This document shows positions 1 to 64,000 of a stretch of DNA of 64,000 nucleotides, piece by piece. A model generated the notes under the pieces. That model saw nothing but the letters and a program-made list of their open reading frames with translations. It ran no database searches and was not told the DNA's origin. The stretch is from a phage. Every line of letters begins with the position of its first letter. Position 1 is the stretch's first letter. The stretch is from the sequence record PV806337.1. One strand, written 5' to 3'. A program made the position numbers and the translations under genes.

Positions 1-1754
1 ACTAGGATAGATTTCTCACCCATCTCTAGAGAAGTCTGAAGTGCAACCCAAATACTGGATTCATCAGGGAACTCATAAGCATGAGCTTTTGATAGCATTT
101 TACGGTGATGATTATAAAATGCAACCGGTTTATCAAACTCAATCAAAGAACCATATGCTTCAATTGTTTCTGCACTAATATCCCCATCAGATAATATAAT
201 GATTTTTGCAGTTGCAAGAATATCCCGAAGAACCTGAATACATTCACGACGTTGTTTAACAACCGGGGCGAATAATAGGTCGTTCATTACTGCATCACAT
301 TCATCGATAAAGATTGCATCAATTTGACCAATAAAACTCTTGAACTTATGCAAAGAGTGAATAGTTGTGGACATACGGTCAATAGCACCACGCTTAAAAT
401 TAAGCATATCTACAGACTTATCGTATTGTCCTGCACTAAATTTCTTAGCATTTGAAGATACCAGTGCTCTAGTATTGGTAATTGCTAAAAAATTACCTTT
501 AATAACTCCTGAATCTAACCAACGCACAACCGCCGTGGTTTTACCTGTGCCTAAACTCGCTTTTACAAAAGTCATATAACCTTCTGGTGGCACAGTATTT
601 AGTTTCAAGAAATTATCAGTTTCTAGAGAATTAGTTTCTAGCTTTTTAAGTGGAATACCTTTTAAAATATCGGGTATATCGCGTTTAGAATTATTAACAA
701 ACGCTTTCAGAGCCTGCTTACGACCGTTATTAAAATAATCTTGAATATTACGACTGTTATCTTTAGTTGCGATATATTCTGATAAGGCTGGACGGATTTC
801 TTTTTCTAGCCATGCAAAATCAACACCATCCTCTAATGCTCTATGGTATAGTTTGGGGATAATACGCAAGTACACCCCATCCTCAGCTTCTTCTAGTTCG
901 CTGATAGTTTCCTCTACTTTATCAGAGGCAGCTTTTTTACCTTTAATTTGATCGAGTAAAGAGTAAAACTCCTCCTTAAACTCACCTCTAGTTGTTTCAT
1001 AGTCAACCAGATTATTTGGTAAATTTACTTTAGAACCTTTAACAAATACCAGACGTGAAGCACCCTCCGCTTTAAACGGATCTACTATACCATCGGTAAA
1101 TAACGGATCTGCAAAATAATGGAGCTGTACGGAAGAGTAATAAGCTAAGTCGGCAATATCAAAGCCGTACTTTTGTCTACTACTTTCATTGATAGATGTA
1201 AATAAGAATTTGATTTGACCCTGAGTTACTTTAACATTAGATTCTAGTATTAAGTGCATTCGGATACCTGGTTTTAGCCCAGCCGAAGACGATGCATGAG
1301 CGATAAACCCTGCATCAAGAGGAAACATATCCTCACTAATACTATTTAACATCCTAATAATATGTCGAGCCATGCCAACAAGATCAAACTTGTTACAACC
1401 ACCTGTATCTACAATACCATCCACGTCCATTGCAATTATATGACTTGGGTTAGATACATTAAAGTTGCCCTTCTTACGTCGCACATTATTTTTAGGTGCA
1501 AGACATCGACCTCGTACCGCAACGATATGAGGGTCAGACGTTAAACGTCTCATAAGAGGAAGCATTTCTACTAGGGTTTGAGGATCAACTTCATCAATTA
1601 CATCAAACTTGAAGGGCATTGAGGCTGGTTTACCTTCAGGATGCTTTGAGGAAAATCTTTTAGCAAAAAGATAGTCTTCTGCTTTAACTTCTCGCCAATT
1701 GCCTGTGGCTAAATCGCGATGAAATCCTGCATGACCTTGTAGGATTGAGAACAC
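1..1754 (-). CDS. P-loop NTPase, putative helicase-type replication protein (partial; 3' end beyond window start)
   Basis: Uninterrupted reverse-strand frame from GTG at 1754 (AGGAG 7 nt upstream) to window edge; Walker A GTGKTT and Walker B IFIDECD in translation; absent from ORF track because no in-window stop. Confidence 0.6.
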   Translation of the reverse strand, partial: MFSILQGHAGFHRDLATGNWREVKAEDYLFAKRFSSKHPEGKPASMPFKFDVIDEVDPQTLVEMLPLMRRLTSDPHIVAVRGRCLAPKNNVRRKKGNFNVSNPSHIIAMDVDGIVDTGGCNKFDLVGMARHIIRMLNSISEDMFPLDAGFIAHASSSAGLKPGIRMHLILESNVKVTQGQIKFLFTSINESSRQKYGFDIADLAYYSSVQLHYFADPLFTDGIVDPFKAEGASRLVFVKGSKVNLPNNLVDYETTRGEFKEEFYSLLDQIKGKKAASDKVEETISELEEAEDGVYLRIIPKLYHRALEDGVDFAWLEKEIRPALSEYIATKDNSRNIQDYFNNGRKQALKAFVNNSKRDIPDILKGIPLKKLETNSLETDNFLKLNTVPPEGYMTFVKASLGTGKTTAVVRWLDSGVIKGNFLAITNTRALVSSNAKKFSAGQYDKSVDMLNFKRGAIDRMSTTIHSLHKFKSFIGQIDAIFIDECDAVMNDLLFAPVVKQRRECIQVLRDILATAKIIILSDGDISAETIEAYGSLIEFDKPVAFYNHHRKMLSKAHAYEFPDESSIWVALQTSLEMGEKSIL

Positions 1755-2373
1755 AACAATACTCCTGTGTTGGAAATAAAATAAGTTTTCTTTAGGACTA
1801 TTCAGAAAGAATAGAACAACTGTTACTGTCAATTTCTCAACAAATTAATCGCAAATACTGAAGTGGGGTGGCAACTTCCACTTTCACGCTGCGCTGCTGC
1901 TTTGCTATATCGCACAAATCCTTGAGGATGGCCGCTAAGCCAGATTTGCTCACCTAATGCTTCATATACTAGCTCATACTAGATGCAATATAACTTACAG
2001 AATCACGTCTCGGAGTTTTTCACTCCTCCCATCTCACTTCACAACCACCTCATACTAGGTTGCTTCGAGGCCTTACCAGGGTTCCTATGGGACGCAGATC
2101 GCTAAGTATTCTATTAACTATTTGTTTAAAAACTAACACGTAACAGTTAAAACAACCCTTAATGGGGCAGCCTAACTGTTCCGTATCGCGGATTGTAAAC
2201 AAGAAAAATTAGCAAAATCAATTTTTACTAATGTCTCTCAATTCAATATAAATATTATATCAAGATTTTGGGCATCCTGCAAGTAAAATTTTCCGGATGG
2301 TGCTATCATTGGTCTTGAGTACGGATAAAACCGAGCCAAAATGACTCGGTAATCAGAGTTCAGCTAATAAAAA

Positions 2374-2766
2374 TCATTCATCATTTAAGCCTGGAACATA
2401 AATCCCAACACGGTTTAATTGTTCTTTAGCTTCTTTGAGAATATCTGGAGTGTACTCCCAAATATCATCTTCCACCTGTAAAAGATGGGGCGAACAACCA
2501 TCATCCGACACACGACATATGGCCAAACCACGTGGGTGGAACAAAGAGAAATTTAGGGCAACAATTAAACCCATAGCAGACAACTCATTCCAATCCAACT
2601 CCCATTCCCCCGCGTAGCCGGATAGGAAAACACCAACACAGGGATCATCTATTTGCTGCTCCGGAAAAGTGAAGGAGGCTTGTCTTACCCCCAACCAACG
2701 TTGTAGCAGCTTCTCCGCACGTTTCACCAAACTAGGATCAATCTGACGCCAATATACTTGTTCCAT
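2374..2766 (-). CDS. hypothetical protein, paralog of adjacent gene
   Basis: ORF track 130 aa; shares motifs (GL.VALN..LF.P, I.VPGL C-terminus) with 2776-3204 product. Confidence 0.55.
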   Translation of the reverse strand: MEQVYWRQIDPSLVKRAEKLLQRWLGVRQASFTFPEQQIDDPCVGVFLSGYAGEWELDWNELSAMGLIVALNFSLFHPRGLAICRVSDDGCSPHLLQVEDDIWEYTPDILKEAKEQLNRVGIYVPGLNDE

Positions 2767-2775
2767 TCTGCCTCC

Positions 2776-3204
2776 TTAAGCAGTTAAACCTGGGATCATA
2801 TACCCGAAACGTCGAAGTTTCTGAATCCCCTCATTTACTTCTTCCGGTGAGTAAGACCAACCATAACGTTCATTAACCTGAAAACCAGGAGATTCACTAG
2901 TTTTATAGTTAACAACAAGGCGATGCTTAGCAGGCATAAACAGCTTATAATTTAACGCAAAAACTAAGCCCATTTCGTCTAACTCTTTCCAGCCCACAAT
3001 CTCTTCAAGACCATCCTCTACCTGCACAATTAAACCAATACAGGGGGCCTCATCAATATCATCTTTAAAAGCAAAGGAGATTTCGTTATTCTCACACCAT
3101 ATTTTCAAGGAGTTAATAGCCTCATTATACAGGCTAGCCGGTAGAGTACGCCAAAAGTTAACCAAAATTGGGTTAGCTTCTTTAGAGAATACATTATTGA
3201 ACAT
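2776..3204 (-). CDS. hypothetical protein, paralog of adjacent gene
   Basis: ORF track 142 aa; tandem with 2374-2766 and similar in sequence. Confidence 0.55.
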   Translation of the reverse strand: MFNNVFSKEANPILVNFWRTLPASLYNEAINSLKIWCENNEISFAFKDDIDEAPCIGLIVQVEDGLEEIVGWKELDEMGLVFALNYKLFMPAKHRLVVNYKTSESPGFQVNERYGWSYSPEEVNEGIQKLRRFGYMIPGLTA

Positions 3205-3206
3205 AT

Positions 3207-3713
3207 TTACACCTTAAATTGTTGTAGGGCTTTACACATTTCAAGATCTGGACTAAATTCTAGCATATAGCTAACAGCCATTAAATCTTGAAGATTTATT
3301 CCAGTTCTACCGTTGACTATAACCGTTGGATACTGGTACATCATAGCACCAGCGTCATCCAGAACACACCAATGTTTGAGCTTATGCTTTTCAACGAAGC
3401 GAAGAACAGAATTACCCCTAGATAATCCACCCCCAGTAAAATCCGTTGTACCAAGAAAACGATCGATAAGACCTAATCCGGTCATAATCTGAACGTTCTC
3501 CATCTCATTCCTGACAGAGAACCATGAGGATACTCCAACAATCATTATCGGAGAAGGACGAATAAAGTCCTGAAAAGCCTTGAGAAGCGGTTTGAAAACC
3601 CAATCACTTCCAAAGAAAATCTTTTCGTCATCAGGTGCATGATGGTGGGAGATGCTCGAATTGAGCACCCCATCAATATCTAGAAAAATAATTGGAGTAT
3701 TACTTATTTCCAT
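3207..3713 (-). CDS. HAD-superfamily phosphatase-like protein
   Basis: ORF track 168 aa; N-terminal IIFLDIDGVLN motif (HAD motif I DxDGV). Confidence 0.6.
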   Translation of the reverse strand: MEISNTPIIFLDIDGVLNSSISHHHAPDDEKIFFGSDWVFKPLLKAFQDFIRPSPIMIVGVSSWFSVRNEMENVQIMTGLGLIDRFLGTTDFTGGGLSRGNSVLRFVEKHKLKHWCVLDDAGAMMYQYPTVIVNGRTGINLQDLMAVSYMLEFSPDLEMCKALQQFKV

Positions 3714-3909
3714 TTTTGTTCCTTTCTAAGAACCTATCATACTCAACCGTATCAACATATATAACACCATAGTCATCGGATTTATAGTCCATCTCCCACA
3801 GCTCACAGCGATAGCACCAACTACCATCCGCCCATACAAATATATCATCGGGGTGTGTATACACAGATTTAACTATGGACATACCTGTTTCCCTTGCTTC
3901 TCGACACAT
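3700..3909 (-). CDS. hypothetical small protein
   Basis: ORF track 69 aa, same strand as flanking operon, overlaps neighbours by a few codons. Confidence 0.4.
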   Translation of the reverse strand: MCREARETGMSIVKSVYTHPDDIFVWADGSWCYRCELWEMDYKSDDYGVIYVDTVEYDRFLERNKNGNK

Positions 3910-4705
3910 AAGGTCTACCCTCTAAATGAGCTTCTACACGAGCAATAAAATCAGGATCACTAAAAGCATCTACCGCACCTTTACTCCAGTAAGGGACACC
4001 ACGTTCTTCCAGCTGGTACATCTCACTACGAGTCATACCTTGATAGCCCGGTTCCGCCGCGAGGGCACTATCATAGTAGTTAACTACCATAAATTTCGCA
4101 GCAGTCCTATTAAGAACAGGAAATAATTCCCAGTAGAAGTTAATTACTTGGTTAGAGCAACCAACCACAATGATCATATCTTGACTGGTAATACCATCAA
4201 AAACATTATACATTTCTGCGTATGCAGGAGCATGCTCTCCAAAGAAGATTACATTAGGTTTAACCCATTTATAATCATCTGGATCAATAGAATTGTATCC
4301 TACATCAATAATCCGTTTATTGCTACTATTGTAGCTATCAGCTACAACAACCTCTTTTAAATATCCGTGAATATGCAGAATGTCACTATGTGGAACGCCA
4401 GCACGCTCAATAAGGTCATCAACGTTGGTAGTCAAGTTTACTACTTGACCTGGATATTGTTTATACCATTCACCAATACGCAAATGCGCAAGATTGGGTT
4501 CAACAGTTTTTAGCTCTTCACGACGCTTGTTGTAAAACATATGGGTTTTATGATAAAAATTACCACGAAAGGCATGAATATTACATACTTCTTCTAGATC
4601 ATAGTCATCCCACAATGCTTTACCACTAGCAGTATCAGTACGGAAGGCTCGTACACCACTTTCAACACTCAAACCCGCACCACTAATAATAATTAATCTA
4701 CGCAT
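3869..4705 (-). CDS. Sir2-family (sirtuin-like) NAD-dependent deacetylase / ADP-ribosyltransferase-like protein
   Basis: ORF track 278 aa; motifs GAGLSVESG..FR, TTNVDDL, IHG, VIFFGE, VVGCS match sirtuin core; no Zn-binding Cys pairs seen. Confidence 0.7.
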   Translation of the reverse strand: MRRLIIISGAGLSVESGVRAFRTDTASGKALWDDYDLEEVCNIHAFRGNFYHKTHMFYNKRREELKTVEPNLAHLRIGEWYKQYPGQVVNLTTNVDDLIERAGVPHSDILHIHGYLKEVVVADSYNSSNKRIIDVGYNSIDPDDYKWVKPNVIFFGEHAPAYAEMYNVFDGITSQDMIIVVGCSNQVINFYWELFPVLNRTAAKFMVVNYYDSALAAEPGYQGMTRSEMYQLEERGVPYWSKGAVDAFSDPDFIARVEAHLEGRPYVSRSKGNRYVHS

Positions 4706-4919
4706 TTTTCACCTGTTCTCTGAAGTTTTGCCCAATACTGTCTAATAGCTCAGCTAATTCTTTATTGCCTTTCTCCATTAAGGTATTAGCAATAACTTCT
4801 AGCATAGTAGCGCAGGATTCAACACCATCCTTATAGCCAGTTTCCCACTGCTGCATTAATGCATTTTCCAAAGCGGAGTTTAAACCCTTATCTGGTAGCA
4901 TCGGCTTCGAGAATGCCAT
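4698..4919 (-). CDS. hypothetical protein
   Basis: ORF track 73 aa in co-directional cassette. Confidence 0.45.
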   Translation of the reverse strand: MAFSKPMLPDKGLNSALENALMQQWETGYKDGVESCATMLEVIANTLMEKGNKELAELLDSIGQNFREQVKNA

Positions 4920-5112
4920 AAAGTTTCTCCTCTAGTTCCATAACACGATTTTCATAAGAGGCACGCAACTTTTCAATTGCCAGTGCACGCACTGTAACCT
5001 CATTAGAGTTAATAGCTAATTGGGCCAGATCTTCTGTTTCCATACGTCCGTTGTAAATTAATCGATATTTAAGGTGTTTCACATTCTTAGTCATTATTAA
5101 ACTCCACTGCAA
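4888..5112 (-). CDS. hypothetical protein
   Basis: ORF track 74 aa. Confidence 0.45.
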   Translation of the reverse strand: MQWSLIMTKNVKHLKYRLIYNGRMETEDLAQLAINSNEVTVRALAIEKLRASYENRVMELEEKLYGILEADATR

Positions 5113-5467
5113 CTGTTTCTAGGTCTTCGTCAGAAAAACTAGAGTATACATCTTTAAGATACTGTTTAATACTCCAAGTAATATCTTCGTACCCATTGGG
5201 GCTACGTTGGTATACTTTTAACACTCTATTATACACAAATTCAAGATTACATTTTACTTCATCTCTGTCTTCATCAAACAAGCAATATGGGTTATAAGGC
5301 GATACATCTAGATTTGTTCCCACCCAATCGCCAATAATGGTAGGGTATCCAACACCCTCTATATGCGAGTAATCACCTGTGGCAGCAAAGACAGCCTCAG
5401 CAATATCATCTACACCCAGATGGAAACTACCACATGTAGATTCAACTATATAGGGCTTTAATTCCAT
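5087..5467 (-). CDS. hypothetical protein
   Basis: ORF track 126 aa. Confidence 0.5.
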   Translation of the reverse strand: MELKPYIVESTCGSFHLGVDDIAEAVFAATGDYSHIEGVGYPTIIGDWVGTNLDVSPYNPYCLFDEDRDEVKCNLEFVYNRVLKVYQRSPNGYEDITWSIKQYLKDVYSSFSDEDLETVAVEFNND

Positions 5468-5566
5468 ATCTTTCTCCTCTCAAATTTATAAATCTATTAT
5501 ATATAAATTTTTGGCTGAAAGCAAATAAAATAAAAGCCAGGTCGACTAGCAACCCGGCTGATTAGC

Positions 5567-7414
5567 TTACTTAGCTCGAATATCCTGATGTTTCACCCTG
5601 CCCATAACCTCATGCTGTTTGCCTGGGTTAAATGGACGAGCACCTGGATTTCCAAGATACCCACAAACTCGACGAGTTACTTCAAGAGTTTCGGGGTCAT
5701 GATTACCACAGATAGGGCACTTAAATCCATCTTCGGATGCTATTGTTTCACCTAAGAATCCACATTTACCACAAGAATCCACTGGAGTATTAATACCGAA
5801 GTAATGAACTTTACTAGCAGCATAATTAATAACCCATTCTAGTGCATCTGGGAATCGTTTCATATCCGGTAGTTCTACATAGGAAATACACCCACCAGAA
5901 GCAATCGGAGTAAAGTTAGATTCATAATCAAATTTCACATTGGGAGCAACTTTACGTTCCACATCAAGGTGGTGAGAGTTAGTGTAGTATCCTTTGGACA
6001 GAATATCTTCATGCTCCGGGAAATATTCACGATCTAAACGGCAAAACCTATCACACAGGGACTCTGACGGTGTAGCATACAGGCTATAACCTAACTTAGT
6101 TTCTTCCTTCTTCTGATCGACTCTATCTCGCATGTACTGCAATACACGCTGAACAAACTTGATGCTGGTCTCGGACATTGTGTCTACATCTTTGCCAAAC
6201 ATGAACTGTAGCATTTCATGACAACCAATATATCCTAGAGATACAGAAGCACGGTTATAGAAATGATCGAATACGTATTCATCAGGCTCCAAGCGCAGTC
6301 CAAAGGCTCCTGACATATAGAGGATGGGTGCAGCTTTAGCTTGAATGTATTTTAAGCGATCAACTCTCCACTCCAACGCTTTTAATGCTGTATCCACACG
6401 TAGCTCAAGCAAATCAAAGAATAGATCAATATTTCCTTCAGCTTCGATAGCAATTCTAGGCAAGTTTACAGAAACAACACCTAAGTTATTACGACCTGCA
6501 GTTTCACCATCTTCTGTAGCAGCTAGGAATGAACGGCAGCCCATAGAAACTTTATAGTCACCAGTAACTTCCACAACCTTATCATAGCTGATATAATCTG
6601 GATACATACGTTCAGCAGTACATTTCATAGCTAACTTCTTGATGTCATAATTAACATCCCCTGGTTTCATATTAACGCCATCACGGAGTACAAATACCAG
6701 TTTAGGGAAGATAGCTGTACGCTTATTGATACCTAAACCATCCATGCGTACTTTCAGTATTGCTTTCTGTACTAGACGTGCTTCCCAAGAAGTTCCTAGA
6801 CCAAAACCAAAGGTAATAAATGGACTCTGCCCATTAGAGTTGAACATGGTATTGATTTCATATTCTAAACCCTGACAAGCGTCATAGACTTCTTTTTCAG
6901 TCATCTCCGTAGCCATTACGGATGCTTTGGCTTCATCCTTAGTCCAACGTTTTGCAAACGCATGATTTTTGTCATAAGATTTACGAACATAAGGGGCTAA
7001 TACTTCATCAAGGCGATCTACAGAAGTACCACCATACTGATGGGAGCTAACCTGAGTGATAATCTGAGCAGTAATAGCCGCCGCAGTAGTGATAGAGTTT
7101 GGAGTGCTAATTTCAGCATTACCAACCTTCATACCATTCTTCAACATATCTTCCAGAGCTACCAGGCAACAGTTAGTCATACCTAATGCAGCATAATCAG
7201 CATCATGGAAATGAATATCCCCAATCATATGAGCATTTCGAATCTGAATTGGCATTTCTTCTAAAATCAGATACTTACTCAATTCACCTGCAAGCATATC
7301 CCTTTGTGTAGGGAAACGTTCACTCGGTTTGTTCGCGTTATTAAAAAGTAACTCTTCATTGGCAGATCCCTCAATAATTTCCTTACAATTTCTAATCAAT
7401 TCATCTTTGTTCAT
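5567..7414 (-). CDS. nrdD: anaerobic ribonucleoside-triphosphate reductase (class III RNR)
   Basis: ORF track 615 aa; C-terminal Zn ribbon CGKCG..CPICG and glycyl-radical motif RRVCGYLG. Confidence 0.85.
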   Translation of the reverse strand: MNKDELIRNCKEIIEGSANEELLFNNANKPSERFPTQRDMLAGELSKYLILEEMPIQIRNAHMIGDIHFHDADYAALGMTNCCLVALEDMLKNGMKVGNAEISTPNSITTAAAITAQIITQVSSHQYGGTSVDRLDEVLAPYVRKSYDKNHAFAKRWTKDEAKASVMATEMTEKEVYDACQGLEYEINTMFNSNGQSPFITFGFGLGTSWEARLVQKAILKVRMDGLGINKRTAIFPKLVFVLRDGVNMKPGDVNYDIKKLAMKCTAERMYPDYISYDKVVEVTGDYKVSMGCRSFLAATEDGETAGRNNLGVVSVNLPRIAIEAEGNIDLFFDLLELRVDTALKALEWRVDRLKYIQAKAAPILYMSGAFGLRLEPDEYVFDHFYNRASVSLGYIGCHEMLQFMFGKDVDTMSETSIKFVQRVLQYMRDRVDQKKEETKLGYSLYATPSESLCDRFCRLDREYFPEHEDILSKGYYTNSHHLDVERKVAPNVKFDYESNFTPIASGGCISYVELPDMKRFPDALEWVINYAASKVHYFGINTPVDSCGKCGFLGETIASEDGFKCPICGNHDPETLEVTRRVCGYLGNPGARPFNPGKQHEVMGRVKHQDIRAK

Positions 7415-8072
7415 TAATTATTTCCTCAATAAACCTTGCTACTACTTCTGGCTCAATACTAAAAAATTCTGTAGCACCATCAAAATCTTTATATTGACAA
7501 TTATATTCCTTAAACTGTAAATGGGTTTCTCTCTCAATATGCATAGCTTTTGATCTATCTGAAAAGCTATACTCCTTAAATATTTTTAAATCATGTATGT
7601 TAGAGGAAGTTTTAATATCTCTGAGTCTATCTTTAGTTCTGCTAGACACACCTATTTTGGTTCCCACATTACTTACTAAAATATATACGTTAGTAGGATA
7701 ATTATCCTTCTCTAATAAACATATAGGACAACCAGAATTATGATTTCTAACACTATCAAGTGTAGACTCCCATTTATGATCATTCTCACAGCTGAACATG
7801 ATTTTACTCTTGGAATTGATATATTTACCTTCCATCTTTATTCCACGGGCAGCTAAAGATTCATTTACTTCTTTAAGATCTAAAGTACGGCTAGCACAAT
7901 AAGGGCAACCTCTACCACCTTTTACGTTATCTACTCTAGCCTCCCAACTATGCCCATTAGAGCACTTAAATATAGCCTTGGATTTAGCTGATACATACGT
8001 GCTTAGCATAACTATTCCTCTAGGAGCAAGTGCTAAGTTCACATCTTCTGTAGTTATTTTCTTTCTTACCAT
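7401..8072 (-). CDS. tandem zinc-ribbon + T5orf172 (GIY-YIG-like) domain protein
   Basis: ORF track 223 aa; two repeats with GCPYC/GCPIC; C-terminal YILVSN..KIGVS..R..GATEFF pattern. Confidence 0.6.
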   Translation of the reverse strand: MVRKKITTEDVNLALAPRGIVMLSTYVSAKSKAIFKCSNGHSWEARVDNVKGGRGCPYCASRTLDLKEVNESLAARGIKMEGKYINSKSKIMFSCENDHKWESTLDSVRNHNSGCPICLLEKDNYPTNVYILVSNVGTKIGVSSRTKDRLRDIKTSSNIHDLKIFKEYSFSDRSKAMHIERETHLQFKEYNCQYKDFDGATEFFSIEPEVVARFIEEIINEQR

Positions 8073-8294
8073 TAAATTCTCCTTAATTCACATATTATAC
8101 ATAATTCCACCCCATACGTCAACTACATTTTTCTAATACTATTTGACTTTTGATTTTTATCAATTTTTATTGATGCTATACAGCATAATATCTTTACATA
8201 TAAATAAATGATTATCTAGTATCATATTTCTACCTTTATAAGCAAGTAAATTTTTTATTTAAAAGCAATATCATAGGTTTATTTAAAATTATAC

Positions 8295-8323
8295 TTGCTT
8301 TTTGCTGTAAACCTTGTTATAAT
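8295..8323 (+). promoter_or_regulatory. T5-type sigma70 early promoter (TTGCTT-17-TATAAT) for phoH-nrdA operon
   Basis: -35 at 8295-8300, -10 at 8318-8323, A/T-rich upstream. Confidence 0.7.
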
Positions 8324-8399
8324 ATATTTGTAAGTTGATAAACAAGATCTCTTTGTTGATCCTCTGTTAGAAGCGAAGTACACTATAGGAGTGTTATTT

Positions 8400-9152
8400 A
8401 TGGGAAAAGCACGTCAAAAAAGAGAGAACCGCAATGGTTCAAGAAAGCGTGGCAACAAGTATGAGAATAACGTAATTCAGGCTGATTTTTCTAATGATTA
8501 CGCTAACCCAGTTGCTAAATCCCTAGTAGGTAAAAACCGCGAGCAAAAATCATATATCAATATGATCAAGAACAACACAGTGACTGTGGGCATCGGTGAG
8601 CCAGGTACTGGTAAAACCTTTATTCCGTCCGTTCTTGCAGCTCAGGAACTCGTAGACATTCACTCAGATATTGAGCAAGTGATCCTCGTACGTCCTAATG
8701 AACCTCTAGGTAAGTCTCTTGGTATGCTTCCTGGTGATCTAGCAGAAAAGCTAGAGCCTTGGTTGGAGCCAATAGCTGATGGTATGAAATGGGCCATCGG
8801 CGATCATGCCTATAAGGGATATGTCGAACGTCAGAAAATTAAATTTTTGGCTGTCGAACATGCTCGTGGCAGAACTTTCAACAACTCCTATGTAATTGTC
8901 GATGAAGCTCAGAATATTTCCGTTGAGGCAATGATTTGTCTTCTAACTCGTGTAGGGCAAGACTGCCGTTTAATTATCTGCGGAGATATAGCTCAGAAAG
9001 ACATTAAAGGTGACTCAGGTCTAGCACTCCTTATGGAAGTCTATGAGAAATACGAAAATGCCCCATTCTCAATGATCGAATTGATTGATAACGTTCGTTC
9101 TGTTGAGTCTAAAGCATTCTATGACATCTTTAAAGACATGGGGAAGGTGTAA
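8400..9152 (+). CDS. phoH: PhoH-like ATPase
   Basis: ORF track frame; ATG 8400 with AGGAG 8 nt upstream; Walker A GEPGTGKT and Walker B VIVDEAQN. Confidence 0.8.
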   Translation: MGKARQKRENRNGSRKRGNKYENNVIQADFSNDYANPVAKSLVGKNREQKSYINMIKNNTVTVGIGEPGTGKTFIPSVLAAQELVDIHSDIEQVILVRPNEPLGKSLGMLPGDLAEKLEPWLEPIADGMKWAIGDHAYKGYVERQKIKFLAVEHARGRTFNNSYVIVDEAQNISVEAMICLLTRVGQDCRLIICGDIAQKDIKGDSGLALLMEVYEKYENAPFSMIELIDNVRSVESKAFYDIFKDMGKV

Positions 9153-9153
9153 T

Positions 9154-9375
9154 ATGGGAAACGTCGTTCATCTGAGCCGTAAAACTAAAATACATCGTAC
9201 TTCACTGAGTGCTGCTAATATGATTACACGTAAGGAAGGGGAAGAAAGTCCTAAGACAACCCTAGCGTGGAAAATTGTAACCTCAAATCCAAATAAACCA
9301 TTCAATTATAACGAGTTGAGCACCTCCATAGATATTCTATTAAAAGAAGTAGCTAGAACTAAAGTAATTGAATAA
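9154..9375 (+). CDS. hypothetical protein
   Basis: In-frame ATG 9154 immediately after phoH stop within track ORF 9085-9375. Confidence 0.45.
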   Translation: MGNVVHLSRKTKIHRTSLSAANMITRKEGEESPKTTLAWKIVTSNPNKPFNYNELSTSIDILLKEVARTKVIE

Positions 9376-9517
9376 GCTAAAAAGCTAGACTGGTAATATA
9401 CAGGGCCTGGGTATGAAAATACTCGGGCCTTTTCTATCAGAAAATTTTATTTGCCTAATGACCGATAATAAAGTAGAATATTCCTTAAATCCTGATAACT
9501 ATAAAAAGGAAAGCCAA

Positions 9518-11848
9518 ATGAGCCATCGCATTGAAAAAGTAATTAAACGTGACGGTACTGTAGAAGACTTTGCTCCTGAAAAAATCAATGGTTGGGCAGA
9601 GTATGGTTGCAAAACAGTTGATGTAAGCTGGTCAGCCATTACTATGGCTGCTCAAAAAACTCTGCCTAAAGGGGTTGTAGATTCCGACACTCTGATGGAT
9701 GCATTAATTAAAGCTGCTGAAAGTCTTATTAAAGATAATCCAGCATACGATGTGCCAGCAAAGGAATTACGTCTTGCGCAAATGCGTAAACGCCTTTATG
9801 ACTCTTTCGAACCACCTTCTTTACGCTTCTTCCATGACCACATGGTTAGCGTAGGTGCATGGGAAGACATGAGTGCATGGATTACCGATGAGCAATTTGA
9901 AGCTCTGAATCAGGTTATCGACCATGATCGTGACCGTCTTTTTACTAGTGGTGGGCTGAAGCAGTTCTTTGATAAGTATTCCCGTCGTAATATAGCCACT
10001 GGTGAAATTTATGAAACCCCGCAATTCGCCTACATGGGTATGGCAATGGCGATGTTATCTCAACCTAACTGGACAATTCTAGATGCAATCGACCTCTACA
10101 ACGCAATGTCGCTCCACAAAATCAACGTTCCTACGCCGCCACTGGTTGGTCTGCGCTCTAGTGACCGTGGATTTGCTAGTTGCTGTCTCGTGGATTCCAC
10201 TGACACGTTGGATTCAATCGACACCGCCGAGCACATCGTCTTCAAAATGGTCGCAGCCAGAGCGGGAATCGGGTATCATCTTGAAAGCCGATCAATTGCT
10301 GATCCGGTGCGAAATGGGGCATTCCCGCATTCCGGAAAACTGCCATATTATCGACACATTGACCGCTCAGTAAAGGCCAATACTCAGCAAACTCGTGGTG
10401 GTTCTGCTACAGTGTCTTATCCATACTTCGACCCTGAAATCATTCAATTGATGCAGGTTAAGCAACAACGTGCTACAGATGAGAATAAAATCGATAAGAT
10501 GGATTATTCTCTGAGCTTTAACAATCTTTTGTTAAAACGTTATCTTAAAAACGAAGATATTACGCTAATGTCATACTTCTATGCTCCAGAAGTTCATGAA
10601 GCGTTTTATAGTGATGACGAGGCTAAATTTGAAGAAATCTACGTGGCAGCGGAGAAACGTGTGGCATCTCTTACAAAGATCGACCACGAAGGAAAAACAG
10701 TTCCTGCAGCTCCTAAAGTCTCTGCAAAAGAAATCCTAGATACTTGGCTACGTATCCGAATGGAAACAGGACGTATGTATGCTCACCACATTGGGGAATC
10801 TAATCGTCACGGTAACTTCCTTGATCCGATCCGTATGACAAACCTTTGTGTTGAAATTACTCAGCCTACACGCCCGTTCCATCACATTACAGAGCTGTAC
10901 AAGACAAAAGAGCAGCTTGATCAAATGAAGCCGGAGGATATTGGTGAAGTATCTCTGTGTAACTTAGGTGGTGTTGTACTTGGACGCATGGAATCTCTGG
11001 CTGAGTGGGAAAAAACTTGCTACATCCTTCTGAAGTTTGTTGATACAATTATTGAAATTCAGGATTATCCGTTCCCAACTATGGAATATACGGCCAAGAA
11101 ACGTCGTAATGTCGGTATTGGCCTAATGAACGCAGCAGGTGCAATGGCAGCAGAAGGTCTGGCTTACGAAGGTATTGAAGCTCGTAACTGGATCCACCGT
11201 GAGGCTGAAAAACTGTCTTACTTCCTGCATAAAGCCTCTGTACGCCTGGCTAAGGAACAGGGTGCATGTGAGTGGTTTGATCGTACTAAACCATCTAAAG
11301 GAATTCTGGTAATCGACACGTACAAGAAAACTGTTGATGAGCTGGTATCCGTAGGTCTAGAAATGGACTGGGAGTCTCTGCGTGCAGATATTCTGAAATA
11401 TGGTATGCGTAACTCTGTTCTGACTGCTCAGATGCCGGGAGAAAGTTCTTCTGTTCTGTTAGGTGTTACTAACTCTATCGAACCACCTCGTAAGATTGTA
11501 TCTATCAAGGGTAGTGCAGTAAATAAAGTAATTGCAATTGCTCCAGGTGCAACCGATTGGGAAACGTTAATGAGCTATAAATTGGCTTATGATGTAGATC
11601 GTATCGAGTGGATCAAATGGGTAGCAACTATGCAGAAATTCTTCAGCCAGTCTGTTAGTACTAATATGTACTACGACTACACCAAGTTTGAGAATGAAAT
11701 TATTCCTGGCCCAGTAGTAGTTCGTGATTTCATGACTGCTGTTAAATACGGGTGGAAAACTTGGTATTATGCTAACTTCAACACCGCAAATGGTGGTGGT
11801 GCTGGAGAAGAAGCAGCTGGTTGTGCATCAGGCGGTTGTACTATTTAA
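9518..11848 (+). CDS. nrdA: ribonucleoside-diphosphate reductase alpha subunit (class I RNR)
   Basis: Track ORF 9413-11848; ATG 9518 after AAAGGAAAG; N-terminal ATP-cone KRDGT, core motifs NLCVEI and C-terminal Cys pair. Confidence 0.9.
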   Translation: MSHRIEKVIKRDGTVEDFAPEKINGWAEYGCKTVDVSWSAITMAAQKTLPKGVVDSDTLMDALIKAAESLIKDNPAYDVPAKELRLAQMRKRLYDSFEPPSLRFFHDHMVSVGAWEDMSAWITDEQFEALNQVIDHDRDRLFTSGGLKQFFDKYSRRNIATGEIYETPQFAYMGMAMAMLSQPNWTILDAIDLYNAMSLHKINVPTPPLVGLRSSDRGFASCCLVDSTDTLDSIDTAEHIVFKMVAARAGIGYHLESRSIADPVRNGAFPHSGKLPYYRHIDRSVKANTQQTRGGSATVSYPYFDPEIIQLMQVKQQRATDENKIDKMDYSLSFNNLLLKRYLKNEDITLMSYFYAPEVHEAFYSDDEAKFEEIYVAAEKRVASLTKIDHEGKTVPAAPKVSAKEILDTWLRIRMETGRMYAHHIGESNRHGNFLDPIRMTNLCVEITQPTRPFHHITELYKTKEQLDQMKPEDIGEVSLCNLGGVVLGRMESLAEWEKTCYILLKFVDTIIEIQDYPFPTMEYTAKKRRNVGIGLMNAAGAMAAEGLAYEGIEARNWIHREAEKLSYFLHKASVRLAKEQGACEWFDRTKPSKGILVIDTYKKTVDELVSVGLEMDWESLRADILKYGMRNSVLTAQMPGESSSVLLGVTNSIEPPRKIVSIKGSAVNKVIAIAPGATDWETLMSYKLAYDVDRIEWIKWVATMQKFFSQSVSTNMYYDYTKFENEIIPGPVVVRDFMTAVKYGWKTWYYANFNTANGGGAGEEAAGCASGGCTI

Positions 11849-11855
11849 TAAAAAC

Positions 11856-11880
11856 AAGGAGATCTTCGGGTCTCCTTTTT
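11856..11880 (+). terminator. rho-independent terminator after nrdA
   Basis: Hairpin AGGAGATC-TTCG-GGTCTCCTT then T-run. Confidence 0.7.
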
Positions 11881-11894
11881 CTTTGAAATTTTAC

Positions 11895-11923
11895 TTGCTA
11901 ATCGCTACCAGATTTGCTATAAT
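11895..11923 (+). promoter_or_regulatory. T5-type promoter (TTGCTA-17-TATAAT) for nrdB-folA-thyA
   Basis: -35 at 11895-11900, -10 at 11918-11923, just after nrdA terminator. Confidence 0.7.
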
Positions 11924-11954
11924 ATTCCTGAAATAGTGAGAAAGAGGAAAATCA

Positions 11955-13100
11955 ATGACTACTTTACTAAACCTGAATTGGGATCATACTAACGCCGACC
12001 TTTTCCTGGGAGATTCTCTCGGTATCGCAGATTATGTACGTGTAGCACATCCAGAACTAGAACGTCTGGCACTTCTGCAGCGCTCTCAATTTTGGACTGA
12101 AACTGAAATCAGTCTGGAAGCAGATAAGAAACAATGGCCTAATCTCCCACGAGAAATTCAGGAAATTACACTCCTGAACTTAGCATGGCAAACTCAAACT
12201 GATTCCTTTATCAGTCGTGCCCCTGAAGCAGCTATTATGCCGCTTGTAAGTCGTCCAGAATTGGAAGGTATGCTCAAACAGTGGAGCTATTTTGAAGACC
12301 TGCATAGTCGTGCTTATAGCAATATTATTCGTAATGTGCTGACTGATCCAGCAGAATTTATTGATTCTGTAACCAAAAACCAAGAAGCATTCGCGCGCAT
12401 CGCTGATTCTGTTGAACTATTCGATGAACTGTACCAGTTAGGTCAGTATTTCATCGCAGTACGCGATCATCGTGGCGACAATACATATCCAGAAACTGAG
12501 TTCCCTGAAGTTAAACGTGAAACTCAGGCTAAACTATTAGACGCTTACTTTGCGATCTATGGTCTGGAAGCAATGCAGTTTTACGCATCCTTTGCATGTA
12601 CCTTTGCATTAGCAGAGAACGATATTCTGCAAGGTATTGCTAAAAATCTGCAATTAATCGCTAAAGATGAAGCTCTGCACACTCAGATGTCCAAAGCAAT
12701 CATCCAGATTATGTTTCAGCAATTTGACAAAGATCTGGTAGATGAAGCAGTGGCTAAAGCACCAGCACAGCTCCTGAAAACTCTGAAAACTGAAATTGAA
12801 TGGGGTCATTTCATTTTCAAAGGTCGTAGTCTGATTGGCTTGAATGCAGAACTTCTAGAAGAATATCTGTATTTTGTGGGACGTAATGCATTTATGCACA
12901 TCGGTGTAGAATGGCCTAGTCATTTACCAGTAATCACCAAAAACCCTATTCCGTGGATTATGAACTGGTTGGATACTACTTCTCTACAGCCTGCTCCACA
13001 AGAAATCCAGATTGGTGCAGCCTACCGTGTAGGTCAGGTAACTGAGACCTCTACTGATACTCTGAAAGATCTGGGTAATGAATTTGGAGATTTCTTATGA
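11955..13100 (+). CDS. nrdB: ribonucleoside-diphosphate reductase beta subunit
   Basis: ORF track 381 aa directly downstream of nrdA; ferritin-like di-iron type sequence. Confidence 0.85.
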   Translation: MTTLLNLNWDHTNADLFLGDSLGIADYVRVAHPELERLALLQRSQFWTETEISLEADKKQWPNLPREIQEITLLNLAWQTQTDSFISRAPEAAIMPLVSRPELEGMLKQWSYFEDLHSRAYSNIIRNVLTDPAEFIDSVTKNQEAFARIADSVELFDELYQLGQYFIAVRDHRGDNTYPETEFPEVKRETQAKLLDAYFAIYGLEAMQFYASFACTFALAENDILQGIAKNLQLIAKDEALHTQMSKAIIQIMFQQFDKDLVDEAVAKAPAQLLKTLKTEIEWGHFIFKGRSLIGLNAELLEEYLYFVGRNAFMHIGVEWPSHLPVITKNPIPWIMNWLDTTSLQPAPQEIQIGAAYRVGQVTETSTDTLKDLGNEFGDFL

Positions 13101-13630
13101 TTACAGCAATGTATGCAGTTGGGCCGAATGGGGAGTTCGGCCTCCGCGGTAAACTTCCATGGGGTTCCTTCAAAGAAGAACTAGATGCTTTCTATTCTCA
13201 ACTGGACGTGTTGAATCCAGATAACATCATCATTGGTGCGGGTACTTATTTAGCTCTTCCATACGCCGTTAGAGAACGTATGATTGGAGCTTCTGACCTA
13301 TTTATTCGTGCTGATCGTCCACTGCCAGATGATATTACACATGATATTTACACCCCAATTTCTAAGATTGGGGATGCTTTACCTACATTTCTGAAAGATC
13401 AGCAGACAGTAGTTCTAGGTGGTGCTAACCTTCTTCTAGAAATGTATCAATATGGTCATATTGAAAGTGCTTTTGTATCCACAATCTTTAGTAATCAAAA
13501 ACTAGAGGCAGATGTATATCTGGATAATACGATTCTAGATTACAACTATGAATCTACTCGTTTAGTTTACGCAACTGGCGCAAACAGTGATAACAGCCTG
13601 CGATTTGTACAGGAATTGGTTACTTATTAA
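13097..13630 (+). CDS. folA: dihydrofolate reductase
   Basis: ORF track 177 aa; stop/start overlap with nrdB and thyA; DHFR-like N-terminus (GKLPW). Confidence 0.7.
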
Positions 13631-14484
13631 TGGATCAGTATATAGAAGTTGGAAAACGTATTCTATCAGAAGGTCAGTGGGTAACGAATCCCAGAACAGG
13701 GGTTCGTTGCCTCACCATTATTGATGCAGATTTTACTTTTAACGTAGGTGCAGGTGAATTCCCACTTATTACTACTCGTAAGGCGTTTGCAAAACAAGCA
13801 ATAATGGAAATGATTGGGTATCTACGTGGGTATGATTCAGCAGCACAATTCCGCGCTATTGGTGTTAACACATGGAATGCTAATGCAAATGAAAACTTAG
13901 CTTGGCTAGACAATCCATACCGTAAAGGTGAGGATGATATGGGACGAGTCTATGGTGTTCAAGGACGTCAGTGGACTAATTCCGATGGTCTTATGTTTGA
14001 CCAACTAGTCAAGATTTATCATAATCTGAAAAAGGGCATTGATGATCGTGGGGAAATTCTAACCTTCTGGAATCCGGGGGAGTTCTCAAAGGGTTGCTTA
14101 CGTCCATGTATGCATACTCATCAGTTCTCTATTTTGGGAGATACATTATATCTGAACTCTTTCCAGAGATCTAATGACTTCCTGTTAGGCCAAGTATTTA
14201 ACATGGTTCAGTGCTATACGCTTCTAGCATTAATGGCACAGATTACAGGCCTTAAACCAGGAATTGCACGCCAGAAGATTATCAATCTTCATATCTATGA
14301 GGATCAGTATAATGTTTTGATGGAGCACAAGCAATTCGATCGTGAACCTTTTGCACTCCCAACTCTAGAAATTAATCCAAATATTAAGACTTTAGATGAC
14401 GTATTGACTTGGGTAAGTAAGGATGATTTTACTGTTCAAGGTTATGAACATCATCCAGCTATTGCATACCCATTCACTGTTTAA
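13630..14484 (+). CDS. thyA: thymidylate synthase
   Basis: ORF track 284 aa; active-site-like RPCMHTHQF and ThyA-like downstream block. Confidence 0.8.
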
Positions 14485-14497
14485 TTTAAAATATTAT

Positions 14498-14527
14498 TTG
14501 CTTTAATCCCAGTACTTATAGTATAAT
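14498..14527 (+). promoter_or_regulatory. T5-type promoter upstream of HNH endonuclease
   Basis: TTGCTT at 14498-14503, TATAAT at 14522-14527. Confidence 0.6.
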
Positions 14528-14558
14528 ATCTCCTATATACATTATAGGAGATATATTT

Positions 14559-15113
14559 ATGATCGTACAAGAGGGGTGGACAAAAGAATCCGCACGTAAT
14601 AGGTTTATCTATAATCCTCTTACTGGGGAGATTTTAAATAGAATTAACAGTGGTAGGGCTAAGAAAGGACAGATAGCCGGGTACCTAGACAAGTCTACTG
14701 GATATATTCGGGTAACATTGGCAGGAAAAAGAATGAAAGGACATCAGTTAGCCTTCTTATACATGGAAGGATATATACCTGATACTATAGATCACATCAA
14801 CAGAATAAAATCTGATAATAGATGGTGTAATTTAAGGGAATCTTCACCCCAAGAGAATGCTAGAAATATTAAAGCAAGAAGTAAATCTGGTTATTTAGGG
14901 GTTGGGTGGCATAAGCCAAGTCAAAAATGGTGGGTATATACTAAAGATGTAAAAGGAGCGCAGATTAATGGTGGTTACTTTGATTATACGAAATTAGAGG
15001 AAGCAGTCAATAAAGCTAATGAACTCCGTCAGCAATTACATGGACATACTGCTATTTTAGAAGTTTTTAATCCTGATCAACCAATACCTACCATAGAGGA
15101 ACTTAATAAATGA
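14559..15113 (+). CDS. HNH homing endonuclease with AP2-like DNA-binding domain
   Basis: ORF track 184 aa; IDHINRIKSDNRWCNLR (HNH) and SKSGYLGVGWHK (AP2-like); own promoter at 14498-14527. Confidence 0.75.
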   Translation: MIVQEGWTKESARNRFIYNPLTGEILNRINSGRAKKGQIAGYLDKSTGYIRVTLAGKRMKGHQLAFLYMEGYIPDTIDHINRIKSDNRWCNLRESSPQENARNIKARSKSGYLGVGWHKPSQKWWVYTKDVKGAQINGGYFDYTKLEEAVNKANELRQQLHGHTAILEVFNPDQPIPTIEELNK

Positions 15114-15586
15114 GTGTTTTCCACATTTACACAGATGGTGCTTGTAAGTCTAACCCAGGTCCAGGTGCTTGGGGATTTATTGTCTATGATGATAACGATG
15201 ATCGTTTAGGTTCTAAATCTGGATATAGTCCTAAAACTACAAATAATGAGATGGAACTCACGGCTATTGTAGAGGCTCTACGTTGGTCAGTTAAAAAAGA
15301 TAATAGACCAATTGTTATCTATACTGATTCTGCTTATTGCAAAAATGGTATGGAAAGTTGGATGTTTTCTTGGCAAAGGAAAGGCTGGAAGAAAGCAGAT
15401 GGTGAAGTTCCTCTTAATCTAGAACTTTGGCAGGAAGCATTTAAATTAACACAGCAGTATATCAACTTTCATAATACTAACCCTACCTTTATTAAGGTTA
15501 AAGGACATTCTGGTATTAGTGGTAATGAAGCTGTAGACGCCTTATGTAACACAGTTATTACTGAAGCTGAAATGGCTGAGATGTGA
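15110..15586 (+). CDS. rnhA: ribonuclease H
   Basis: ORF track 158 aa; N-terminal IYTDGACKSNPGPGAWG typical of RNase HI. Confidence 0.8.
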   Translation: MSVFHIYTDGACKSNPGPGAWGFIVYDDNDDRLGSKSGYSPKTTNNEMELTAIVEALRWSVKKDNRPIVIYTDSAYCKNGMESWMFSWQRKGWKKADGEVPLNLELWQEAFKLTQQYINFHNTNPTFIKVKGHSGISGNEAVDALCNTVITEAEMAEM

Positions 15587-15607
15587 TAAATAAATTAAAA
15601 AATTTTC

Positions 15608-15636
15608 TTGCTTAAAGCCCTCTAATTTAGTATAAT
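15608..15636 (+). promoter_or_regulatory. T5-type promoter
   Basis: TTGCTT 15608-15613, 17 bp, TATAAT 15631-15636. Confidence 0.7.
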
Positions 15637-15663
15637 ATTCGTATTGAAAGTGAGGAGGGCTTT

Positions 15664-15942
15664 ATGAGAATTTATAACTCAAATTCATTAGGATTTAAAC
15701 CGTTGAGAAAACGTGCACAATCACCTCGTCAAATAAGAAAGGCTAATATTGGTGAGCCAGAAACACGTCTTCCACCTCCTCCGGAACAACGTTTAGTTTA
15801 TCTGGATGAAGAATTAGCTGAACGCGAAAGAAAAGCTCAAGAAGAGATTGAGCGTAAGAAAATGTGTACTGCTCCAGCATATAATAAAGGAGCGTATCAA
15901 TATGTTTCCGATGCAGAACAAGCCAAGATGGTTGGTAGATAA
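15664..15942 (+). CDS. hypothetical protein
   Basis: ORF track 92 aa following promoter 15608-15636 and GAGGAGG RBS. Confidence 0.55.
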   Translation: MRIYNSNSLGFKPLRKRAQSPRQIRKANIGEPETRLPPPPEQRLVYLDEELAERERKAQEEIERKKMCTAPAYNKGAYQYVSDAEQAKMVGR

Positions 15943-15958
15943 TTTTTAAAAAATTCAT

Positions 15959-15987
15959 TTGCTAAACGCTTCAAATTCTCGTATAAT
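15959..15987 (+). promoter_or_regulatory. T5-type promoter with AAAAATTCATTTGCTA upstream block
   Basis: TTGCTA 15959-15964, 17 bp, TATAAT 15982-15987. Confidence 0.75.
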
Positions 15988-16025
15988 ATACTTCATAAAT
16001 TGATAAACAAAAAGGAAAATAAATA

Positions 16026-16541
16026 ATGGCTAAGCAGAAAAACGCAAAAACTCAAGCAGCCCCGGCAGTTAAAACTTTCCCTCAGACTGAGGCTAACCGC
16101 AAAGCTCGTCTGGAACGCCACCTGCGCAAGCACCCTACTGATGCTCAAGCTGCACAGGCACTGAATCGTCCGGCTCCGATTCGTCAAAAGCCGAAGGCTA
16201 AGAATACCACTCGTTCTGTAGTCCGCCTTGTGACCTATGTACAGGGTTATGGTCACAAATCTGTTCCAGTAGCACTGAGTTTCAATGCTGGAGCAGAATT
16301 GTTCCCTCGTAATGGCATGGCCATGAAAGATTACGAGAAAGCAGTTAACCAGAAACGCAAACCAACGGCAGATGTATTGCGTGATACTCGTGGACAGTTT
16401 GGTTCTGTTAAGCCAAATATCTTCGGTGTAGAGTATAGCAAAGATAATGTTCGTGCTCTATGTTACGGTGTAGGCATTAAGTTCACGGGTGATTCTGCTC
16501 GTAAATCTGCTAAACCAGCTCGTAAACGTAAAGCGAAGTAA
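16026..16541 (+). CDS. basic, Lys/Arg/Ala-rich protein (possible nucleic-acid-binding)
   Basis: ORF track 171 aa; promoter 15959-15987; highly basic termini. Confidence 0.6.
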   Translation: MAKQKNAKTQAAPAVKTFPQTEANRKARLERHLRKHPTDAQAAQALNRPAPIRQKPKAKNTTRSVVRLVTYVQGYGHKSVPVALSFNAGAELFPRNGMAMKDYEKAVNQKRKPTADVLRDTRGQFGSVKPNIFGVEYSKDNVRALCYGVGIKFTGDSARKSAKPARKRKAK

Positions 16542-16605
16542 TAGATAAATAGGGGCAGAAGCCCCTACAATCTACTAATTCTCTAACTAATCAAGGATAT
16601 TTTTT

Positions 16606-16821
16606 ATGTTCTCTAAGAAACCACGTTCCGTTACTGAAATCGTTGCTTCCTTTACCACTATCACTGATGAGCTTCAAGCTCGTATTGAGGCTGATCAAAA
16701 AATTGCGGCGGATATTCAGAAACAGCAGGAAGAACTCGCTTTAAAGTTGGCTGAAACCAACAAGAGTGAAAAATCTGCCCAAACTATTATGGAAAATATC
16801 CTTAAACTGCTGGGCAAGTGA
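16606..16821 (+). CDS. hypothetical protein
   Basis: ORF track 71 aa between two hairpins. Confidence 0.5.
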   Translation: MFSKKPRSVTEIVASFTTITDELQARIEADQKIAADIQKQQEELALKLAETNKSEKSAQTIMENILKLLGK

Positions 16822-16862
16822 TTTAAATCAGGGGGCGAAAGCCCCTCTTATTTGGAGAAACT

Positions 16863-17099
16863 ATGCGTAATTTTGTAGCAAAGAATGATTTTAACCGTGC
16901 TAGCACTCATAAGTCCGCTAGAGATTATACACGACTTTCTAGTCATGAGGTAATGGACACCTGTTATGAAGAGCTGGAAGGTAGCTGGAATGAATGGCCC
17001 GACTTCTCTATGGAAGAGAACTGGGATGTCAGTGAGGATATGCTTCCTGGCTTTAAAGACCCCAAGAAGTGGGAGTCTATTAAAGAGCTGTCTCTTTAA
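16863..17099 (+). CDS. hypothetical acidic protein
   Basis: ORF track 78 aa with GGAGA RBS; overlapping reverse ORF judged spurious. Confidence 0.5.
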   Translation: MRNFVAKNDFNRASTHKSARDYTRLSSHEVMDTCYEELEGSWNEWPDFSMEENWDVSEDMLPGFKDPKKWESIKELSL

Positions 17100-17127
17100 T
17101 AGTTTTCTACACAATAAAGGATAAGTT

Positions 17128-17829
17128 ATGAAAGTAAAACCATTTGGTATGCTAGATATTGAATCTCTGGGAACTCCAGGAGATTGTGGTACTACTCATA
17201 TCGCAATGCCTTCTTTCGCTTTTGTGGCTATGCATGGAATTGATAAAGACCCTGATCTAATATTTGTTACTTTGGATGTACAAGATCAGCTTAATTCTGG
17301 TGCCAAAGTTACAGCATCTACTCTAGCATTCTGGATGGATCAAGCTAAAAATAGCCCGTCTGCTATCCACATTATGGAAGCTATGAAGGAACGTAATCCA
17401 AAACTGATTGCCTTCCAAAATGGTAAACATCATTGCACTAATAAACTCGGCTCTAACTATGCTGCCTACTCTATGGCTAAAAATATTATGGAGTTGGCTT
17501 TAGGCGAAAATGCTTTGTATTATGGAAACGGTCCAGAGTTTGATATGACTATCTACTCTGCAAACACGTTCCATGCTGGAACCAATGAAGAGGTAGTTCC
17601 GTGGAAATTCTGGAATTTGGGTAATGTTCGATCTCTTCGTAACCTCTGGATGCAGGCTGGATACAGTTATAAAGCTCTAGAGACCGAAGGTATTAGCTGG
17701 GCAATAGCTAAAATGGAGAAGATGGACACCATTCGTTATGGGATCTATCCGGTTAAGCACGACCCAGCATTTGATGCCTTAGTTGAGAGCTATTGTGTTG
17801 CAGCTATGATCGAAAAAATGAAAATTTGA
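17128..17829 (+). CDS. DnaQ-like 3'-5' exonuclease
   Basis: ORF track 233 aa; Exo I-like MLDIESLG and Exo III-like HDPAFDAL motifs. Confidence 0.6.
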   Translation: MKVKPFGMLDIESLGTPGDCGTTHIAMPSFAFVAMHGIDKDPDLIFVTLDVQDQLNSGAKVTASTLAFWMDQAKNSPSAIHIMEAMKERNPKLIAFQNGKHHCTNKLGSNYAAYSMAKNIMELALGENALYYGNGPEFDMTIYSANTFHAGTNEEVVPWKFWNLGNVRSLRNLWMQAGYSYKALETEGISWAIAKMEKMDTIRYGIYPVKHDPAFDALVESYCVAAMIEKMKI

Positions 17830-17830
17830 T

Positions 17831-17859
17831 TTGCTTCCGGCTCCAAAATTCTGTATAAT
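17831..17859 (+). promoter_or_regulatory. T5-type promoter
   Basis: TTGCTT 17831-17836, 17 bp, TATAAT 17854-17859. Confidence 0.7.
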
Positions 17860-17899
17860 ATATTCATAAATTTGAGAAAACAATAAAAGGAAAACAAAT

Positions 17900-18082
17900 A
17901 TGCCAGTATCTAAAAATGTTCGTAAAAATGGTAAGAAAGCTACTCGTAATCTGGGTATCCGTCGTATGGCTGAACGTCAATCAGGTATCCAGAAAATCTT
18001 TGATCTGCTAAATCGTGCTAATCCTAAAATTGATAACAGTAACGATACTGTTCTGCGCACTCTGCTGGCAATTGGTCTGTAA
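17900..18082 (+). CDS. hypothetical small basic protein
   Basis: ORF track 60 aa after promoter 17831-17859. Confidence 0.5.
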   Translation: MPVSKNVRKNGKKATRNLGIRRMAERQSGIQKIFDLLNRANPKIDNSNDTVLRTLLAIGL

Positions 18083-18135
18083 TAGACCAACTTTAAACAA
18101 ATTCAAATCTCAAACTTCATATAAGGAAGCAAATA

Positions 18136-18774
18136 ATGACTACTCGTATCTCTAAAACTCGCGCTCTGGCAACTATCAAATCTCTGGAAGCTAAAATCCG
18201 TAAAGCTACTGAACAACAGCTTCTGATCGCTGTTGGTGAAGGTAAGGATAAAAATAAGGTTGTAGTTGGCGCTGCAATCGAAGTAGATGATTTATCTGAG
18301 CGTATTAAGACAGATTTCCAGTCCCTGCTGGATATGATGTCCCAGCGTGATCGTATCAAAGCTGCTCTGATTAAGAGCAATGCAGAAACGATCGTTGAGA
18401 TAGGCTCTCGTAAAATGACTGTTGCGGAAGCAATTGAAGCTAAGCGTTCTATGGAACTTAAAGCCCAACTGCTGGCTAACATGCGTAAGCAGTTCCATGC
18501 CGCCACGGTTAAGTTTAATACGCAGAAAGCACAGTTTGATGCTAAATATGAGCGTTTGCAGGATAGCATGGCTACCCGTGATAAGAAAACTTCCGAAGAT
18601 GAAGTTAAAATGCAGCTCAACCTGCTGGAACTCAAGAATACTCCATTCTTGATTGATCCGCTGGAACTGGAGAAGCTGATTAAGCAGCATGACGAGGAAT
18701 ACCAGGACTTTGCAACAAATGTTGATTTTGTTCTGTCCGAGTCTAACGCCTCTACCTTCATTGAAGTAGAGTAA
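18136..18774 (+). CDS. hypothetical protein
   Basis: ORF track 212 aa with AAGGAAG RBS; two overlapping reverse ORFs judged spurious. Confidence 0.6.
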   Translation: MTTRISKTRALATIKSLEAKIRKATEQQLLIAVGEGKDKNKVVVGAAIEVDDLSERIKTDFQSLLDMMSQRDRIKAALIKSNAETIVEIGSRKMTVAEAIEAKRSMELKAQLLANMRKQFHAATVKFNTQKAQFDAKYERLQDSMATRDKKTSEDEVKMQLNLLELKNTPFLIDPLELEKLIKQHDEEYQDFATNVDFVLSESNASTFIEVE

Positions 18775-19157
18775 TAATTTAAAAGCTAGTAAATCGGTAG
18801 ACGAAAGCCCAAGCATCTTACCTCGCAGCAGCGGTTGAAATACGAGGTTAAATAAGACCGCTGACCATACTATAAAGTATAATCTATTGGAGATTATGTT
18901 TATTACACCAGCCTTTTAAGCTGACACGTAAGAACAAAGCGTCGTTGATATTACCGACACAACTTCAAAGATCAACATTTAAGTATGAAAGCTGAAAAGT
19001 TTAAAGAACTCAAACTTCTAAACTTCTAAAGCTAAAAGATGCAAAGTATTCGTTGATGATTCAAACCCTAGATCAAAGGTACATGGCTCATAAGATATGG
19101 CCTGTGGCGCCTCTAGGCTGTTTATCGGTTTACTAGTTTCACAATTTAAAAATGTAT

Positions 19158-19186
19158 TTGCTAATTTACTAAGTTATCTGTATAAT
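19158..19186 (+). promoter_or_regulatory. T5-type promoter
   Basis: TTGCTA 19158-19163, 17 bp, TATAAT 19181-19186. Confidence 0.7.
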
Positions 19187-19216
19187 ATATTTTTAAATTG
19201 ATGAAACGAGGCTATT

Positions 19217-19534
19217 ATGACTTTTCATATTTTGATTGATGATGTGCGTAATCTTCACGGAATGGATATTATCATTCGAACCCCAGAAGCCGCTGTAGAG
19301 TTTCTGAATAAAACTGATACCACCGGCCATTTCGTTTATATGGATAATGACTTGGCTGTAGATGGTATGGAAGGTTATCAAATTCTTCGTTTACTCTTAG
19401 AATTTGGGCAGAGACCAAAGAAAGTGGTACTAGTAACCTCGAACCCAGTAGCTAAGCAAAATATGCGTAATGATTTGCTTGACTTAGGGTATAAAGAAAA
19501 TCCCAATCGTGTTGAATATGATTGGCAGGAGTAA
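19217..19534 (+). CDS. hypothetical protein
   Basis: ORF track 105 aa after promoter 19158-19186. Confidence 0.55.
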   Translation: MTFHILIDDVRNLHGMDIIIRTPEAAVEFLNKTDTTGHFVYMDNDLAVDGMEGYQILRLLLEFGQRPKKVVLVTSNPVAKQNMRNDLLDLGYKENPNRVEYDWQE

Positions 19535-19539
19535 AAAGA

Positions 19540-19989
19540 ATGAAGGCAGCTTTGCTTTTAGTAGCTGCCCTTACCTTCAGCTTTAGTAGTCAGGCATCGC
19601 ACGATGCAAAAGAAATAGATTGCATTGCTAAAAATATCTATTTCGAAAGTCGTGGTGAGGGCATAAAGGGAATGACGGCGATTGCACATGTTACTAAAAA
19701 CCGTGTAAACTCCGGTAAATTCCCAGATTCCTACTGTAAAGTAGTATATCAGTCTAACCAGTTCTCTTGGGTATCTAAGAGACCAAAAGTTGATAAAACT
19801 GATGAGGCTTGGCAAACCGCTAAGAATTTAGCTAGAGTGATATACTACGTTGATTTACCACAAGATCCTACATATGGAGCACTATACTTCCATAGTGGTA
19901 AAGATAAACCTTACTGGACAAAGAAGTTTAAGAAAACAACTAAGATTAAGGGACATACATTCTATAAACCTGTTGTCACTAAAACTTAA
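19540..19989 (+). CDS. secreted cell-wall hydrolase (SleB-like)
   Basis: In-frame ATG 19540 within track ORF; signal peptide; hydrolase-like core IYFESRGE. Confidence 0.6.
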   Translation: MKAALLLVAALTFSFSSQASHDAKEIDCIAKNIYFESRGEGIKGMTAIAHVTKNRVNSGKFPDSYCKVVYQSNQFSWVSKRPKVDKTDEAWQTAKNLARVIYYVDLPQDPTYGALYFHSGKDKPYWTKKFKKTTKIKGHTFYKPVVTKT

Positions 19990-19997
19990 AAATTTAC

Positions 19998-20026
19998 TTG
20001 CTTAGCTACTTAAATTTCTGTATAAT
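19998..20026 (+). promoter_or_regulatory. T5-type promoter
   Basis: TTGCTT 19998-20003, 17 bp, TATAAT 20021-20026. Confidence 0.7.
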
Positions 20027-20057
20027 ACTTTCATAAATTAATGAGAGGAAGCGAAAT

Positions 20058-20228
20058 ATGAAATCAGTTGTAATTATTGGTGTTAACACTCGCGGTATTC
20101 GTACTACGAAAACTGTTAAAACTTCTAACGTTGCTGAAATAACTACGAACCCTAAAAAGTTTGATTTCGCCAAAGTCTCAGCAGTTATGACAGAACAATC
20201 TTTTAACCAAGCATTGGGGATGAAATAA
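20058..20228 (+). CDS. hypothetical small protein
   Basis: 56-codon frame read by eye (below track cut-off); GAGAGGAAG RBS after promoter 19998-20026. Confidence 0.45.
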   Translation: MKSVVIIGVNTRGIRTTKTVKTSNVAEITTNPKKFDFAKVSAVMTEQSFNQALGMK

Positions 20229-20662
20229 TGGGTGAAAATATTCTAATGACCCTTCGTGGACTACTTAGTCTAGCACGTACTCACGGTGATAAGGAACGGG
20301 CACTTAATCTTCAGACCATGATTGGTGATCTGCAACGTATTGATAAAGACATTGTTACTCGAACCGAGTTCGTAGCCTATCTGAAAGCTCAGATTAAGGC
20401 TCTAGAAAATGCAAAACAACGCGCTATTAAAGTTGGTATGGAAGTTCCTACTGATGTAGACTATGAGCAACTGCTTTATTCCATGCTGCAAGAGTATCAG
20501 CCAAGTCAACTGACTGAGGTTCAGATTCGTGAGTATTTTGCAGAACTGGTTAAATTAAACCCAGGTATTACCAAAGCTCTATTAATGAAAACTATTAAGG
20601 CAGAATTTCCCGGACGTTATGACGGTAAAACAACTGCTTTGATTGCTAGTGAATTTTTCTAA
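20228..20662 (+). CDS. hypothetical protein
   Basis: ORF track 144 aa. Confidence 0.55.
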   Translation: MGENILMTLRGLLSLARTHGDKERALNLQTMIGDLQRIDKDIVTRTEFVAYLKAQIKALENAKQRAIKVGMEVPTDVDYEQLLYSMLQEYQPSQLTEVQIREYFAELVKLNPGITKALLMKTIKAEFPGRYDGKTTALIASEFF

Positions 20663-20670
20663 AAATTCAT

Positions 20671-20699
20671 TTGCTAAATGCTTATAAATTCTGTATAAT
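20671..20699 (+). promoter_or_regulatory. T5-type promoter driving ORF-free/tRNA segment
   Basis: TTGCTA 20671-20676, 17 bp, TATAAT 20694-20699. Confidence 0.7.
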
Positions 20700-20922
20700 A
20701 TATTCATAAATTAGGGAACAGCGAGCCGATTACGCTGAGTGCAGAATCCCAACCGGAGCGCATTGAATAGAGTCGGTGGGTTAGTTGTAAAACTAGTACA
20801 CAGGGGGCGGCAATCCCGGTTAGTGGCTAGAACGTGTAAAATGAGGCGTCTGAAACCTCTCCCCTAAACTCTTCTCTGATTTATAAATAGTGGGGTGTGG
20901 AAATCACTTATGTAGTAACACT

Positions 20923-20994
20923 GCCGTCCTAGTATAATTGGTATTATCAAGCCGTAACTGGTGGAAGATGTAGGTTCGAATCCTACGGTCGGTA
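20923..20994 (+). tRNA. tRNA-like gene, anticodon unresolved
   Basis: Canonical T-arm GTAGG-TTCGAAT-CCTAC followed by acceptor 3' strand; 5' acceptor pairs with one mismatch; no clean anticodon stem found by eye. Confidence 0.35.
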
Positions 20995-21496
20995 AGAACT
21001 GGATAACTGATGCTTTTAACATAAAAGCTTCCGAGGTTAGTTGCGCACTGCCTAAACCACGCGGTAGTTGGTTCCAGACTAACCAACCAGTCTGCTGAAT
21101 AGTTTTATTACGATTTAACTATGTCCAGGCTAAAGAAGAACTTTAGAAGGTATTCTAGGATAGTGAAGTTCTTTCTCCATATCGGAGTAGTTTTTCAAGC
21201 TATCCACAAAGTGGGAAATGCTGACATGAGAGATGTCACTAATGGTGCACAATAGCACAGGTAATTCGCGATAACTCCTGTTGAGTAGCAGCAAAAGGTG
21301 GGAAGTCATGACCCCAAGCCTAACCGAGTCCTCAATATACCGCAGGACATAACCACTAAGTCACCCTGACTTAAACTGGAAAATAATAGACGTTACTGTA
21401 TTTTGTCTTGAAATACTTAATGAGTGAGACTTATGACTCTCCCGGTATCGTCTGTATTTTTAAGAGTTTTTACGAGAGTTCTTAAAAATACTTAAA

Positions 21497-21571
21497 CGGG
21501 GTGTAGTCTAAGGGAGAGGCAGGAGTCTTCTAAATTCCTTTATGCAGGTTCGAATCCTGTCACCTCGGCCA
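21497..21571 (+). tRNA. tRNA-Arg (anticodon TCT)
   Basis: Acceptor CGGGGTG/CACCTCG, D-stem GTCT/AGGC, anticodon loop CTTCTAA, T-loop TTCGAAT, encoded CCA. Confidence 0.7.
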
Positions 21572-21605
21572 ATTTTATTAACTGTAACTAAAACAAAGGA
21601 AATAT

Positions 21606-22553
21606 ATGTTTGCTACTAAAAATATGAAAGAACTGACTTCTGAGCAGAAAGTAATTCGTACTATTAAACGTTGGGGTATTGGTGCTGTAGTTGGTTTAGC
21701 AGGTTTAATCCTAGCTTTTAATTCATATACTATTGTTTCTGATGGTACGGTTAAAACCCAAACATTCCTGGGTAAAGTAGACCCTAATCCAGTATTGCCG
21801 GGCTTCCATCTTGTAAACCCGTTTGCATCTTTCGATACTTTTAGTACAAAAGATATTGCTGTAAAATTAGATAAACTTCAGGTTCCTAGCCAGGATAAGT
21901 TTAAATCCACTGTTGACCTGACTGTTATGTTGCAGTTTGATGGTTCTAAAGCACCGATTAACCGTATTAACGCAGGTACTCAGGATCAGGCACTAGACAA
22001 GTATGTAACTGAAAAATTACTGTCTACTATTCGTGAGTTTGGTAAGTCTGTACCTAAAGCACAAGATTTATTTGATGCTAAAATTCAGGCTCAATTGCAA
22101 ACTGCAATTCAACAGGAAGTTGAAGAGTATGCGCGCCCATATGGTTACACAGTTAAGCAGGTATTCCTTCAGGATATTACCTTGCCGCCAGTAATCATGG
22201 AACAGGTACAGAATACCAAAGTTCGTGAAGAGCAAGTTAATGCTGCGAAAGCTGAACTTGCTCGCGTTGAACAGGAAGCACAGCAAAAAGTTAAACAAGC
22301 AGAAGCAGATCGTGAAGCTCGTAACAACCAAGCTATTGCTAATGAACGTGACGCAGATGCTAAACTGTACGCAGCTAAGAAAGAAGCTGAAGCTAACGCC
22401 GCATTGCAACGTACCATTACTCCTGAAATGATTCGTTGGAAACAACTGGAAGTTGAAATGATCCGTGCTCAGAAGTATCAAGGTGGTGTACCTCAGACTG
22501 TGGTAGGTACTGGCTACGATGGTCAAATGATCATGGATATGCGTAACAAGTAA
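21606..22553 (+). CDS. SPFH/band-7 (prohibitin/HflK-like) membrane protein
   Basis: ORF track 315 aa; N-terminal TM segment, SPFH-like core, Ala/Glu/Gln-rich coiled-coil tail. Confidence 0.65.
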   Translation: MFATKNMKELTSEQKVIRTIKRWGIGAVVGLAGLILAFNSYTIVSDGTVKTQTFLGKVDPNPVLPGFHLVNPFASFDTFSTKDIAVKLDKLQVPSQDKFKSTVDLTVMLQFDGSKAPINRINAGTQDQALDKYVTEKLLSTIREFGKSVPKAQDLFDAKIQAQLQTAIQQEVEEYARPYGYTVKQVFLQDITLPPVIMEQVQNTKVREEQVNAAKAELARVEQEAQQKVKQAEADREARNNQAIANERDADAKLYAAKKEAEANAALQRTITPEMIRWKQLEVEMIRAQKYQGGVPQTVVGTGYDGQMIMDMRNK

Positions 22554-22577
22554 TAGTTACACGTAATCTTCGAACCA

Positions 22578-22617
22578 AGCCCGCGTTTCCTACGAGAGCG
22601 CGGGCTTTTCTGTATTT
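22578..22617 (+). terminator. rho-independent terminator after SPFH gene
   Basis: Hairpin AAGCCCGCG...CGCGGGCTT then T-run. Confidence 0.7.
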
Positions 22618-22624
22618 AAGGCAA

Positions 22625-22665
22625 AAGAAAAAGCCCCTTACCTTTCGGCAGGGGCTTTTGTTTTT
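22625..22665. terminator. bidirectional terminator
   Basis: Hairpin AGCCCCTTACC-TTTCGG-CAGGGGCTT with A-run 5' and T-run 3'; lies between convergent gene sets. Confidence 0.65.
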
Positions 22666-22872
22666 GGTTTAGAACCATACTCTCGGTGTACAGCAACCAC
22701 CCATACGGGAGGCCAATCTTGACTGAAAATCTACTCTAGGGGGCAGGATAAGAGTAGGCTTAAAGGCAAAGGGATTGAACGCCGGTATTTGCGTAAACAT
22801 TGCTGGAGAGCAACAACGTGCTACAGGCACTGGGCAGCACGAAACAGATTTTCTGCAACACATATTTCCTCC

Positions 22873-23289
22873 TTAGGAGTTACTACCCCCATTTTGAGCT
22901 TTTGCAACTTGGCTTTGGCAGAAGCTATTAAACTTACCCATAAGTGATACAAGCTGTTTCCCATCCTCTGTCTTTGCGAAGTCTTCGAAAAGGGCTAGTA
23001 CTGCCTGTCCTTCCGCAGAAACCTGCGGTTGTTGGGTTTGTTGCTGAACTTGCTGCTGAGGCACCTGTTGCTGCATTTGTTGAGGCATTTGCGACTGCCC
23101 GCTCATTTGCTGCATCATTTGCATAGGACTCACACTTCCAGGGTTTTGCTGGAGTTGTTGCTGCATCTGTTGCGCTTCTGCTAAACGCTGTTGCAACTGT
23201 TGTAAGTAGGGGTTATCCAGACCCGGAATGGGCTGCTGGGAGCCCATACTTTGATTAAGTCCGTTATTTACAAAACCATATTTACTCAT
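22873..23289 (-). CDS. Gln-rich low-complexity protein
   Basis: ORF track 138 aa; GGAGGAG RBS upstream on reverse strand; long Q/M/P repeats. Confidence 0.55.
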   Translation of the reverse strand: MSKYGFVNNGLNQSMGSQQPIPGLDNPYLQQLQQRLAEAQQMQQQLQQNPGSVSPMQMMQQMSGQSQMPQQMQQQVPQQQVQQQTQQPQVSAEGQAVLALFEDFAKTEDGKQLVSLMGKFNSFCQSQVAKAQNGGSNS

Positions 23290-23310
23290 AATGGGCTCCT
23301 CCCCTTAATA

Positions 23311-24300
23311 TTAAGCCGGCAGTTTAGCCTGCAGACCAGCCAGAGTCTGAGTGATAGCACCAAGACTTAAAGCGATTTGATTAATTACCTGACCGTTAGC
23401 ACCGCTACCCGCAGCGATTGCTTCACGTAGGCGACATGCGTCTAACTCATCCTGGATACGCGCAGTAGTTACACCAGCGATCGCAGTCTGAAGTTCACAG
23501 CAACATTCAGCGATCTGACGTTCCAGAGAGTTCTGGTTAGCACACATCTGAGCCTGAACAGCGGCAAACTGGTTATTAGTTTGTAAAGTCTGCTGGAAAG
23601 CGATCTGTGCAGAATCAAACTTATCTTGTGCACGAGCTATCTGGTTAGCTGCGAAAGATTGATCAATCTGGCGAGAAAGATCGAACTGACCCTGAATAAC
23701 GTTGCGAGTTTCCTGGCAGATCTGATTAGACAGATTAGCACCTGTACCGTAGATCGTAGTTAGTACAGACTGAGTATCACGGCTCTGGTTTTGGGTTGTC
23801 TGGCTAAAACCATTGTTAACTGCGCTTAAAACAGCTCCAGTACCCTGGTTAGCCTCTGTACGAGTAGTGTTGATAGCTGCTAGAATACTAGCGGTATCTT
23901 GGTTCTGAAGTACTGCATCAACTGCGGTACCTTCACCAACTACACCACGTCCACCGAATCCACCGAAACCACCGAATCCGCCGGTTAATAGAGCACCGAT
24001 TAGGATAGCTCCGAATAGTCCCATACCTTCACCACCGAAAGCACCTGCGTTTGCTGGGTAACCACCCAGTAGGCCAGGGAAGCCACTAGTGAATACGTTT
24101 ACTGGTTCTTGCATTTTATGTTTTCCATATTTATGACAATGTTCATCATCGTCATCTTCTTCTTCATCATCGTGTTCACGATGTTTTTCTTCGTAGGCTC
24201 TGACCTTCTCCCACTTTTTCTTATCTGATTCCTCGTGACGGTGCAGTTCTGCTGCAACGCTAGCGACGGTCTCAGGACTCTTAGCTACTTCTTCTGTCAT
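23311..24300 (-). CDS. acidic N-terminus / Gly-rich hydrophobic / Gln-Asn-Thr-rich protein
   Basis: Track ORF 23311-24360; ATG at 24300 has AGGAGG RBS; GGFGGFGGFGG segment. Confidence 0.55.
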   Translation of the reverse strand: MTEEVAKSPETVASVAAELHRHEESDKKKWEKVRAYEEKHREHDDEEEDDDDEHCHKYGKHKMQEPVNVFTSGFPGLLGGYPANAGAFGGEGMGLFGAILIGALLTGGFGGFGGFGGRGVVGEGTAVDAVLQNQDTASILAAINTTRTEANQGTGAVLSAVNNGFSQTTQNQSRDTQSVLTTIYGTGANLSNQICQETRNVIQGQFDLSRQIDQSFAANQIARAQDKFDSAQIAFQQTLQTNNQFAAVQAQMCANQNSLERQIAECCCELQTAIAGVTTARIQDELDACRLREAIAAGSGANGQVINQIALSLGAITQTLAGLQAKLPA

Positions 24301-24507
24301 ATTTTGACACCTCCTAGTATATAGAAAATGTGTGTCTCTTTGATCACTCATCCATAACATATACTTTACACTACCCCAGCGAAAATGTCAAGGGGTCTTT
24401 AAAAATTGCCCCCGGATTTTTAGTGGGGTCACAAATTTTGGTCCTCCCCACTTATCTGCTACCCTTAAGTGCCCTATGATTTTCCTCTAAAAAGTTAAAA
24501 AATTTGA

Positions 24508-24536
24508 TTGCTTGAATGCTAAATTCTCTGTATAAT
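24508..24536 (+). promoter_or_regulatory. T5-type promoter
   Basis: TTGCTT 24508-24513, 17 bp, TATAAT 24531-24536. Confidence 0.7.
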
Positions 24537-24566
24537 ATATCTATAAATTTGAGAGAGGAACCAAAT

Positions 24567-25085
24567 ATGAATGTTGATGAGCTAACACAGCACCTCTTAT
24601 CCAGAGGATTTGATACAGATAAATATCATTGCTGGTTAAGTCCGGAAGGATGGCTAACAGTCCCGTTGTATGACTTCTCCGGGATGTTGCGAGGCTATCA
24701 GACGTATAATCCTTCTGCTCCAAAAGGTCATGGTAAGTGTCCCTTTGAAGCTAAATATTTTACTTATTCTACTACCCAGTGTGTATGGGGACTAGAAACT
24801 CTCAATGGAGATGAAAAAGTAGTATTGATCGCTGAATCTGTATTTAAGGCAGTTGCGCTACATAACGCTGGTTATCCAGCCCTGGCAATGTTAGGTTCTT
24901 CTCCAGGAAAAGCGTTATTAAAGCAACTGAAATTATTACCTTTTAAATTGGTAGCTGTCGGAGACAACGATCCTGCGGGTGAAAAATTTGCTAGAAAATT
25001 AAACGGCTTTGTTTCTCCCGTAGATGTGGATGAGATGTCTACCGAAAACTTGAAAAATTTTCTTGCTATGAAGCTAAATTTCTAA
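24567..25085 (+). CDS. Toprim-domain protein (primase-like)
   Basis: In-frame ATG 24567 after promoter 24508-24536; LIAESVF..VAVGDNDPAGEKFA resembles DnaG Toprim. Confidence 0.55.
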   Translation: MNVDELTQHLLSRGFDTDKYHCWLSPEGWLTVPLYDFSGMLRGYQTYNPSAPKGHGKCPFEAKYFTYSTTQCVWGLETLNGDEKVVLIAESVFKAVALHNAGYPALAMLGSSPGKALLKQLKLLPFKLVAVGDNDPAGEKFARKLNGFVSPVDVDEMSTENLKNFLAMKLNF

Positions 25086-25091
25086 TATAAT
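25063..25091 (+). promoter_or_regulatory. T5-type promoter embedded in 3' end of Toprim-like gene, driving tRNA cluster
   Basis: TTGCTA 25063-25068, 17 bp, TATAAT 25086-25091; tRNA-Ser starts at 25107. Confidence 0.65.
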
Positions 25092-25106
25092 ATATCTTAT
25101 AAATTC

Positions 25107-25195
25107 GGAAGAATAGCATAACGGTATTGCAGCAGATTGCTAATCTGTCGGTTTGAAATATAGCCTTGTGGGTTCGATTCCCACTTCTTCCGCCA
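25107..25195 (+). tRNA. tRNA-Ser (anticodon GCT)
   Basis: Acceptor GGAAGAA/TTCTTCC, anticodon loop TTGCTAA, long variable arm, T-loop TTCGATT, CCA. Confidence 0.75.
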
Positions 25196-25201
25196 AATTC
25201 T

Positions 25202-25279
25202 GGTTCTCAAGCTCATATGGTATGAGCACCCGGCTCATAACCGGAAGGTACGTAGGTTCGAATCCTCGGGGAGCCACCA
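25202..25279 (+). tRNA. tRNA with CAT anticodon (Met/fMet/Ile2 type)
   Basis: Acceptor GGTTCTC/GGGAGCC, D-stem GCTC/GAGC, anticodon loop CTCATAA, T-loop TTCGAAT with weak T-stem, CCA. Confidence 0.5.
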
Positions 25280-25299
25280 ACTTAATTAGGGGATTACAA

Positions 25300-25488
25300 G
25301 TGGAATTATACATAGTTTATGTTGTATTTATTCAAGATAGAGAATACCCGGATGAATATAAAAAAGGATATAGGTTAGCCAGAGCTACCTCTGAGGCCCA
25401 AGCTATGGATAAAGTGGCAGATTATATGATTATGGTAGAAAACGTATACTATATCGACTCCCTTGAAGCCTCAAAAGTAATTGACTAA
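25300..25488 (+). CDS. hypothetical small protein
   Basis: GTG 25300 downstream of tRNAs; 5' part of track ORF 25153-25488 overlaps two tRNAs and is rejected. Confidence 0.35.
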   Translation: MELYIVYVVFIQDREYPDEYKKGYRLARATSEAQAMDKVADYMIMVENVYYIDSLEASKVID

Positions 25489-25497
25489 GGAGACTAT

Positions 25498-25683
25498 ATG
25501 TCCAAGTTTCAAGAACTCAAGCAAGAGCTAGAAGAATGTGCCTGCCCTGAGTGTAGGGGAATTGGTGAAAGTTCTGATGCAGAAGCAGGAGATACTTTTT
25601 GCAATATCTGGATTTGTTCAAATTGCAACGGTACAGGTATTAATCCTAACTGCGGTGTTTCCCTAGATATTGAACGAGGATAA
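25498..25683 (+). CDS. Cys-rich putative zinc-binding small protein
   Basis: ORF track 61 aa; CxC..CPEC..CSNCNG pattern. Confidence 0.5.
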   Translation: MSKFQELKQELEECACPECRGIGESSDAEAGDTFCNIWICSNCNGTGINPNCGVSLDIERG

Positions 25684-25784
25684 TACCTGTGAAACTAAAA
25701 GATTATTATATTGGTTGGTTTGTGGGACTAGTAGTAGGATTTTCACTAGGCTATAATATGTATCAACTAATAAACTGATTACAT

Positions 25785-25861
25785 GGGGGTGTAATCGAAT
25801 TGGCATAGGTACTGGACTTAAAATTCAGGTTTTGTGGGTTCGAATCCCACCACCCCTACCA
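25785..25861 (+). tRNA. tRNA with TAA anticodon (Leu by anticodon) but short variable arm
   Basis: Acceptor GGGGGTG/CACCCCT, anticodon stem CTGGA/TTCAG, loop CTTAAAA, T-arm GTGGG-TTCGAAT-CCCAC, A73, CCA; variable region only 5 nt. Confidence 0.55.
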
Positions 25862-25876
25862 ACTTAAGGAAATAAG

Positions 25877-26044
25877 ATGTATAGACATCCACCTCCGCCA
25901 ACACGTCGTTCTAGGGAAGTCATCCTTATGGAATTGACTAAAAACTTCAAGGCAACTCTTGAAGATAGAGATTTAGGCACGGATGAAGACATTGATTTTA
26001 TTTGTAGACTATTAAAGATGAAACTGGAGAAACAACATGGCTAA
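25877..26044 (+). CDS. hypothetical small protein
   Basis: 55-codon frame read by eye; AAGGAAA RBS. Confidence 0.4.
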   Translation: MYRHPPPPTRRSREVILMELTKNFKATLEDRDLGTDEDIDFICRLLKMKLEKQHG

Positions 26045-26243
26045 TCCTGAAATTACCGCACAACGTTTCATGCTTAAAGGCATGATTGCTGAAGCAGGTA
26101 TGACTCAAGAGGTTGCAGACTTTCATAAGCAATTTCTTGATATTATAACTCTAGCTAAAGAGACTGGAGAAAGAGAACACGGTGCAGCAATTATGGCTAT
26201 ATCTCTTATTAGCCTAGACTTAGCTGAAGAATCTGGAATTTAG
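26037..26243 (+). CDS. hypothetical protein
   Basis: ORF track 68 aa. Confidence 0.5.
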   Translation: MANPEITAQRFMLKGMIAEAGMTQEVADFHKQFLDIITLAKETGEREHGAAIMAISLISLDLAEESGI

Positions 26244-26273
26244 CTCCTCCAAACAGAATTTTTAAAAATGTAC

Positions 26274-26303
26274 TTGCCTTTTGCTTTAAATTTCTGATAT
26301 AAT
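26274..26303 (+). promoter_or_regulatory. T5-type promoter
   Basis: TTGCCT 26274-26279, 18 bp, TATAAT 26298-26303. Confidence 0.6.
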
Positions 26304-26333
26304 AGTTATATAAATTGATGAAGGAGTTAACTA

Positions 26334-26609
26334 ATGCAAAATCGTGTTGTAGCAACTGGTATTGAAAGTGCAATCTGTAAATCCTGGGAAGGCTGGGAAG
26401 GTGAGATTGAATGGCTTTATTTCTATGATGTAGAACTTCTACCGGAAGTTAAAGCTAAATGTGTTGAAGCTGGCATGGCTCCAGATGCAAAAGCTGATAT
26501 TGATATTTCAATGTCTGAACTTAAAGGTCGTGTAATTACTGTTAGTGATGAGGGCGAAGAAGTCTTCGAACTTCCATTCTCCTTAACTGTCACTCCTAAG
26601 TTCGACTAA
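26334..26609 (+). CDS. hypothetical protein
   Basis: ORF track 91 aa after promoter 26274-26303. Confidence 0.55.
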   Translation: MQNRVVATGIESAICKSWEGWEGEIEWLYFYDVELLPEVKAKCVEAGMAPDAKADIDISMSELKGRVITVSDEGEEVFELPFSLTVTPKFD

Positions 26610-26645
26610 CTAATACAGCATTGGGTAAGTTCTTTAAAATTTGAC

Positions 26646-26674
26646 TTGCTCAGTGCCTTAAAACTTGGTATAAT
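26646..26674 (+). promoter_or_regulatory. T5-type promoter driving tRNA-Tyr/Glu/Trp/Phe group
   Basis: TTGCTC 26646-26651, 17 bp, TATAAT 26669-26674. Confidence 0.65.
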
Positions 26675-26737
26675 AGTTATCTAATTTGGAAACATATTTA
26701 AAAGTGTTTAAACTAGTATTTGAATACTTTTAAATAT

Positions 26738-26828
26738 GTTGGATTAGTATCGTAGAGGTAGCGAAGCAGACTGTAAATCTGCCGACTCGGAAGGGTCTCG
26801 GGTGGTTCGACTCCATCATCCAACACCA
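26738..26828 (+). tRNA. tRNA-Tyr (anticodon GTA)
   Basis: Acceptor GTTGGAT/ATCCAAC, anticodon stem GCAGA/TCTGC, loop CTGTAAA, long variable arm, T-loop TTCGACT, CCA. Confidence 0.8.
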
Positions 26829-26835
26829 AATTTAA

Positions 26836-26912
26836 GTCCTGTTAGACAAACTGGTAAAGTCACTACCCTTTCAAGGTAGGATTTGCGGGTTCGATCCCCG
26901 CACAGGACGCCA
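26836..26912 (+). tRNA. tRNA-Glu (anticodon TTC)
   Basis: Acceptor GTCCTGT/ACAGGAC, anticodon stem CTACC/GGTAG, loop CTTTCAA, T-arm GCGGG-TTCGATC-CCCGC, CCA. Confidence 0.8.
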
Positions 26913-26920
26913 TTTTCTGC

Positions 26921-26997
26921 ATTCCTAGAGTGTTACTGGACAGCATGTCGGTCTCCAAAACCGTACGGTCTAGGTTCGAGTCCTAGTAGGTTTGCCA
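26921..26997 (+). tRNA. tRNA-Trp (anticodon CCA)
   Basis: Anticodon loop CTCCAAA, T-arm CTAGG-TTCGAGT-CCTAG, CCA; acceptor stem has two U-U mismatches. Confidence 0.55.
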
Positions 26998-27003
26998 AAA
27001 TTT

Positions 27004-27078
27004 GCACCTTTAGCTGAGATGGATTAGCGCTTGCCTGAAGAGCTTGAGAGGTTGGATCGTTACCAACGGGGTGCTCCA
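27004..27078 (+). tRNA. tRNA-Phe-like (anticodon GAA), atypical
   Basis: Acceptor GCACCTT/GGGGTGC, anticodon loop CTGAAGA, non-canonical T-loop ATCGTTA, CCA; anticodon stem has two U-U mismatches. Confidence 0.45.
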
Positions 27079-27095
27079 AATTGAAGGAGCTGCTG

Positions 27096-27368
27096 ATGCA
27101 TCCTGAAAACTTCTTTATTTACTGCGCTGATAAGTCGCTGAAACGTAGAATTAACAAAGTCTATCATTATAGTGCTAGTCAACAGCCTTATGTATACGCT
27201 TTTGACGGTGATCACATTCCACTAGAACAATTATCTTGTGATTACATGATATTGAAGAACTTTGATGAGACGAAGATCTCGAGCGTTCACAATCGACAGA
27301 ATCCATTAACGTGGAAATATAAGAAGAAAAAGAAAGGCATCAAATTCTTAAAAAATGTAGTTGCTTAG
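27096..27368 (+). CDS. hypothetical protein
   Basis: ATG 27096 with GAAGGAG RBS, inside track ORF 27081-27368. Confidence 0.5.
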   Translation: MHPENFFIYCADKSLKRRINKVYHYSASQQPYVYAFDGDHIPLEQLSCDYMILKNFDETKISSVHNRQNPLTWKYKKKKKGIKFLKNVVA

Positions 27369-27389
27369 TTTCCAAAAGTTCTGTATAAT
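27361..27389 (+). promoter_or_regulatory. T5-type promoter driving tRNA-Cys
   Basis: TTGCTT 27361-27366, 17 bp, TATAAT 27384-27389. Confidence 0.7.
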
Positions 27390-27437
27390 AATTACATAAA
27401 TTGAACTGGAGAAGCAACATGACAGAACAAGATAAAC

Positions 27438-27513
27438 CGACCGTTGGCTGAATGGCTTAGGCGAAGGATTGCAAATCCTTTTTATGTGAGTTCAAATCTC
27501 ATGCGGTCGTCCA
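27438..27513 (+). tRNA. tRNA-Cys (anticodon GCA)
   Basis: Acceptor CGACCGT/GCGGTCG, anticodon stem AAGGA/TCCTT, loop TTGCAAA, T-loop TTCAAAT, CCA. Confidence 0.8.
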
Positions 27514-27534
27514 AATTACTAAAGGAAAGAAGTA

Positions 27535-28053
27535 GTGCATACAAAAGTTTTTGATAGTTTGGTAAAGAAAGGCGTTGTTACTAACGAGCCCTTCTATATA
27601 ACCGCAGAACTAATCCAGAGATTTATGGAAGAATATATAAATCTTTCAGGAACCAATGGTAATACCAAAAAGAATACAAATACTATGTATTCGAGAAAAC
27701 TTGCTGCACTTTCCTTTATAAAGTTTAAGCAGGAAAATAAACTTCCTATTTCTGAAGGTTTTGTATACTGTATTAGTAATCCTGCATGGAAAAATCAGTA
27801 TAAAATAGGTATGAGTCAAAATCCAAAAGAGAGATTAGCTCAATATCAGACTTATTCCCCTTATAGGGATTATAAGTTAGAGCATTGGTCTTTTTGGTTT
27901 GACAAACGAAAAGGTGAAAAACTAATTCACCAGTATTTCAAAGATTTAAAAGAACATGAGTGGTTTAGTATAAATTCTAGGGATCTTAGTAAATATCTAG
28001 AACGTATTAACTCTAGTTCTGACTTATATGGTTCCTTAGCTCTAATTGGTTAG
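27535..28053 (+). CDS. T5orf172 (GIY-YIG-like) domain protein
   Basis: ORF track 172 aa; FVYCISNP..YKIGMS..RL motif. Confidence 0.6.
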   Translation: MHTKVFDSLVKKGVVTNEPFYITAELIQRFMEEYINLSGTNGNTKKNTNTMYSRKLAALSFIKFKQENKLPISEGFVYCISNPAWKNQYKIGMSQNPKERLAQYQTYSPYRDYKLEHWSFWFDKRKGEKLIHQYFKDLKEHEWFSINSRDLSKYLERINSSSDLYGSLALIG

Positions 28054-28107
28054 AGCGGCATCTTGTTAAGTTGAGGGTTGCTGGTTCGAATCCTGCAGGA
28101 ACCGCCA
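28030..28107 (+). tRNA. tRNA-Asn (anticodon GTT)
   Basis: Acceptor GGTTCCT/AGGAACC perfect, D-arm GCTC-TAATTGGTTA-GAGC, anticodon loop TTGTTAA, T-loop TTCGAAT, CCA. Confidence 0.7.
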
Positions 28108-28209
28108 AATTCTGTGTAGAGTTAAGTAAACCGGTAGCCAACCAGCTATCATTGCTGACATCGAATTCAGCCATAGATACCATTTTCGTTAATAACTGAG
28201 GAAACAAGC

Positions 28210-28395
28210 ATGTCCAAGAATGTAATTGCGCAGCTAGAAGTTCATCGTGATAGCACTATCAACAATATTGAAGTTGAGAAGAAATACATAGAAGAACTTA
28301 AACATGATATACTGGTAAGTCTCAACCGTCTTAATGTACGAAAAGAGTTTCTTAAAGAACTTAATGCAGCTATTGAAAAACTCAAAGCTGAGTAA
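28210..28395 (+). CDS. hypothetical coiled-coil small protein
   Basis: ORF track 61 aa. Confidence 0.5.
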   Translation: MSKNVIAQLEVHRDSTINNIEVEKKYIEELKHDILVSLNRLNVRKEFLKELNAAIEKLKAE

Positions 28396-28404
28396 ATGAA
28401 TTAT

Positions 28405-28481
28405 GCGACCGGGGCTGGCTTGGTAATGGTACTCCCCTGTCACGGGAGAGAATGTGGGTTCAAATCCCATCGGTCGCGCCA
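28405..28481 (+). tRNA. tRNA-Asp (anticodon GTC)
   Basis: Acceptor GCGACCG/CGGTCGC, anticodon stem CTCCC/GGGAG, loop CTGTCAC, T-loop TTCAAAT, CCA. Confidence 0.8.
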
Positions 28482-28498
28482 AATAAGGTAGGTTAGCT

Positions 28499-28657
28499 AT
28501 GGAACGTAGGGAGTTTACTCCAGAAGAGATAGAGCAGATAAAAGAATCTGCTATGAAAAATGCTAGAATATCTCTGTCACTGGAAGGTATCATTATTAGT
28601 GATGTAAACTTTGAAAAAATCAAAGCCATAGCTGATGAACTGGAAAAAGTAATTTAA
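28499..28657 (+). CDS. hypothetical small protein
   Basis: 52-codon frame read by eye between tRNA-Asp and tRNA-Lys. Confidence 0.4.
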   Translation: MERREFTPEEIEQIKESAMKNARISLSLEGIIISDVNFEKIKAIADELEKVI

Positions 28658-28658
28658 T

Positions 28659-28734
28659 ACATCCATAGCTCAATGGTTAGAGCTACCGCCTCTTAAGCGG
28701 AGGGTTCTAGGTTCAAGTCCTAGTGGGTGTACCA
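28659..28734 (+). tRNA. tRNA-Lys (anticodon CTT)
   Basis: Acceptor ACATCCA/TGGGTGT, D-arm GCTC/GAGC, anticodon loop CTCTTAA, T-arm CTAGG-TTCAAGT-CCTAG, CCA. Confidence 0.6.
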
Positions 28735-28760
28735 AATTAAACTAGCACGAGAAATATGCT

Positions 28761-29108
28761 ATGATTAATGCTAAAGAAGAATTGTTACTTGCCCTAAAGA
28801 ATACTAATTCTGAAGTTAAGTGTATTAAGATAGAATTCGGTTATTATGGGGATAAAGAAGTTTGGGTATTACCCGTAGGTTATACAGAAAAAGATATTGA
28901 AGATTTTCTAGATAATCTAGACTTTAAATATGATTCTGGTTTCGGCGGACAATTGCTTTATGGTAACGTATGGTTTACCGATGGAACTTGGTTAGAACGT
29001 GGTGAATATGATGGTTCTGAATGGTGGGAATATAAGACTACACCAGCAATCCCAGAAGAATGCCGAACAATTAATGGTGAAGTAGATCGTACTTTACTAT
29101 TAAATTAA
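28761..29108 (+). CDS. hypothetical protein
   Basis: ORF track 115 aa. Confidence 0.55.
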   Translation: MINAKEELLLALKNTNSEVKCIKIEFGYYGDKEVWVLPVGYTEKDIEDFLDNLDFKYDSGFGGQLLYGNVWFTDGTWLERGEYDGSEWWEYKTTPAIPEECRTINGEVDRTLLLN

Positions 29109-29230
29109 CAAAATTTCAGTGCAGAACACGGAGCTAGCAATTCGGAAGTGCTGACTCATGATAAGCTGCCTATGTACTTGCGAAGCGGTCGTGTCCAAGA
29201 CTCGGACTCTTGCACTGAAAACAATCAAAC

Positions 29231-29352
29231 ATTCTAGCGTGGTTGATGGGGAAACCAGCTTGGCGAGGGCAGAAGCTCGTTCGATTCGAGTGAAAGAATG
29301 GTTCTCGTAAGTCCGCACAAGTGATAACAGGTTCGAGTCCTGTCTAGAATGA
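29231..29352 (+). ncRNA. 122-nt tRNA-like structured RNA (acceptor-like helix, D-arm, two T-arm hairpins)
   Basis: ATTCTAG (29231-29237) pairs perfectly with CTAGAAT (29346-29352); D-arm TGGT/ACCA; T-arm hairpins GCTCG-TTCGATT-CGAGT and ACAGG-TTCGAGT-CCTGT; no CCA; no ORF. Confidence 0.3.
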
Positions 29353-29500
29353 CACTATAAAGTTTACTTATTATGTAGGTTCCGATAGACCGGCGGGTCT
29401 ATTCTGGCATTTAAGAGAGGTCTCGCAAACTTCTTTGTCAGCCGTGGGGTTGGTAGCCTCCAGGTGGCCTACACAATAAGTAAATTTATTAAAAATTCAT

Positions 29501-29529
29501 TTGCTATTCTGCTTTATTATCTGTATAAT
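29501..29529 (+). promoter_or_regulatory. T5-type promoter
   Basis: TTGCTA 29501-29506, 17 bp, TATAAT 29524-29529. Confidence 0.7.
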
Positions 29530-29561
29530 ATATTTTATAAAGTGAAGAGAAGGAAAGCAAA

Positions 29562-29720
29562 ATGAAACACAAGATAGCTCAAGTTTTTATGGCATTATGG
29601 TGTATACCAATAGCTATAACAGCATTTAATCTAGATACTTTTACTATAGAAGAAAAATGTATCGGATTAGTTAGCGGTTTTATTATGCTGGGCTTATCTT
29701 TGCTGTGGTTAAAGAACTAA
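29562..29720 (+). CDS. small membrane protein
   Basis: 52-codon frame after promoter 29501-29529 and GAGAAGGAAAG RBS; hydrophobic. Confidence 0.45.
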   Translation: MKHKIAQVFMALWCIPIAITAFNLDTFTIEEKCIGLVSGFIMLGLSLLWLKN

Positions 29721-29724
29721 TATT

Positions 29725-29802
29725 CTCCGTGTAGCTCAGTTTGGCCAGAGCGTTTCGTTTGGGGCGATAGGGTCGGGGGTTCAAATCCTCCCACGGAGAC
29801 CA
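29725..29802 (+). tRNA. tRNA-Pro (anticodon TGG)
   Basis: Acceptor CTCCGTG/CACGGAG, D-arm GCTC/GAGC, anticodon loop TTTGGGG, T-loop TTCAAAT, CCA. Confidence 0.7.
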
Positions 29803-29808
29803 AACAAT

Positions 29809-29886
29809 TGCGGGTTAGATCTCTGGTAGAGATCGCTAGTCTCATAAGCTAGAAAGAGGTAGGTTCGATTCCTGCACCCGCTTCCA
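29809..29886 (+). tRNA. tRNA with CAT anticodon (Met/fMet/Ile2 type)
   Basis: D-arm GATC/GATC, anticodon stem CTAGT/GCTAG, loop CTCATAA, T-loop TTCGATT, CCA. Confidence 0.7.
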
Positions 29887-29906
29887 CTTTAATAGAGGAT
29901 TTCGAA

Positions 29907-30074
29907 ATGAAAGTATTTCGATTAGTAGTAAGTGACAAACGTTTAGGTAAGAATACCTCAAAATCCTTACTTGCTCATTATGGAAAAGATGAGAAAGAAG
30001 TAATGGCGGAGTTTGGGATTAATCACCCTTACTTGAAAGTTCACTCTATTAAAGAAGTATATAATGGTTACTAA
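29907..30074 (+). CDS. hypothetical small protein
   Basis: 55-codon frame read by eye between tRNA-CAT and tRNA-Lys. Confidence 0.4.
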   Translation: MKVFRLVVSDKRLGKNTSKSLLAHYGKDEKEVMAEFGINHPYLKVHSIKEVYNGY

Positions 30075-30075
30075 T

Positions 30076-30154
30076 AGATCGCTAGCTCAATAGGTTTAGT
30101 AGCATCCGACTTTTAATCGGAAGGTTCTGGGTTCGAGTCCCAGGCGATCTACCA
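30076..30154 (+). tRNA. tRNA-Lys (anticodon TTT)
   Basis: Acceptor AGATCGC/GCGATCT perfect, anticodon stem TCCGA/TCGGA, loop CTTTTAA, T-loop TTCGAGT, CCA. Confidence 0.8.
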
Positions 30155-30172
30155 ATTTCAAGAAAAACGCAG

Positions 30173-30201
30173 TTGCTTGATGCTTAATTTCTTGTTATAA
30201 T
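30173..30201 (+). promoter_or_regulatory. T5-type promoter driving ORF-free segment and tRNA-Ala
   Basis: TTGCTT 30173-30178, 17 bp, TATAAT 30196-30201. Confidence 0.7.
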
Positions 30202-30438
30202 ATTTATATAAATTGATGAGGAGAAATCCTCATCATAGTTCACTAAGGTATTAGCTCGACCTAGGACTGGCTACCAAAAAGCACGATCCCTACGATTTGG
30301 AGAAGTTCTAGATTAGTCCACTAGATTCAGCGGCAACTGAATAGTGTATTGGGTTTGCGAGATGACGCAGTTCCTTCCGCTCGAAGCGAAGGTGCTGTAG
30401 TTACGCCGAGCTAATAGCCTTAGTAAACTAAAGAATTT

Positions 30439-30517
30439 GGGGGATGGGTCTGCTAGGGGTGGACACCTCACTTGCACCGAGGACATCAGAACGATTCGAA
30501 TTCGTTATCCTCCACCA
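30439..30517 (+). tRNA. tRNA-Ala (anticodon TGC)
   Basis: Acceptor GGGGGAT/ATCCTCC, D-stem GTCT/GGAC, anticodon loop CTTGCAC, T-arm AACGA-TTCGAAT-TCGTT, CCA. Confidence 0.6.
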
Positions 30518-30522
30518 AATAC

Positions 30523-30599
30523 GCGTGATTGATGGAATTGGCATACATACCGTCCTTAGAAGTCGGGTTTTGAGGGTTCGAATCCCTTGTCACGCACCA
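30523..30599 (+). tRNA. tRNA with TAG anticodon (Leu by anticodon) but short variable arm
   Basis: Acceptor GCGTGAT/GTCACGC, anticodon loop CTTAGAA, T-arm GAGGG-TTCGAAT-CCCTT, A73, CCA; 5-nt variable region. Confidence 0.5.
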
Positions 30600-30724
30600 A
30601 ATTTGATGGTCAGAGTAAATTAAACCTACTATCTCGGTTGAGCTGTTTTAATGGGTTCGAATCCCAGCGAGGCGTAACTGCCTGGTGTGATAGAGGCATC
30701 ATTCCACTAACATTGGAAAAACTA

Positions 30725-30955
30725 ATGAAACGAAAATTAAAAAAGTCTTATATAATTAAGATAAATAAGCTACGAAGTAGGGCAAAAGGATGGCCACTTC
30801 GAATATTAATTGCGGATAACCATACTAGATACCATGCGGAACAACGTCATTACAAACAGTGGGAGTCATACTGCCGCTCAAAAGCAGGTCGTTTAGATGG
30901 ATCTTATGAGTTTCTATTTGGTAAGAAGCCTACTAGAGTAGCTTTAGGTAATTAA
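30725..30955 (+). CDS. small basic protein
   Basis: In-frame ATG inside track ORF 30587-30955; upstream part carries a tRNA T-arm-like motif. Confidence 0.4.
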   Translation: MKRKLKKSYIIKINKLRSRAKGWPLRILIADNHTRYHAEQRHYKQWESYCRSKAGRLDGSYEFLFGKKPTRVALGN

Positions 30956-30959
30956 TACT

Positions 30960-31050
30960 TGGAAGAGCAAATCGAATTGGCGACGAAAACCGCTTGGAAA
31001 GTGGCTGACTGGTAAAACGGCTTGAGAGTTCAAATCTCTCCTCTTCCGCC
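30960..31050 (+). tRNA. tRNA-Ser (anticodon GGA)
   Basis: Anticodon loop TTGGAAA, long variable arm, T-arm GAGAG-TTCAAAT-CTCTC, acceptor 3' CTCTTCC, CCA. Confidence 0.6.
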
Positions 31051-31062
31051 AAACAATTTATA

Positions 31063-31157
31063 TGGTAGGTCAATCCAATGGCTGGCGTGGGACTCCGACT
31101 TGAAATCGGTTGATCGTAGTGATACGGTGTAAGGGTTCGATCCCCTTACCTACCTCC
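31063..31157 (+). tRNA. tRNA-Ser (anticodon TGA)
   Basis: Acceptor GGTAGGT/ACCTACC perfect, anticodon stem CCGA/TCGG, loop CTTGAAA, long variable arm, T-loop TTCGATC, CCA. Confidence 0.7.
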
Positions 31158-31523
31158 AAATCTTGAAGTATGCCGGAATCGGTAGACGGGGCTGCCTAAA
31201 AGGTTTATAGGGAACATCCACTCCCTGCAACATACCTCATAAAGCGGCTGAGATAAATGGTCTATCTCGTGAAGGTTCAAGTCCTTCTGCTTCTTGATAT
31301 ATCTATGGCTCAAAGTGTAACGGTGCTATTTGATGCTCTTAGTAAGACTTTCCCGACATGCGTTCGGGAGTAAGCTGCTAAGGCTAGAGTAGAAGAGTTT
31401 CGGAGAGCCGCCACAATTGAAAATTCGTACTCGTCTTGAGCTGCGCGCAATAGGAGATAACTTGATTAGTATTCTAGAACATGCTAATTGAGGATGGTTT
31501 CGCTAACCCTGCGAGTTTTCAAT

Positions 31524-31600
31524 TGTGGCTATATCATAATTGGTTAATGATCCTGATTGTGAATCAGGCCTATGTGGATTCGAATTCCACTAGCCACCCC
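31524..31600 (+). tRNA. tRNA-His (anticodon GTG)
   Basis: Acceptor GTGGCTA/TAGCCAC, D-arm TCAT/ATGA, anticodon stem CCTGA/TCAGG, loop TTGTGAA, T-loop TTCGAAT, CCA. Confidence 0.8.
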
Positions 31601-31626
31601 AAATTAACTTAAACAGGAAATAAAAT

Positions 31627-31821
31627 ATGGCTGATTTCTGCAAACAATGCTCCATTGATATGTGGGGCAGAGATACTGGTGATCTTTCTGGTTTGATTAC
31701 AGAAGCTGAAGTTAAAGAAGGCTACGGTGCAGTTGTAGTTTGCGAAGGCTGTGGAGTTATTCGAGTAGATCATGAAGGCAAACGTTTAGAAGAACCTGGG
31801 CCAACTACTCTAATTCCATAG
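31627..31821 (+). CDS. putative zinc-ribbon small protein
   Basis: ORF track 64 aa; CKQC ... CEGC pairs. Confidence 0.55.
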   Translation: MADFCKQCSIDMWGRDTGDLSGLITEAEVKEGYGAVVVCEGCGVIRVDHEGKRLEEPGPTTLIP

Positions 31822-31833
31822 AGTAATAATTAT

Positions 31834-31909
31834 TGGGATGTAGATCAATTGGCAGATCGTCGGCCTCTGACTCCGAAGGTTCCACGTTCGATCCGTGGCA
31901 TCCCAGCCA
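31834..31909 (+). tRNA. tRNA-Gln (anticodon CTG)
   Basis: 76 nt; U1-A72, G73, anticodon positions 34-36 CTG, T-loop TTCGATC, CCA. Confidence 0.8.
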
Positions 31910-31915
31910 AACAAT

Positions 31916-31991
31916 TGGAGAGTAGTGTAACGGTTAGCACAACGGCCTTTGACTCCGTTAATGGTAGGTTCGATTCCTCCTTCTCCAGCCA
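31916..31991 (+). tRNA. tRNA-Gln (anticodon TTG)
   Basis: 76 nt; U1-A72, G73, D-stem GTGT/GCAC, anticodon loop CTTTGAC, T-loop TTCGATT, CCA. Confidence 0.8.
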
Positions 31992-31999
31992 AATAATAA

Positions 32000-32075
32000 G
32001 CGGTTAAGCACACGGGTTGTGTCGCAGGCCTTCCAAGCCTCGCTGAGTAGGGTTCGATTCCCTCTAGCCGCTCCA
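32000..32075 (+). tRNA. tRNA-Gly (anticodon TCC)
   Basis: Acceptor GCGGTTA/TAGCCGC, anticodon loop CTTCCAA, T-loop TTCGATT, U73, CCA. Confidence 0.8.
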
Positions 32076-32091
32076 ACTTTAAGGAAATGTT

Positions 32092-32313
32092 ATGCACGTT
32101 TTTGAGTTTCGTAATAAAAATACTGATAAGCGAGTTATCATTATTGGAGAAACATACCGAGCATATGAACAAACTGACGGCTCTGTTATCTTGAATGATG
32201 AGAAAGGAGGTTTTAGCTTTTATCCAGAAGAACCTTATGAAGAGTTTCGTACTAAGTTTCTTTTACCAGACTGGCTAGCAGTAGCTGAGCAACGAGAATC
32301 CGAAGATGGCTGA
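32092..32313 (+). CDS. hypothetical protein
   Basis: ORF track 73 aa. Confidence 0.5.
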   Translation: MHVFEFRNKNTDKRVIIIGETYRAYEQTDGSVILNDEKGGFSFYPEEPYEEFRTKFLLPDWLAVAEQRESEDG

Positions 32314-32470
32314 TAACCTAAAATTAAGGGTCGACAAACAAAAGAAATACATTGAGGTTGAATTAGGCGAAGAACGCTTAAAGCTAACTTTCGAGTTTCT
32401 TCAGCAGTTGGCAATGACAGTTATGACTGATAAGTCTCCTGTTATTGAAAAAGAAATCCCGTTGAAATAA
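32306..32470 (+). CDS. hypothetical small protein
   Basis: 54-codon frame overlapping previous stop. Confidence 0.4.
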   Translation: MADNLKLRVDKQKKYIEVELGEERLKLTFEFLQQLAMTVMTDKSPVIEKEIPLK

Positions 32471-32478
32471 CGGGTTCT

Positions 32479-32553
32479 GCTCCTAAAGCATTGCTGGCGA
32501 TGCAGTTGCCTTGTAAGCATCTGAACCGGGTTCGATTCCTGGTGGGAGCACCA
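32479..32553 (+). tRNA. tRNA-Thr (anticodon TGT)
   Basis: Acceptor GCTCCTA/TGGGAGC, D-arm GCAT/ATGC, anticodon loop CTTGTAA, T-loop TTCGATT, CCA. Confidence 0.75.
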
Positions 32554-32568
32554 AATTTAAAAATTCAT

Positions 32569-32597
32569 TTGCCTTCTCTCTTATTTCTTGTTATAAT
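32569..32597 (+). promoter_or_regulatory. T5-type promoter
   Basis: TTGCCT 32569-32574, 17 bp, TATAAT 32592-32597. Confidence 0.65.
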
Positions 32598-32627
32598 ATT
32601 TATATAAATTAATGAGAGGGAAACCAA

Positions 32628-32921
32628 ATGAAACGTTATCTTTCTGTAGTATTTCAAACTGGTGGTCAAAGATATACCTATGAATTTCCTAACTCTTGGA
32701 AAATCAAAGAAGGTGATCAAGTTGTTGTGTTAACACCACGTGAAGGATATAAAGTAGTAACTGTTAAACAAGTATTCCCAAAAGATCATGAACCAGCTAA
32801 AGGCATTTGCTATAAGATGATTCATGGTGTAGTTCGTCAAGTACCACGAGCGGAAGTCGAAATCAAAATAGATAAAGATGGTAAACTTAAATACACCTCC
32901 TGCTTAGACGAGTTGCTATAA
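32628..32921 (+). CDS. hypothetical protein
   Basis: ORF track 97 aa after promoter 32569-32597. Confidence 0.55.
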   Translation: MKRYLSVVFQTGGQRYTYEFPNSWKIKEGDQVVVLTPREGYKVVTVKQVFPKDHEPAKGICYKMIHGVVRQVPRAEVEIKIDKDGKLKYTSCLDELL

Positions 32922-33127
32922 TGAGGATTACTTTTACAGAAAAGATCATGAGTAATGGTGTTATGATCATTACCGCATGGGATGGTAATCAGTGGTGTAG
33001 TGTTTCAGGTATTAAACCTGAAGAACAAACACTAGAAAATATCTCAAAGATTAAGCGAAGAATGGCAGAACGTGCACGACTTCCAGGTGCACCCAGAAAT
33101 GGCAAACGTTCTGCAACTAAATGTTAA
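32921..33127 (+). CDS. hypothetical protein
   Basis: ORF track 68 aa, ATGA overlap with previous gene. Confidence 0.5.
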   Translation: MRITFTEKIMSNGVMIITAWDGNQWCSVSGIKPEEQTLENISKIKRRMAERARLPGAPRNGKRSATKC

Positions 33128-33128
33128 T

Positions 33129-33205
33129 GCTTCGGTAGCTTAGCGATCTAAAGCACTCGGCTGATAACCGAGAGATCGGGGGTTTAAATCCCTCCCGGAG
33201 TACCA
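33129..33205 (+). tRNA. tRNA-Ile (anticodon GAT)
   Basis: Anticodon stem CTCGG/CCGAG perfect, loop CTGATAA, atypical T-loop TTTAAAT, CCA. Confidence 0.7.
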
Positions 33206-33301
33206 AATTTAGGAATTAAGACTATGCGTCCAGGAAAGTTTAAAAAAGCTAATTGGTCTAAAGAGTATAAAGAATACTTACTTAGTCTAATAAAACATAA
33301 T

Positions 33302-33377
33302 AGTTAGTTGGCAGAGTGGTTATGCACCTCCTTCATACGGAGCGATTACAGTGGTTCAAATCCACTACTAACTACCA
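33302..33377 (+). tRNA. tRNA with CAT anticodon (Met/fMet/Ile2 type)
   Basis: Acceptor AGTTAGT/ACTAACT perfect, anticodon loop TTCATAC, T-arm AGTGG-TTCAAAT-CCACT, CCA. Confidence 0.7.
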
Positions 33378-33414
33378 TTAAAAGAGCTAGAGATAGCTAA
33401 ATATAGGAGCAGTT

Positions 33415-33609
33415 ATGTTAACAGTTAAAGTAATGGCCACTAATGGTGGTGAAGAAATTCATGACGGTACTAGTGTAGGATTTAATCCCAAAAATAAAAG
33501 TATTCATATTTCAGGATTAGATCAACCAATTTTCTTAAAAGAGAATGAAGTTGCCTATGTTATGAACCAAAATGGTAAAACTGTTTCCGTATACTATGGA
33601 AAAGTATAA
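33415..33609 (+). CDS. hypothetical protein
   Basis: ORF track 64 aa; hairpin plus T-run at 33620-33642. Confidence 0.5.
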   Translation: MLTVKVMATNGGEEIHDGTSVGFNPKNKSIHISGLDQPIFLKENEVAYVMNQNGKTVSVYYGKV

Positions 33610-33794
33610 AGAATAAAATATCAGGCCTTTGTGCCTGATTTCTATGTTTATTAAGCTGAATGGGACTATCAATCCACAAGCCGGACTACGAGCGATTATC
33701 GGGTATTCACTTAATAAACAGCCTGCCTTCCAGTTTTTATCTTGCTTCTGGGTTAACAAAAAGCTGAGCCAAATTCTAACATCGGGGAGATCTA

Positions 33795-34163
33795 ATGAAA
33801 GCATATCAAAATCTTAAATCTGGCGTAATTAACCTTGTTCATGAAAATCAGATTATTCAGCTGTACTCCGACAATGGTGAACTTAAACAGAAAGTTCTAG
33901 TTGAAGATCTAGAAGGTATCACACCACAATTCGATTCCGAAGCCTTCCGTGAAGTCAAAGTGGAAGTCGCTCCTCAAATCGAAGGTGGTCAGCACCTAAA
34001 TGTCAATGTGTTAAGCCGTGATCAGCTTTTGGATGCGCAGAAACATCCTGAAAAATATCCTCAGTTGACCATCCGTGTCTCTGGCTACGCTGTTCGATTT
34101 AATGCACTGACTCGCGAACAACAGAACGACGTTATTAGTCGTACGTTTACTCAGGCGATGTAA
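33795..34163 (+). CDS. grcA: autonomous glycyl-radical cofactor protein (GrcA/YfiD-like)
   Basis: ORF track 122 aa; C-terminal [27 protein letters not shown] matches glycyl-radical domain. Confidence 0.7.
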
Positions 34164-34244
34164 TGGGGTTTGGATACGATTTCTCCCAGCTACGCAAGGT
34201 AGTCGAGCAAACTCCATTTATCTCCCAAGTTTTAGGAGAAATGT

Positions 34245-34559
34245 GTGGATCGAGCATTAAGACGCCATCACCGGCAACGTATGAAGAACAACCGCAAGAA
34301 GTACTGGACAGTCTTTCCACATGAAGAAAGCCCTAAGCGGTTAGGTATCATCACTACTACTCCTTGCATCTGTTCTTGTTGGATGTGTGGGAACCCTCGC
34401 AAATATTATAAGAATAGTAAAGCAGGACTGAAAATTTCGGAGATTAGGAAAATGGAAGCAATGATTATGGGCATTTCAAATGATGAATTTGATGGCTTTG
34501 TAGGATTCGGAGAAGGAATCAGCTCAGGCTGTTTCGAAGATGAATGCCACGATCTGTAA
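34245..34559 (+). CDS. Cys-rich hypothetical protein
   Basis: ORF track 104 aa; terminator hairpin at 34569-34599. Confidence 0.5.
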   Translation: MDRALRRHHRQRMKNNRKKYWTVFPHEESPKRLGIITTTPCICSCWMCGNPRKYYKNSKAGLKISEIRKMEAMIMGISNDEFDGFVGFGEGISSGCFEDECHDL

Positions 34560-34568
34560 TTAATAACA

Positions 34569-34605
34569 AACCCCAGCTATTGAACAAGTAGTCTGGGGTT
34601 TTTCT
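34569..34605 (+). terminator. rho-independent terminator
   Basis: Hairpin CCCCAGCT...AGTCTGGGG then TTTTTCTG. Confidence 0.65.
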
Positions 34606-34680
34606 GTATACAGGTAAATAGTTTATGTATAATAAAATTCATCCACATTAGGTTAATTTAAAAGACTTAATGGAGGTAAT

Positions 34681-35028
34681 ATGAGCCGTACTTATCGTAA
34701 ACAATCTGGTGATCAGTGGTGGAAGTCTAAAGAACAATTCTCTCAAGAATATTCTTTCATCAAAGAAAATGGCTACTGGATTCGTGTTATTTATGCCAAA
34801 TCTTGGGACTACATCAAAAAAGAAATGAAGGAAGCAACCATTCGTAATGAGAAAAAGGATGGTTATAACTGGAATTCCATTAGTAAGAATGTTAAGTGGC
34901 ACTCTAATAAAATGGTTCGTCAAGGGAATCGTCAAGAACTCCACCGCGTGATGAAAGATACAGAAAATTATGATTATAATCGCGATCATGACATGCGTAA
35001 GCGTGGATTATGGTGGTGCTATGACTAA
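34681..35028 (+). CDS. hypothetical basic protein
   Basis: ORF track 115 aa with GGAGG RBS; opposing ORF 34648-34989 judged spurious. Confidence 0.5.
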   Translation: MSRTYRKQSGDQWWKSKEQFSQEYSFIKENGYWIRVIYAKSWDYIKKEMKEATIRNEKKDGYNWNSISKNVKWHSNKMVRQGNRQELHRVMKDTENYDYNRDHDMRKRGLWWCYD

Positions 35029-35044
35029 ATTCTGAAATAATTCA

Positions 35045-35073
35045 TTTGCTAAACCTCTCTTTTCTTGCTATAA
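35045..35073 (+). promoter_or_regulatory. T5-type promoter
   Basis: TTGCTA 35045-35050, 17 bp, TATAAT 35068-35073. Confidence 0.7.
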
Positions 35074-35104
35074 TATATTTATAAATTGATGGGAGAGGTT
35101 TGAA

Positions 35105-35386
35105 ATGAAAACTCGTCTAGACTGTGCCCTTCATGTTCTTGAGCATGATGTTGTGGGAACCTGTATGTCTTACCACGAAGCAGGTCGTTTAATTAAAGAA
35201 CGTGTGGCAGATGTGTGCGGATTGAAGATTACTGCTGAGGAATCTGAGGATCTTTTAGGTCAAGCACTGGAGAAAACCGAAATGTTTCTCTGCGATTCTT
35301 GTTCTTGGTGGTGTGAAGCTCACGAACGTTCTTTCAACGATTATGATGTATGTCGTGATTGTAGTGGGGAGGATGAAAATGAATAA
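35105..35386 (+). CDS. Cys-rich hypothetical protein
   Basis: ORF track 93 aa after promoter 35045-35073. Confidence 0.55.
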   Translation: MKTRLDCALHVLEHDVVGTCMSYHEAGRLIKERVADVCGLKITAEESEDLLGQALEKTEMFLCDSCSWWCEAHERSFNDYDVCRDCSGEDENE

Positions 35387-35678
35387 GTTTATTATTGCAC
35401 TGATGATCTCCGCAGTTAGTTTCGGTTCTATGGCGTCTACCAAAGTTTCTATGAAAAATGGCAGTGTTAAAGTCCAACAGAACGGCATTATTACCGAGTA
35501 TGGTAAAGTTCGTGATGTTAAAGAACGTAATGGTAAAGTAGAAATCTATACTAACAAAAACTTTTCTACTCCAGCTGTTACTATTGGCAAACGCGGTGAA
35601 ATAACCACTCAACGTACTAATAGCTCTAGTTCTTTTACTTGTCGTTATGATTGCGACTTTGAAGGTGAAGATGAATAA
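35379..35678 (+). CDS. secreted small protein
   Basis: ATG 35379 overlapping previous stop (ATGAATAA), inside track ORF; signal-peptide-like N-terminus. Confidence 0.5.
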   Translation: MNKFIIALMISAVSFGSMASTKVSMKNGSVKVQQNGIITEYGKVRDVKERNGKVEIYTNKNFSTPAVTIGKRGEITTQRTNSSSSFTCRYDCDFEGEDE

Positions 35679-36063
35679 TTTAGACCCTAGAATTAAATTT
35701 GCAATTACCGAAATCCAAGATCAAATTGATGAGGACTTTACTGTTTGGTCAAGGTCCGGTAACGGGGAATACTGCCAGCTTTATAGTATGAAAATGGGTA
35801 TCTCAATTGAGCTTAATATCAACTCTGAGGGTAGAGTTGAAGCCCAACCCATGTTCAGTGTTCCAGGCTTCTCTGGATTTGTTGCAGGTATAAAATTGTG
35901 CCTACCAAATAACCATCTTCATCGAGTTATTTGTCAGCTAGAGACTATTAAGCATTTCTTGCCAGAAGGTAATATTAATGACTACTACCATGAAGTTGTA
36001 GCAGCTCATATGATGAAAGAAAGTAAACGTCGGAGAGAAGAACGTGAAAAGACTAAACATTAA
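35671..36063 (+). CDS. hypothetical protein
   Basis: ATG 35671 overlapping previous stop (ATGAATAA), inside track ORF 35647-36063. Confidence 0.5.
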   Translation: MNNLDPRIKFAITEIQDQIDEDFTVWSRSGNGEYCQLYSMKMGISIELNINSEGRVEAQPMFSVPGFSGFVAGIKLCLPNNHLHRVICQLETIKHFLPEGNINDYYHEVVAAHMMKESKRRREEREKTKH

Positions 36064-36340
36064 CAGCACAGTGCAGATTCCAGCAACTAAGGATGTTTTA
36101 ACATTCCTACGAAGTGAAAACGCTCAGTTTTGGCATGATCATGTTGTAAAGAACGGTAGTATTCCAGATGTAGTTGCCTTTGCCAAAAAACGTATCGAAG
36201 AATATAAAGATCCAGAGATTAAAGATGGGATGATCACTATGCAATTGTGGGTAGCCATGAATACGTTTGGACCTACTATGAGTCTAGGAGTTACTCCACT
36301 GTTTACTAATATTCTAATTAATGAAAAGGATCTGAAATGA
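36044..36340 (+). CDS. hypothetical protein
   Basis: ORF track 98 aa. Confidence 0.5.
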   Translation: MKRLNINSTVQIPATKDVLTFLRSENAQFWHDHVVKNGSIPDVVAFAKKRIEEYKDPEIKDGMITMQLWVAMNTFGPTMSLGVTPLFTNILINEKDLK

Positions 36341-36621
36341 TTATCTCTCCATTTGCTCTTTGGTTCGTCATTGGATCTATAGTAGCTATTTACAGCTTGG
36401 TTGATGATCTGTATATTTCTAAGAATAAAGATGTAATATTATACGTTATACATAAAACTCGACCGTTAGATCTGCCTCCTCTTGATGATAAAACATTACT
36501 CAGATGTGCTAGATCTATGATATTTATTGTGGATATTCTTCTAGGCCCAACATCTGTGTTTTTCTTTTATAGAAAGACTCGTAATATGAAAAAATTTAAA
36601 GCTGAAATGCAGAATACCTAA
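36337..36621 (+). CDS. membrane protein
   Basis: ORF track 94 aa with hydrophobic segments. Confidence 0.5.
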   Translation: MIISPFALWFVIGSIVAIYSLVDDLYISKNKDVILYVIHKTRPLDLPPLDDKTLLRCARSMIFIVDILLGPTSVFFFYRKTRNMKKFKAEMQNT

Positions 36622-36731
36622 AGAACTCGCGTAGGACCGAGTTGCGTCACCTGCAACTGTTACGGATAAGGGAGTCGTGCCCCTTAGTGCGGTAAGTGGT
36701 GAGGTGGCTGCTAGCCATAACTGGAGATAAT

Positions 36732-37076
36732 ATGACTATATTACTAATTCTTGTTACAACTTGGTTTTTAATCGGTGCTGTATATGCGATAGCTATTATT
36801 AGACATTTGGATGAACATTCTGCTGAATGGTTTGTTAAGTATCTACGTATTGATGATCAAGAACAGAAGTTTAAAGATGAAAAGCAGAAAAAAGCAGTAA
36901 ATAATATGACAGCCAAAGAATGCTTGTTCTACATGCGTATTGTAGGGTTCTTTGGACTATTAGTTGCTGGCCCAATTGGTTCTACCATTGCTCCATATAA
37001 AGAAACAGTTGCTGACATCAAATTGTGGAGAAATGCAGGGGTACTACGCAAAGCTAGAGAAACTAATATTACATAA
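36732..37076 (+). CDS. membrane protein
   Basis: ATG 36732 with GGAG RBS, inside track ORF 36696-37076; two hydrophobic segments. Confidence 0.5.
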   Translation: MTILLILVTTWFLIGAVYAIAIIRHLDEHSAEWFVKYLRIDDQEQKFKDEKQKKAVNNMTAKECLFYMRIVGFFGLLVAGPIGSTIAPYKETVADIKLWRNAGVLRKARETNIT

Positions 37077-37119
37077 GATTGATACTAAATCAACTTACTA
37101 GCAAAAGCAAATAATGACA

Positions 37120-37156
37120 AAGCCCAGCCTGCACTTTTGCGACTGGGCTATTTTTA
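37120..37156 (+). terminator. rho-independent terminator
   Basis: Hairpin AGCCCAGCCTGCAC-TTTTGC-GACTGGGCT then T-run. Confidence 0.65.
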
Positions 37157-37170
37157 TAATAAAATTTTAG

Positions 37171-37199
37171 TTGCTTAGATGCCCAAACTTTTGTATAAT
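37171..37199 (+). promoter_or_regulatory. T5-type promoter
   Basis: TTGCTT 37171-37176, 17 bp, TATAAT 37194-37199. Confidence 0.7.
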
Positions 37200-37230
37200 A
37201 TGTTTATAGATTGAGGCAAGAGGATTAAAT

Positions 37231-37929
37231 ATGAGGATTATTTCTAAGTTCGCCGATGTGTATGATTTGCAGAACAGTTTGTTCGACCCAGATCGTGTTT
37301 GGGAGCGTAAAACTGAAGAGTTGCTGGTTAAAGTAACCGATGATGCAGAAAAGAACATTGTGCATACTCGCCAGGTATTTCGTGATGGCTCGCTATCTTT
37401 TCGTGGTGATTTCGAATATTTTGTAAACCCACTATTTGTTGCAGGTGAAGTTTACTGGTTGCACGAGCTGTACTGCTGGCATCCGGCATTTAGCTTCAAA
37501 ACGTTCAACCTCGACACTATGTTCGATAAAATGGAAGAGATGGGGTTGCATGCCCGCTCTTATTTAATGGATAAGAGTCGCGGAGATGTTCGTGAAACAA
37601 TGCGTGATTTGCTCGCTGAAGCAAAACCTAAAGCAGAACGTATCTTATCCGAACTGCGTGTACCGATTGCATATGTGAAAGGTATTAAAAAGAACGATAA
37701 CGATGATGTTCGTAACTTCGTGATTCAGACTAACATTCGTTTCCATCAGTCAGGTATTCCGTGGCAGGAAATTGAAAGTAACTTATACCGTTTACACCAA
37801 GTTCTCGAACAGTATATCTTCGGTGTACTAGGAACTGGTGAGCCTGATATGATTAAAGTATCAGATAAAGACAGGTTAGCAGCGCATGGATTTGATACAA
37901 AAACTTCTTTCAGGAATATGGCAAGGTAA
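37231..37929 (+). CDS. hypothetical protein
   Basis: ORF track 232 aa after promoter 37171-37199. Confidence 0.6.
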   Translation: MRIISKFADVYDLQNSLFDPDRVWERKTEELLVKVTDDAEKNIVHTRQVFRDGSLSFRGDFEYFVNPLFVAGEVYWLHELYCWHPAFSFKTFNLDTMFDKMEEMGLHARSYLMDKSRGDVRETMRDLLAEAKPKAERILSELRVPIAYVKGIKKNDNDDVRNFVIQTNIRFHQSGIPWQEIESNLYRLHQVLEQYIFGVLGTGEPDMIKVSDKDRLAAHGFDTKTSFRNMAR

Positions 37930-38335
37930 GTGGTATATCCTGGGAGCAGGTCTAGCGATAGGCATCGGGTTCGGTGCTTATCACTTAGTAGATAAAGTGG
38001 AGACTTTAGCAGGAGATCTTGCGGTAGCTACTAAAAAGATTTCTTCTCTAGAGACTTCCCTCAATAAGGTGAAAGCTGAAAGCGAACTTCGTGAGACTAG
38101 AATGAATCAGTATTTCACAATGAATAATATTTCGCAAGCAGATCTAGACAAAAAGATTAAGCAGTTAGACAAAGCTCTTAGTCGCCAAGATATTATAGCT
38201 GCAAAGCCTGGATTGGTAACATTAATTGCTAAAAAGCAGAGTAAAGAGTTCGAGGAAAGATTAGCATGTTTAACTGGAAACTTGGAATACTGCTCGCAGC
38301 CGCAATCACAATCACAGGCTGTGCAGAAGAAATAA
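37886..38335 (+). CDS. candidate i-spanin (N-terminal TM + coiled coil)
   Basis: ORF track 149 aa; single N-terminal hydrophobic segment then charged helical region. Confidence 0.45.
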   Translation: MDLIQKLLSGIWQGKWYILGAGLAIGIGFGAYHLVDKVETLAGDLAVATKKISSLETSLNKVKAESELRETRMNQYFTMNNISQADLDKKIKQLDKALSRQDIIAAKPGLVTLIAKKQSKEFEERLACLTGNLEYCSQPQSQSQAVQKK

Positions 38336-38619
38336 AACCAGAGCCATCTCATGAGTTAAAGCAAGCTCATGTAGACTGGCCTAAAGGACTTCAACCTTGT
38401 AGCTTTGACTTTAAGTTTGAAAAGAAAGTAGCTACAAATGGAGAAGATGGCGTAGTAGTTGTTGTACCATATAAAGATTGGAATATGTTGGCAAAATGCC
38501 GTGAGGCAGAATATTCATATATTTCACGACTGACAAGTATGGTTTGCTTCTATCGCCAAGATTTACAAGAAAAACGTTGCTTAGTTTACTATCCACCCAT
38601 TACAAATAGGAAAGATTAA
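38266..38619 (+). CDS. candidate o-spanin / outer-membrane lipoprotein
   Basis: ORF track 117 aa; lipobox AITITGC; starts inside 3' end of previous gene in another frame. Confidence 0.45.
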   Translation: MFNWKLGILLAAAITITGCAEEIKPEPSHELKQAHVDWPKGLQPCSFDFKFEKKVATNGEDGVVVVVPYKDWNMLAKCREAEYSYISRLTSMVCFYRQDLQEKRCLVYYPPITNRKD

Positions 38620-39371
38620 TGTCAGTATTAGTCGGTTTACATGGTGAAGCTGGTTCGGGAAAAGATACCGTTGCAAAATTAATTATCGATTGGTGTAATG
38701 ACACGTATCCAACGTGTTTACCCCGTCGTTATAGTTTTGCTAAGCCCGTTTATGAACTTGCATCCGTAATCCTCGGTGTAACTCCAGAGTTTCTAGGAGA
38801 GCGCAGGGGAAAAGAGGTTGACCAATGGTTTACGGTCACACAATCTCAATTGGAGCGAGCCAGAGATGTGTGGTTTAAGTACGGTATCGATAAGTTTGAA
38901 GACTTCTCGTACGTTTGGCCTATTTTTGAGGAAAAATATCTTAATCCTCAACAACTTATCTCAGAGAGTAAAAAAGACGGACTTTATAGTTTATTTATTT
39001 CTCCGAGAAAAATGTTACAGCTCGTAGGAACTGAGCTAGGAAGGCAGCTGGTGCATGAACGCATTTGGCTCATAATTCTGGAGCAATCCATCGCTAAAGA
39101 CGACCCAGACGTCGCCGTAATAACAGATGTTAGATTCCCCAATGAAGGAGAGTTACTCAGAGAAACAAACCATTTAGATATGGATTCTTTGATAGTAAAT
39201 GTAGTACCCGCTGAGCAGAAGTTCACTATTAAATCAGATCATCCATCTGAAAGTGGTATTCCTGCAAAATATATTACTCACGAATTAGTTAATAAATTCG
39301 ATGGTATCAATAACCTTAAACTAGAAGTTTATAACTTCTGTGACTTAGAGCTAGAACCACTAGTTGGATAA
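38619..39371 (+). CDS. dnk: deoxynucleoside monophosphate kinase
   Basis: ORF track 250 aa; P-loop GEAGSGKDT at N-terminus. Confidence 0.7.
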   Translation: MSVLVGLHGEAGSGKDTVAKLIIDWCNDTYPTCLPRRYSFAKPVYELASVILGVTPEFLGERRGKEVDQWFTVTQSQLERARDVWFKYGIDKFEDFSYVWPIFEEKYLNPQQLISESKKDGLYSLFISPRKMLQLVGTELGRQLVHERIWLIILEQSIAKDDPDVAVITDVRFPNEGELLRETNHLDMDSLIVNVVPAEQKFTIKSDHPSESGIPAKYITHELVNKFDGINNLKLEVYNFCDLELEPLVG

Positions 39372-39383
39372 TCAAGGATCGCT

Positions 39384-39983
39384 ATGACTAATAAAAAAGA
39401 AGAAAAGACTAACCTGTTTCACTCCATTCGCCAATCTAATGAGTATACCTTTTTCTTTGATGAAGAATTAGGTCCACCTGATGAATACCGTGATTTATCA
39501 ATGGTACTTATGCAGGCAAATGAGGACGACGAAATTAATCTGATGATTAATGGCCCGGGTGGTTATGTTGATACTGCCGCACAGTTATCTAACTTAATTG
39601 CTAATTGCCGTGGAACAGTTATAGGACACCTGATTGGTCCTAGTGCTTCTGCTTACTGCACAATTTTCCTATCTTGTCATGGATGGGTAGTACACCCACA
39701 TGCTACGCTAATGGGACACACGTTCTCTGGCGGGTTCTGTGAGAAAGGTCAAGAAATCAAGAAAGCCTATGAATCTTACAACAAGTTCGTAGAAGATATG
39801 ATGCTAGATGTCTACTATCCATTCTTCTCAATAGATGAAATCGACGAGATGGTAAAAGACAACAAAAATATCTATCTAGATAGCAAGGAAATACATAAGC
39901 GTATTGAAATCTTGGCAAAATATCGATCTGAGCAATATAATAAAATGCAGTTACCTCAATCCGAGGGGCACAACGAAGAGTAA
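39384..39983 (+). CDS. ClpP-like serine protease
   Basis: ORF track 199 aa; INGPGGYV ... GPSAS ... HP resembles ClpP catalytic core. Confidence 0.6.
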   Translation: MTNKKEEKTNLFHSIRQSNEYTFFFDEELGPPDEYRDLSMVLMQANEDDEINLMINGPGGYVDTAAQLSNLIANCRGTVIGHLIGPSASAYCTIFLSCHGWVVHPHATLMGHTFSGGFCEKGQEIKKAYESYNKFVEDMMLDVYYPFFSIDEIDEMVKDNKNIYLDSKEIHKRIEILAKYRSEQYNKMQLPQSEGHNEE

Positions 39984-39992
39984 GTAATTTTA

Positions 39993-40022
39993 AGCCAGGG
40001 TTAAGTACCCTGGCTTTTCTTT
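39993..40022 (+). terminator. rho-independent terminator after ClpP-like gene
   Basis: Hairpin GCCAGGGTTAAGTACCCTGGC then TTTTCTTTT. Confidence 0.7.
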
Positions 40023-40085
40023 TATCTAAAATTCTTCTTGACAACGACATAATTTTGTGCTCCAAGTGTAACATTTAAAAACCCA

Positions 40086-40114
40086 TTGAAATTTTCCTCC
40101 AAAATTAGTATAAT
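40086..40114 (+). promoter_or_regulatory. sigma70-type promoter of lysis cassette
   Basis: TTGAAA 40086-40091, 17 bp, TATAAT 40109-40114; holin start TTG 40140. Confidence 0.55.
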
Positions 40115-40139
40115 GGTACTGGTTAGAGGAGGTTACAAA

Positions 40140-40796
40140 TTGGAAAAGTTCTTACAATTATTAACAGTACTGCTCCAAGAAGCGAAAGACCCAGCATCGC
40201 TTCTTAAACGTCTGCTAACTATCTTAGTTGCTGTCATTATTTTCTTATTTGTTAGTAATACTAGTGAAGTGATGTCATTCTTAAAGACTTTTTCCACGTC
40301 TGCAGTTTTACAGGATTTACAAACCCAGAGGATAGATAACTTCCCTAATGTGGCGAGGGAAAAGAGCATGGTTCTCTTCTCTCAGACGGGTGCAGATGCT
40401 GTTTTTGTAGTCAAGTATAAACCAGATGCTATCAATGACTATTCCAATATTATTGCATGGGAAAGTAATGCGCAATTAGATAGGGCTGACTTGGCCGATA
40501 AAGCGGTAAATAAAACGTCTGAATTATACAGACGTCATTTAGAGGGCTTTAACTACGCATCGGATCTAAGTGTAAGAGTAAATAAATATATGGGGTTAAA
40601 TATACCTGCGTTTAAAAACGTTACTTTTAATTACATATACACTTGTCCATACTTCAATCTAAAAAATATCTATGCTGGGTACATTGGTATTGCTTGGAAA
40701 GATAATCCGGTAGATACAGCTGATTCTGAACAGTTCAAGGAATATTTAGCAAAGCTCTGTTCCCCACAACAGAGATCTTTAGGTAGATCAATATGA
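40140..40796 (+). CDS. holin-like membrane protein
   Basis: TTG 40140 with GAGGAGG RBS after promoter 40086-40114; 218 codons; N-terminal TM; immediately upstream of endolysin. Confidence 0.55.
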   Translation: MEKFLQLLTVLLQEAKDPASLLKRLLTILVAVIIFLFVSNTSEVMSFLKTFSTSAVLQDLQTQRIDNFPNVAREKSMVLFSQTGADAVFVVKYKPDAINDYSNIIAWESNAQLDRADLADKAVNKTSELYRRHLEGFNYASDLSVRVNKYMGLNIPAFKNVTFNYIYTCPYFNLKNIYAGYIGIAWKDNPVDTADSEQFKEYLAKLCSPQQRSLGRSI

Positions 40797-41206
40797 GTTT
40801 TAAATTTGGTAAAAATAGTGAAAAACAATTAGCTACCGTTAAGCCCGAACTACAAAAAGTAGCTCGTAGGGCTTTAGAACTATCTCCGTATGATTTCACA
40901 ATCGTGCAAGGTATTCGTACAGTAGCACAAAGTGCCCAGAACATTGCTAATGGTACTTCATTTCTAAAAGATCCTAGTAAAAGCAAACATATTACTGGGG
41001 ATGCTATTGATTTTGCTCCATATATTAATGGCAAAATTGATTGGAATGACTTAGAAGCATTTTGGGCAGTTAAAAAGGCTTTTGAACAAGCTGGTAAAGA
41101 GCTAGGCATTAAACTTCGTTTTGGTGCTGATTGGAATGCTTCGGGAGATTATCACGACGAAATAAAACGTGGTACCTATGATGGCGGTCATGTCGAACTA
41201 GTTTAA
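40793..41206 (+). CDS. lys: endolysin, L-alanyl-D-glutamate peptidase (M15/VanY-like)
   Basis: ORF track 137 aa; SKHITGDAIDF and DGGHVEL zinc-peptidase motifs; terminator at 41214-41241. Confidence 0.8.
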   Translation: MSFKFGKNSEKQLATVKPELQKVARRALELSPYDFTIVQGIRTVAQSAQNIANGTSFLKDPSKSKHITGDAIDFAPYINGKIDWNDLEAFWAVKKAFEQAGKELGIKLRFGADWNASGDYHDEIKRGTYDGGHVELV

Positions 41207-41213
41207 TTAATAA

Positions 41214-41241
41214 CTGAGGCGGGAATATTCCCGCCTTTTTA
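41214..41241 (+). terminator. rho-independent terminator after endolysin
   Basis: Hairpin GGCGGGAATATTCCCGCC then TTTTT. Confidence 0.7.
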
Positions 41242-41283
41242 GGCAAAGGGGGCTTTAATAATTTTTGAAGATAGGAGAAAGCC

Positions 41284-41700
41284 ATGTTTGCAGAACTATT
41301 CACTATGATGCTGCTAGGTATCTGGAAAATAAGTCTAGTAGTATTCGTTTTAATGATAGTCTTTACTATCATTGCATTAACTACCCGAAATAGCTTATTA
41401 ATAAAGGTTATTCACGGACTAGAGTATATAATTATGGGTTCATTCGGCGTTTGTAAATGCAATTGCCATAGAGATACGAAATATTGTTGGTTATGGATGG
41501 AACTAGAGAATCCTATATCCATAGCTTTGGCTGTTTCATTCGGTATGATTCTTATGGCCCTTACTCTAGCATTAATACCTTTGATGTTAGCTGGGGGAGT
41601 TACAGCGTATTTCACCCTTTTCTCCCCGATACTTATGTACTCAATTTACCCAATAACTATGTATCTAGTTAGGAAAAAATTTATACATACAGTAGATTAA
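41284..41700 (+). CDS. multi-pass membrane protein
   Basis: ORF track 138 aa, several hydrophobic segments. Confidence 0.5.
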   Translation: MFAELFTMMLLGIWKISLVVFVLMIVFTIIALTTRNSLLIKVIHGLEYIIMGSFGVCKCNCHRDTKYCWLWMELENPISIALAVSFGMILMALTLALIPLMLAGGVTAYFTLFSPILMYSIYPITMYLVRKKFIHTVD

Positions 41701-41713
41701 GATAAAAAAGTAG

Positions 41714-41742
41714 TTGACTTTTAGCCCTAGTTATTATATAAT
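41714..41742 (+). promoter_or_regulatory. sigma70-type promoter
   Basis: TTGACT 41714-41719, 17 bp, TATAAT 41737-41742. Confidence 0.65.
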
Positions 41743-41775
41743 ATATACATAAATTAGTTAAGAGAGGTATATATT

Positions 41776-42207
41776 ATGTCTGATCGTTTCTATACTCAAA
41801 TGGCGGAACATTTTCGTATACCACATTACGAGCTAAACATTGCACTCCGTGATCATGACTCTCCTGAGTACAAAAAGCTCGAAAAGAAAGCGGAAAAATC
41901 TATTGATACAAAGGTAGGTGCATCTATGTCTAAGGGCAAAAAGTTAACTCGTCTTGATCTTAATAAAATTTTAACTGAACTTTTGGGTACTGATATTGAA
42001 GGTGCTAAATTACCGCTTCTTGTACTAGAGACTATGATTAAAAAGGTCAAAAATAAAGAATATAAGAAGGTAGAAGTGCCAGAAGGCAGATTGAAGGCTC
42101 CTTATCAGGAAGCATTAACCGAGTGTTTGGGTGTAAATCTTGATCTAAGCACCGCAACCGTAAAAACTATGAAAAACTTCTTAGAGGCCATTAATAACTA
42201 TGAGTAA
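41776..42207 (+). CDS. hypothetical protein
   Basis: ORF track 143 aa after promoter 41714-41742. Confidence 0.55.
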   Translation: MSDRFYTQMAEHFRIPHYELNIALRDHDSPEYKKLEKKAEKSIDTKVGASMSKGKKLTRLDLNKILTELLGTDIEGAKLPLLVLETMIKKVKNKEYKKVEVPEGRLKAPYQEALTECLGVNLDLSTATVKTMKNFLEAINNYE

Positions 42208-42490
42208 ATTAGTATATCTATTGAAAGGTTCCACTTGCAATCCTTGCAAAATGTTTGAGCCAGTATTTGATAAAGTAGTCAATGACTATAATTTGGAAAT
42301 CCATAAAGAGACTGATAATACAGAATTAATGCAGAAATTTGGTGTGCGCCAAGTTCCTGTAGTAGTTCTGGCAGATCGCTTACCTAATGGTCGAGTAGAA
42401 GCTAATCATATTCTGATTGGACGTCAGCTTCGTAAAGAAACTATGCACGAAGCTATTAAAAATTTCCTGGATGATAATCCAGAGGACTAA
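42200..42490 (+). CDS. thioredoxin-like protein
   Basis: ORF track 96 aa; CNPC motif near N-terminus. Confidence 0.5.
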   Translation: MSKLVYLLKGSTCNPCKMFEPVFDKVVNDYNLEIHKETDNTELMQKFGVRQVPVVVLADRLPNGRVEANHILIGRQLRKETMHEAIKNFLDDNPED

Positions 42491-42497
42491 TAAACAA

Positions 42498-42530
42498 AGC
42501 CTGATCTTAGCGGATCAGGCTTTTATTTTA
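42498..42530 (+). terminator. rho-independent terminator
   Basis: Hairpin AGCCTGATC-TTAGC-GGATCAGGCT then TTTTATTTT. Confidence 0.7.
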
Positions 42531-42531
42531 C

Positions 42532-42560
42532 TTGCTTTTTGCTAAAAATTTTGGTATAAT
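42532..42560 (+). promoter_or_regulatory. T5-type promoter
   Basis: TTGCTT 42532-42537, 17 bp, TATAAT 42555-42560. Confidence 0.7.
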
Positions 42561-42587
42561 ATTTATATAAATTGATCGGAGGATTAA

Positions 42588-42833
42588 ATGTTAGCGGAAC
42601 AGGCAAAACGTTTAGCCAGAATAAATAGAGCTGCACTTCTTAAAAGCAGAAAGAAACAATATAAGTATGTTAAAAAGAGAATAGTTTCTTCTGTGGGGAT
42701 TGGAGGTTCTTTTGTACAGTTTAATCGTGATGAAATTGGTTATGAAGCTATAAAAGCCCTCTATAAAGAGGGTTATACCCTCCAACTATCTAATGATTAT
42801 GGCACAACTATTTTAACTGTTATTTGGGAATAA
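42588..42833 (+). CDS. hypothetical protein
   Basis: ORF track 81 aa after promoter 42532-42560. Confidence 0.5.
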   Translation: MLAEQAKRLARINRAALLKSRKKQYKYVKKRIVSSVGIGGSFVQFNRDEIGYEAIKALYKEGYTLQLSNDYGTTILTVIWE

Positions 42834-42835
42834 TT

Positions 42836-43699
42836 ATGAAAAAAGAATTTAATGTACATAAAACTCTAGTAGTGCCGGATGATGCCAACTTGTTTTTCGT
42901 TGGTGATATTCATGGGTGCAACGATTTGCTAGAAGATGCGTTAAAATTAGCTGGGTATAATAGCAAAAAAGATTGCGTAGTATGTGTTGGTGACTTAATT
43001 GACCGAGGCACACAAAACTTACAAGTTTTAGCCAAATTCCTGTATAATCCACGCTTTATCAGTGTCCGTGGCAATCATGACCAATTTATGATTGTGGGAG
43101 ATTGGGCTAACTGGATGTATAATGGTGGTATGTGGGCCATGAATGAACTAGATGCTGACACCATTAAAAATATTGCCGAAGATATGGCTGAAAAAATGCC
43201 AGTATTCCTAACTGTTAGACATCGTGGTAAGAAGTTTGGTGTTGTTCATGGTGGTATACCTTTTACATACAAAGAATGTGGTAATGAAGTAGAAACCCCA
43301 GTATGGGATAATCTTATTGCACAAGTAGAAGCAACTAAGGAAGACCCACATGACCATCCGGGATACCATGTTGAACCATATTTATGGGATCGAGATGTAA
43401 TCCAAGAAATAGGCTTCTACTTGTCCAAAAATGGTGAGGAACACCCATATTTCCAGCGTTATGCAGGATTTAAAGAAAAATACATGGTAGAAGTGCCTGA
43501 AGTTAAAGGGGTAGATTTCGTGTTTCACGGGCATACTGGGGTCCCTTACCCACTTCTTTATAAAAACCGTGTTTATCTTGATACTGGCGGTGTTTTCAAC
43601 GGGCAGTTGACGGTTGCGCAGGTTAATGATGAAACGGGCAAAATCACCACATTTACTACACTCCGGGAAGATAGCTGTGGTGTACAGAGGATTCTTTAA
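42836..43699 (+). CDS. serine/threonine protein phosphatase (calcineurin-like metallophosphatase)
   Basis: In-frame ATG of track ORF; GDIHGC, GDLIDRG, GNHD motifs. Confidence 0.75.
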   Translation: MKKEFNVHKTLVVPDDANLFFVGDIHGCNDLLEDALKLAGYNSKKDCVVCVGDLIDRGTQNLQVLAKFLYNPRFISVRGNHDQFMIVGDWANWMYNGGMWAMNELDADTIKNIAEDMAEKMPVFLTVRHRGKKFGVVHGGIPFTYKECGNEVETPVWDNLIAQVEATKEDPHDHPGYHVEPYLWDRDVIQEIGFYLSKNGEEHPYFQRYAGFKEKYMVEVPEVKGVDFVFHGHTGVPYPLLYKNRVYLDTGGVFNGQLTVAQVNDETGKITTFTTLREDSCGVQRIL

Positions 43700-43998
43700 T
43701 GAATGATAGAATGAAAGAAGTACGAGAAGAATTACGAGCAATGCGTATTGATGCCCTTCGTTGGAGGGCATTAGTTAATGCTTTCGTCAAAGGAGATACT
43801 GGGGTAATATATTCTGGGATAGCAGTCAATTTTTGTTTTAATTCTCCTACTGAAATAGAGGTAGAAACAAGGCTTACTACCTATCTTAATGAGGTAGACC
43901 TTAAGGAAGGAGAGACTTCCGAGGAGTTTAAAACCAAAGTGTTAACCTCTTGGGTTGATAGTTTAATACAGAATAAGGAAAAGAGTAATGAAAGTTAA
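43699..43998 (+). CDS. hypothetical protein
   Basis: ORF track 99 aa. Confidence 0.5.
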   Translation: MNDRMKEVREELRAMRIDALRWRALVNAFVKGDTGVIYSGIAVNFCFNSPTEIEVETRLTTYLNEVDLKEGETSEEFKTKVLTSWVDSLIQNKEKSNES

Positions 43999-44578
43999 AT
44001 TCTGGTCAGACTTGCACCTAGACCACCCTGGAGCGTTACGTTTCCGTCCGTGGTTTAAGAACATGAAGGAGCACGATGAGTATATTCTAGACACTTTGTC
44101 CAAGCATATTGGTAAACGAACAAAACTTATTTTGCTAGGAGATATTGCAGTAGGTCGTGAAGGTCTGGCCAAGTTAAAGTCGGTTATCCACAATGTCCCT
44201 AATCAACTCATTATGGGTAATCATGATGCGGAGCGTCAAGGACTGAGTATTAGGGACTTAGCGGAAGTTTATGACGATATTCAAGCTCTAGGCAAACAGA
44301 CTGGAGGTGGCAAAAAGTTTTGGCTATCTCACTGCCCTTTGCATCCCAATGAACTTCGTGGCAAACTAAATATTCACGGACATGTACATACTACTTCTTT
44401 ACGTGACCCACGTTATATTAATGTCTCATTTGAAATGAGTAGAACTCCAATTCCACTAGAGGATATTGTGTCTGGTAAGTTTACTAGTTACGATAGAGTG
44501 GTTAATTGTACTACCGGCGAGGTATTACAAATAGGAGAAGACGTAGCTGCTGTATTGCGTGGCGATATAAATGTCTAA
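43988..44578 (+). CDS. metallophosphoesterase
   Basis: ORF track 196 aa; DLHLDH, GDIAVG, GNHD motifs. Confidence 0.6.
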   Translation: MKVKFWSDLHLDHPGALRFRPWFKNMKEHDEYILDTLSKHIGKRTKLILLGDIAVGREGLAKLKSVIHNVPNQLIMGNHDAERQGLSIRDLAEVYDDIQALGKQTGGGKKFWLSHCPLHPNELRGKLNIHGHVHTTSLRDPRYINVSFEMSRTPIPLEDIVSGKFTSYDRVVNCTTGEVLQIGEDVAAVLRGDINV

Positions 44579-44686
44579 GTATATAGCTGAGGTTATTATT
44601 AAACGAATCATACAGGCGATAGCAATACTTATAATCATTTGTATTGCTATTGGCACAGGATTAGGCATTTTAATTAAAAGTTTTAT

Positions 44687-44715
44687 TTGCTAAAATGCTT
44701 AAGTTTCTGTATAAT
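44687..44715 (+). promoter_or_regulatory. T5-type promoter
   Basis: TTGCTA 44687-44692, 17 bp, TATAAT 44710-44715. Confidence 0.7.
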
Positions 44716-44745
44716 TGCTGTATAAATTGATGAGAAGGAATCAAA

Positions 44746-45177
44746 ATGAACAAAGTTGATAAAGCTCTAGTTTTCGCAGCAGCAGATAAGTTTGAACAAG
44801 TTAAGGCAACTTTCCGAACCCTGTTTCAGTCTTACGTACAGGATAAGTCTAATCCTATTTCTGAACGCTTGATGGTTTGGGAGTGTCATGCTTGCAATGC
44901 CTTATTAATTGCGGATTATCGTAGCGATATAGATAAAGATCTATGCGAAATTCTTATCGCTGAGGAGGCAGAACGTTATCAGTTAGTCTCTTTCCAAGAT
45001 TTGGCGGAGCATATCATTCCCGATGATCTTTGGGATAAATACTATGGTGATCCTGAAGATGAAGGAATGACTCCAGAAGCATGTATTGAGCTGATCTGCA
45101 AAGATCATCCTGAAATTGCAGAGAAATTTGAAAAAGTTTTTGCTTCTGAGTTCTCCGGCGTTGTTAACGATTGGTAA
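44746..45177 (+). CDS. hypothetical acidic protein
   Basis: ORF track 143 aa after promoter 44687-44715. Confidence 0.55.
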   Translation: MNKVDKALVFAAADKFEQVKATFRTLFQSYVQDKSNPISERLMVWECHACNALLIADYRSDIDKDLCEILIAEEAERYQLVSFQDLAEHIIPDDLWDKYYGDPEDEGMTPEACIELICKDHPEIAEKFEKVFASEFSGVVNDW

Positions 45178-45194
45178 GTAATTAAAAAATTCAG

Positions 45195-45223
45195 TTGCTT
45201 TAAGCCTTAAAATTCTGTATAAT
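45195..45223 (+). promoter_or_regulatory. T5-type promoter
   Basis: TTGCTT 45195-45200, 17 bp, TATAAT 45218-45223. Confidence 0.7.
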
Positions 45224-45255
45224 AAGTTCATAAATTAATGAGAGAGGAAATTCTA

Positions 45256-45507
45256 ATGGAAAACATGACTAAAAACGAAATGGCTAACGTTCTGGCAATT
45301 CTCCTCGACATGCAGGGTTTTGAAGGACAGCTCATGAAGATGTCTATTCCGGCGATGAAAAAGATGTATGATTCTCTGAATAAGAATGCTATGGCGTTCA
45401 ACCTTGCAAAACAGGAAGCTCGTTTTGCTAAAGAGCATCAAGCGACTGCCGAACGTCGTGCAGCATCTTTTGAGCGTGAAGTTAAGCAACTGAAAGGTAA
45501 GAAATAA
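45256..45507 (+). CDS. hypothetical protein
   Basis: ATG 45256 after promoter 45195-45223 and GAGAGAGGAAA leader. Confidence 0.5.
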   Translation: MENMTKNEMANVLAILLDMQGFEGQLMKMSIPAMKKMYDSLNKNAMAFNLAKQEARFAKEHQATAERRAASFEREVKQLKGKK

Positions 45508-45529
45508 GGACTAAGGGAGTATATAATTA

Positions 45530-45811
45530 ATGTTGATTGAAATTCTTATTGGGTTACTAGTTCTTACTACGCTAGTAGCGATTGGCGGAGTTATTGGGAT
45601 TGTGAATGCACGAAAAAGCATGGAAAATATGCTTATTACTAATGATGGACTACACCACCGTTTGCTAGAGCAAGAGCAGGATATTGAATTAGCACAAAGA
45701 CGCTCGGATATTCTTAAGGAAAAATTAAATAATATAGAAGCAGTAGTTGGGAATAATAAATTACCTGCTAAAGTAATGCGTACACAGATAATCACGGAGA
45801 TTAAAAAATGA
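45530..45811 (+). CDS. membrane-anchored coiled-coil protein
   Basis: ORF track 93 aa. Confidence 0.5.
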   Translation: MLIEILIGLLVLTTLVAIGGVIGIVNARKSMENMLITNDGLHHRLLEQEQDIELAQRRSDILKEKLNNIEAVVGNNKLPAKVMRTQIITEIKK

Positions 45812-46053
45812 TGATGTTTATCCTAGCATTTTATTTGATTGTGGTAGGGGTTCTAGTTACTAAGTACCACATATGGGCACCAAATAATGTAGGTAAGGTA
45901 GCACTGTTTGTTATCCCAGTTCCACTTATTATACTTTCTATGTTACTGGTGATGTTAATAGGTAAAGTAACAAAAACAGATGTTAAGCGCATTGCTGACG
46001 AATTGCAACAGTCCTGTGATATGGTTGAGGATATTCTTAAAGATGAAGTTTAA
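45808..46053 (+). CDS. membrane protein
   Basis: ORF track 81 aa. Confidence 0.5.
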   Translation: MMMFILAFYLIVVGVLVTKYHIWAPNNVGKVALFVIPVPLIILSMLLVMLIGKVTKTDVKRIADELQQSCDMVEDILKDEV

Positions 46054-46369
46054 TTTTAATGAATTAAATACCTTACATGAGATATTACAGTTTGTGAATA
46101 ATAATATTAGTATTCCAGATGATACACTAGAAGTTCTCATGTTAATCGAGAAAAAGGTAGGAATTGAAATTGAGGATTCTTGGAAACCACTTTCTGTATT
46201 AACACCTCTTAATATGAAAGTGATAGTTAAAAATATTGATACTGGTGAAGAGTGTGAAATGATTCGTAAAGAACTAGCTGATAGCTACTCACCAAAGTCT
46301 GTAGTAATGTACCATGATGATACCGCTAAGACTCTACAGACAGCTAATTACGTATGGCGTCTCCCATGA
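46043..46369 (+). CDS. hypothetical protein
   Basis: In-frame ATG 46043 inside track ORF 45980-46369. Confidence 0.45.
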   Translation: MKFNFNELNTLHEILQFVNNNISIPDDTLEVLMLIEKKVGIEIEDSWKPLSVLTPLNMKVIVKNIDTGEECEMIRKELADSYSPKSVVMYHDDTAKTLQTANYVWRLP

Positions 46370-46468
46370 TTAATTTAGTACCAATTACTGCGTGGCTAAT
46401 AGCACTATTAGTGCTCGCAGTTTTTATTATTGTGGAGCAGGCCAAAGTAATAAGGAGACTTAAAAACA

Positions 46469-46669
46469 ATGATAAAACGTCTTGTTTATCAGGCACCAAA
46501 GATTGTAACTGAGTATTTTGTATTACTGCCTCAGATTGTATTTCTAACAGCATTATTTAATATACTTTTTCGACATCTAGGAATAACGGAAAATATCTTC
46601 TACACTTCTGGACTACTTCCTTTTATGTACGAAGGCATTATCGTGGCAATTAACGGAGTTCGTAAATGA
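46469..46669 (+). CDS. membrane protein
   Basis: ORF track 66 aa. Confidence 0.45.
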   Translation: MIKRLVYQAPKIVTEYFVLLPQIVFLTALFNILFRHLGITENIFYTSGLLPFMYEGIIVAINGVRK

Positions 46670-47127
46670 CAGCACTACAACAACTACAGAATTACTGGTT
46701 TGATAACCAATTTAACGATCTTTTCATCCAGTTGTTTGTCGAAACGAACGGACGCTTCAACTACCGATTCTTTAACAAGTTTCACGAAACAAAATTCTCG
46801 CATACAGAAATTAATGCAGCGATCCAAGACCTAACTGGTTCTAAAGTAGTTCAATATCGTGAAGTAGACTTTACACCAGATTGTTTTGGGTTTGAGTTGT
46901 TTAAGAAAGCATATAAATTTGGTAAGTTTGAGGATGCTCGTCAATGGGTTCATGATTTCTGGTACAACACTGATATTGTTCCTAGTCGTGTACTGATTCT
47001 TAACTGGATTGCTAAACAACATCCGCCTAAAGCTCAATCATCCTTCTTACCAACTGACACAGGAAACCTCTACCATGACAGAAAAGAAAAATCCATTATT
47101 GGAGCAGATGAAGGAGTGGGAGAGTAA
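46666..47127 (+). CDS. hypothetical protein
   Basis: ORF track 153 aa. Confidence 0.55.
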   Translation: MTALQQLQNYWFDNQFNDLFIQLFVETNGRFNYRFFNKFHETKFSHTEINAAIQDLTGSKVVQYREVDFTPDCFGFELFKKAYKFGKFEDARQWVHDFWYNTDIVPSRVLILNWIAKQHPPKAQSSFLPTDTGNLYHDRKEKSIIGADEGVGE

Positions 47128-47446
47128 TATTGAATCTGGTCTAGTAGACGGAGAAGATATTGTTAACTCCATGCTAGAAGTAACAGTAGATAATATTAAT
47201 CCTATTTTGGCCAAAGAAACCTCCGATCTTATAGGACTCTCTAGCACATTTGATTCTTTAGCTAAATTAGCCTTAGATGACGAAGAGATAACCAAAGAAG
47301 ATCTCGCCTCAGCTATGAATATGGCTATTAACGCTTACATTGGTAAACGTACCGATGAACTTGGTAAACAGATCAATAAGCGTGATGCTACGCTAGGTCT
47401 TATGGAAACGGCCACTATGTTAAGAAGTGGTAAACAACTTCATTAA
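47075..47446 (+). CDS. hypothetical acidic protein
   Basis: ATG 47075 inside track ORF 47009-47446; terminator 47454-47481. Confidence 0.5.
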   Translation: MTEKKNPLLEQMKEWESNIESGLVDGEDIVNSMLEVTVDNINPILAKETSDLIGLSSTFDSLAKLALDDEEITKEDLASAMNMAINAYIGKRTDELGKQINKRDATLGLMETATMLRSGKQLH

Positions 47447-47453
47447 TTCTAGA

Positions 47454-47481
47454 GGCCAGGACTTAATTGTTCTGGCCTTTT
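47454..47481 (+). terminator. rho-independent terminator
   Basis: Hairpin GGCCAGGAC...TTCTGGCC then TTTTG. Confidence 0.65.
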
Positions 47482-47505
47482 GAGTACATATAAAAGGAGA
47501 CTATA

Positions 47506-47739
47506 GTGGAAATTGTATTAGTTATTCTTGCAATAGCACTATTATTCGCAATCAGCGTATCTATTAAAAAGACTCGTGATCTTAATAGGACTATAGATGA
47601 TAACAGAAAACTACGTGGTGAAAAGGCTAGGCTTAACCTACAACATGAAGCTCTGAAGTTATTTGTAGTTCAGGGCAATAGAAACCATACTCCTGAAGAC
47701 TTTATTAAACAGCTTAAAAAGCACTTAGGGCTCAAATAA
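47506..47739 (+). CDS. small membrane-anchored protein
   Basis: ORF track 77 aa; AAGGAG RBS. Confidence 0.5.
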   Translation: MEIVLVILAIALLFAISVSIKKTRDLNRTIDDNRKLRGEKARLNLQHEALKLFVVQGNRNHTPEDFIKQLKKHLGLK

Positions 47740-47924
47740 TGGAAACTCTTTTTCTTTTAATGCTCGTAGGTTCTCTGTTACTAATACTAGCACTTCTACT
47801 AATCTGCAATATTCTTAATAATAAGAATCTAGAGCTAAAGTGTGAGAACCAAATCCTTAACCGTGAACTTAAACAATATAATCTAGCAGCCTATAAACTG
47901 TTAGACAAACTGGAGAATAAATAA
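47739..47924 (+). CDS. small membrane protein
   Basis: ORF track 61 aa. Confidence 0.45.
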   Translation: METLFLLMLVGSLLLILALLLICNILNNKNLELKCENQILNRELKQYNLAAYKLLDKLENK

Positions 47925-48526
47925 TGACTTTTAATGCGCAACAATCTATTCAAGTAGTGCCAGATCATGAACTGAACACATGGGATTATAGCTTTAAAGA
48001 TTTAACCGCTACTGTACAATTTAAATCTATGAAGCTAACATTTGCACACACTGACCTTAGAGCATGTAAAGGTCTTGAGGATAAGCTCGAAGATGCTCGC
48101 AAGATTTTTGGTAAGGCTCGCATCCCAGCTGATAATCTAATTAACGCATTAATCGATGCAGGGTACAAACTTGTGAAGACTGAGGTGAACCGCCCTAGTA
48201 CTCCAGTGACTATTAGAGATCCGTGGCAGTCAGGGACAATCGCAATGCTGAATAAATCATCGGATTTGCACAATGTTCCTTGTGGGGGTGTGATAAGTAG
48301 TACGCAGTCATATAAGTTTGGGGAAGATTACGGCCCTTCTGTACAGTTGAAACATACTCAAGAAGCTTTTGAATCTGATATGCGAAGCGTAGCACCTGCG
48401 GATGCTGAAGGTTTTAGAAGTCCCATCTATGTTACTCACTTTAATAATCTTAGGCCTGGGAGTATAAATGATGCTATCCTTGAAGCGTTGGGAGCTGCTA
48501 TTAATGAAGATAAGAGGGGTAATTAA
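47924..48526 (+). CDS. hypothetical protein
   Basis: ORF track 200 aa; internal reverse ORFs judged spurious. Confidence 0.55.
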   Translation: MTFNAQQSIQVVPDHELNTWDYSFKDLTATVQFKSMKLTFAHTDLRACKGLEDKLEDARKIFGKARIPADNLINALIDAGYKLVKTEVNRPSTPVTIRDPWQSGTIAMLNKSSDLHNVPCGGVISSTQSYKFGEDYGPSVQLKHTQEAFESDMRSVAPADAEGFRSPIYVTHFNNLRPGSINDAILEALGAAINEDKRGN

Positions 48527-49251
48527 TGAGTATAAAAAAGAATTTAGCAGAGATTATTAAGTTAGCTAGAGCTTGTAATGGAAAATGTGTTTCTCAGCTT
48601 AATGAACTAGAAGCACATGCAGTAGCATTTTGTGCAGAGTTTTATCCTGCATACCTTAATGCTAGTGGGCAACCTAAATATAATAAGGATGCCGAAGAAG
48701 TTACGTTAGCTCCTTCATATATTAGCTTGCGTCGTTTAATTCAAACCGTTGATCCTACTATTAAAGGATTCTCAGCAGATTCATTCCACGTCTTTGCAGA
48801 TAAAGAACTCCCGTATTTTAAAGAAGGAAATGCAAAGTCATGTTTAGAATGTTATCCTAATATACTGATGATTCCTCAAAAGCAATGTAAATACGATCAT
48901 CTTCCTAGACTTACAAAGAAAGTAGCACCACCTTATTCTTCTCTATCTGAATTAAAGCTAGGAATTGTATCTACACTTGCGCAGATTCATCTAAGTATAG
49001 TTGACGACTCAACAACATCTAACCCTATTCTAGATGCTGCTCACTTTGAAATTTTACGTGATCCTGAACAAGCTAGAAAAGTTGCTAAGTCTGTTAAGTT
49101 TGATATATCAACAATTCTTGACACTAAACAAGAAACTAGACCTAGAGGAAGTGTAGATTATTCTGCGCTAAATTCCGAGTCATCTTACTTAGCAACATTC
49201 CTTTTCATGGCGTCAAAAGGGGTTATTCTAAAGGTTAATAAAGATGGATGA
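48526..49251 (+). CDS. hypothetical protein
   Basis: ORF track 241 aa. Confidence 0.55.
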   Translation: MSIKKNLAEIIKLARACNGKCVSQLNELEAHAVAFCAEFYPAYLNASGQPKYNKDAEEVTLAPSYISLRRLIQTVDPTIKGFSADSFHVFADKELPYFKEGNAKSCLECYPNILMIPQKQCKYDHLPRLTKKVAPPYSSLSELKLGIVSTLAQIHLSIVDDSTTSNPILDAAHFEILRDPEQARKVAKSVKFDISTILDTKQETRPRGSVDYSALNSESSYLATFLFMASKGVILKVNKDG

Positions 49252-49972
49252 TTTACGTGCTGAAATTAATAAAAAGTTACGAGAGGAAGCCCGGAGGTTT
49301 CCTCTTAAAAACTTTTTGAAGTCAAATGGCTCTACTAATATAACGAAGATTAGGCAACTTCACCCTGACTTCCAACAAGAGGCCTTAAACCTTATCTTTA
49401 TTAGGAAAGCTTTAAAAGTCCAGAAAGAAGAGTATGGGTATGAAAGAGTTAATTATAAGACAGCCAATCAGTTAGTAGAGATATGGTGCTATAAACATAA
49501 AGGATACTTTATGCAAACTGCTAGATCTCACCTAGATGGGCACGGTTGTTTACAATGTGCTAGGGAAAGCAACCTAAATACACCTATCGAGAAACCGGAG
49601 GTAGAAGAAGATGTTCAGTCCCCCACATATCTCTATATCTTCTCTAATAAAGATCAGTCTAGGAAGAAATTAAAGACAAAGATTGGGGTTTCTAGAGAGC
49701 CACATCAAAGGTTTAAGAATCTAGAGTATGATAAATTGCGTGTGCCGGGTTTTGAAGATATGGAAGTATTTGGTATCTACCAGTATAAGAAAGGATCGAA
49801 AGAACTCGCTTACAAAATAGAACACCAAGCACATAAATTTTTCGAGAATAAATTTGCTAACCATTATAAATTCGATGGAGCAAAAGAGATATTCAACATT
49901 AAAGCTGTAGAGGCAGAAGAATATCTATTAAGTCAAGGTTGCATAAAAATTTACCCAACTCCAAACTCATGA
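49244..49972 (+). CDS. zinc-ribbon + T5orf172 (GIY-YIG-like) domain protein
   Basis: ORF track 242 aa; GHGCLQC ribbon; YLYIFSN..KIGVS..FDGAKEIF pattern. Confidence 0.6.
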   Translation: MDDLRAEINKKLREEARRFPLKNFLKSNGSTNITKIRQLHPDFQQEALNLIFIRKALKVQKEEYGYERVNYKTANQLVEIWCYKHKGYFMQTARSHLDGHGCLQCARESNLNTPIEKPEVEEDVQSPTYLYIFSNKDQSRKKLKTKIGVSREPHQRFKNLEYDKLRVPGFEDMEVFGIYQYKKGSKELAYKIEHQAHKFFENKFANHYKFDGAKEIFNIKAVEAEEYLLSQGCIKIYPTPNS

Positions 49973-49999
49973 CAAAAATTTAAAAGTAACGAAATCTGC

Positions 50000-50029
50000 T
50001 TGACATTCGTGAGAATAATGTGTTATAAT
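50000..50029 (+). promoter_or_regulatory. consensus sigma70 promoter (TTGACA-18-TATAAT) with no ORF downstream
   Basis: TTGACA 50000-50005, TATAAT 50024-50029; next about 300 nt lack a credible ORF and lead into the repeat field. Confidence 0.6.
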
Positions 50030-50369
50030 AATCTCATAGATTAAAAACATCAACTTGTTTTTACCTCTAGGCCGTAGATTTACATCATTCCTCGTAGGAA
50101 AACACTTGATGACGGTTCTGCTCGCAGGTTCTCGTCAATTGTTCTTCCACACCGAGACTTAGGAGGATGTATCAAATCGCACGCGCCTAGAGGGGCTAAC
50201 TCTCATGAAATGGGGGTATATTTACTTTTAAATAACTAAAAAATATTTAAAGGCAATATCTGTGTTCAAGATGATACACCTGTTGCCGCTCTCCATCTCT
50301 AGGATCACATACACTTTCCTAGAAACTCCAGAGTTCTCACTAAATACTCACGAAATATCACACTTCTAG

Positions 50370-50442
50370 TGGGCGGTTCTCCTAAGTTTCTAGGAACATA
50401 TACTAGGCGGTTAATATAGGGCGGTTAATATAGGGCGGTTAT
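50370..50442. repeat. tandem GGCGGTT-containing direct repeats (TAGGGCGGTTAATA x3 plus variant)
   Basis: Copies at 50405-50417, 50417-50430, 50431-50442, variant 50370-50380. Confidence 0.8.
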
Positions 50443-50485
50443 TTCTAGGAGACATTTTTCCAAAACACATTTCCAGAAATTACTA

Positions 50486-51085
50486 TCGGATTTGCACATT
50501 GTGTTTCTAGAAATTTATGGTCGGATTTGCACAAACGCCTAAGTTTTTAGGAACTCTTACTCCCCTGAAAATGGCAGCATTATTTCGGGCCGAAGGCCCA
50601 TAATTGCCTGAGTTTTTAGAGCCACAGAAATTTTCACTTGTCAAGCTATTTTGCCCCATTTTGCTAATAAAATTTTACTTTATCTCCACTAATCTCAAAT
50701 TAACCCAAATCTTCTCAACTCTTCCCCAAAAACGCAGCAAATCAGGCGTTGCACGCCACCCATGCTGCTCCTCCAGTTTCTCCCCTTATTTTCTCTCGCT
50801 CTCTCATCTTCTCCTCAAACCCATACAATCACACACCCTCTCATCGAAGTCACAAAAATCTTGTCGGATTCGCACATCTTAATCCTAGAAAAACCGTGTC
50901 GGATTTGCACATACCCCACAGGATTCGAACGCAGTTCGTGATTGCTGGAGTTTTTAGGAAAATTCATTGTCGGATTTGCACACTATAAAAATTTTTCGGG
51001 TCGGATTTGCACACTACCAAAAATTGTCGGATTTGCACACACACGCCCACGCGTAATCCATGGGGGCAAATGTCGGTTTTGCACA
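50486..51085. repeat. dispersed 14-bp direct repeat GTCGGATTTGCACA, 8 copies (injection-stop-signal-like region)
   Basis: Copies near 50486, 50520, 50863 (variant), 50898, 50969, 51000, 51026, 51072 (variant), irregular spacing. Confidence 0.8.
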
Positions 51086-51119
51086 AAAGCGCAGGGCAAT
51101 TGCCCTGCTCGCCTGAATG

Positions 51120-51300
51120 CGAATGATAATGAGAATGATTCTCATTTAAAAAGCGGAATGAGAATGATAATAATTCGCATTTAAGAATGGAAGTGAGAAT
51201 TATTCAGGAAGTGAAACGATTCTCATTTAAAAAGCAGAATGATTCTCATTTAGAAAGTGGAACGCAAATAATAGTGATTCGTATTTAAGAACGGAAGTGA
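51120..51300. repeat. palindromic repeat family (GAATGAGAATGATTCTCATTTAAAAAGC-like)
   Basis: Several similar ~25-bp units, each a near-palindrome around GAGAATGATTCTC; further copy at 51623-51643. Confidence 0.7.
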
Positions 51301-51426
51301 GAAACACTATTATTTAAGTTATCCACAGACTTATTAACAGCACGATTTGACTTGACAGAATCCTAGCCATTTTGGGGTGTTATTAACAGACTTATCCACA
51401 GCTTATCCTACTGTATAAATATACAG
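51297..51426. repeat. left arm of ~130-bp imperfect inverted repeat with two DnaA-box motifs
   Basis: TTATCCACA at 51319-51327 and 51392-51400; ends in palindrome CTGTATAAATATACAG; reverse complement matches 55251-55380. Confidence 0.8.
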
Positions 51427-51794
51427 TATTCCTACGCAGTGAATAATTCTAATATAGCGTTAAAACGTCCTAGATCGCATTCTAACGCGTTTAATTTTGG
51501 TGGAGATACTAAAACAAGGGCAAAATTGGAGGAGGCTTGAAAATTAGTTAGCTCGCTAACGATCACACAAGGCGACACGTAACACCCTAATCATTAGCAG
51601 GCTAACCATCGCGGGCGCGGTCAAATGAGAATGATTCTCATTTGAGAATTGGGGGCACTTCCCGATAGTTGCGCCCCGTGATTATTATAGTAGCGGGCAA
51701 CCGTTACGCTTTGCCCACTCCCGCCACTCATCTTGATGCCTAGACTTGCGACGGCGTACTAAAAACCGCTTGTACCAGTGATTAAACCATCGTT

Positions 51795-51998
51795 TCATAA
51801 ACCCTCCTCCGGTAGTCGATGCGTGATCTTCTCCTCCTCCCCGTAGGAATCCACCAAATACTGATAATAACCATCGTGATCATAAATCACTTTATCATAT
51901 TCGCCCCGCTCGACCGCTTGCCGATTCTCCGGCGTATCTGGCACGTAAAAAACATCAACCATTGTACTGATTTTGGTTACAATAATTTTATTGCTCAT
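51795..51998 (-). CDS. hypothetical protein (pre-early block)
   Basis: ORF track 67 aa in GC-richer block between inverted repeats. Confidence 0.45.
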   Translation of the reverse strand: MSNKIIVTKISTMVDVFYVPDTPENRQAVERGEYDKVIYDHDGYYQYLVDSYGEEEKITHRLPEEGL

Positions 51999-52221
51999 AA
52001 TAACGCTCCGTTATTAAAAATTACCATATATTCCCGGCCAAATTTTACTAGTAACATAAGTTACTATTCCTGCCGTAATTATGCTATAAACTACTAATAA
52101 GGTAAACATTAAACCAGACATAATAACTCCTAGTAAATATATTTTTGCCAATGGTGGCGAACGTTGTCGCCACCAGCGGAATCATTAGCTGCCTTAACAT
52201 TACCAACGAAAATATATAATC

Positions 52222-52581
52222 TCATTGCGCCACCTTTCGAAATGCTGTTTCAATACTTTCCGCAGTTGATTGAATATACACGCCTTTCATTATCAAGCGC
52301 TCAGTGCATACCTTACGGAAAATATTAATAAAATCCTCTTCATTTTCCGCGATTAATGCCTCACCCATAACCTGAACGTCACAAGATGCAAAGGTCAAAA
52401 ATTGAAATGCTAGTTCACGGGCAACGACCGCATTAATTTTATAATGCGCCTTTCCCTCATAAATATTAATAACGCCCTTATAAGCTGGGGAAAGCTGGTT
52501 TAAATAGTTTGCTAATAATGCCGGACGGCAATTAGCAACAAAGCGATTGCCTTCATAAATTATCATTTGCATAGCTCCCAA
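52222..52581 (-). CDS. hypothetical protein (pre-early block)
   Basis: ORF track 119 aa. Confidence 0.5.
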   Translation of the reverse strand: MGAMQMIIYEGNRFVANCRPALLANYLNQLSPAYKGVINIYEGKAHYKINAVVARELAFQFLTFASCDVQVMGEALIAENEEDFINIFRKVCTERLIMKGVYIQSTAESIETAFRKVAQ

Positions 52582-52681
52582 ATAGTTCCGCCGATGATCA
52601 TTAGCTGACTAATAATTATCAGAATAAAACCAATTGAAGGCAGGACGCCCCAAAAACGAAAAGCCGTTTTAATTTGCTGAA

Positions 52682-52894
52682 TCATAATACCCCACGAAAA
52701 GCAGCGTAAAAGGTGGCAAAATGTTTAACTGTTTCAGCTATCACGTTGCCGCGCTTATCAAATTTTTTCTCGGTAACACGAAAGGCATTTTTGTTACGTG
52801 CTACATATTCGATTTTACAATCTTCCCGCTCGAACGTGTTAACATCCACCAGCTTAAAGCCTTTCGAACGTGCAAGGGAAACGTTGCGGATCAT
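52682..52894 (-). CDS. hypothetical protein (pre-early block)
   Basis: ORF track 70 aa; overlapping forward ORFs judged spurious. Confidence 0.45.
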   Translation of the reverse strand: MIRNVSLARSKGFKLVDVNTFEREDCKIEYVARNKNAFRVTEKKFDKRGNVIAETVKHFATFYAAFRGVL

Positions 52895-53095
52895 TTTTAT
52901 TCTCCTTTACTAGTCATGCAGCCCAGCAGATAAGAAAACGCAGCAATGCCAGCGCCAATAATAACAGCGTGAACGCCGAAAGCTATCGCAAATAACGATA
53001 AAATAGCGCCCAAGATACCCGCTAAAATAGATCGAAAAATAACCATTTGTGATAGCCTCCTAGTTATCGGGGCGAAAGTAACGCCCCGTTATTAA

Positions 53096-53404
53096 TTACA
53101 TTAAAACAATTTTAGCGGCTTGTTTTTTAGTGCAATGTTCAGCTTTCAGGGTATCCAGTAAAAAGCCAGCCGTTTGCTGATCGATTTTATCGGCGTTATA
53201 TAGTTCCTGAATGGTATTATAAGTTTTAGCAATGCCGAACTCCTGCACCATTTCATAGATGACAGCACGATTAGATACCCAGCCTTGCGCGGTAAACAGA
53301 TGACTAGCAGAAGAATAAGCAACCATTTTAAGCCTCCAAATTTTTGGGAAAATTTTCAATCCACCGTTTTGGTGTAAAAGCATTATAACAAAAAAGGCCA
53401 CCAT
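53096..53404 (-). CDS. hypothetical protein (pre-early block)
   Basis: ORF track 102 aa. Confidence 0.5.
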   Translation of the reverse strand: MVAFFVIMLLHQNGGLKIFPKIWRLKMVAYSSASHLFTAQGWVSNRAVIYEMVQEFGIAKTYNTIQELYNADKIDQQTAGFLLDTLKAEHCTKKQAAKIVLM

Positions 53405-53431
53405 AAAAGGCGACCTTTACAAAACTTTACA

Positions 53432-53926
53432 TTAGACTACTTGCAGGGATTCAATATTGAAACATCGTTTCAATTCGTCATGCAAAACAGCGTATTCATC
53501 CCATCGGGTACTATCAGGAATATAAACAAGCTGTTTTAATCGGTTTGCGTATATTACCGCTTTGTTATCAATTATCTCGACGCCACCATATTTAATAATT
53601 AATTTCATGACGGAATTAATAGGATCGCCGCCGTTTACATATGTGCCGGATTTACTTAGCTGATAATGATAAAGGCTTGCATATACGTTTTCATTTTCAT
53701 ACCATTCGCCAGTTTCTTCGTCTTCATAGCCATCGCTACCAAAACGAGAAGCATTATCAATAGCCATTTCATGAGCGAAAGCGTCCAGATCCGTACCAGC
53801 AGGAACAAAGTATTCTTCGGTGTTCCCTTCTCCGCAATAGCCAGTATGACAATCGACTAAAATGATCATATCATGTTTAGCCGTGCTCACTTCTCCTAGC
53901 GAGAAGCCGTATTTTTCCTCAGCCAT
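53432..53926 (-). CDS. hypothetical acidic protein (pre-early block)
   Basis: ORF track 164 aa. Confidence 0.55.
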   Translation of the reverse strand: MAEEKYGFSLGEVSTAKHDMIILVDCHTGYCGEGNTEEYFVPAGTDLDAFAHEMAIDNASRFGSDGYEDEETGEWYENENVYASLYHYQLSKSGTYVNGGDPINSVMKLIIKYGGVEIIDNKAVIYANRLKQLVYIPDSTRWDEYAVLHDELKRCFNIESLQVV

Positions 53927-53991
53927 TAGTTAGCCTCCTATTAATTAACAAGGGAATAGTAAAGTGGGGAAATAATCCCCACTAAATATTA

Positions 53992-54984
53992 TTACTCGAT
54001 TTCGGTGCTAGTGGTAAAAGTAGAAATATCAATACCTTTCACCATTTCATCAATCATTTCAGCGATGTTAAAACTTTGCACCATTTCCAGCATTGCCGCT
54101 TCCATAGCCGCCCCTGCTACCGCTTTCGCTTTCTGGTTAGTCGGTGCGTACTGGTCAACCGCTACACTTAGCAGGTTAGCAATCACTACTCGACCAATCG
54201 GCGTATCAATATAGCCTTTAATCATGAACGGTGCTTTTTTAGCCGCTACTTTCGTGATTTGAGTCAGTGCAATTTTACCCGCTTCCAGTTTTGCAGCATT
54301 TACAACAGCAGACTTATTGGCGGCAACGATATTAGCGATCTTGGTCATGGTATTTTTTCCTTTGTTTTCAGTAGTTTGAGTGTTAACGCTTTGAGTGTTA
54401 GAATTTACAGCATGTTTTTCGATGTTGTCAATAGGCTGATCTTCCTCCTTCCAGAAAGTAAAACCAGCCTCCTCTATTAAATCATTATATACATACGGGT
54501 ATAATTCCGACGGTAGCAAAAAATTACCGTTATCATCAAAAGCCATTATAGCCGCAAAACGATACCCGTGATAATCTGATCGATTCCACCCAATTGATAA
54601 ATAACGCCAAAATGAATCGAGAAAATTTTCTACGTCATAAAGATCCTTATCATAAGGCTCATAATTTTCTATCGTGAAAACTTCTAAGCCCATCCCCGCA
54701 TCATAGGCTTTTACTGTACTGCCTTTCACTATAATAAAATCAGTATCTGGCCCTCGACTAGTAAGCAAGTGAGATTCCTGATTATATAAAACAAGCGTTG
54801 CCCCTTGATTATATAACGGTAGAAAACTATTCATATTATAAGCATCGTAATCATCAAGAAAATTACGATGAATAGTTTCAATATTGAAAACAAAATGTTT
54901 AATGCTGGTTGTTCTGCTACCGTCCAGCAGGTTACGCAGCGCGCCTTTTAAGACGGTTGCGTTATCTGGTTTATACAGCCTCAT
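53992..54984 (-). CDS. hypothetical protein (pre-early block)
   Basis: ORF track 330 aa. Confidence 0.55.
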   Translation of the reverse strand: MRLYKPDNATVLKGALRNLLDGSRTTSIKHFVFNIETIHRNFLDDYDAYNMNSFLPLYNQGATLVLYNQESHLLTSRGPDTDFIIVKGSTVKAYDAGMGLEVFTIENYEPYDKDLYDVENFLDSFWRYLSIGWNRSDYHGYRFAAIMAFDDNGNFLLPSELYPYVYNDLIEEAGFTFWKEEDQPIDNIEKHAVNSNTQSVNTQTTENKGKNTMTKIANIVAANKSAVVNAAKLEAGKIALTQITKVAAKKAPFMIKGYIDTPIGRVVIANLLSVAVDQYAPTNQKAKAVAGAAMEAAMLEMVQSFNIAEMIDEMVKGIDISTFTTSTEIE

Positions 54985-55250
54985 TTGTTGGCCTCCCTCG
55001 TTAATCGGTGAGTGAATGATAAAGGTAATTTTCTAGCATGGGCAAATATTATTTTACCTTTTTATTTTCCTTGCCTAACGCCTAGTTTTATGCTAACCGC
55101 GCAGCGGTGCAATAAAGAGCAAAACACGGCGAAGCCACCAGGGCGACGCGTTGCGGCTTTACTTTAACATTACCCTACAGCATTTTGCTCGTTAGAAAGC
55201 GATTTAGGCCGCTTAAAATTGATTGCAGTTGTTAACACTACCTTTTTACC

Positions 55251-55380
55251 CTGTATATTTATACAGTAGGATAACCTGTGGATAAGTCTGTGTAAAAGTC
55301 CTTATATCGCCGCCTATCGTGTCAAGTCAAAAAGTGCTGTGGATAACTTTGTGTATAACTTAAATGATAGTGGTTCTCAC
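55251..55380. repeat. right arm of ~130-bp imperfect inverted repeat with two DnaA-box motifs
   Basis: TGTGGATAA at 55277-55285 and 55338-55346; starts with CTGTATATTTATACAG; inner ~40 bp nearly identical to left arm, outer part diverged. Confidence 0.8.
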
Positions 55381-55900
55381 TTAGCTAGATGATTTCTTAT
55401 AGTTATTATTTCTCATTAATTTATATGTATATTATATATCATGAAATAGTTAGTTGGCTAATGAGATTTTTCCGTGATTAATAGTCTGCTAATAATTCAG
55501 GTCGTTACAATCCACCAGCATGATTATCATTCTAGCAATTATTAGTCTGCTATCTTTCCGATGCATACTAACAAATAAAAGTCAATTAATTTATTTCATA
55601 AAATAAGTAGTTATCCACTGGAAAATAAAAGTCAAGTGGATAACTAGGAAAATTTCATTTTTGCTTTTGGGGATAAGTTATCAACAAGGCTAGAATGCGC
55701 CTAAAACGCTCCAGAACGCAATAAAGTTTTTAGCCATCCCATCATAAGGGGATAAGCCGTTTATCGTTACCACGAGCTTTTTAGATTTTGTCAAGTAGGG
55801 CAAAGCAAATATAAATGAAAAAATTACTTGCCTATTTGCTTTATTTTGTGGTATTCGCGCGCCCGTTTCTTTTAATTTTAGGCCGTCGCCGCACGGTGTC
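55380..55900. promoter_or_regulatory. AT-rich non-coding control region with further DnaA-box-like motifs upstream of pre-early genes
   Basis: TTATCCACT (~55610) and GTGGATAAC (~55637) in inverted orientation; repeated AATAAAAGTCAA; no ORF. Confidence 0.45.
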
Positions 55901-56090
55901 CGGTGAGTTTTACCTTTACATTTCTTTACAAAAATAAGGTTGCGCCATTTTCGGGAATCCCCTATTATTTATCTCGTAGGGCGGCAATGACGAACTACAC
56001 GGCGGGAAGTTTACCGCCACGCTCTTTAAAAATTGGGTATATCTTAAAGCCTATCGGCGGTAAACTTATTCATTATAAGGAATCGACGAT

Positions 56091-56294
56091 ATGAAACAAA
56101 CGCTTTTGATCACTGGCAAGCCTAGCAAGGCACTAGATAGCAAAACAAAAAACTTGTTGACAGTAGCGCAAAATTCTGTAAAATGGCGATTCAAGCAATA
56201 TTTGCAAGGTCGCCAGCAAGGTTTAGAAATGATCTGGCGAAACATTATGATTGACCTGAAGGAAAATCATAAAAAATCTCAAAAAATTGTTTGA
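56091..56294 (+). CDS. hypothetical small protein
   Basis: ORF track 67 aa. Confidence 0.4.
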   Translation: MKQTLLITGKPSKALDSKTKNLLTVAQNSVKWRFKQYLQGRQQGLEMIWRNIMIDLKENHKKSQKIV

Positions 56295-56520
56295 CAGCCT
56301 AGCCGATAGGTTTTAAGATGTACCCAGTTCGAAAAGAGCGATAACTTGATAAAATTTGACGGTCGGTGCTTACCATAATGCATCCCGCCCCCTAACGGGA
56401 TATAGCGGCCTACGTGGAGTTCTTTAAATTGATTAAACTGGCGAGCGGATTGTTACTTATTACCTGCTACTTTCTAGCAGGTAATGCGGAACAATCCCCA
56501 AATAACTAGGAGTTTATATT

Positions 56521-56772
56521 ATGCAAAACGTTATTACCGCGCCTAAAATTGGTCAATCCGTTTTTATTCCTTTCGTTACTAAAACGGACGAATTAACCGG
56601 AAAAGCCGAACGTATTAAAGGTGCGGCGCTTATGCCGTTCGATACAATCGACGCGGTATACACTGAAAATGAACGCAGTAACAACGGCAAGCCCGTTTTT
56701 AGCGTTCGCGTTAAATCCGGCGATGTTGTAAAGGTTGTTCAACGCAACGAAAAATGGGAAGCTGTTTTATAA
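56521..56772 (+). CDS. hypothetical protein
   Basis: ORF track 83 aa with AGGAG RBS. Confidence 0.5.
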   Translation: MQNVITAPKIGQSVFIPFVTKTDELTGKAERIKGAALMPFDTIDAVYTENERSNNGKPVFSVRVKSGDVVKVVQRNEKWEAVL

Positions 56773-56870
56773 TTTAGTGCTAACTTTATATCCCTCTTAT
56801 TTCAGGGGGATATAACGATTAACATTAAGTTAATCTAATCCCTTAAATTAAACTAATAGGAGTTTTTACC

Positions 56871-57278
56871 ATGACTAACGCAAAAACCGCAAAATTCGCA
56901 TGGAATGAAGAAAACACTCAGAAAGCTGTTACCATGTACCAGCAGTTAATCAACGAAAACGGTTTAGATTTTGCAAATAGCGACGGCCTGAAAGAGATTG
57001 CAAAAGCAGTAGGCGCGGCCTCCCCCGTATCCGTTCGCTCAAAATTGACCAGTGCAAAAGCCTATCAAAAAAGCGATAAGCCGCGTAAAGTTGGCGGCGG
57101 TAGCTCTGTGCGTAAAGCTCACTATGTGCGCGTTATCGCTAAACATGCTATTGATTCCGGCATTATCAAAGACGCCGATGATTTGGCAAGCCTTGAAAGT
57201 GCAAAACTTGAAACGCTGGACGCAGTAGCGCAATTGTTAGGCGTTGCCGATGAAGTAAAACAGGCCGCAGGCGAATAA
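56871..57278 (+). CDS. hypothetical protein
   Basis: ORF track 135 aa with AGGAG RBS; terminator hairpin 57291-57311. Confidence 0.55.
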   Translation: MTNAKTAKFAWNEENTQKAVTMYQQLINENGLDFANSDGLKEIAKAVGAASPVSVRSKLTSAKAYQKSDKPRKVGGGSSVRKAHYVRVIAKHAIDSGIIKDADDLASLESAKLETLDAVAQLLGVADEVKQAAGE

Positions 57279-57290
57279 TAGTTATATCTT

Positions 57291-57315
57291 GCCCCCTTTT
57301 AGTGAGGGGGCAATA
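57291..57315 (+). terminator. rho-independent terminator-like hairpin
   Basis: GCCCCCTTTTAGTGAGGGGGC palindrome after 56871-57278 gene. Confidence 0.5.
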
Positions 57316-57368
57316 ATATAACTGTTTAGCGATAGTTATTTTCTTCCCTTAAATCAGGAGTTTTAAAA

Positions 57369-57566
57369 ATGGTTTTCTTCCCTACTGAATCTTTAATTCT
57401 AGGCTTATTTATTATGGCGGCCTCTCTATTATTCGCTTATTTTCAAAATGATTTAGATTCATATTATTTTAAACGCAAATCTAAATTGGCAAAGCGTTTG
57501 GGCTTACTTTGTTTTATCGCTGCCGTTGCTTGTGGTGTTAGTTCTAGCCTAGTGCCTTTAAATTAA
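57369..57566 (+). CDS. small membrane protein
   Basis: ORF track 65 aa. Confidence 0.45.
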   Translation: MVFFPTESLILGLFIMAASLLFAYFQNDLDSYYFKRKSKLAKRLGLLCFIAAVACGVSSSLVPLN

Positions 57567-57656
57567 TGTTGCAAATTATAACGCCTATTGTTCGAGGCGT
57601 TATATTTGGCAATATTGCCGTTATTAACCTAATCCCTTTAATGGAGTTTTATTACT

Positions 57657-59327
57657 ATGATTATTTCCGCAGAAAAACAAACCGTTATCCTGAAAATGGC
57701 CGCTGACTTTAATTTCTATGGTAAACGTCTGCGCGCTACTAAGCTGGAAGTCTGCGACGATATATCAAAAGCGGTTTACGATACTACAAAACACTCCACC
57801 GCCATTTGTGATTGGTTGGAAGCAAATAAACCAGCGAAACCAAAAGCGGCAAAAGTAGCAAAAGCCATTAAAAATGATGAGCGCCCAGAAGCGGCTGGGA
57901 TTGTTTCTAGTACGGTGGAGCAATGGGAAGTAAAACAAGGTAAACGCTTTATTATTACATCGATTCAGAATAATACTTTCCCACATAAAAACTTTTTAGC
58001 CTCACTGGAGCAATTTGCTAAATATATCGGTGCTGATTTGCTTGTTTCTAAGTATATTTATAATAAAAACGGTTTTCAAAATGGGGAAGGTGCGGATGGA
58101 ATCAAATATGATTCCGCGTTCGATAAATATATTTGCAGCAAAAACGTGTTTTTAAATAACCGCCGCTTTGCTTTTATGGCTGAAATTAATGTTTTGCCAA
58201 CCGCAGATTATCCGCTTTCTGGATTCGCTGAAACTGCAACGGCGCTTAATCTTGAAGGTCTGGCAATTGGTCACGCCAAAATTACCGCCGAAAGCGTGCC
58301 AGCTTTAAAAGGTGAAGTAGTGCGCCGCATGTATTCAACCGGAACGGCAACGCTCAAAAACTACATTCAGCAGAAAGCAGGGCAAAAAGCCGAAGCGCTG
58401 CATAATTTCGGTGCGCTTATTGTTGAGTTCGACGAGGACGGGGAATTTTTTGTTCGCCAGCTTGAAACAATGGACGAAAGCGGGGTGTTTTATGATCTGA
58501 ACGTTTGCGCTACTCCTGCCGGATGCTATGAGACATCGGGGCATGTTTTAGGCTTGCAGTATGGCGATATTCACGCCGAAAAATTAGATGAGGAGTGCGC
58601 CGCCGCATCTTGGGGGCATGGTGATACTTATGGGCTAGTAGATATTCTTAAACCAAAATATCAGTTTGTGCATGACGTTCATGATTTTACATCCCGCAAT
58701 CATCATAACCGCGCATCCGGTGTATTCCTAGCGAAACAATATGCCGCCGGACGTGATAAAGTTCTGGATGATCTTATCGATACGGGGCGCGTACTGGAAT
58801 CAATGGAGCGCGATTTTAGTCAAACAATCATTGTTGAATCGAATCACGATTTGGCGCTATCCCGTTGGCTTGATGATCGTAATGCTAACATCAAAGACGA
58901 TCCAGCAAACGCCGAGTTATATCACCGCCTGAATGCTGCAATTTACGCGGCAATCGGTGAACACGACGAAACGTTTAACGTGCTAGATTATGCGTTGCGC
59001 AAGGTTGCAGGTTGTGAATTTAACGCCATTTTCCTGACCACTGATCAATCTTTCAAGATTGCAGGCATTGAATGCGGCGTACACGGTCACAATGGCATTA
59101 ACGGCAGTCGTGGCAATCCTAAACAATTTAAAAAATTGGGCAAGTTAAACACGGGGCATACCCATACCGCCAGCATTTATGGCGGCGTATATACCGCTGG
59201 CGTAGCTGGTAGTCTGGATATGGGCTACAACGTTGGCGCGTCAAGTTGGACGCAGACGCATTTAATTACCTATGCAAACGGTCAACGCACTTTGATCGAC
59301 TTTAAAAACGGTAAATTCTTTGCGTAA
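57657..59327 (+). CDS. A1: pre-early A1-like protein (metallophosphoesterase-type)
   Basis: ORF track 556 aa (matches recalled size of T5 A1); GDIHAEK and GHNGINGSRGN phosphoesterase-like motifs; next to A2- and dmp-like genes. Confidence 0.6.
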   Translation: MIISAEKQTVILKMAADFNFYGKRLRATKLEVCDDISKAVYDTTKHSTAICDWLEANKPAKPKAAKVAKAIKNDERPEAAGIVSSTVEQWEVKQGKRFIITSIQNNTFPHKNFLASLEQFAKYIGADLLVSKYIYNKNGFQNGEGADGIKYDSAFDKYICSKNVFLNNRRFAFMAEINVLPTADYPLSGFAETATALNLEGLAIGHAKITAESVPALKGEVVRRMYSTGTATLKNYIQQKAGQKAEALHNFGALIVEFDEDGEFFVRQLETMDESGVFYDLNVCATPAGCYETSGHVLGLQYGDIHAEKLDEECAAASWGHGDTYGLVDILKPKYQFVHDVHDFTSRNHHNRASGVFLAKQYAAGRDKVLDDLIDTGRVLESMERDFSQTIIVESNHDLALSRWLDDRNANIKDDPANAELYHRLNAAIYAAIGEHDETFNVLDYALRKVAGCEFNAIFLTTDQSFKIAGIECGVHGHNGINGSRGNPKQFKKLGKLNTGHTHTASIYGGVYTAGVAGSLDMGYNVGASSWTQTHLITYANGQRTLIDFKNGKFFA

Positions 59328-59383
59328 TTAAATTATTTCCCTAGCGGCTTGAAATATAGCCGCTATTACAGGAGTCACAAAAA

Positions 59384-59641
59384 ATGAAAGTTACATTACC
59401 CAAAACATTGGACGAAAAAGTATTCATTTCACCGGATGAAATGGAATCTGATAAAGTTTACAGCTTCGGGCCTATCCTAGCCGCTAAAACTAATACTGAT
59501 GGTATTATTTCCGTCGATTCCCGTGATAATGATGTTGTTCCTTTTGATGACGATGGCGCTTTTTATGAGTGGCTAAGCGATAATAATTTACCCGTAAACG
59601 GTGAATTAACGCCGTACCAGATGCAGATTATTATCAAATAA
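59384..59641 (+). CDS. hypothetical acidic protein
   Basis: ORF track 85 aa. Confidence 0.5.
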   Translation: MKVTLPKTLDEKVFISPDEMESDKVYSFGPILAAKTNTDGIISVDSRDNDVVPFDDDGAFYEWLSDNNLPVNGELTPYQMQIIIK

Positions 59642-59679
59642 ATTAAATCCATTATTAAACTAATTGGGGTTTTATAAAT

Positions 59680-60072
59680 ATGAAAAAGCAAAATATTCCA
59701 TTCGATCGCGCTCAATCTTCCATTGTTCTGGTTTATTCTAATGGCGAACGTTACCACGTCGAGGCGGGGCACGTTATTGATGAACTACTAGACTTTAATG
59801 ACGCTTTGCAGGTTACTACCTTTGCCTATACGCAAGGCCGCGCAAGTAGTTACATTAAGGCCGCAGGCGTTTATGTTGACACGGTGAAACAAGAAACGAT
59901 TATCATCGACGCCGTAAAATCCGGCCTAGCCTTTGCAGTTGTCGCGCCTTGCCCCGCTTGCCTTGATGATCAATTGATCAGCGCAAAAGTATATACTTGT
60001 GCGGGGATTCGTTCCAGCGTATCCGGTGAAGATGTTAGTTTTATTGCCGATGCGTTGGCTTATGGTCTTTAA
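59680..60072 (+). CDS. A2: pre-early A2-like protein
   Basis: ORF track 130 aa; position between A1-like and dmp-like genes; assignment by synteny and size only. Confidence 0.45.
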   Translation: MKKQNIPFDRAQSSIVLVYSNGERYHVEAGHVIDELLDFNDALQVTTFAYTQGRASSYIKAAGVYVDTVKQETIIIDAVKSGLAFAVVAPCPACLDDQLISAKVYTCAGIRSSVSGEDVSFIADALAYGL

Positions 60073-60151
60073 TAGTTAATTTATTATTACCCGCTTATAA
60101 ATAGCGGGTAATGCTGAATAAACTAAATCCCTTTAACGGAGAATGTAACAA

Positions 60152-60886
60152 ATGAGTAAAGCTATTATGAATATTTCCCGCAGCTTCCCGCATATTTCCC
60201 GCGTCATGATTTGGGATCTGGACGGCACTATCATTAATTCTTTCCATCGTGTAGCACCCTGCTTTGATAGCGAGGGCAATTTAGATTTAAATAAGTATAA
60301 AAATGAAGCCTGCAAACATGATTTAATAATGCAAGATACTTTATTGCCCCTTGTTACATATATGCGCCAGTGCATGAATGACGCAAATACATTAAACATT
60401 ATTTGCACCGCTCGACTGATGAGCAAGTCGGATTATTATTTCTTGCGTAAACAAGGCTTGCGCGGTCGTGATAAAAGCAATATCCGCGTTTTTTCCCGCG
60501 ACACACTGCATAAATATTTTGAAGCTGATAAAGTTAGCGAAATTTACCATAGTAAAGACGCTATATATAAAAGCCATTATTTTGAGCTATTTAAACAGTT
60601 ATATCCGAACGCTGATTTTACGATGATTGACGATCATAAAGGTGTGCTATCGGCGGCGGCATCATACGGATTTAAAACGCTGGACGCGCAAGCTATTAAC
60701 GATATTCTATCGATTGGGGTTACATTGATAGGTGAAACCTTTATTGATGAATCTCTTGAGGATGATAATGATTATCAGTTCCTAGCCGACCGCCTGCAAT
60801 TATGTTGGGAAGGTATGACCGAAGAAGAACGCGCAGAATATAGTTGCAGCCCGCAACAATATATTGAGAAATTAAAAGTTGCGTAA
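60152..60886 (+). CDS. dmp: 5'-deoxyribonucleotidase (HAD-like)
   Basis: ORF track 244 aa; N-terminal MIWDLDGTIINS HAD motif; size and synteny as recalled for T5 dmp. Confidence 0.6.
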   Translation: MSKAIMNISRSFPHISRVMIWDLDGTIINSFHRVAPCFDSEGNLDLNKYKNEACKHDLIMQDTLLPLVTYMRQCMNDANTLNIICTARLMSKSDYYFLRKQGLRGRDKSNIRVFSRDTLHKYFEADKVSEIYHSKDAIYKSHYFELFKQLYPNADFTMIDDHKGVLSAAASYGFKTLDAQAINDILSIGVTLIGETFIDESLEDDNDYQFLADRLQLCWEGMTEEERAEYSCSPQQYIEKLKVA

Positions 60887-60902
60887 TAATTAAAGTTGAA
60901 AT

Positions 60903-60937
60903 AGTCACGGTGTGTAATGATAACATGCCGTGACTAT
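60903..60937. terminator. hairpin between convergent dmp-like and reverse small genes
   Basis: TAGTCACGG...CCGTGACTA inverted repeat. Confidence 0.5.
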
Positions 60938-61037
60938 TAGCCTGCTAAGTACCGGGCGGTAATGAGACTCATTCTCATCTGGAGGACCACTGGACACACC
61001 TCCATGTGTAATCTTATGAAATTTGGCAAAAGTCAAA

Positions 61038-61283
61038 TTAGCGCATAGAAGGGTCATCAAACCTGTGTTCTGGTCTGAACTCACGGAATCTCTTTCGCGA
61101 CGCCCGAGATCCATCCGACCACTCCCGCTCAAACTCCGCACGTTTCTCATCAAACTTCCGCTCCCTTTCCGCAATCTCCCGCGATACTTCCGCAGTATAC
61201 TTACGATGCTTGTTAATAGCCGCAGTCATTCCGAAAACTCCCGCGAGTACCCCGATAATAAAAGCAATTACAATACTAAACAT
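61038..61283 (-). CDS. small membrane protein
   Basis: ORF track 81 aa; N-terminal TM then charged tail. Confidence 0.45.
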   Translation of the reverse strand: MFSIVIAFIIGVLAGVFGMTAAINKHRKYTAEVSREIAERERKFDEKRAEFEREWSDGSRASRKRFREFRPEHRFDDPSMR

Positions 61284-61470
61284 CTAATTCCCTCTCAATT
61301 TGCAGAATACGGGTACTATCACAACGTTGGAGTTCTACTAATTTTTCTATGGCAAATTGTTGCTGCTTTACCTGGGCCTCTAGAGTTTTTAGGCGAACAT
61401 ACGCGGTGTAAGAAATAATGAAAACTGCCCAGACTAGTATTACTATTAGTGTAGCTACCACTTCCATCAT
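61276..61470 (-). CDS. small membrane protein
   Basis: ORF track 64 aa; N-terminal TM. Confidence 0.45.
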   Translation of the reverse strand: MMEVVATLIVILVWAVFIISYTAYVRLKTLEAQVKQQQFAIEKLVELQRCDSTRILQIERELDV

Positions 61471-61880
61471 TTACGTTTCTCCAATAATAAGGTTTCAATT
61501 CTAGCTAAGTGATTATCTAAAATACATTGCCCAGTAATAACAACCCCTAGTAGTGCAATAATTATCCATTCCATTAAATCCACCCCGCCATAGCTGCTAA
61601 CCAAAAACCTACGAAAATAAAGAATAGGATAGTTCCGAATCCAAAGCTATTAATCCAGCTATCGTACACTTCTCCACGTCTGCTCTTTCTTTTGTTTGAC
61701 ATATCTTTCATGCTCCTATAAATATGGTATTTTAAAATATTTTATAATTTGTGTAATAACCAACCATGCTTGTGACTTCCTAGAAGGACTTCTACTTTTC
61801 TTACATAGTGGTTTCTGCCAATATACCATCCAAAAAATAAAAAATTTAGTTTACTTGGATGTCTTTTTGCTTTATACTAA

Positions 61881-62147
61881 TTACAGGTAGTTAGATTGCT
61901 CTAGTTTAAATTTACAATCACCATATTTAAGGTCAAACTGACTGAGATCCCACCACCCAAACTTAGTACGGAGCTGTACTACTGGGAAGCGATCTCCCTT
62001 AATACGAACTTTTTGAATCTTGAGGCCGTAATGTTCTTCTCCCGCACCGCCAAAAGATTTTACAAATCCAGTACAAAATGGTTTGGGAGCAGGTGCACAA
62101 CCAGATAACATAACTGCGGCAACTAGTGCAATCACAAACTTTTTCAT
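61881..62147 (-). CDS. llp: lytic-conversion-type lipoprotein (Llp-like)
   Basis: ORF track 88 aa; lipobox MLSGC; GGAGAG RBS; divergent from adjacent receptor-binding gene. Confidence 0.6.
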   Translation of the reverse strand: MKKFVIALVAAVMLSGCAPAPKPFCTGFVKSFGGAGEEHYGLKIQKVRIKGDRFPVVQLRTKFGWWDLSQFDLKYGDCKFKLEQSNYL

Positions 62148-62232
62148 ATTTATCTCTCCATTTCTAATTTATGAATCTATTATAGCAAAATAGAGGGATG
62201 AAAGCAAATACATTTTTATAATAGGAGATTAT

Positions 62233-63990
62233 ATGGGTTTTTTCGCTGGAAAATATAGCGATGGTAAGACCGTACTATCCTTAAATACTGAATCTGGTGG
62301 TGACATTAATCGTCACTATAGTCCAAATAATAATAGTATTTTTCATAGTGATATGCCATTTGTTCTAGTTGATGGTACTTATGAGGTAGGATTAGGTGAT
62401 GCCGGGAATGGGTTTTTCGTATGTCAGATGCCTCCTGATATAGTAAATATTAAATCTAATGATCCTGGTAGAGTTATACTAACTGCTATTGAAATTAACG
62501 GCACTCACAGAGCTTTTCTTAATGGTACTCAGAGTAAGGTTGGTCAAACTATAGTTGCCACTCAAGCAGATCCCTTTAGATCTTTTGCTAGTGTTTCTCA
62601 AACCAGTGGATTTGCCTTTGGTAATAGTCTAGCATCCGGCACTTATAATTATAATCCCTCTCTAGGGCACGAAGAATCTATCTCTAGGAGTGGTACAGGG
62701 GGTACTACGTTACATAGTACCTACCATGGGATAGTTAGGCCCGGTGCGGGAGCTCCTGTAGGTATTACTGTTGCAGAAGCTTTTGCACAATTAGGTTTTC
62801 CTACTAATAGTAGCACAGTACCTATAGATGGCAATAACCCGTACTATTGGGATCCTGGATGGATATCACCTCTAGGAGCAGCGCATAGAGGGCATGATTG
62901 GTTTTATGTCTGCAATTCTAATATACGTGGATATGGTGGGGTTAGGCAAGGGCTCCCAGGTAATGTAAATACTATGTACCACGACGGTGGGAACAGATTT
63001 GTTTGTAGGGGATCTACTACTAATCTGGCCAACCAGTCTGGCAATCCTACGGTAATACAGGACTGGTATAATATAACTCCTACTAAGGTTATTTGGTATG
63101 TTCTTAATTTAAGGTACTCTAATGGTGGAATGAGTATTTCAGGCAACCCCTTTACTGGTTCTGATATTCTTATATCGCCTTCTAACTTCATAATTAAAGG
63201 GGTGAGTCTCCCTAATACCGGATATAAATTTATAAATCAGAATGCTTTTGGTAACCTAGGTTACCGTCCTGATATGGAGTATATAGGAAATAACGCAGCG
63301 TATACCGGGGTTTTTGGTGATACCACGGCAAGATGTGAACTTGTAGGGTCTAGTAATGGAGGGTTGTGGTCTCCTGTAGATTATGGAGGAGCTAAATCTC
63401 AAATTAGTATTTATAGATTCGGAGTAGGTAAACAGTGGTATGTAAACTCTAACGATAATACTATTGGTAATGAGCATGGAGTTGTTTGGGGACCCTCAGC
63501 AGTTCCACTGCGACTTTTTGGTGGAAATGTAGGTAGTTCTTATATGGGAGATGATATTACTCCCAGCTACCCAGGAACGGGTGATAGATACGTTGGTTTA
63601 TCAACTATTGGGCTAGGTATACCAGGCGGAAATGCTACAGTAATTCTTACTACTGAAGTTATATCAGGTAATCTTAATTGTGCGGGTGTTCCAGCTAATA
63701 CATGGAATAATGGTGTGTTTCAAGTGCAAGGAAGAAGAGCATATAGCTATAGCGGCGGGGATGCAATATTCCACCAGATTTTAACGCTACCTGTGGGCTA
63801 TCTAGTACCTTTTCATACTACATCTGCTTTTAGATATACACCTAACAATGCTCTAAGTAGAAACAGTTTTATATACACTGTTAAAAATTTAGGAAATGGA
63901 AATGTAGAGTTAGGAGTAGTTATGCACGTGAGTTTGGGTAGTGCAGTTTTCCTACCTAGATTAAGAGTAACAGTTCAACGCCTTACCTAA
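62233..63990 (+). CDS. oad: receptor-binding tail protein (pb5/Oad-like)
   Basis: ORF track 585 aa; AGGAG RBS; Gly/Asn/Ser/Thr-rich; N-terminus MGFFAGK..IFHSDM, internal KVIWYV.NL and FIIKGV, C-terminal QRLT resemble T5 pb5 as recalled. Confidence 0.65.
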   Translation: MGFFAGKYSDGKTVLSLNTESGGDINRHYSPNNNSIFHSDMPFVLVDGTYEVGLGDAGNGFFVCQMPPDIVNIKSNDPGRVILTAIEINGTHRAFLNGTQSKVGQTIVATQADPFRSFASVSQTSGFAFGNSLASGTYNYNPSLGHEESISRSGTGGTTLHSTYHGIVRPGAGAPVGITVAEAFAQLGFPTNSSTVPIDGNNPYYWDPGWISPLGAAHRGHDWFYVCNSNIRGYGGVRQGLPGNVNTMYHDGGNRFVCRGSTTNLANQSGNPTVIQDWYNITPTKVIWYVLNLRYSNGGMSISGNPFTGSDILISPSNFIIKGVSLPNTGYKFINQNAFGNLGYRPDMEYIGNNAAYTGVFGDTTARCELVGSSNGGLWSPVDYGGAKSQISIYRFGVGKQWYVNSNDNTIGNEHGVVWGPSAVPLRLFGGNVGSSYMGDDITPSYPGTGDRYVGLSTIGLGIPGGNATVILTTEVISGNLNCAGVPANTWNNGVFQVQGRRAYSYSGGDAIFHQILTLPVGYLVPFHTTSAFRYTPNNALSRNSFIYTVKNLGNGNVELGVVMHVSLGSAVFLPRLRVTVQRLT

Positions 63991-64000
63991 AGGAGGAAAT

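What the first reader, a model, noticed from the sequence alone, without database searches (positions are those of the whole stretch)
33795..34163. Phage-encoded GrcA-like glycyl-radical spare-part protein alongside NrdD
The 122-aa product ends with [27 protein letters not shown], the glycyl-radical domain signature of GrcA/YfiD, which repairs oxygen-damaged pyruvate formate-lyase. The same genome encodes NrdD (5567-7414), itself a glycyl-radical enzyme, plus aerobic NrdAB. A phage GrcA could help maintain host anaerobic metabolism or rescue a glycyl-radical enzyme during infection under micro-aerobic conditions.
Basis: partly seen in the sequence, partly recalled or inferred. Interest (0 to 1): 0.6.

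Follow-up and report, generated by a model that had tools for sequence, protein, structure and literature searches.

The report
T5-type phage GrcA spare-part protein
This is the well-known small "spare-part" glycyl-radical protein (GrcA/YfiD type) that T5-like and T4-like phages carry to patch the host's oxygen-damaged pyruvate formate-lyase; it is real and intact, but already annotated in hundreds of phage genomes and its T4 counterpart was characterised biochemically in 2001.

Summary
Window 33795..34163 (+) is a 122-aa ORF with a good ribosome-binding site. Its C-terminal 61 residues are a PFL-type glycyl-radical domain with the radical glycine G97 in RVSGYAV. They are 79-80% identical to E. 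coli GrcA, to the PflB C-terminus and to T4 vs.6/Y06I. NrdD, NrdA and NrdB lie at the stated coordinates.

The window is a T5-like phage (Demerecviridae). The gene is the orthologue of T5.056. The exact protein is already in public databases, and homologues occur in 1583 phage records, many annotated "autonomous glycyl radical cofactor" or "pyruvate formate-lyase". T4 Y06I was shown in 2001 to be activated by PFL activase and to restore oxygen-cleaved PFL.

Purifying selection is strong: dN/dS is 0.02-0.14, with no amino-acid changes in the C-terminal half.

The likely target is host PflB, activated by host PflA. It is not the phage NrdD, which shows no significant similarity, lies 26 kb away and is on the other strand.

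One less obvious point: in jumbo and Aeromonas phages grcA sits inside the nrdD/nrdG cluster. This suggests a formate-supply link to the formate-dependent class III reductase, but that link is untested.

Verdict: ordinary and already known. Interest is low.

The parts
33795..34163 (+). grcA-like gene (orthologue of T5.056; homologue of T4 vs.6/Y06I), 122 aa plus stop
   Evidence: ORF. Pfam, NCBIfam, PHROG and PDB matches. Orthologues in T5, slur09 and WP85. dN/dS 0.02-0.14.
33975..34160 (+). C-terminal glycyl-radical domain (residues 61-122). RVSGYAV is residues 94-100 and the radical Gly is G97 (codon 34083-34085).
   Evidence: Alignments. 79-80% identity to GrcA, PflB and T4 vs.6. No nonsynonymous change against 16-18 synonymous changes when the window is compared with slur09 or T5. 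Foldseek top hits are 6owr (YfiD) and 2pfl/1cm5 (PFL).
33795..33974 (+). N-terminal half (residues 1-60). It diverges from bacterial GrcA but aligns with other phage GrcAs (MKAYQ start, near-invariant Q5).
   Evidence: Alignments A2 and A3. PHROG 1209 matches the full length, whereas TIGR04365 aligns only residues 50-122. dN/dS 0.10-0.17. AlphaFold predicts four beta strands with pLDDT about 80-84.
33784..33789 (+). Shine-Dalgarno sequence GGGGAG, 5 nt upstream of the ATG
   Evidence: Read directly from the sequence.
33620..33649 (+). Terminator-like hairpin (7-bp stem, then TTCTATGTTT) after the upstream 64-aa ORF, 146 nt before grcA
   Evidence: The consensus scan found 3 such sites in the region against 1.1 expected. 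Function is not shown.
5567..7414 (-). nrdD, a class III (anaerobic) ribonucleotide reductase of the T4/E. coli formate-dependent type. It is a same-genome glycyl-radical enzyme and not a partner by sequence.
   Evidence: Pfam NRDD E=1.3e-172. T4 NrdD 1h78 E=5e-178. No similarity to the GrcA ORF.

Best explanation
[quoted passage not shown] The proposed sequence of events is as follows. The gene is expressed from the early tRNA-gene region of a T5-like phage. When host pyruvate formate-lyase (PflB) has been cleaved at Gly734 by oxygen, the small protein docks onto the damaged enzyme and its C-terminal domain replaces the lost glycyl-radical domain. Host PFL activase (PflA, a radical-SAM enzyme) then installs a radical on G97 of the phage protein. 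That radical is passed to Cys419 of PflB, and pyruvate is again converted to acetyl-CoA and formate. A virulent phage that degrades host DNA prevents the cell from making new PflB or GrcA. A 122-aa spare part therefore keeps the existing PflB pool, and with it fermentative ATP, acetyl-CoA and formate, working during infection in the oxygen-fluctuating gut. What is shown here: identity, intactness and conservation of the domain, orthology to T5.056, and homology to T4 Y06I. What is shown elsewhere: T4 Y06I and E. coli YfiD are activated by PFL activase and reconstitute oxygen-cleaved PFL. What is inferred: that the T5-type protein does the same, that host PflA is its activase, and the benefit to the phage.
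For: The glycyl-radical domain is of PFL type. All 45 columns around RVSGYAV are invariant across the window protein, T4 vs.6, GrcA and PflB, and 37 remain invariant across 32 phage and bacterial GrcAs. The C-terminal 61 aa are 80.3% identical to PflB and 78.7% to GrcA and to T4 vs.6. The best solved-structure matches are GrcA 6owr and PFL, by sequence and by fold. The protein is a full-length homologue of the T4 protein (PHROG 1209 over residues 1-122; tblastn coverage 100% at about 52% identity in T4-like phages). T4 vs.6 is annotated GrcA. Y06I and YfiD are the two experimentally validated spare parts for PFL (PMC8683613). Purifying selection is strong: dN/dS is 0.02-0.14, and the C-terminal half has 0 nonsynonymous against 16-18 synonymous differences between the window and slur09 or T5. 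In T5 the orthologue lies in a tRNA operon between annotated promoter P11 and a rho-independent terminator. The 64-kb window holds no phage activase, so a host activase is required.
Against: No experiment exists on a T5-type protein. Its N-terminal 49 residues are not recognised by the bacterial GrcA profile. It scores 121 bits against the 170-bit equivalog cutoff, although the validated T4 protein also fails that cutoff at 151 bits. In YfiD the N-terminal half matters for binding cleaved PFL and for activation (PMC8683613), so a divergent N-terminus could change partner affinity or regulation. No phage phenotype for vs.6 or T5.056 was found in the searchable literature.
Confidence: 0.85

Rival explanations
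1. The same biochemical activity (PFL rescue), but its selective value is specifically to keep formate flowing to the phage's own class III ribonucleotide reductase. NrdD of the E. coli/T4 type uses formate as its reductant, so GrcA would functionally be part of the phage's anaerobic dNTP-supply module.
For: The window NrdD is of the T4/E. coli type (1h78 E=5e-178). Formate is the reductant for these enzymes (Mulliez 1995, as cited in PMC4493059). Synteny recurs in other phage lineages: nrdD-grcA-nrdG in roughly 350-kb jumbo phages (L041-L043); nrdD-nrdG-grcA-nrdC-nrdH in Aeromonas phage Ah1 and relatives (L079 and L092); nrdA-nrdB-grcA in Vibrio phage D479. Five of the six grcA-carrying phage lineages checked also showed nrdD (this window, T4, Ah1, K64-1-like, SE_PL-like). 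For Vibrio phage D479 only nrdA and nrdB were seen within the 5-kb flanks.
Against: In the window and in T4 the genes are 26 kb and about 17 kb apart. In the IMG/VR sample only 5 of about 70 short-grcA loci have nrd genes within 6 kb. Co-occurrence could simply reflect large virulent phages of facultative anaerobes carrying several independent 'anaerobic' accessories. Cells also have other formate sources.
Confidence: 0.3
2. The protein is a spare glycyl-radical domain for the phage's own NrdD, or is radicalised by an NrdG-type activase, rather than serving PFL.
For: NrdD is also cleaved at its radical glycine by oxygen (general knowledge). grcA lies beside nrdD and nrdG in some phages.
Against: BLASTP of the GrcA ORF against the window NrdD gives E=5.6. 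The NrdD loop reads RRVCGYLG and follows a Zn-ribbon, unlike RVSGYAV. The domain is held at about 80% identity to host PflB across phage families, as expected if the invariant host enzyme is the partner. No NrdG homologue is present in the window, and none was seen in T5-like genomes. T4 Y06I is activated by PFL activase.
Confidence: 0.03
3. It is a decoy or inhibitor. It would soak up PflA activity or cap PflB to shut down or redirect host fermentation, rather than repairing it.
For: The N-terminal half differs from that of bacterial GrcA, and that half controls binding and activation in YfiD. Phages often encode inhibitory mimics (general knowledge).
Against: Every catalytic-loop residue needed to carry and deliver the radical is conserved and under strict purifying selection. 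The T4 homologue reconstitutes activity rather than inhibiting it.
Confidence: 0.05
4. It is a non-functional captured fragment of host pflB or grcA.
For: At the DNA level the 3' half matches the E. coli pflB 3' end at 77-78% identity.
Against: It is a full-length conserved ORF with its own RBS. The phage-specific N-terminal half is conserved across T5-like, T4-like and jumbo phages. dN/dS is far below 1. It is present in 1583 phage records.
Confidence: 0.01

Closest known systems
Bacteriophage T5 T5.056 ('putative acetyltransferase-related protein', IPR001150) and its orthologues in Tequintavirus/Epseptimavirus phages
   Same: Same length (122 aa) and same place at the end of the tRNA-gene region. 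The window protein is 90-100% identical to the T5-type proteins in the public phage records and protein database; T5 itself differs by 9 nonsynonymous substitutions. Also. An identical protein is already in the public protein collection (P0001).
   Different: Here, and in slur09 and WP85, a 64-aa ORF plus a hairpin separates tRNA-Met from the gene. In T5 the gene starts 13 nt after tRNA-Met.
Bacteriophage T4 vs.6 / Y06I (validated spare-part protein for PFL)
   Same: Same architecture: about 60 aa of phage-type N-terminus starting MKAYQ, followed by a PFL-type glycyl-radical domain. 78.7% identity in the C-terminal 61 aa. Same PHROG family.
   Different: The N-terminal halves are only about 28% identical (pairwise E=0.01). 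The T4 C-terminal domain is 97% identical to E. coli GrcA, whereas the T5-type domain is equidistant (79-80%) from GrcA, PflB and T4. The genomic context also differs.
E. coli GrcA (YfiD), PDB 6OWR
   Same: A small autonomous glycyl-radical protein. The RVSGYAV loop and flanking helices are conserved, and the structure is the top hit by both sequence and fold.
   Different: The bacterial N-terminal half is not recognisably matched before residue about 50. The score is below the NCBIfam equivalog cutoff (121 against 170 bits). The gene is encoded by a virulent phage.
C-terminal glycyl-radical domain of pyruvate formate-lyase PflB (residues 698-759)
   Same: 80.3% identity over 61 aa, including Gly734-equivalent G97. 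DNA identity to the pflB 3' end is 77-78%.
   Different: It is a stand-alone 122-aa protein without the 700-residue catalytic barrel.

Membership tests
Glycyl-radical domain (Pfam PF01228 Gly_radical) | Profile match above the gathering score | tested here: met
   66.5 bits against a cutoff of 22.2, E=3.5e-18, residues 62-103.
Glycyl-radical domain (Pfam PF01228 Gly_radical) | Radical glycine in the RVxG[FWY] loop | tested here: met
   R94-V95-S96-G97-Y98-A99-V100 is invariant in alignments with GrcA, PflB, T4 vs.6 and 31 other homologues.
Autonomous glycyl radical cofactor GrcA/YfiD (TIGR04365, IPR011140) | Small stand-alone protein (about 120-130 aa) consisting of an N-terminal extension plus a PFL-type glycyl-radical domain, with no catalytic barrel | tested here: met
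   122-aa ORF bounded by stop codons. The domain is 79-80% identical to GrcA and PflB.
Autonomous glycyl radical cofactor GrcA/YfiD (TIGR04365, IPR011140) | Score at or above the NCBIfam equivalog cutoff (170 bits) | tested here: not met
   121.4 bits, aligned only over residues 50-122. As controls, experimentally validated T4 Y06I also fails at 151.1 bits, while E. coli GrcA scores 234. The cutoff therefore defines the bacterial equivalog, not the function.
Autonomous glycyl radical cofactor GrcA/YfiD (TIGR04365, IPR011140) | N-terminal half homologous to that of GrcA | tested here: inconclusive
   Multiple alignment places a near-invariant Q5 and similar strand pattern in phage and bacterial proteins. 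The T4 N-terminus against the GrcA N-terminus gives E=4.6e-5. The window N-terminus against GrcA matches only residues 51-61, and against T4 gives E=0.01.
Autonomous glycyl radical cofactor GrcA/YfiD (TIGR04365, IPR011140) | Radical installation by PFL activase (PflA) and restoration of activity to oxygen-cleaved PflB | not testable with these tools
   Shown for YfiD and T4 Y06I only (PMC8683613). Inferred here by homology.
Phage GrcA family (PHROG 1209; T4 vs.6, T5.056) | Full-length profile match | tested here: met
   163 bits, E=6.2e-48, residues 1-122 on profile positions 1-121 of 121.
Phage GrcA family (PHROG 1209; T4 vs.6, T5.056) | Orthologous position in T5-like genomes (downstream end of the tRNA-gene array) | tested here: met
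   It follows tRNA-Ile and tRNA-Met in the window, slur09, WP85 and T5.
Class III RNR glycyl-radical domain (NrdD C-terminus) | Sequence similarity to the NrdD radical domain (RVCGY loop after a Zn-ribbon) | tested here: not met
   BLASTP against the window NrdD gives E=5.6. The NrdD loop is TRRVCGYLG, preceded by CGKCG...CPICG.

The most novel reading that the evidence does not exclude
Phage GrcA may not be a general metabolic helper. It may instead be a working part of the phage's anaerobic deoxynucleotide supply: by keeping host PFL alive it would secure formate, the obligatory reductant of the phage's formate-type class III reductase NrdD. That would explain why grcA has repeatedly been placed inside nrdD/nrdG or nrdAB clusters in jumbo, Aeromonas and Vibrio phages, and why T5-like phages keep both glycyl-radical proteins while apparently relying on host activases for both.
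Probability: 0.3. Interest if true: 0.5.

Novelty: already known. Interest (0 to 1): 0.18.

Why it matters
The finding adds nothing new about what the gene is. It is the T5-type copy of a phage gene family whose T4 member helped define the 'spare-part' repair concept. Two questions remain open. First, no in vivo phenotype has been reported for any phage grcA in the literature I could search. Second, the reason phages of enteric bacteria keep this gene is unexplained: it could be energy and acetyl-CoA supply, or formate for NrdD. The recurrent nrdD-grcA-nrdG synteny seen here in other phage lineages makes the formate hypothesis directly testable.

Tried and rejected
- **NrdG or other radical-SAM activase in the window.** tblastn with T4 NrdG gave only E>3 noise. 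CxxxCxxC motifs occur only in a 104-aa ORF (34245..34559) and a 66-codon frame, and neither is an activase.
- **NrdG in T5-like genomes generally.** None of 45 rows spread across 2280 NrdG-bearing phage records was a T5-like genome. This is suggestive, not exhaustive.
- **RNA element in the 186-nt spacer upstream of grcA.** Rfam found only the two tRNAs. The fold z-score is +0.36, so there is no special structure beyond the terminator hairpin.
- **Sigma-70 promoter directly upstream.** There is only a 9/12 match at 33753-33782, and site counts are at the level expected by chance.
- **Recent transfer from the host.** DNA identity to E. coli pflB, tdcE and grcA is only 74-78% and covers only the 3' half. 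Rejected.
- **NrdD spare-part idea.** No similarity. Rejected.
- **Pfam on the neighbouring small ORFs.** Only DUF7295 was found, at 34681..35028. Nothing links them to glycyl-radical chemistry.
- **Literature searches for a phage grcA phenotype or a published formate-NrdD rationale.** Nothing found. The T4 genome review and the YfiD NMR paper are not held in the library.

Full report
**Observation.** Window 33795..34163 (+) is an ATG-initiated ORF of 122 codons ending ...[35 protein letters not shown]. A GGGGAG ribosome-binding site lies 5 nt upstream. The product matches:
- Pfam Gly_radical: 66.5 bits against a cutoff of 22.2.
- NCBIfam GrcA models: TIGR04365 at 121 bits, and the GrcA3 and GrcA2 models.
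- PHROG 1209 over its full length.
- PDB GrcA 6owr (E=1e-30) and the last 62 residues of E. coli PflB (E=5e-27).

In an alignment with T4 vs.6, E. coli GrcA and the PflB C-terminus, 45 columns are invariant, including the whole R94-V-S-G97-Y-A-V100 loop. In a 32-sequence alignment of phage and bacterial homologues, 37 columns stay invariant. The only correction is that nrdD is 26 kb away on the other strand, so 'alongside' means only 'in the same genome'.

**What the window is.** The 2.2 kb around the gene matches 446 phage records. The best is Salmonella phage WP85 at 96.9% identity, followed by AKFV33, slur09 and other Tequintavirus/T5-like Demerecviridae. The gene sits at the downstream end of a 21-tRNA array, just after tRNA-Ile and tRNA-Met, as it does in slur09, WP85 and T5. 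In T5 it is T5.056, 'putative acetyltransferase-related protein, match to IPR001150'. There it lies between annotated promoter P11 and a rho-independent terminator, in a tRNA operon. An identical protein is already in the public protein collection, on contigs of 108-110 kb.

**Distribution.** tblastn finds the protein in 1583 phage records:
- about 436 at 80% identity or more (T5-like);
- about 1000 at roughly 50% identity with full-length coverage (T4-like Straboviridae of Escherichia, Klebsiella, Shigella, Yersinia and Aeromonas).

Jumbo phages and Vibrio phages also carry it. Depositors already call it 'autonomous glycyl radical cofactor', 'pyruvate formate-lyase', 'glycine radical' and similar names. 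In T4 it is vs.6, annotated GrcA. This is the protein Y06I.

**What is known.** According to Andorfer et al. 2021 (PMC8683613), Knappe and co-workers (Wagner et al. 2001) showed that E. coli YfiD and T4 Y06I work as follows. They are radicalised by PFL activase, bind oxygen-cleaved PFL, and restore its activity. These two remain the only validated spare-part proteins. YfiD's disordered N-terminal 60 residues are needed for efficient binding and activation but not for catalysis.

**Is the window gene functional?** Codon-level comparison of the window gene with WP85, slur09 and T5 gives dN/dS of 0.02-0.14 overall. In the C-terminal half there are no nonsynonymous changes, against 16-18 synonymous changes when the window is compared with slur09 or T5. 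The N-terminal half has dN/dS of 0.10-0.17. Both halves are therefore under purifying selection. An AlphaFold model (mean pLDDT 74) reproduces the glycyl-radical hairpin and helices, and its top Foldseek hits are YfiD 6owr and PFL. The model also predicts a four-stranded beta unit in residues 2-36 (pLDDT about 84). That contrasts with the disordered N-terminus reported for YfiD, and I treat it as a prediction only.

**Which partner?** The C-terminal 61 residues are 80.3% identical to PflB and 78.7% identical to GrcA and to T4 vs.6. BLASTP against the phage's own NrdD gives E=5.6. The NrdD radical loop is TRRVCGYLG and follows a zinc ribbon. A domain held this close to host PflB across phage families implies that host PflB, or its paralogue TdcE, is the partner. 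The 64-kb window has no NrdG- or PflA-like activase. No T5-like genome appeared in a spread sample of the 2280 phage records that carry NrdG. Activation by host PflA is therefore the parsimonious inference, matching the T4 biochemistry.

**Membership.** The protein meets the Pfam domain criteria, the radical-loop criterion, the small stand-alone architecture and the phage family profile. It fails the NCBIfam GrcA equivalog cutoff (121 against 170 bits), because residues 1-49 are not matched. The validated T4 protein fails the same cutoff at 151 bits, while E. coli GrcA scores 234. The failure therefore reflects a bacterial-only calibration and is not evidence of a different function. Homology of the N-terminal half to bacterial GrcA is plausible but weak for the T5 type.

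In several other phage lineages the grcA homologue is embedded in ribonucleotide-reductase clusters:
- nrdD-grcA-(DUF4326)-nrdG in K64-1-like jumbo phages and nrdD-grcA-nrdG in SE_PL-like jumbo phages (L041-L043);
- nrdD-nrdG-grcA-nrdC-nrdH in Aeromonas phage Ah1 and relatives (L079 and L092);
- nrdA-nrdB-grcA in Vibrio phage D479.

The window's NrdD is of the T4/E. coli type, and that type uses formate as its reductant (Mulliez et al. 1995, as cited in PMC4493059). PFL is the main fermentative source of formate. A reasonable but untested reading is that phage GrcA protects the formate supply for the phage's anaerobic reductase. Against this, the genes are far apart in T5-like and T4 genomes, and only 5 of about 70 sampled short-grcA loci have nrd genes within 6 kb. 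I give this reading about 0.3.

**Verdict.** It is also ordinary: a known, widely annotated phage gene family with a biochemically characterised T4 member. Novelty is 'already known' and interest is low (0.18).

Noticed in passing
window 7401..8072 (-), promoter about 8090-8121: A 223-aa AT-rich ORF with two DUF4379 treble-clef zinc fingers and a T5orf172/MUG113 (GIY-YIG-like) domain. It has its own near-consensus TTGACG-17-TATAAT promoter and overlaps the nrdD start by 14 nt. It is absent from this position in the 97%-identical phage WP85. It is probably a mobile homing-endonuclease-like insertion between phoH and nrdD.
   Followed up: partly
L007/L008, L011/L012, L006, L009; L041-L043, L079, L092: In jumbo Klebsiella/Salmonella phages the grcA homologue lies between nrdD and nrdG. 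In Aeromonas phage Ah1 it directly follows nrdG. In Vibrio phage D479 it directly follows nrdB. This is recurrent synteny with ribonucleotide-reductase genes that T5-like and T4 genomes lack.
   Followed up: partly
window, whole 64 kb: Two glycyl-radical proteins (NrdD and GrcA) are present but no radical-SAM activase (NrdG/PflA type). T5-like genomes were also not seen among sampled NrdG-bearing phage records, so both proteins presumably depend on host activases.
   Followed up: partly
L002 23558-23920 (T4 vs.6) compared with window 33795-34163: The T4 vs.6 C-terminal 61 aa are 97% identical to E. coli GrcA, while its N-terminal half is only about 33% identical. The T5-type domain is equidistant (79-80%) from GrcA, PflB and T4. 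This suggests a mosaic or separate exchange history for the two phage lineages.
   Followed up: no
window 33415..33649: A 64-aa ORF with no family match, plus a hairpin terminator, is inserted between tRNA-Met and grcA here and in slur09 and WP85. In T5 grcA starts 13 nt after tRNA-Met.
   Followed up: no
window 34245..34559 (+) and 34163..34324 (+): The downstream 104-aa ORF (T5.055 homologue) carries a CICSCWMCGNPRK cysteine motif and an arginine/lysine-rich N-terminus, with no Pfam hit. A 53-aa ORF overlaps the grcA stop codon (TAATG). Public records annotate these two ORFs inconsistently.
   Followed up: no
window 3207..4705 (-): A Sir2-family ORF (278 aa) and a HAD_SAK_2 'Swiss Army Knife RNA repair' HAD-domain ORF (168 aa) lie next to each other downstream of nrdD. 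WP85 annotates both as Sir2 deacetylase.
   Followed up: no
window 21497..33377 (+): An array of 21 tRNA genes interspersed with small ORFs, typical of T5-like early regions. The complement differs slightly from WP85 and T5: for example tRNA-Trp and a second tRNA-Lys are present here, and no tRNA-Phe, tRNA-Val or tRNA-Ala was called.
   Followed up: no

What the first reader, a model, noticed from the sequence alone, without database searches (positions are those of the whole stretch)
37886..38619. Candidate overlapped spanin pair upstream of the lysis cassette
Gene 37886-38335 encodes an N-terminal transmembrane segment followed by a charged helical domain (i-spanin-like). Gene 38266-38619 starts inside its 3' end in another frame and encodes a lipoprotein with lipobox ITGC and several cysteines (o-spanin-like). 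This matches the overlapped Rz/Rz1 architecture. Holin (40140-40796) and endolysin (40793-41206) lie 1.5 kb downstream, so the lysis functions would be split around the dNMP kinase and ClpP-like genes.
Basis: partly seen in the sequence, partly recalled or inferred. Interest (0 to 1): 0.6.

Follow-up and report, generated by a model that had tools for sequence, protein, structure and literature searches.

The report
Known T5-family overlapped spanin gene pair

Summary
Observation confirmed, interpretation supported, and already known. The window is a T5-like phage (Demerecviridae, Tequintavirus).

- **The two genes.** ORF 37886-38335 (149 aa) has an N-terminal transmembrane segment followed by a helical periplasmic domain. 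ORF 38266-38619 (117 aa) starts 70 nt inside it in another frame. It carries a signal peptide with lipobox ITGC (Cys19), Ala at +2, and four further cysteines.
- **Family assignment.** They match PHROG 739 and PHROG 812 ("Rz-like spanin") at 1e-37 and 5e-30. They are 93% and 95% identical to T5 genes T5.045 and T5.044.
- **Prior description.** Kongari et al. 2018 define a "T5" i-spanin and o-spanin family and state that the T5 spanins overlap by 70 bp. Their database holds a near-identical 149-aa sequence from phage AKFV33.
- **Link to tested proteins.** The pair falls in the same PHROGs as T4-like PseT.3/PseT.2. The T4 pair complements a lambda Rz/Rz1 defect, and its two essential cysteines align with Cys94/Cys105 here.
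- **Gene order.** The order spanins, dNMP kinase, ClpP-like gene, terminator, promoter, holin, endolysin is conserved across five Demerecviridae genera.

I found no direct experimental test of the T5-family pair itself.

The parts
37231..37929 (+). First gene of the operon. It is the homologue of T5.047, function unknown, and its 3' end overlaps the i-spanin start by 44 nt.
   Evidence: ORF. phrog_4243, 2.1e-114, unknown function. Same position as T5.047 in the T5 record. TTGCTT-17-TATAAT at 37171-37199 and a hairpin with a T-run just upstream were read from the sequence. They sit where T5 annotates a terminator and a promoter.
37886..38335 (+). i-spanin gene (149 aa), encoding the inner-membrane subunit of a two-component spanin.
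   Evidence: phrog_739 'Rz-like spanin', 1.4e-37. 93% identical to T5.045. Near-identical to the AKFV33 i-spanin in the SpaninDataBase. BLASTP 1e-05 to the T4-like VR5 PseT.3 homologue, which is in the same PHROG.
37934..37990 (+). Codons for the N-terminal transmembrane segment of the i-spanin (residues 17-35, YILGAGLAIGIGFGAYHLV). It is rich in Gly and Ala.
   Evidence: Best 19-residue hydropathy window, mean 1.55. An N-terminal hydrophobic segment is present in all nine aligned homologues.
38267..38293 (+). Codons for the C-terminal CX7C motif of the i-spanin (Cys128 to Cys136). They lie inside the overlap with the o-spanin signal sequence.
   Evidence: Both cysteines are conserved in all Demerecviridae homologues aligned. 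They are absent from the shorter T4-like PseT.3 homologue.
38266..38335 (+). The 70-nt dual-coding overlap. The i-spanin C-terminal tail is read in one frame and the o-spanin signal peptide in another.
   Evidence: Coordinates. Same 70 nt in T5 and Baret and stated for T5 in PMC6139136. Low variation with no third-position bias. The o-spanin ATG lies across the Ala127-Cys128 codons, and its GAGGA ribosome-binding site (38252-38256) lies across the Glu-Glu codons of the i-spanin.
38266..38619 (+). o-spanin gene (117-aa precursor, 99-aa mature lipoprotein), encoding the outer-membrane subunit.
   Evidence: phrog_812 'Rz-like spanin', 5.1e-30. 95% identical to T5.044. BLASTP 2e-10 to the T4-like VR5 PseT.2 homologue, which is in the same PHROG. 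tblastn finds it in 572 phage records.
38311..38322 (+). Lipobox ITGC (residues 16-19). Cys19 is the predicted lipid-modified first residue of the mature protein.
   Evidence: Pattern and position. The G-C is invariant across six homologues. The Sugarland homologue is annotated with LipoP SPII cleavage at residues 18-19.
38619..39371 (+). dNMP kinase gene in the same operon. Its ATG shares one base with the o-spanin stop codon.
   Evidence: phrog_139, 3.6e-51. T5 dnk occupies the same position. The TAATG junction is visible.
39384..39983 (+). ClpP-like protease gene, the last gene of the operon.
   Evidence: phrog_1827, 1.4e-89. PF00574, 4.6e-08.
39992..40016 (+). Intrinsic terminator that ends the spanin-dnk-ClpP transcription unit.
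   Evidence: 10-bp stem with 6 G-C pairs, followed by a T-run. Folds at -17.9 kcal/mol, z = -4.87. A terminator is annotated at the same place in T5 and Sugarland.
40086..40114 (+). Promoter-like site for the separate holin-endolysin operon.
   Evidence: TTGAAA-17-TATAAT, 11 of 12 matches. A promoter is annotated at this position in T5.
40140..40796 (+). Holin of the T4 gpt type (single transmembrane domain). It starts at TTG 40140, preceded by GAGGAGG.
   Evidence: PF11031, 2.2e-112. phrog_860, 7.1e-78. Sequence context. Same 657-nt length as T5.041.
40793..41206 (+). Endolysin (M15-type peptidase).
   Evidence: phrog_465, 1.1e-54. PF13539 at its cut-off score. T5 lys occupies the same position.

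Best explanation
The two genes encode the two-component spanin of a T5-like phage. They are orthologues of T5.045 (i-spanin) and T5.044 (o-spanin) and distant homologues of T4 PseT.3/PseT.2.

**Proposed mechanism.** Steps 1, 2 and 6 are read from the sequence. Steps 3 to 5 are inferred from work on lambda and T4 spanins.
1. The 149-aa protein inserts in the inner membrane by its N-terminal transmembrane segment, N-terminus in and C-terminus out. It extends a largely helical, coiled-coil-type domain into the periplasm.
2. The 117-aa precursor is exported, lipid-modified on Cys19 and cleaved by signal peptidase II. Because residue +2 is Ala and not Asp, the Lol pathway sorts it to the inner leaflet of the outer membrane.
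3. The two periplasmic domains bind each other through the peptidoglycan mesh, forming a bridge across the periplasm.
4. Disulfide bonds stabilise the complex. Cys94/Cys105 of the o-spanin correspond to the two essential cysteines of T4 PseT.2.
5. The complexes stay trapped until the holin (40140-40796) releases the endolysin (40793-41206) and the wall is degraded. They then collapse and fuse the inner and outer membranes, which is the last step of lysis.
6. The pair is not in the holin-endolysin operon. It lies in the upstream transcription unit together with dNMP kinase and a ClpP-like gene.
For: - **ORFs and overlap:**
- **Transmembrane segment, lipobox, Ala at +2, cysteines:**
- **Family matches:** phrog_739 at 1.4e-37 and phrog_812 at 5.1e-30, both 'Rz-like spanin'.
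- **Identity to T5:** 93% and 95% identical to T5.045 and T5.044, annotated 'Rz-like spanin' in NC_005859 with notes of similarity to T4 PseT.2.
- **Link to T4-like spanins:** the VR5 PseT.3/PseT.2 homologues hit the same two PHROGs at 2e-35 and 1e-42. They align with the window proteins at 1e-05 and 2e-10, including the motif MVCFYRQDLQEKRC against MLCYYRSGLKEERC.
- **Literature (Kongari et al. 2018, PMC6139136):**
  - It defines T5 i-spanin and o-spanin families, gives the 70-bp overlap and lists near-identical sequences.
  - It shows that T4 pseT.3/pseT.2 complement lambda RzamRz1am and that PseT.2 C87 and C98 are essential.
- **Conservation across genera:** transmembrane segment, lipobox, cysteines, overlap and synteny are kept in Tequintavirus, Sugarlandvirus, Hongcheonvirus, Priunavirus and Novosibvirus.
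- **Selection:** the codon-position pattern indicates purifying selection in both frames.
- **Transcription:** terminator and promoter lie between the ClpP-like gene and the holin.
Against: - I found no direct experiment on a T5-family spanin. A full-text search for T5.044/T5.045 returned nothing, and the genome papers only annotate the genes.
- Lipid modification, outer-membrane sorting, complex formation and the lysis phenotype are all inferred.
- Pfam and NCBIfam have no model that recognises either protein, and no solved structure is related.
- The single-sequence AlphaFold model of the o-spanin is unreliable (pLDDT 48). The i-spanin model is only moderately confident.
- The transmembrane segment is only moderately hydrophobic (mean 1.55) and rich in glycine.
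Confidence: 0.93

Rival explanations
1. The 117-aa lipoprotein is a lytic-conversion or superinfection-exclusion lipoprotein of the T5 Llp or Cor type, which blocks the phage receptor. The upstream membrane protein would then be unrelated to lysis.
For: T5-like phages do encode such lipoproteins (cited). The gene lies in an operon with metabolic genes rather than with the holin and endolysin.
Against: - The window has a separate lipoprotein of that kind at 61881-62147 (-). It matches phrog_1119 'Cor superinfection exclusion protein' at 1.7e-26 and sits next to the receptor-binding protein gene, phrog_4815 at 1.5e-273.
- The 38266 product matches only the spanin PHROG.
- It aligns with the T4-like VR5 PseT.2 homologue, including the positions of the two cysteines essential in T4 PseT.2.
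- It is always paired and overlapped with the i-spanin gene across five genera.
Confidence: 0.02
2. The pair descends from spanins but no longer performs, or is not needed for, outer-membrane disruption in T5-like phages. It could have another envelope role during infection, or be redundant with another route of outer-membrane disruption.
For: It is transcribed apart from the holin-endolysin operon. I found no experimental test of it. Demerecviridae members carry extra cysteines, CX7C in the i-spanin and Cys45/Cys78 in the o-spanin, that T4-like homologues lack.
Against: - All spanin-defining sequence features are kept under purifying selection in several hundred T5-like phage genomes and five genera.
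- T4 also keeps its functional spanin genes away from its holin and endolysin genes (legend of Fig. 8).
- No other spanin candidate was seen in this 64-kb window: the only other credible lipoprotein-signal candidate in it is the Cor-like gene. The rest of the genome was not examined.
Confidence: 0.04
3. The second ORF is a chance open frame inside and after the first gene, and is not translated.
For: Several public records leave it unannotated or call it a hypothetical protein.
Against: - A GAGGA ribosome-binding site lies 9 nt upstream of the start.
- The first base of the start codon varies only between A and G in relatives, so it stays ATG or GTG.
- The region unique to this ORF shows third-position-biased variation, 7/7/30, and no stop codons.
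- Lipobox and cysteines persist at 24-44% identity in other genera and in a T4-like phage.
Confidence: 0.01

Closest known systems
Phage T5 spanins T5.045 (i-spanin) and T5.044 (o-spanin): the 'T5' i-spanin and o-spanin families of the SpaninDataBase (Kongari et al. 2018)
   Same: - 93% and 95% amino-acid identity.
- Same lengths for the o-spanin, 117 aa.
- Same 70-nt overlap and frame offset, same lipobox ITGC, same cysteine positions.
- Same neighbours: dnk, ClpP-like gene, terminator, holin, endolysin.
   Different: - The first 10 or so residues of the i-spanin differ, and it is 149 aa here against 147 aa in T5.
- T5 carries the HNH homing endonuclease gene hegF immediately upstream of the i-spanin. 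Here that gene is absent and the T5.047 homologue overlaps the i-spanin start by 44 nt.
- The N-terminus here matches the AKFV33/Baret variant, MDLIQKLLSGIW.
Phage T4 PseT.3 / PseT.2 (spanins of 'separated' architecture, experimentally validated)
   Same: - Same PHROG families, 739 and 812.
- Alignable over the transmembrane segment, the helical domain and the AAKPGL/ASKPGL motif of the i-spanin.
- Alignable over the lipobox, the WP motif and the C-terminal C-x10-C of the o-spanin, which holds the two cysteines essential in T4.
- Located away from the holin and endolysin genes.
   Different: - Only about 30% identity.
- In the T4-like genes the pair merely abut (4-nt ATGA overlap in VR5) instead of overlapping by 70 nt.
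- The T4-like i-spanin is shorter, 117 aa, with no cysteines. The Demerecviridae version has a C-terminal extension with CX7C.
- The T4-like o-spanin lacks the Cys45/Cys78 pair.
Phage lambda Rz / Rz1 (prototype two-component spanin, 'embedded' architecture)
   Same: Same two-subunit logic: an inner-membrane protein with a periplasmic coiled coil plus an outer-membrane lipoprotein, encoded in different frames of shared DNA, with periplasmic cysteines. T4 homologues of the present pair replace Rz/Rz1 functionally.
   Different: - No detectable sequence similarity: no Pfam Rz or Rz1 hit.
- Rz1 is wholly embedded in Rz, has 40 mature residues and is proline-rich with no predicted secondary structure.
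- The o-spanin here extends beyond the i-spanin gene. It has 99 mature residues, 7 prolines and 4 periplasmic cysteines.
Phage P2 spanin pair (prototype of the 'overlapped' architecture)
   Same: The o-spanin gene starts inside the i-spanin gene and ends beyond it (architecture definition and the P2 example in PMC6139136).
   Different: P2 heads a different spanin family in the Kongari tables. In P2 the spanin genes are part of the lysis cassette; that last point rests on my own knowledge and was not tested here.
Shivani / phiR2-01 spanins (same T5 family, 'separated' by a homing endonuclease gene)
   Same: The o-spanin and most of the i-spanin are nearly identical to those of the window.
   Different: An endonuclease gene of about 700 bp lies between the two genes. 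This replaces the i-spanin tail after the CX7C motif and the first residues of the o-spanin signal peptide, MHKIK against MFNWK.

Membership tests
Two-component spanin (functional class, criteria of Summer et al. 2007 and Kongari et al. 2018) | i-spanin: a small protein with a single N-terminal transmembrane segment and a periplasmic domain predicted to be largely helical or coiled coil | tested here: met
   Transmembrane segment at residues 17-35. 9 of 13 heptad a/d positions are hydrophobic in residues 36-80. AlphaFold places a helix at 30-79 with pLDDT 80-90 over about residues 41-70. The SpaninDataBase lists a coiled coil at residues 33-76 for the near-identical AKFV33 protein.
Two-component spanin (functional class) | o-spanin: a small protein with a signal peptidase II signal and lipobox, and no Asp at +2, so it is sorted to the outer membrane | tested here: met
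   MFNWKLGILLAAAITITG|CA: lipobox ITGC at 16-19 and Ala at +2. This is a rule-based check only, because LipoP and SignalP were not available. The Sugarland homologue carries a LipoP SPII call at 18-19.
Two-component spanin (functional class) | The two genes are adjacent, in embedded, overlapped or separated arrangement, with the o-spanin downstream | tested here: met
   70-nt overlap in a different frame, and the o-spanin ends 284 nt beyond the i-spanin stop. This is the 'overlapped' arrangement.
Two-component spanin (functional class) | Periplasmic cysteines available for intermolecular disulfide bonds (507 of 528 known pairs have at least one) | tested here: met
   Two cysteines in the i-spanin (C128, C136) and four in the mature o-spanin beyond the lipid-modified Cys (C45, C78, C94, C105).
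Two-component spanin (functional class) | The two subunits form a complex across the periplasm and are required for outer-membrane disruption: spherical cells in Mg2+ when absent, and complementation of lambda RzamRz1am | not testable with these tools
   Shown for the homologous T4 pair. I found no experiment for T5-family members.
T5 i-spanin and o-spanin families (SpaninDataBase: at least 40% identity over at least 40% of the length) | Sequence identity to T5.045 and T5.044 above the family threshold | tested here: met
   129 of 139 residues identical (93%) and 111 of 117 identical (95%).
T4 PseT.3 / PseT.2 superfamily (PHROG 739 and PHROG 812) | Significant profile match of both proteins to the families that also hold the T4-like proteins | tested here: met
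   Window proteins score 1.4e-37 and 5.1e-30. The VR5 PseT.3-like and PseT.2-like proteins score 2.1e-35 and 1.1e-42 against the same PHROGs.
Lambda Rz (Pfam Phage_lysis) and Rz1 (Pfam Rz1) sequence families | A match to the Pfam models above the gathering score | tested here: not met
   Neither protein has a Pfam hit above cut-off, and no Rz or Rz1 model is listed even at E up to 1. The pair works like Rz/Rz1 but is not a member of those sequence families.
Llp / Cor-type superinfection-exclusion lipoproteins (considered as a rival) | A profile match to the family and a position next to the receptor-binding protein gene | tested here: not met
   The 38266 product hits only phrog_812. The Cor-like match (phrog_1119) belongs to a different gene, 61881-62147, beside the receptor-binding protein gene.

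The most novel reading that the evidence does not exclude
Demerecviridae spanins may use a disulfide arrangement different from both lambda and T4. All Demerecviridae i-spanins aligned carry a C-terminal CX7C extension, encoded entirely within the DNA shared with the o-spanin signal peptide. Most of their o-spanins carry an extra cysteine pair, Cys45/Cys78, which is lost as a pair in Providencia phage PSTCR5 and in T4-like phages. If the CX7C motif forms covalent links to the o-spanin, rather than the homotypic links known in lambda and T4, this would be a new way of locking the periplasmic bridge. It would also explain why the overlap is so strongly constrained. In addition, transcription from the operon that holds dnk may mean the complexes are assembled long before lysis.
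Probability: 0.12. Interest if true: 0.3.

Novelty: already known. Interest (0 to 1): 0.07.

Why it matters
It matters little beyond correct annotation. The pair is the last-step lysis function, outer-membrane disruption, of a T5-like phage. It is already listed in the SpaninDataBase family 'T5' and in the T5 reference annotation.

There is some practical value. Many public T5-like records, including the closest relative NG_A1, still call one or both genes 'hypothetical protein' or omit the overlapped o-spanin. Transferring the annotation is therefore justified.

A small open point is that no T5-family spanin seems to have been tested experimentally. The family's cysteine content is also high: 6 periplasmic cysteines, a total shared by only 16 of the 526 pairs tabulated in the 2018 survey. 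Its role is unexplored.

Tried and rejected
- **Pfam and NCBIfam scans of both proteins.** No meaningful hits. The only ones were sub-threshold coiled-coil or transmembrane noise such as FtsL_COG5462 at 20.9 bits against a cut-off of 50. This rejects membership of the lambda Rz/Rz1 Pfam families.
- **PDB sequence search.** Nothing below E = 0.1.
- **Single-sequence AlphaFold of the o-spanin.** Mean pLDDT 48, so it was not used for any structural claim or fold search. The i-spanin model (pLDDT 62.9) was used only as weak support for the long helix. The large protein-database searches needed for deep alignments were not spent on a finding that was already explained.
- **The search for related loci with the six-genus o-spanin alignment.** It failed because no stretch was conserved enough. 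The single-protein query then gave 28 close relatives.
- **Substitution analysis.** Only 12 gap-free distinct sequences were used. Relatives in which blastn placed a compensating pair of gaps were left out. In Baret and T5 the matching protein difference is Pro-Thr for Lys-Gln at o-spanin residues 32-33; I did not check that the gaps fall there.
- **Literature.** A full-text search for T5.044/T5.045 found no paper. Summer et al. 2007 (J Mol Biol) is not held in the library, so I could not check whether T5 was already listed there.
- **Llp/Cor-type lipoprotein rival.** Considered and rejected.
Full report
**What the window is.** The 4-kb stretch around the finding matches 456 phage records. The best are Tequintavirus genomes: Escherichia phage Baret at 97.1% and Salmonella phage SIA3lw at 97.0%. 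The 734 bases of the finding are 99.7% identical to E. coli phage NG_A1. The window also holds a cluster of 21 tRNA genes, as T5 relatives do by my own knowledge, and a T5-type receptor-binding protein gene. It is a T5-like siphophage of Enterobacteriaceae (Demerecviridae).

**Check of the observation.** Both ORFs are present exactly as described: 37886-38335 (149 aa) and 38266-38619 (117 aa), both starting with ATG. They share 70 nt, and the second start is offset by 2 nt modulo 3 from the first frame.

- **First product.** Its most hydrophobic 19-residue window is residues 17-35, YILGAGLAIGIGFGAYHLV. Lysines lie before it and acidic residues after it, which fits an N-in, C-out orientation. 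The remaining 114 residues are charged. In residues 36-80, 9 of 13 heptad a/d positions are hydrophobic. A single-sequence AlphaFold model, weak overall at pLDDT 62.9, draws one long helix at 30-79 with pLDDT 80-90 over about residues 41-70.
- **Second product.** It begins MFNWKLGILLAAAITITG|CA. That is a basic residue, an uncharged hydrophobic core, lipobox ITGC at 16-19 and Ala at +2. Further cysteines lie at 45, 78, 94 and 105. The mature protein has 99 residues.
- **Rarity of the signal.** A rule-based scan of all 862 start-resolved ORF candidates in the window returned five entries from four ORFs. I judge two credible: this one and a Cor/Llp-like gene. Shuffled sequence gave a mean of 0.47.
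- **Start sites.** A GAGGA ribosome-binding site lies 9 nt upstream of the second ATG.

**Both frames are under selection.** In 12 distinct, gap-free relatives, variable sites pile up at codon position 3 in the parts unique to each gene. Counts for positions 1/2/3 are 14/4/47 in the i-spanin frame and 7/7/30 in the o-spanin frame. The 70-nt overlap varies little and shows no third-position bias in either frame. No sequence has an internal stop codon. The first base of the second start codon varies only between A and G, so the codon stays ATG or GTG, and the change is silent in the first frame.

**What it is.**
- The products match PHROG 739 (1.4e-37) and PHROG 812 (5.1e-30), both named 'Rz-like spanin'.
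- In the T5 reference record the syntenic genes T5.045 and T5.044 are annotated 'Rz-like spanin', with notes of similarity to T4 PseT.2. They are 93% and 95% identical to the window proteins.
- Many other records call them i-spanin and o-spanin.
- Kongari et al. 2018 (PMC6139136) list a 'T5' i-spanin family and a 'T5' o-spanin family: T5, EPS7, Stitch, SPC35, AKFV33, FFH1, DT57C, My1, phiR201 and Shivani.
- The same paper states that 'the T5 spanins overlap by 70 bp', and that in Shivani and phiR201 a homing endonuclease gene separates the two genes.
- Its supplementary tables hold the AKFV33 i-spanin, a 149-aa sequence nearly identical to the one here. The start, the 70-nt overlap and a predicted coiled coil at residues 33-76 all agree.

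The finding is therefore an already described member of an already described family.

**Relation to experimentally tested spanins.** The PseT.3-like and PseT.2-like proteins of the T4-like phage VR5 hit the same two PHROGs, at 2.1e-35 and 1.1e-42. They align with the window proteins at 1e-05 and 2e-10. tblastn with the o-spanin also reaches o-spanins of other T4-like phages, at 2e-5 to 7e-3.

For T4, pseT.3/pseT.2 complement a lambda RzamRz1am lysis defect, and both PseT.2 cysteines, C87 and C98, are essential. These two cysteines align with Cys94 and Cys105 here, and both are invariant in my alignments.

By contrast, neither protein matches the Pfam models of lambda Rz or Rz1. The pair works like Rz/Rz1 but belongs by descent with PseT.3/PseT.2.

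**Anatomy across the family.** I extracted the pair from phages of five Demerecviridae genera (Tequintavirus, Sugarlandvirus, Hongcheonvirus, Priunavirus, Novosibvirus) and from one T4-like phage.
- **Conserved in all:** the N-terminal transmembrane segment, the AAKPGL-type motif, the lipobox with Cys at position 17-19, a Pro in the WP motif, and the C-terminal C-x(8-10)-C.
- **Specific to Demerecviridae:** a C-terminal i-spanin extension with CX7C (Cys128/Cys136 here).
- **How the overlap is built:** the o-spanin start codon lies across the Ala/Ser-Cys codons of that CX7C motif. Its ribosome-binding site lies across the preceding Glu-Glu codons.
- **Overlap length:** 34, 49, 70 or 88 nt depending on the genus.
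- **Extra cysteine pair:** Cys45 and Cys78 of the o-spanin are present together or absent together. Both are missing in PSTCR5 and in VR5, which suggests an intramolecular pair. This is an inference.
- **Cysteine count:** six periplasmic cysteines put the pair in the upper range of the 2018 survey, where 16 of 526 pairs have six.

**Context and expression.**
- The upstream ORF 37231-37929 (T5.047 homologue, unknown function) overlaps the i-spanin start by 44 nt. The o-spanin stop shares a base with the dnk start.
- After the ClpP-like gene comes a strong hairpin with a T-run at 39992-40016: -17.9 kcal/mol, z = -4.87.
- Next comes TTGAAA-17-TATAAT at 40086-40114, then GAGGAGG, then the TTG start of the holin at 40140.
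- T5 and Sugarland carry annotated terminators at the same place, and T5 also an annotated promoter there.
- The spanin genes are therefore in a different transcription unit from the holin and endolysin genes. The order spanins, dnk, ClpP-like gene, terminator, holin, endolysin is conserved in all five genera.
- This split is not unusual. T4 also keeps its spanin genes apart from its holin and endolysin genes (legend of Fig. 8).

**Mechanism.** The subunit topology is read from the sequence. The rest is inferred from the lambda and T4 systems.
1. The i-spanin is anchored in the inner membrane.
2. The o-spanin is lipid-modified and sorted to the outer membrane.
3. Their periplasmic domains bind through the wall meshwork and are stabilised by disulfide bonds.
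4. Once the endolysin removes the peptidoglycan, the complexes fuse the two membranes and release the progeny.

**Rivals.**
- **Llp/Cor-type exclusion lipoprotein.** Unlikely, because the phage has its own copy elsewhere. That gene is at 61881-62147 (-), matches phrog_1119 at 1.7e-26, and lies beside the receptor-binding protein gene.
- **Chance ORF.** Excluded by the conservation data.
- **Spanin descent but loss or change of function.** This cannot be excluded without experiments, since I found no direct test of a T5-family spanin. All defining features are nevertheless maintained.

**Verdict.** It is already known, so interest is low.

Noticed in passing
window 61881-62147 (-) and 62233-63990 (+): A second lipoprotein gene (88 aa, lipobox LSGC, Cys17) matches 'Cor superinfection exclusion protein' (phrog_1119, 1.7e-26). 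It lies divergently next to a 585-aa receptor-binding tail protein gene (phrog_4815, 1.5e-273). This looks like the Llp/pb5-type pairing of T5-like phages.
   Followed up: partly
window 40086-40140: The holin most likely starts at TTG 40140, with GAGGAGG 7 nt upstream, giving 218 aa as in T5.041. The ATG at 40113 used as the holin start in the Baret and SIA3lw records lies inside the -10 hexamer (TATAAT|G) of the promoter-like site 40086-40114. Those annotations are probably 27 nt too long.
   Followed up: partly
window 37886-37929; L003 (T5) 4246-4743: T5 carries the HNH homing endonuclease gene hegF between T5.047 and the i-spanin gene. The window lacks it, and the T5.047 homologue overlaps the i-spanin start by 44 nt. 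The first 17 or so residues of the i-spanin hold 13 of its 31 variable positions among relatives. Shivani has an endonuclease gene at the other end of the i-spanin gene instead. Both ends of this gene therefore appear to be insertion sites for homing endonuclease genes.
   Followed up: partly
window 38398-38400 and 38497-38499 (o-spanin Cys45, Cys78); L006, L008: Cys45 and Cys78 of the o-spanin are present together in four Demerecviridae genera. They are absent together in Providencia phage PSTCR5 and in the T4-like phage VR5, which suggests that they form an intramolecular disulfide. The i-spanin CX7C motif is present in all Demerecviridae members and absent from the T4-like one.
   Followed up: partly
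window 37934-37990: The i-spanin transmembrane segment is unusually rich in Gly and Ala (GAGLAIGIGFGA, with repeated small-x-small spacing) and only moderately hydrophobic (mean 1.55). Homologues in Hongcheonvirus and Priunavirus have ordinary, strongly hydrophobic segments (about 2.4). I do not know whether this matters, for example for helix-helix packing.
   Followed up: no
window 38359-38364 (o-spanin residues 32-33): The window and NG_A1 read Lys-Gln (AAG CAA) where T5 and Baret read Pro-Thr (CCA ACA). blastn places a compensating pair of gaps in its alignments to Baret and to several other relatives. I did not check that the gaps fall at these codons. This looks like a small local rearrangement in the linker after the lipid-modified Cys.
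   Followed up: no
window 60152-61900: A gene matching 'polynucleotide kinase' (phrog_415, 6.7e-57; by position possibly the T5 pre-early deoxyribonucleotidase gene) lies about 1 kb from the Cor-like and receptor-binding protein genes. In T5 the pre-early region and the receptor-binding protein gene are, from my own knowledge, at opposite genome ends. If so, the source assembly would be circularly permuted, or would hold only one copy of the terminal repeat.
   Followed up: no
window 21497-33377: A cluster of 21 tRNA genes lies on the + strand, as expected from my own knowledge for a T5-like early region.
   Followed up: no
L004 (Klebsiella phage Sugarland) 3127-3588: The public note on the Sugarland i-spanin says 'N-terminal TMD N out C in'. 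This is the opposite of the topology expected for an i-spanin and is probably an annotation slip.
   Followed up: no

What the first reader, a model, noticed from the sequence alone, without database searches (positions are those of the whole stretch)
49973..62232. Pre-early block lies between early genes and the receptor-binding gene, implying a collapsed or permuted terminal repeat
The order is early genes, repeat field, pre-early genes (A1-like, A2-like, dmp-like), then directly the divergent llp/pb5-like pair that belongs to the late tail region. In a linear T5-type genome the pre-early genes sit in ~10-kb direct terminal repeats at both ends, so early and late genes can only flank one copy if the repeat was collapsed in assembly or the record is circularly permuted. 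The true physical termini are therefore probably inside this window, most plausibly near 61.5-61.9 kb.
Basis: inference. Interest (0 to 1): 0.5.

Follow-up and report, generated by a model that had tools for sequence, protein, structure and literature searches.

The report
Single-copy T5 terminal repeat in record
This is an ordinary T5-like phage genome whose roughly 10.4-kb terminal repeat appears once because the assembly was closed into a circle and reopened at the small-terminase gene, a routine record convention and not new biology.

Summary
The window is a Tequintavirus (T5-like) genome in reverse orientation relative to T5. Positions 1-50618 match the T5 early region. Positions 50619-60996 match the whole T5 terminal repeat (iss repeat field, A2, A1, dmp). 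Positions 60997-64000 match the unique DNA just inside T5's right repeat (four small membrane ORFs, llp, pb5). One repeat copy therefore carries a left-repeat junction on one side and a right-repeat junction on the other.

The guessed terminus at 61.5-61.9 kb does not hold. Five records with both repeats (T5 twice, MM-1, Elw, HASG4) share the same end sequences, and both are present in the window. They place the left terminus at 60995/60996 and the right terminus at 50619, giving a repeat of about 10,378 bp.

The window ends exactly one base before the terS start codon, as does the published record DaisyDussoix, which was assembled as a circle and opened at terS. About 82% of deposited T5-like records carry a single A1 copy. 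This is already known and of low interest. Read depth and read-start mapping would confirm the termini.

The parts
47924..49972 (+). Last early-region ORFs before the repeat: 47924-48526 lies in the stretch matching T5 gene T5.019; 48526-49251 is phrog_8993; 49244-49972 carries a T5orf172 / GIY-YIG-like domain
   Evidence: The 49244-49972 product is 99.6% identical to DaisyDussoix bas31_0168.
49973..50618 (.). Unique non-coding DNA just inside the left-repeat junction. It holds the part of the repeat field that spills out of the terminal repeat: two GTCGGATTTGCACA copies and GGCGGTTAATATAG twice
   Evidence: Davison 2020 states that Repeat Region 3 overruns the left repeat by about 270 bp.
50619..60996 (-). 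The T5-type long direct terminal repeat (first-step-transfer DNA), one copy, about 10,378 bp. It reads in T5 orientation on the minus strand
   Evidence: No second copy in the 64-kb window.
50619..50646 (-). Conserved right-terminus sequence, in T5 orientation ...GCTTGACAAGTGAAAATTTCTGTGGCTC|. Its last base is window 50619
   Evidence: Matches the last bases of T5 AY543070 and Elw exactly, and AY587007, MM-1 and HASG4 with 1-2 differences.
50404..51660 (.). Repeat field, equal to the injection-stop-signal region (Repeat Region 3 of Davison)
   Evidence: The T5 iss feature at 9140-10149 lies within the T5 blocks aligned to this stretch.
51295..51426 (+). 132-nt inverted-repeat copy with four DnaA-type boxes (IRD'-spacer-IRC' equivalent)
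55251..55382 (-). Partner 132-nt inverted-repeat copy with four consensus DnaA boxes (IRC-spacer-IRD equivalent)
53992..54984 (-). Homologue of T5 gene T5.011 (DUF7566), 76.5% identical
56871..57278 (+). A2 (DNA-binding pre-early protein)
57657..59327 (+). A1 (DNA transfer / host shut-off pre-early protein)
60152..60886 (+). dmp (deoxynucleoside-5'-monophosphatase)
60985..61010 (-). Left-terminus junction, in T5 orientation ...CATGGAGGTG|TGTCCAGTGG.... The first repeat base is 60996 by T5 and HASG4, or 60995 by MM-1 and Elw
61038..61711 (-). Four small membrane-protein ORFs occupying the position of T5 genes T5.159-162. In T5 and MM-1 this is unique DNA, not repeat
   Evidence: Identity was measured for two of them (T5.162 and T5.161, about 88%).
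61881..62147 (-). llp / Cor-type receptor-blocking lipoprotein (lipobox LSGC)
62233..63990 (+). pb5-type receptor-binding tail protein, 585 aa
63991..64000 (+). Ten-base spacer AGGAGGAAAT ending one base before where terS begins in relatives. This is the likely end of a terS-anchored record
   Evidence: DaisyDussoix has the same layout.

Best explanation
The block is the long direct terminal repeat of a T5-like phage (Tequintavirus), present once because the sequence is a circularised assembly later reopened at the first base of the small-terminase gene.

In virions this ~10.4-kb segment (window 50619-60996) should sit at both ends of a linear molecule. The physical left end is at 60996/60995, reading leftward through dmp, A1 and A2. 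The physical right end is at 50619.

Short-read assemblers fuse the two identical copies. The single remaining copy is then flanked by early genes (its left-repeat neighbour) and by the llp/pb5/terminase cluster (its right-repeat neighbour). Replicative concatemers have the same topology.

Functionally the segment is the first-step-transfer DNA. It enters the cell first and expresses the pre-early genes dmp, A1 and A2. It carries the injection-stop repeat field with eight DnaA-type boxes near its inner end.

Shown here: gene identities, both junctions, conservation of both terminal sequences, and the terS-anchored end of the window. Inferred: that the virion DNA of this particular phage is cut at these same two positions and carries the repeat twice.
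For: Both junctions are on one copy. Window 1-50618 aligns to T5 61298 down to 10220. Window 50619-60996 aligns to T5 10219 down to 1, and equally to T5 121750 down to 111532. Window 60997 onward aligns to T5 111531 downward.

The terminal sequences are conserved. T5 AY543070, T5 AY587007, MM-1, Elw and HASG4 all begin (T)G(TC/CT)CA(C/G)TG and end TTGACAAGTGAAAATT(TC/CT)TGTGG(C/A)TC. The window contains both motifs at the aligned positions.

There is no second copy in the 64 kb.

The last base of the window is the base before the terS ATG of MM-1 and DaisyDussoix. DaisyDussoix (113,532 bp) starts at that ATG, ends 10 nt after the pb5 stop, and shows the identical order: early ORFs, repeat field, A2, A1, dmp, small ORFs, llp, pb5.

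Its authors state that circular contigs arose from fused end repeats and were linearised at terS. [quoted passage not shown] The PhageTerm paper states that assemblers place the first base of terminal-repeat phages arbitrarily (PMC5557969).

The A1 gene hits 427 phage records at 503 places, so only about 76 records hold two copies.

The repeat field matches the published iss anatomy: two 132-nt inverted copies with four DnaA-type boxes each, in pairs 3 nt apart; about eight DRD repeats straddling the repeat boundary; and two 68-nt DRE copies (Davison 2020).
Against: No reads are available, so neither the 2x depth nor the physical ends of this phage are observed directly.

The source record is not in the phage collection (best relative 97% identical). 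Its length and any second copy outside the window therefore cannot be checked.

Two records annotate different repeat ends. The ends of chee24 map to window 60902 and 50826. Kenya-K16 starts about 20 nt inside the left end, and its right end does not align at 50619; it looks like the DnaA-box region, but I did not map it. Annotated boundaries in this family are therefore not uniform. Whether that reflects method or biology is unknown.

The first ~100 nt of the repeat are divergent from T5 and MM-1 in the window, although they closely match Elw.
Confidence: 0.9

Rival explanations
1. The repeat is collapsed as proposed, but this phage's physical termini lie elsewhere than the T5 consensus. One option is the reader's 61.5-61.9 kb, which would put the small membrane-ORF cluster inside the repeat. 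Another is positions further inward, as annotated for chee24 or Kenya-K16.
For: Annotated repeat ends are not uniform across records. chee24 has a 9,968-bp repeat whose ends map to window 60902 and 50826. Kenya-K16 has a 9,371-bp repeat. The ~100 nt next to the left terminus vary between phages.
Against: Five records (T5 twice, MM-1, Elw, HASG4) agree on both ends to within 1 nt, and both terminal motifs are present in the window. Elw shares the window's variant of the left-end sequence and starts at the position matching window 60995. Window 60997-61739 is homologous to DNA that is single-copy and outside the repeat in T5, and the same holds for MM-1 up to about 61576.
Confidence: 0.07
2. The sequence is a genuine biological junction rather than an assembler artefact. 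It would come from a replicative concatemer or a circular intracellular form, in which unit genomes are joined through one repeat copy.
For: Concatemer junctions would have exactly this sequence. Sequence alone cannot separate the two cases. Concatemer formation for T5 is assumed in the literature (PhageTerm introduction).
Against: The window stops one base before the terS ATG. That is a curator's choice of record start, as documented for virion-derived BASEL assemblies. Virion DNA is the usual sequencing template.
Confidence: 0.03
3. The phage has no long terminal repeat at all. It would be packaged by a headful mechanism or be circularly permuted, so one copy would be the true state.
For: None beyond the single copy seen in the window.
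Against: Both T5 terminal motifs, the full set of pre-early genes and the iss field are conserved at 86-94% nucleotide identity to phages with repeats at both record ends.
Confidence: 0.01

Closest known systems
Bacteriophage T5 terminal repeat / first-step-transfer region (AY543070 1-10219 = 111532-121750; AY587007)
   Same: Same genes in the same order and orientation (dmp, T5.002, A1, T5.005, A2, T5.007, T5.008, T5.011). Same iss repeat field. The major nick-site sequence is conserved. Both terminal sequences and both flanking junctions are the same.
   Different: The window has one copy, not two. It lacks the hegG HNH endonuclease insertion of T5. It has an extra 164-aa ORF at 53432-53926. 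The T5.003 homologue is divergent (18.5% identity). The first ~100 nt of the repeat differ. The adjacent llp and pb5 are a different receptor allele (24% and 31% identity).
Escherichia phage DaisyDussoix (BASEL collection), MZ501058, 113,532 bp
   Same: Identical record architecture: single repeat copy; early ORFs, repeat field, A2, A1, dmp, small ORFs, llp, pb5; record ends 10 nt after the pb5 stop and starts at the terS ATG. About 93% nucleotide identity over the block. pb5 is 95.9% identical, llp 98.9%, and the ORF at 49244-49972 is 99.6%.
   Different: It is a different isolate. It has an extra 105-aa ORF (bas31_0176) between the homologues of the window's 53432-53926 and 53992-54984 ORFs. 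The early region is about 95% identical.
Escherichia phage vB_EcoS_MM-1, PV577657, 118,039 bp, with both repeats annotated (10,407 bp)
   Same: About 93% identical across the whole repeat. The same terminal sequences give the window boundaries 50619 and 60995. The unique flanks match on both sides.
   Different: The record keeps both repeat copies and starts at the physical left end. The segment next to the early region (window 48.5-50.2 kb) differs.

Membership tests
T5-type long direct terminal repeat (Tequintavirus first-step-transfer region) | Carries the pre-early genes dmp, A1 and A2 in the conserved order, all reading toward the left terminus | tested here: met
   PHROG hits. 94-98% protein identity to T5. 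Collinear alignment.
T5-type long direct terminal repeat (Tequintavirus first-step-transfer region) | Injection-stop repeat field at the inner end: two ~131-bp inverted copies with paired DnaA boxes, DRD and DRE repeats, overrunning the repeat boundary | tested here: met
   Eight DnaA-type boxes in 51295-51426 and 55251-55382. DRD repeats: 8 copies at 50485-51085. Two 68-nt DRE copies. Published description.
T5-type long direct terminal repeat (Tequintavirus first-step-transfer region) | Conserved sequences at both repeat boundaries, matching the record ends of two-repeat relatives | tested here: met
   Five records agree and the window holds both motifs.
T5-type long direct terminal repeat (Tequintavirus first-step-transfer region) | Inner flank of the left copy is early region; inner flank of the right copy is the small-ORF / llp / pb5 / terminase cluster | tested here: met
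   Both flanks are present, but on the same single copy.
T5-type long direct terminal repeat (Tequintavirus first-step-transfer region) | Physically present at both ends of virion DNA (2x read depth, fixed read starts) | not testable with these tools
   No reads or virion data are available. The source record is not in the searched collection.
Collapsed-repeat, terS-anchored phage genome record | Record boundary placed at the first base of the small-terminase gene | tested here: met
   Window base 64000 aligns to the base before the terS ATG of MM-1 and DaisyDussoix. The convention is documented.
Collapsed-repeat, terS-anchored phage genome record | Only one copy of the repeat in the whole record | tested here: inconclusive
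   No second copy within the 64-kb window. The rest of the record is not available.

The most novel reading that the evidence does not exclude
This isolate's terminase might cut at positions different from the T5 consensus. For example, the repeat might extend to 61.5-61.9 kb and duplicate the small membrane-ORF cluster next to llp. That would make repeat boundaries a variable trait within Tequintavirus rather than a fixed one.
Probability: 0.05. Interest if true: 0.25.

Novelty: already known. Interest (0 to 1): 0.07.

Why it matters
The value is practical only. Anyone using this record should know three things. The true virion genome is about 10.4 kb longer than the deposited sequence. The pre-early genes are present in two copies per virion. 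And the physical ends, which matter for engineering, restriction-site counts and injection studies, lie at about 50619 and 60996, not at the record ends. No open question is touched. The arrangement is the commonest state of deposited T5-like genomes and is explicitly described in the literature.

Tried and rejected
I looked for the source record so I could check its length and any second repeat copy. A 20.6-kb query of the early region found nothing above 97% identity over its length (NG_A1), so that test could not be run.

Pfam gave no hits for A1, A2, dmp or pb5. Identification therefore rests on PHROGs and direct identity to T5.

I used chee24 and Kenya-K16 as extra termini references. Their annotated ends do not match the five-record consensus, so I treat them as a source of uncertainty rather than as support.

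I considered a terminus at 61.5-61.9 kb. That stretch holds conserved unique-region ORFs and the llp-downstream spacer, and none of the two-repeat relatives examined has a terminus there.

I looked by eye for a shared motif between the two cut sites and saw none. I did not pursue this.
Full report
**What the window is.** The 12.3-kb stretch matches 555 phage records, mostly Escherichia and Salmonella T5-like phages (Demerecviridae, Tequintavirus). In 143 of them a single match covers at least 80% of the query, and the top-ranked matches are about 90-94% identical.

PHROG profiles identify the following:
- A1 at 57657-59327
- A2 at 56871-57278
- dmp at 60152-60886
- a Cor/llp-type lipoprotein at 61881-62147, minus strand
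- the pb5-type receptor-binding protein at 62233-63990

Identity to the T5 proteins is 96.8% for A1, 98.5% for A2 and 94.3% for dmp. Pfam has no models that hit A1, A2, dmp or pb5.

Local BLAST against T5 AY543070 shows that window 1-50618 is the reverse complement of T5 61298-10220. That is the early region, and it includes 21 tRNA genes.

Two details need adjusting. The + strand order is A2, A1, dmp. And about 1 kb lies between dmp and llp, holding four small membrane-protein ORFs on the minus strand (61038-61711). They occupy the position of T5.159-162, and two of them match T5.162 and T5.161 at about 88% identity.

**The two junctions.** In T5 the terminal repeat is 1-10219 at the left and 111532-121750 at the right.

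The alignment of the T5 right repeat to the window stops at window 50619, because the T5 record ends there. The alignment of the T5 left repeat runs on through that point into unique DNA, down to window 50404.

At the other side, the T5 and MM-1 left ends correspond to window 60996 and 60995. The right-repeat alignments run on through that point into the small-ORF/llp cluster.

So a single repeat copy (50619-60996, about 10,378 bp) has a left-repeat-type junction on one flank and a right-repeat-type junction on the other. A full-length linear T5-type genome cannot contain this. A circularised assembly, a permuted record or a concatemer junction can. No second copy exists in the 64-kb window.

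**Where the physical ends are.** I compared the first and last bases of records that carry both repeats:
- T5 AY543070 and T5 AY587007, two independent sequences of T5
- MM-1
- Elw
- HASG4

All five begin (T)G(TC/CT)CA(C/G)TG... and end ...TTGACAAGTGAAAATT(TC/CT)TGTGG(C/A)TC. The window contains both motifs at the aligned positions. The right-end 28-mer is identical to T5 AY543070. The left-end sequence is closest to Elw, whose first ~100 nt closely match the window.

By homology, then, the left terminus is at 60995/60996, about 110 bp beyond the dmp stop codon. The right terminus is at 50619.

That stretch is single-copy DNA outside the repeat in T5 and MM-1.

One caution. chee24 and Kenya-K16 annotate shorter repeats with different ends, so deposited boundaries in this family are not uniform. 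Only reads can settle this phage's ends.

**Why there is one copy.** The last base of the window aligns to the base immediately before the terS start codon in MM-1 and DaisyDussoix. The final 40 nt are identical in all three.

DaisyDussoix (MZ501058, 113,532 bp) starts at that ATG and ends 10 nt after the pb5 stop. It has the identical order: early ORFs, repeat field, A2, A1, dmp, small ORFs, llp, pb5.

Its authors make three relevant statements (PMC8594841):
- Circular contigs arose from fusion of the repeated genome ends.
- Sequences were linearised at the first base of the small-terminase gene.

The PhageTerm paper likewise notes that assemblers place the first base of terminal-repeat phages arbitrarily, and that the repeat should show twice the average depth (PMC5557969).

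The window is therefore most simply the last 64 kb of a record made the same way. The source record itself is not in the phage collection; the best relative is 97% identical.

**How common it is.** The A1 gene hits 427 records at 503 places, so only about 76 records hold two copies. In an evenly spaced sample of 60 records, 42 have one copy. In most of those, A1 sits well inside the record rather than near an end. The arrangement is the norm for deposited T5-like genomes.

**The repeat field.** It corresponds to the T5 injection-stop-signal region: the T5 iss feature lies at 9140-10149, inside the T5 blocks that align to this stretch. It matches Davison's description of Repeat Region 3 (bioRxiv 10.1101/866236) in these respects:
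- A 132-nt inverted repeat at 51295-51426 and 55251-55382.
- Four DnaA-type boxes in each copy, arranged as pairs 3 nt apart, eight in all.
- Two 68-nt direct repeats.
- Eight copies of GTCGGATTTGCACA between 50485 and 51085. These straddle the repeat boundary, as the paper reports for T5.
- The T5 major nick-site sequence, conserved at about 51089.

**How it works.** This part rests on established T5 biology, not on tests done here. The left repeat enters first and injection pauses at the iss. The pre-early genes dmp, A1 and A2 are then expressed, and A1 and A2 permit entry of the remaining DNA. Replication yields concatemers, and terminase regenerates fixed ends and a second repeat copy.

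**Verdict.** The collapsed or permuted-repeat inference is correct. The terminus location is wrong, and I have replaced it with two mapped boundaries. This is a known, routine property of T5-like genome records, so interest is low.

Noticed in passing
window 63961-64000: The window ends exactly one base before the terS start codon of relatives. The last 40 nt are identical to MM-1 and to the end of the DaisyDussoix record. This implies the window is the 3' end of a record linearised at terS.
   Followed up: yes
window 55493-55581: The T5 HNH endonuclease gene hegG (T5 5411-5929) is absent. About 600 bp of T5 is replaced by about 90 bp here. This agrees with Davison's remark that most T5-like phages lack this insertion.
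   Followed up: partly
window 53432-53926 (-): A 164-aa ORF (phrog_6741, no Pfam hit) lies inside the repeat and has no T5 counterpart. ORFs of the same length occupy the matching position in MM-1 and DaisyDussoix.
   Followed up: partly
window 48530-50200: A 1.7-kb segment next to the repeat boundary does not align to T5 or MM-1. It encodes a phrog_8993 protein and a 242-aa protein with a T5orf172 (GIY-YIG-like) domain. The latter is 99.6% identical to DaisyDussoix bas31_0168. It may be a mobile endonuclease cassette.
   Followed up: partly
window 61881-63990: The llp and pb5 alleles are only 24% and 31% identical to T5's FhuA-specific pair. They are 96-99% identical to those of MM-1 and DaisyDussoix. 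The receptor is therefore probably not the one T5 uses, but which receptor was not tested.
   Followed up: partly
window 60900-60996: The first ~100 nt of the repeat, including the hairpin downstream of dmp, come in two sequence variants. The window shares one with Elw and Kenya-K16. T5, MM-1 and HASG4 share the other. The stem sequences differ but both variants still form a hairpin.
   Followed up: partly
window 59384-59641 (+): The ORF in the position of T5.003 is only 18.5% identical to the T5 protein, although its neighbours are 90-97% identical. It looks like a replaced or fast-evolving pre-early gene.
   Followed up: no
window 51041-51136: A 96-nt stretch is 99% identical to T5 9701-9796. 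That T5 stretch contains the annotated major single-strand interruption (GCGC nick site, T5 9748/9749, about window 51089) and an 18-nt perfect palindrome, GCAGGGCAATTGCCCTGC.
   Followed up: partly
loci L008/L009 (chee24) and L014/L015 (Kenya-K16): The annotated terminal-repeat ends in these records differ from the five-record consensus: about 100-200 bp for both ends of chee24 and about 20 nt at the left end of Kenya-K16, whose right end was not mapped. Some deposited boundaries may be coverage-based approximations, or real variation may exist.
   Followed up: partly
window 21497-33377: A cluster of 21 tRNA genes on the + strand, matching the T5 tRNA region.
   Followed up: no
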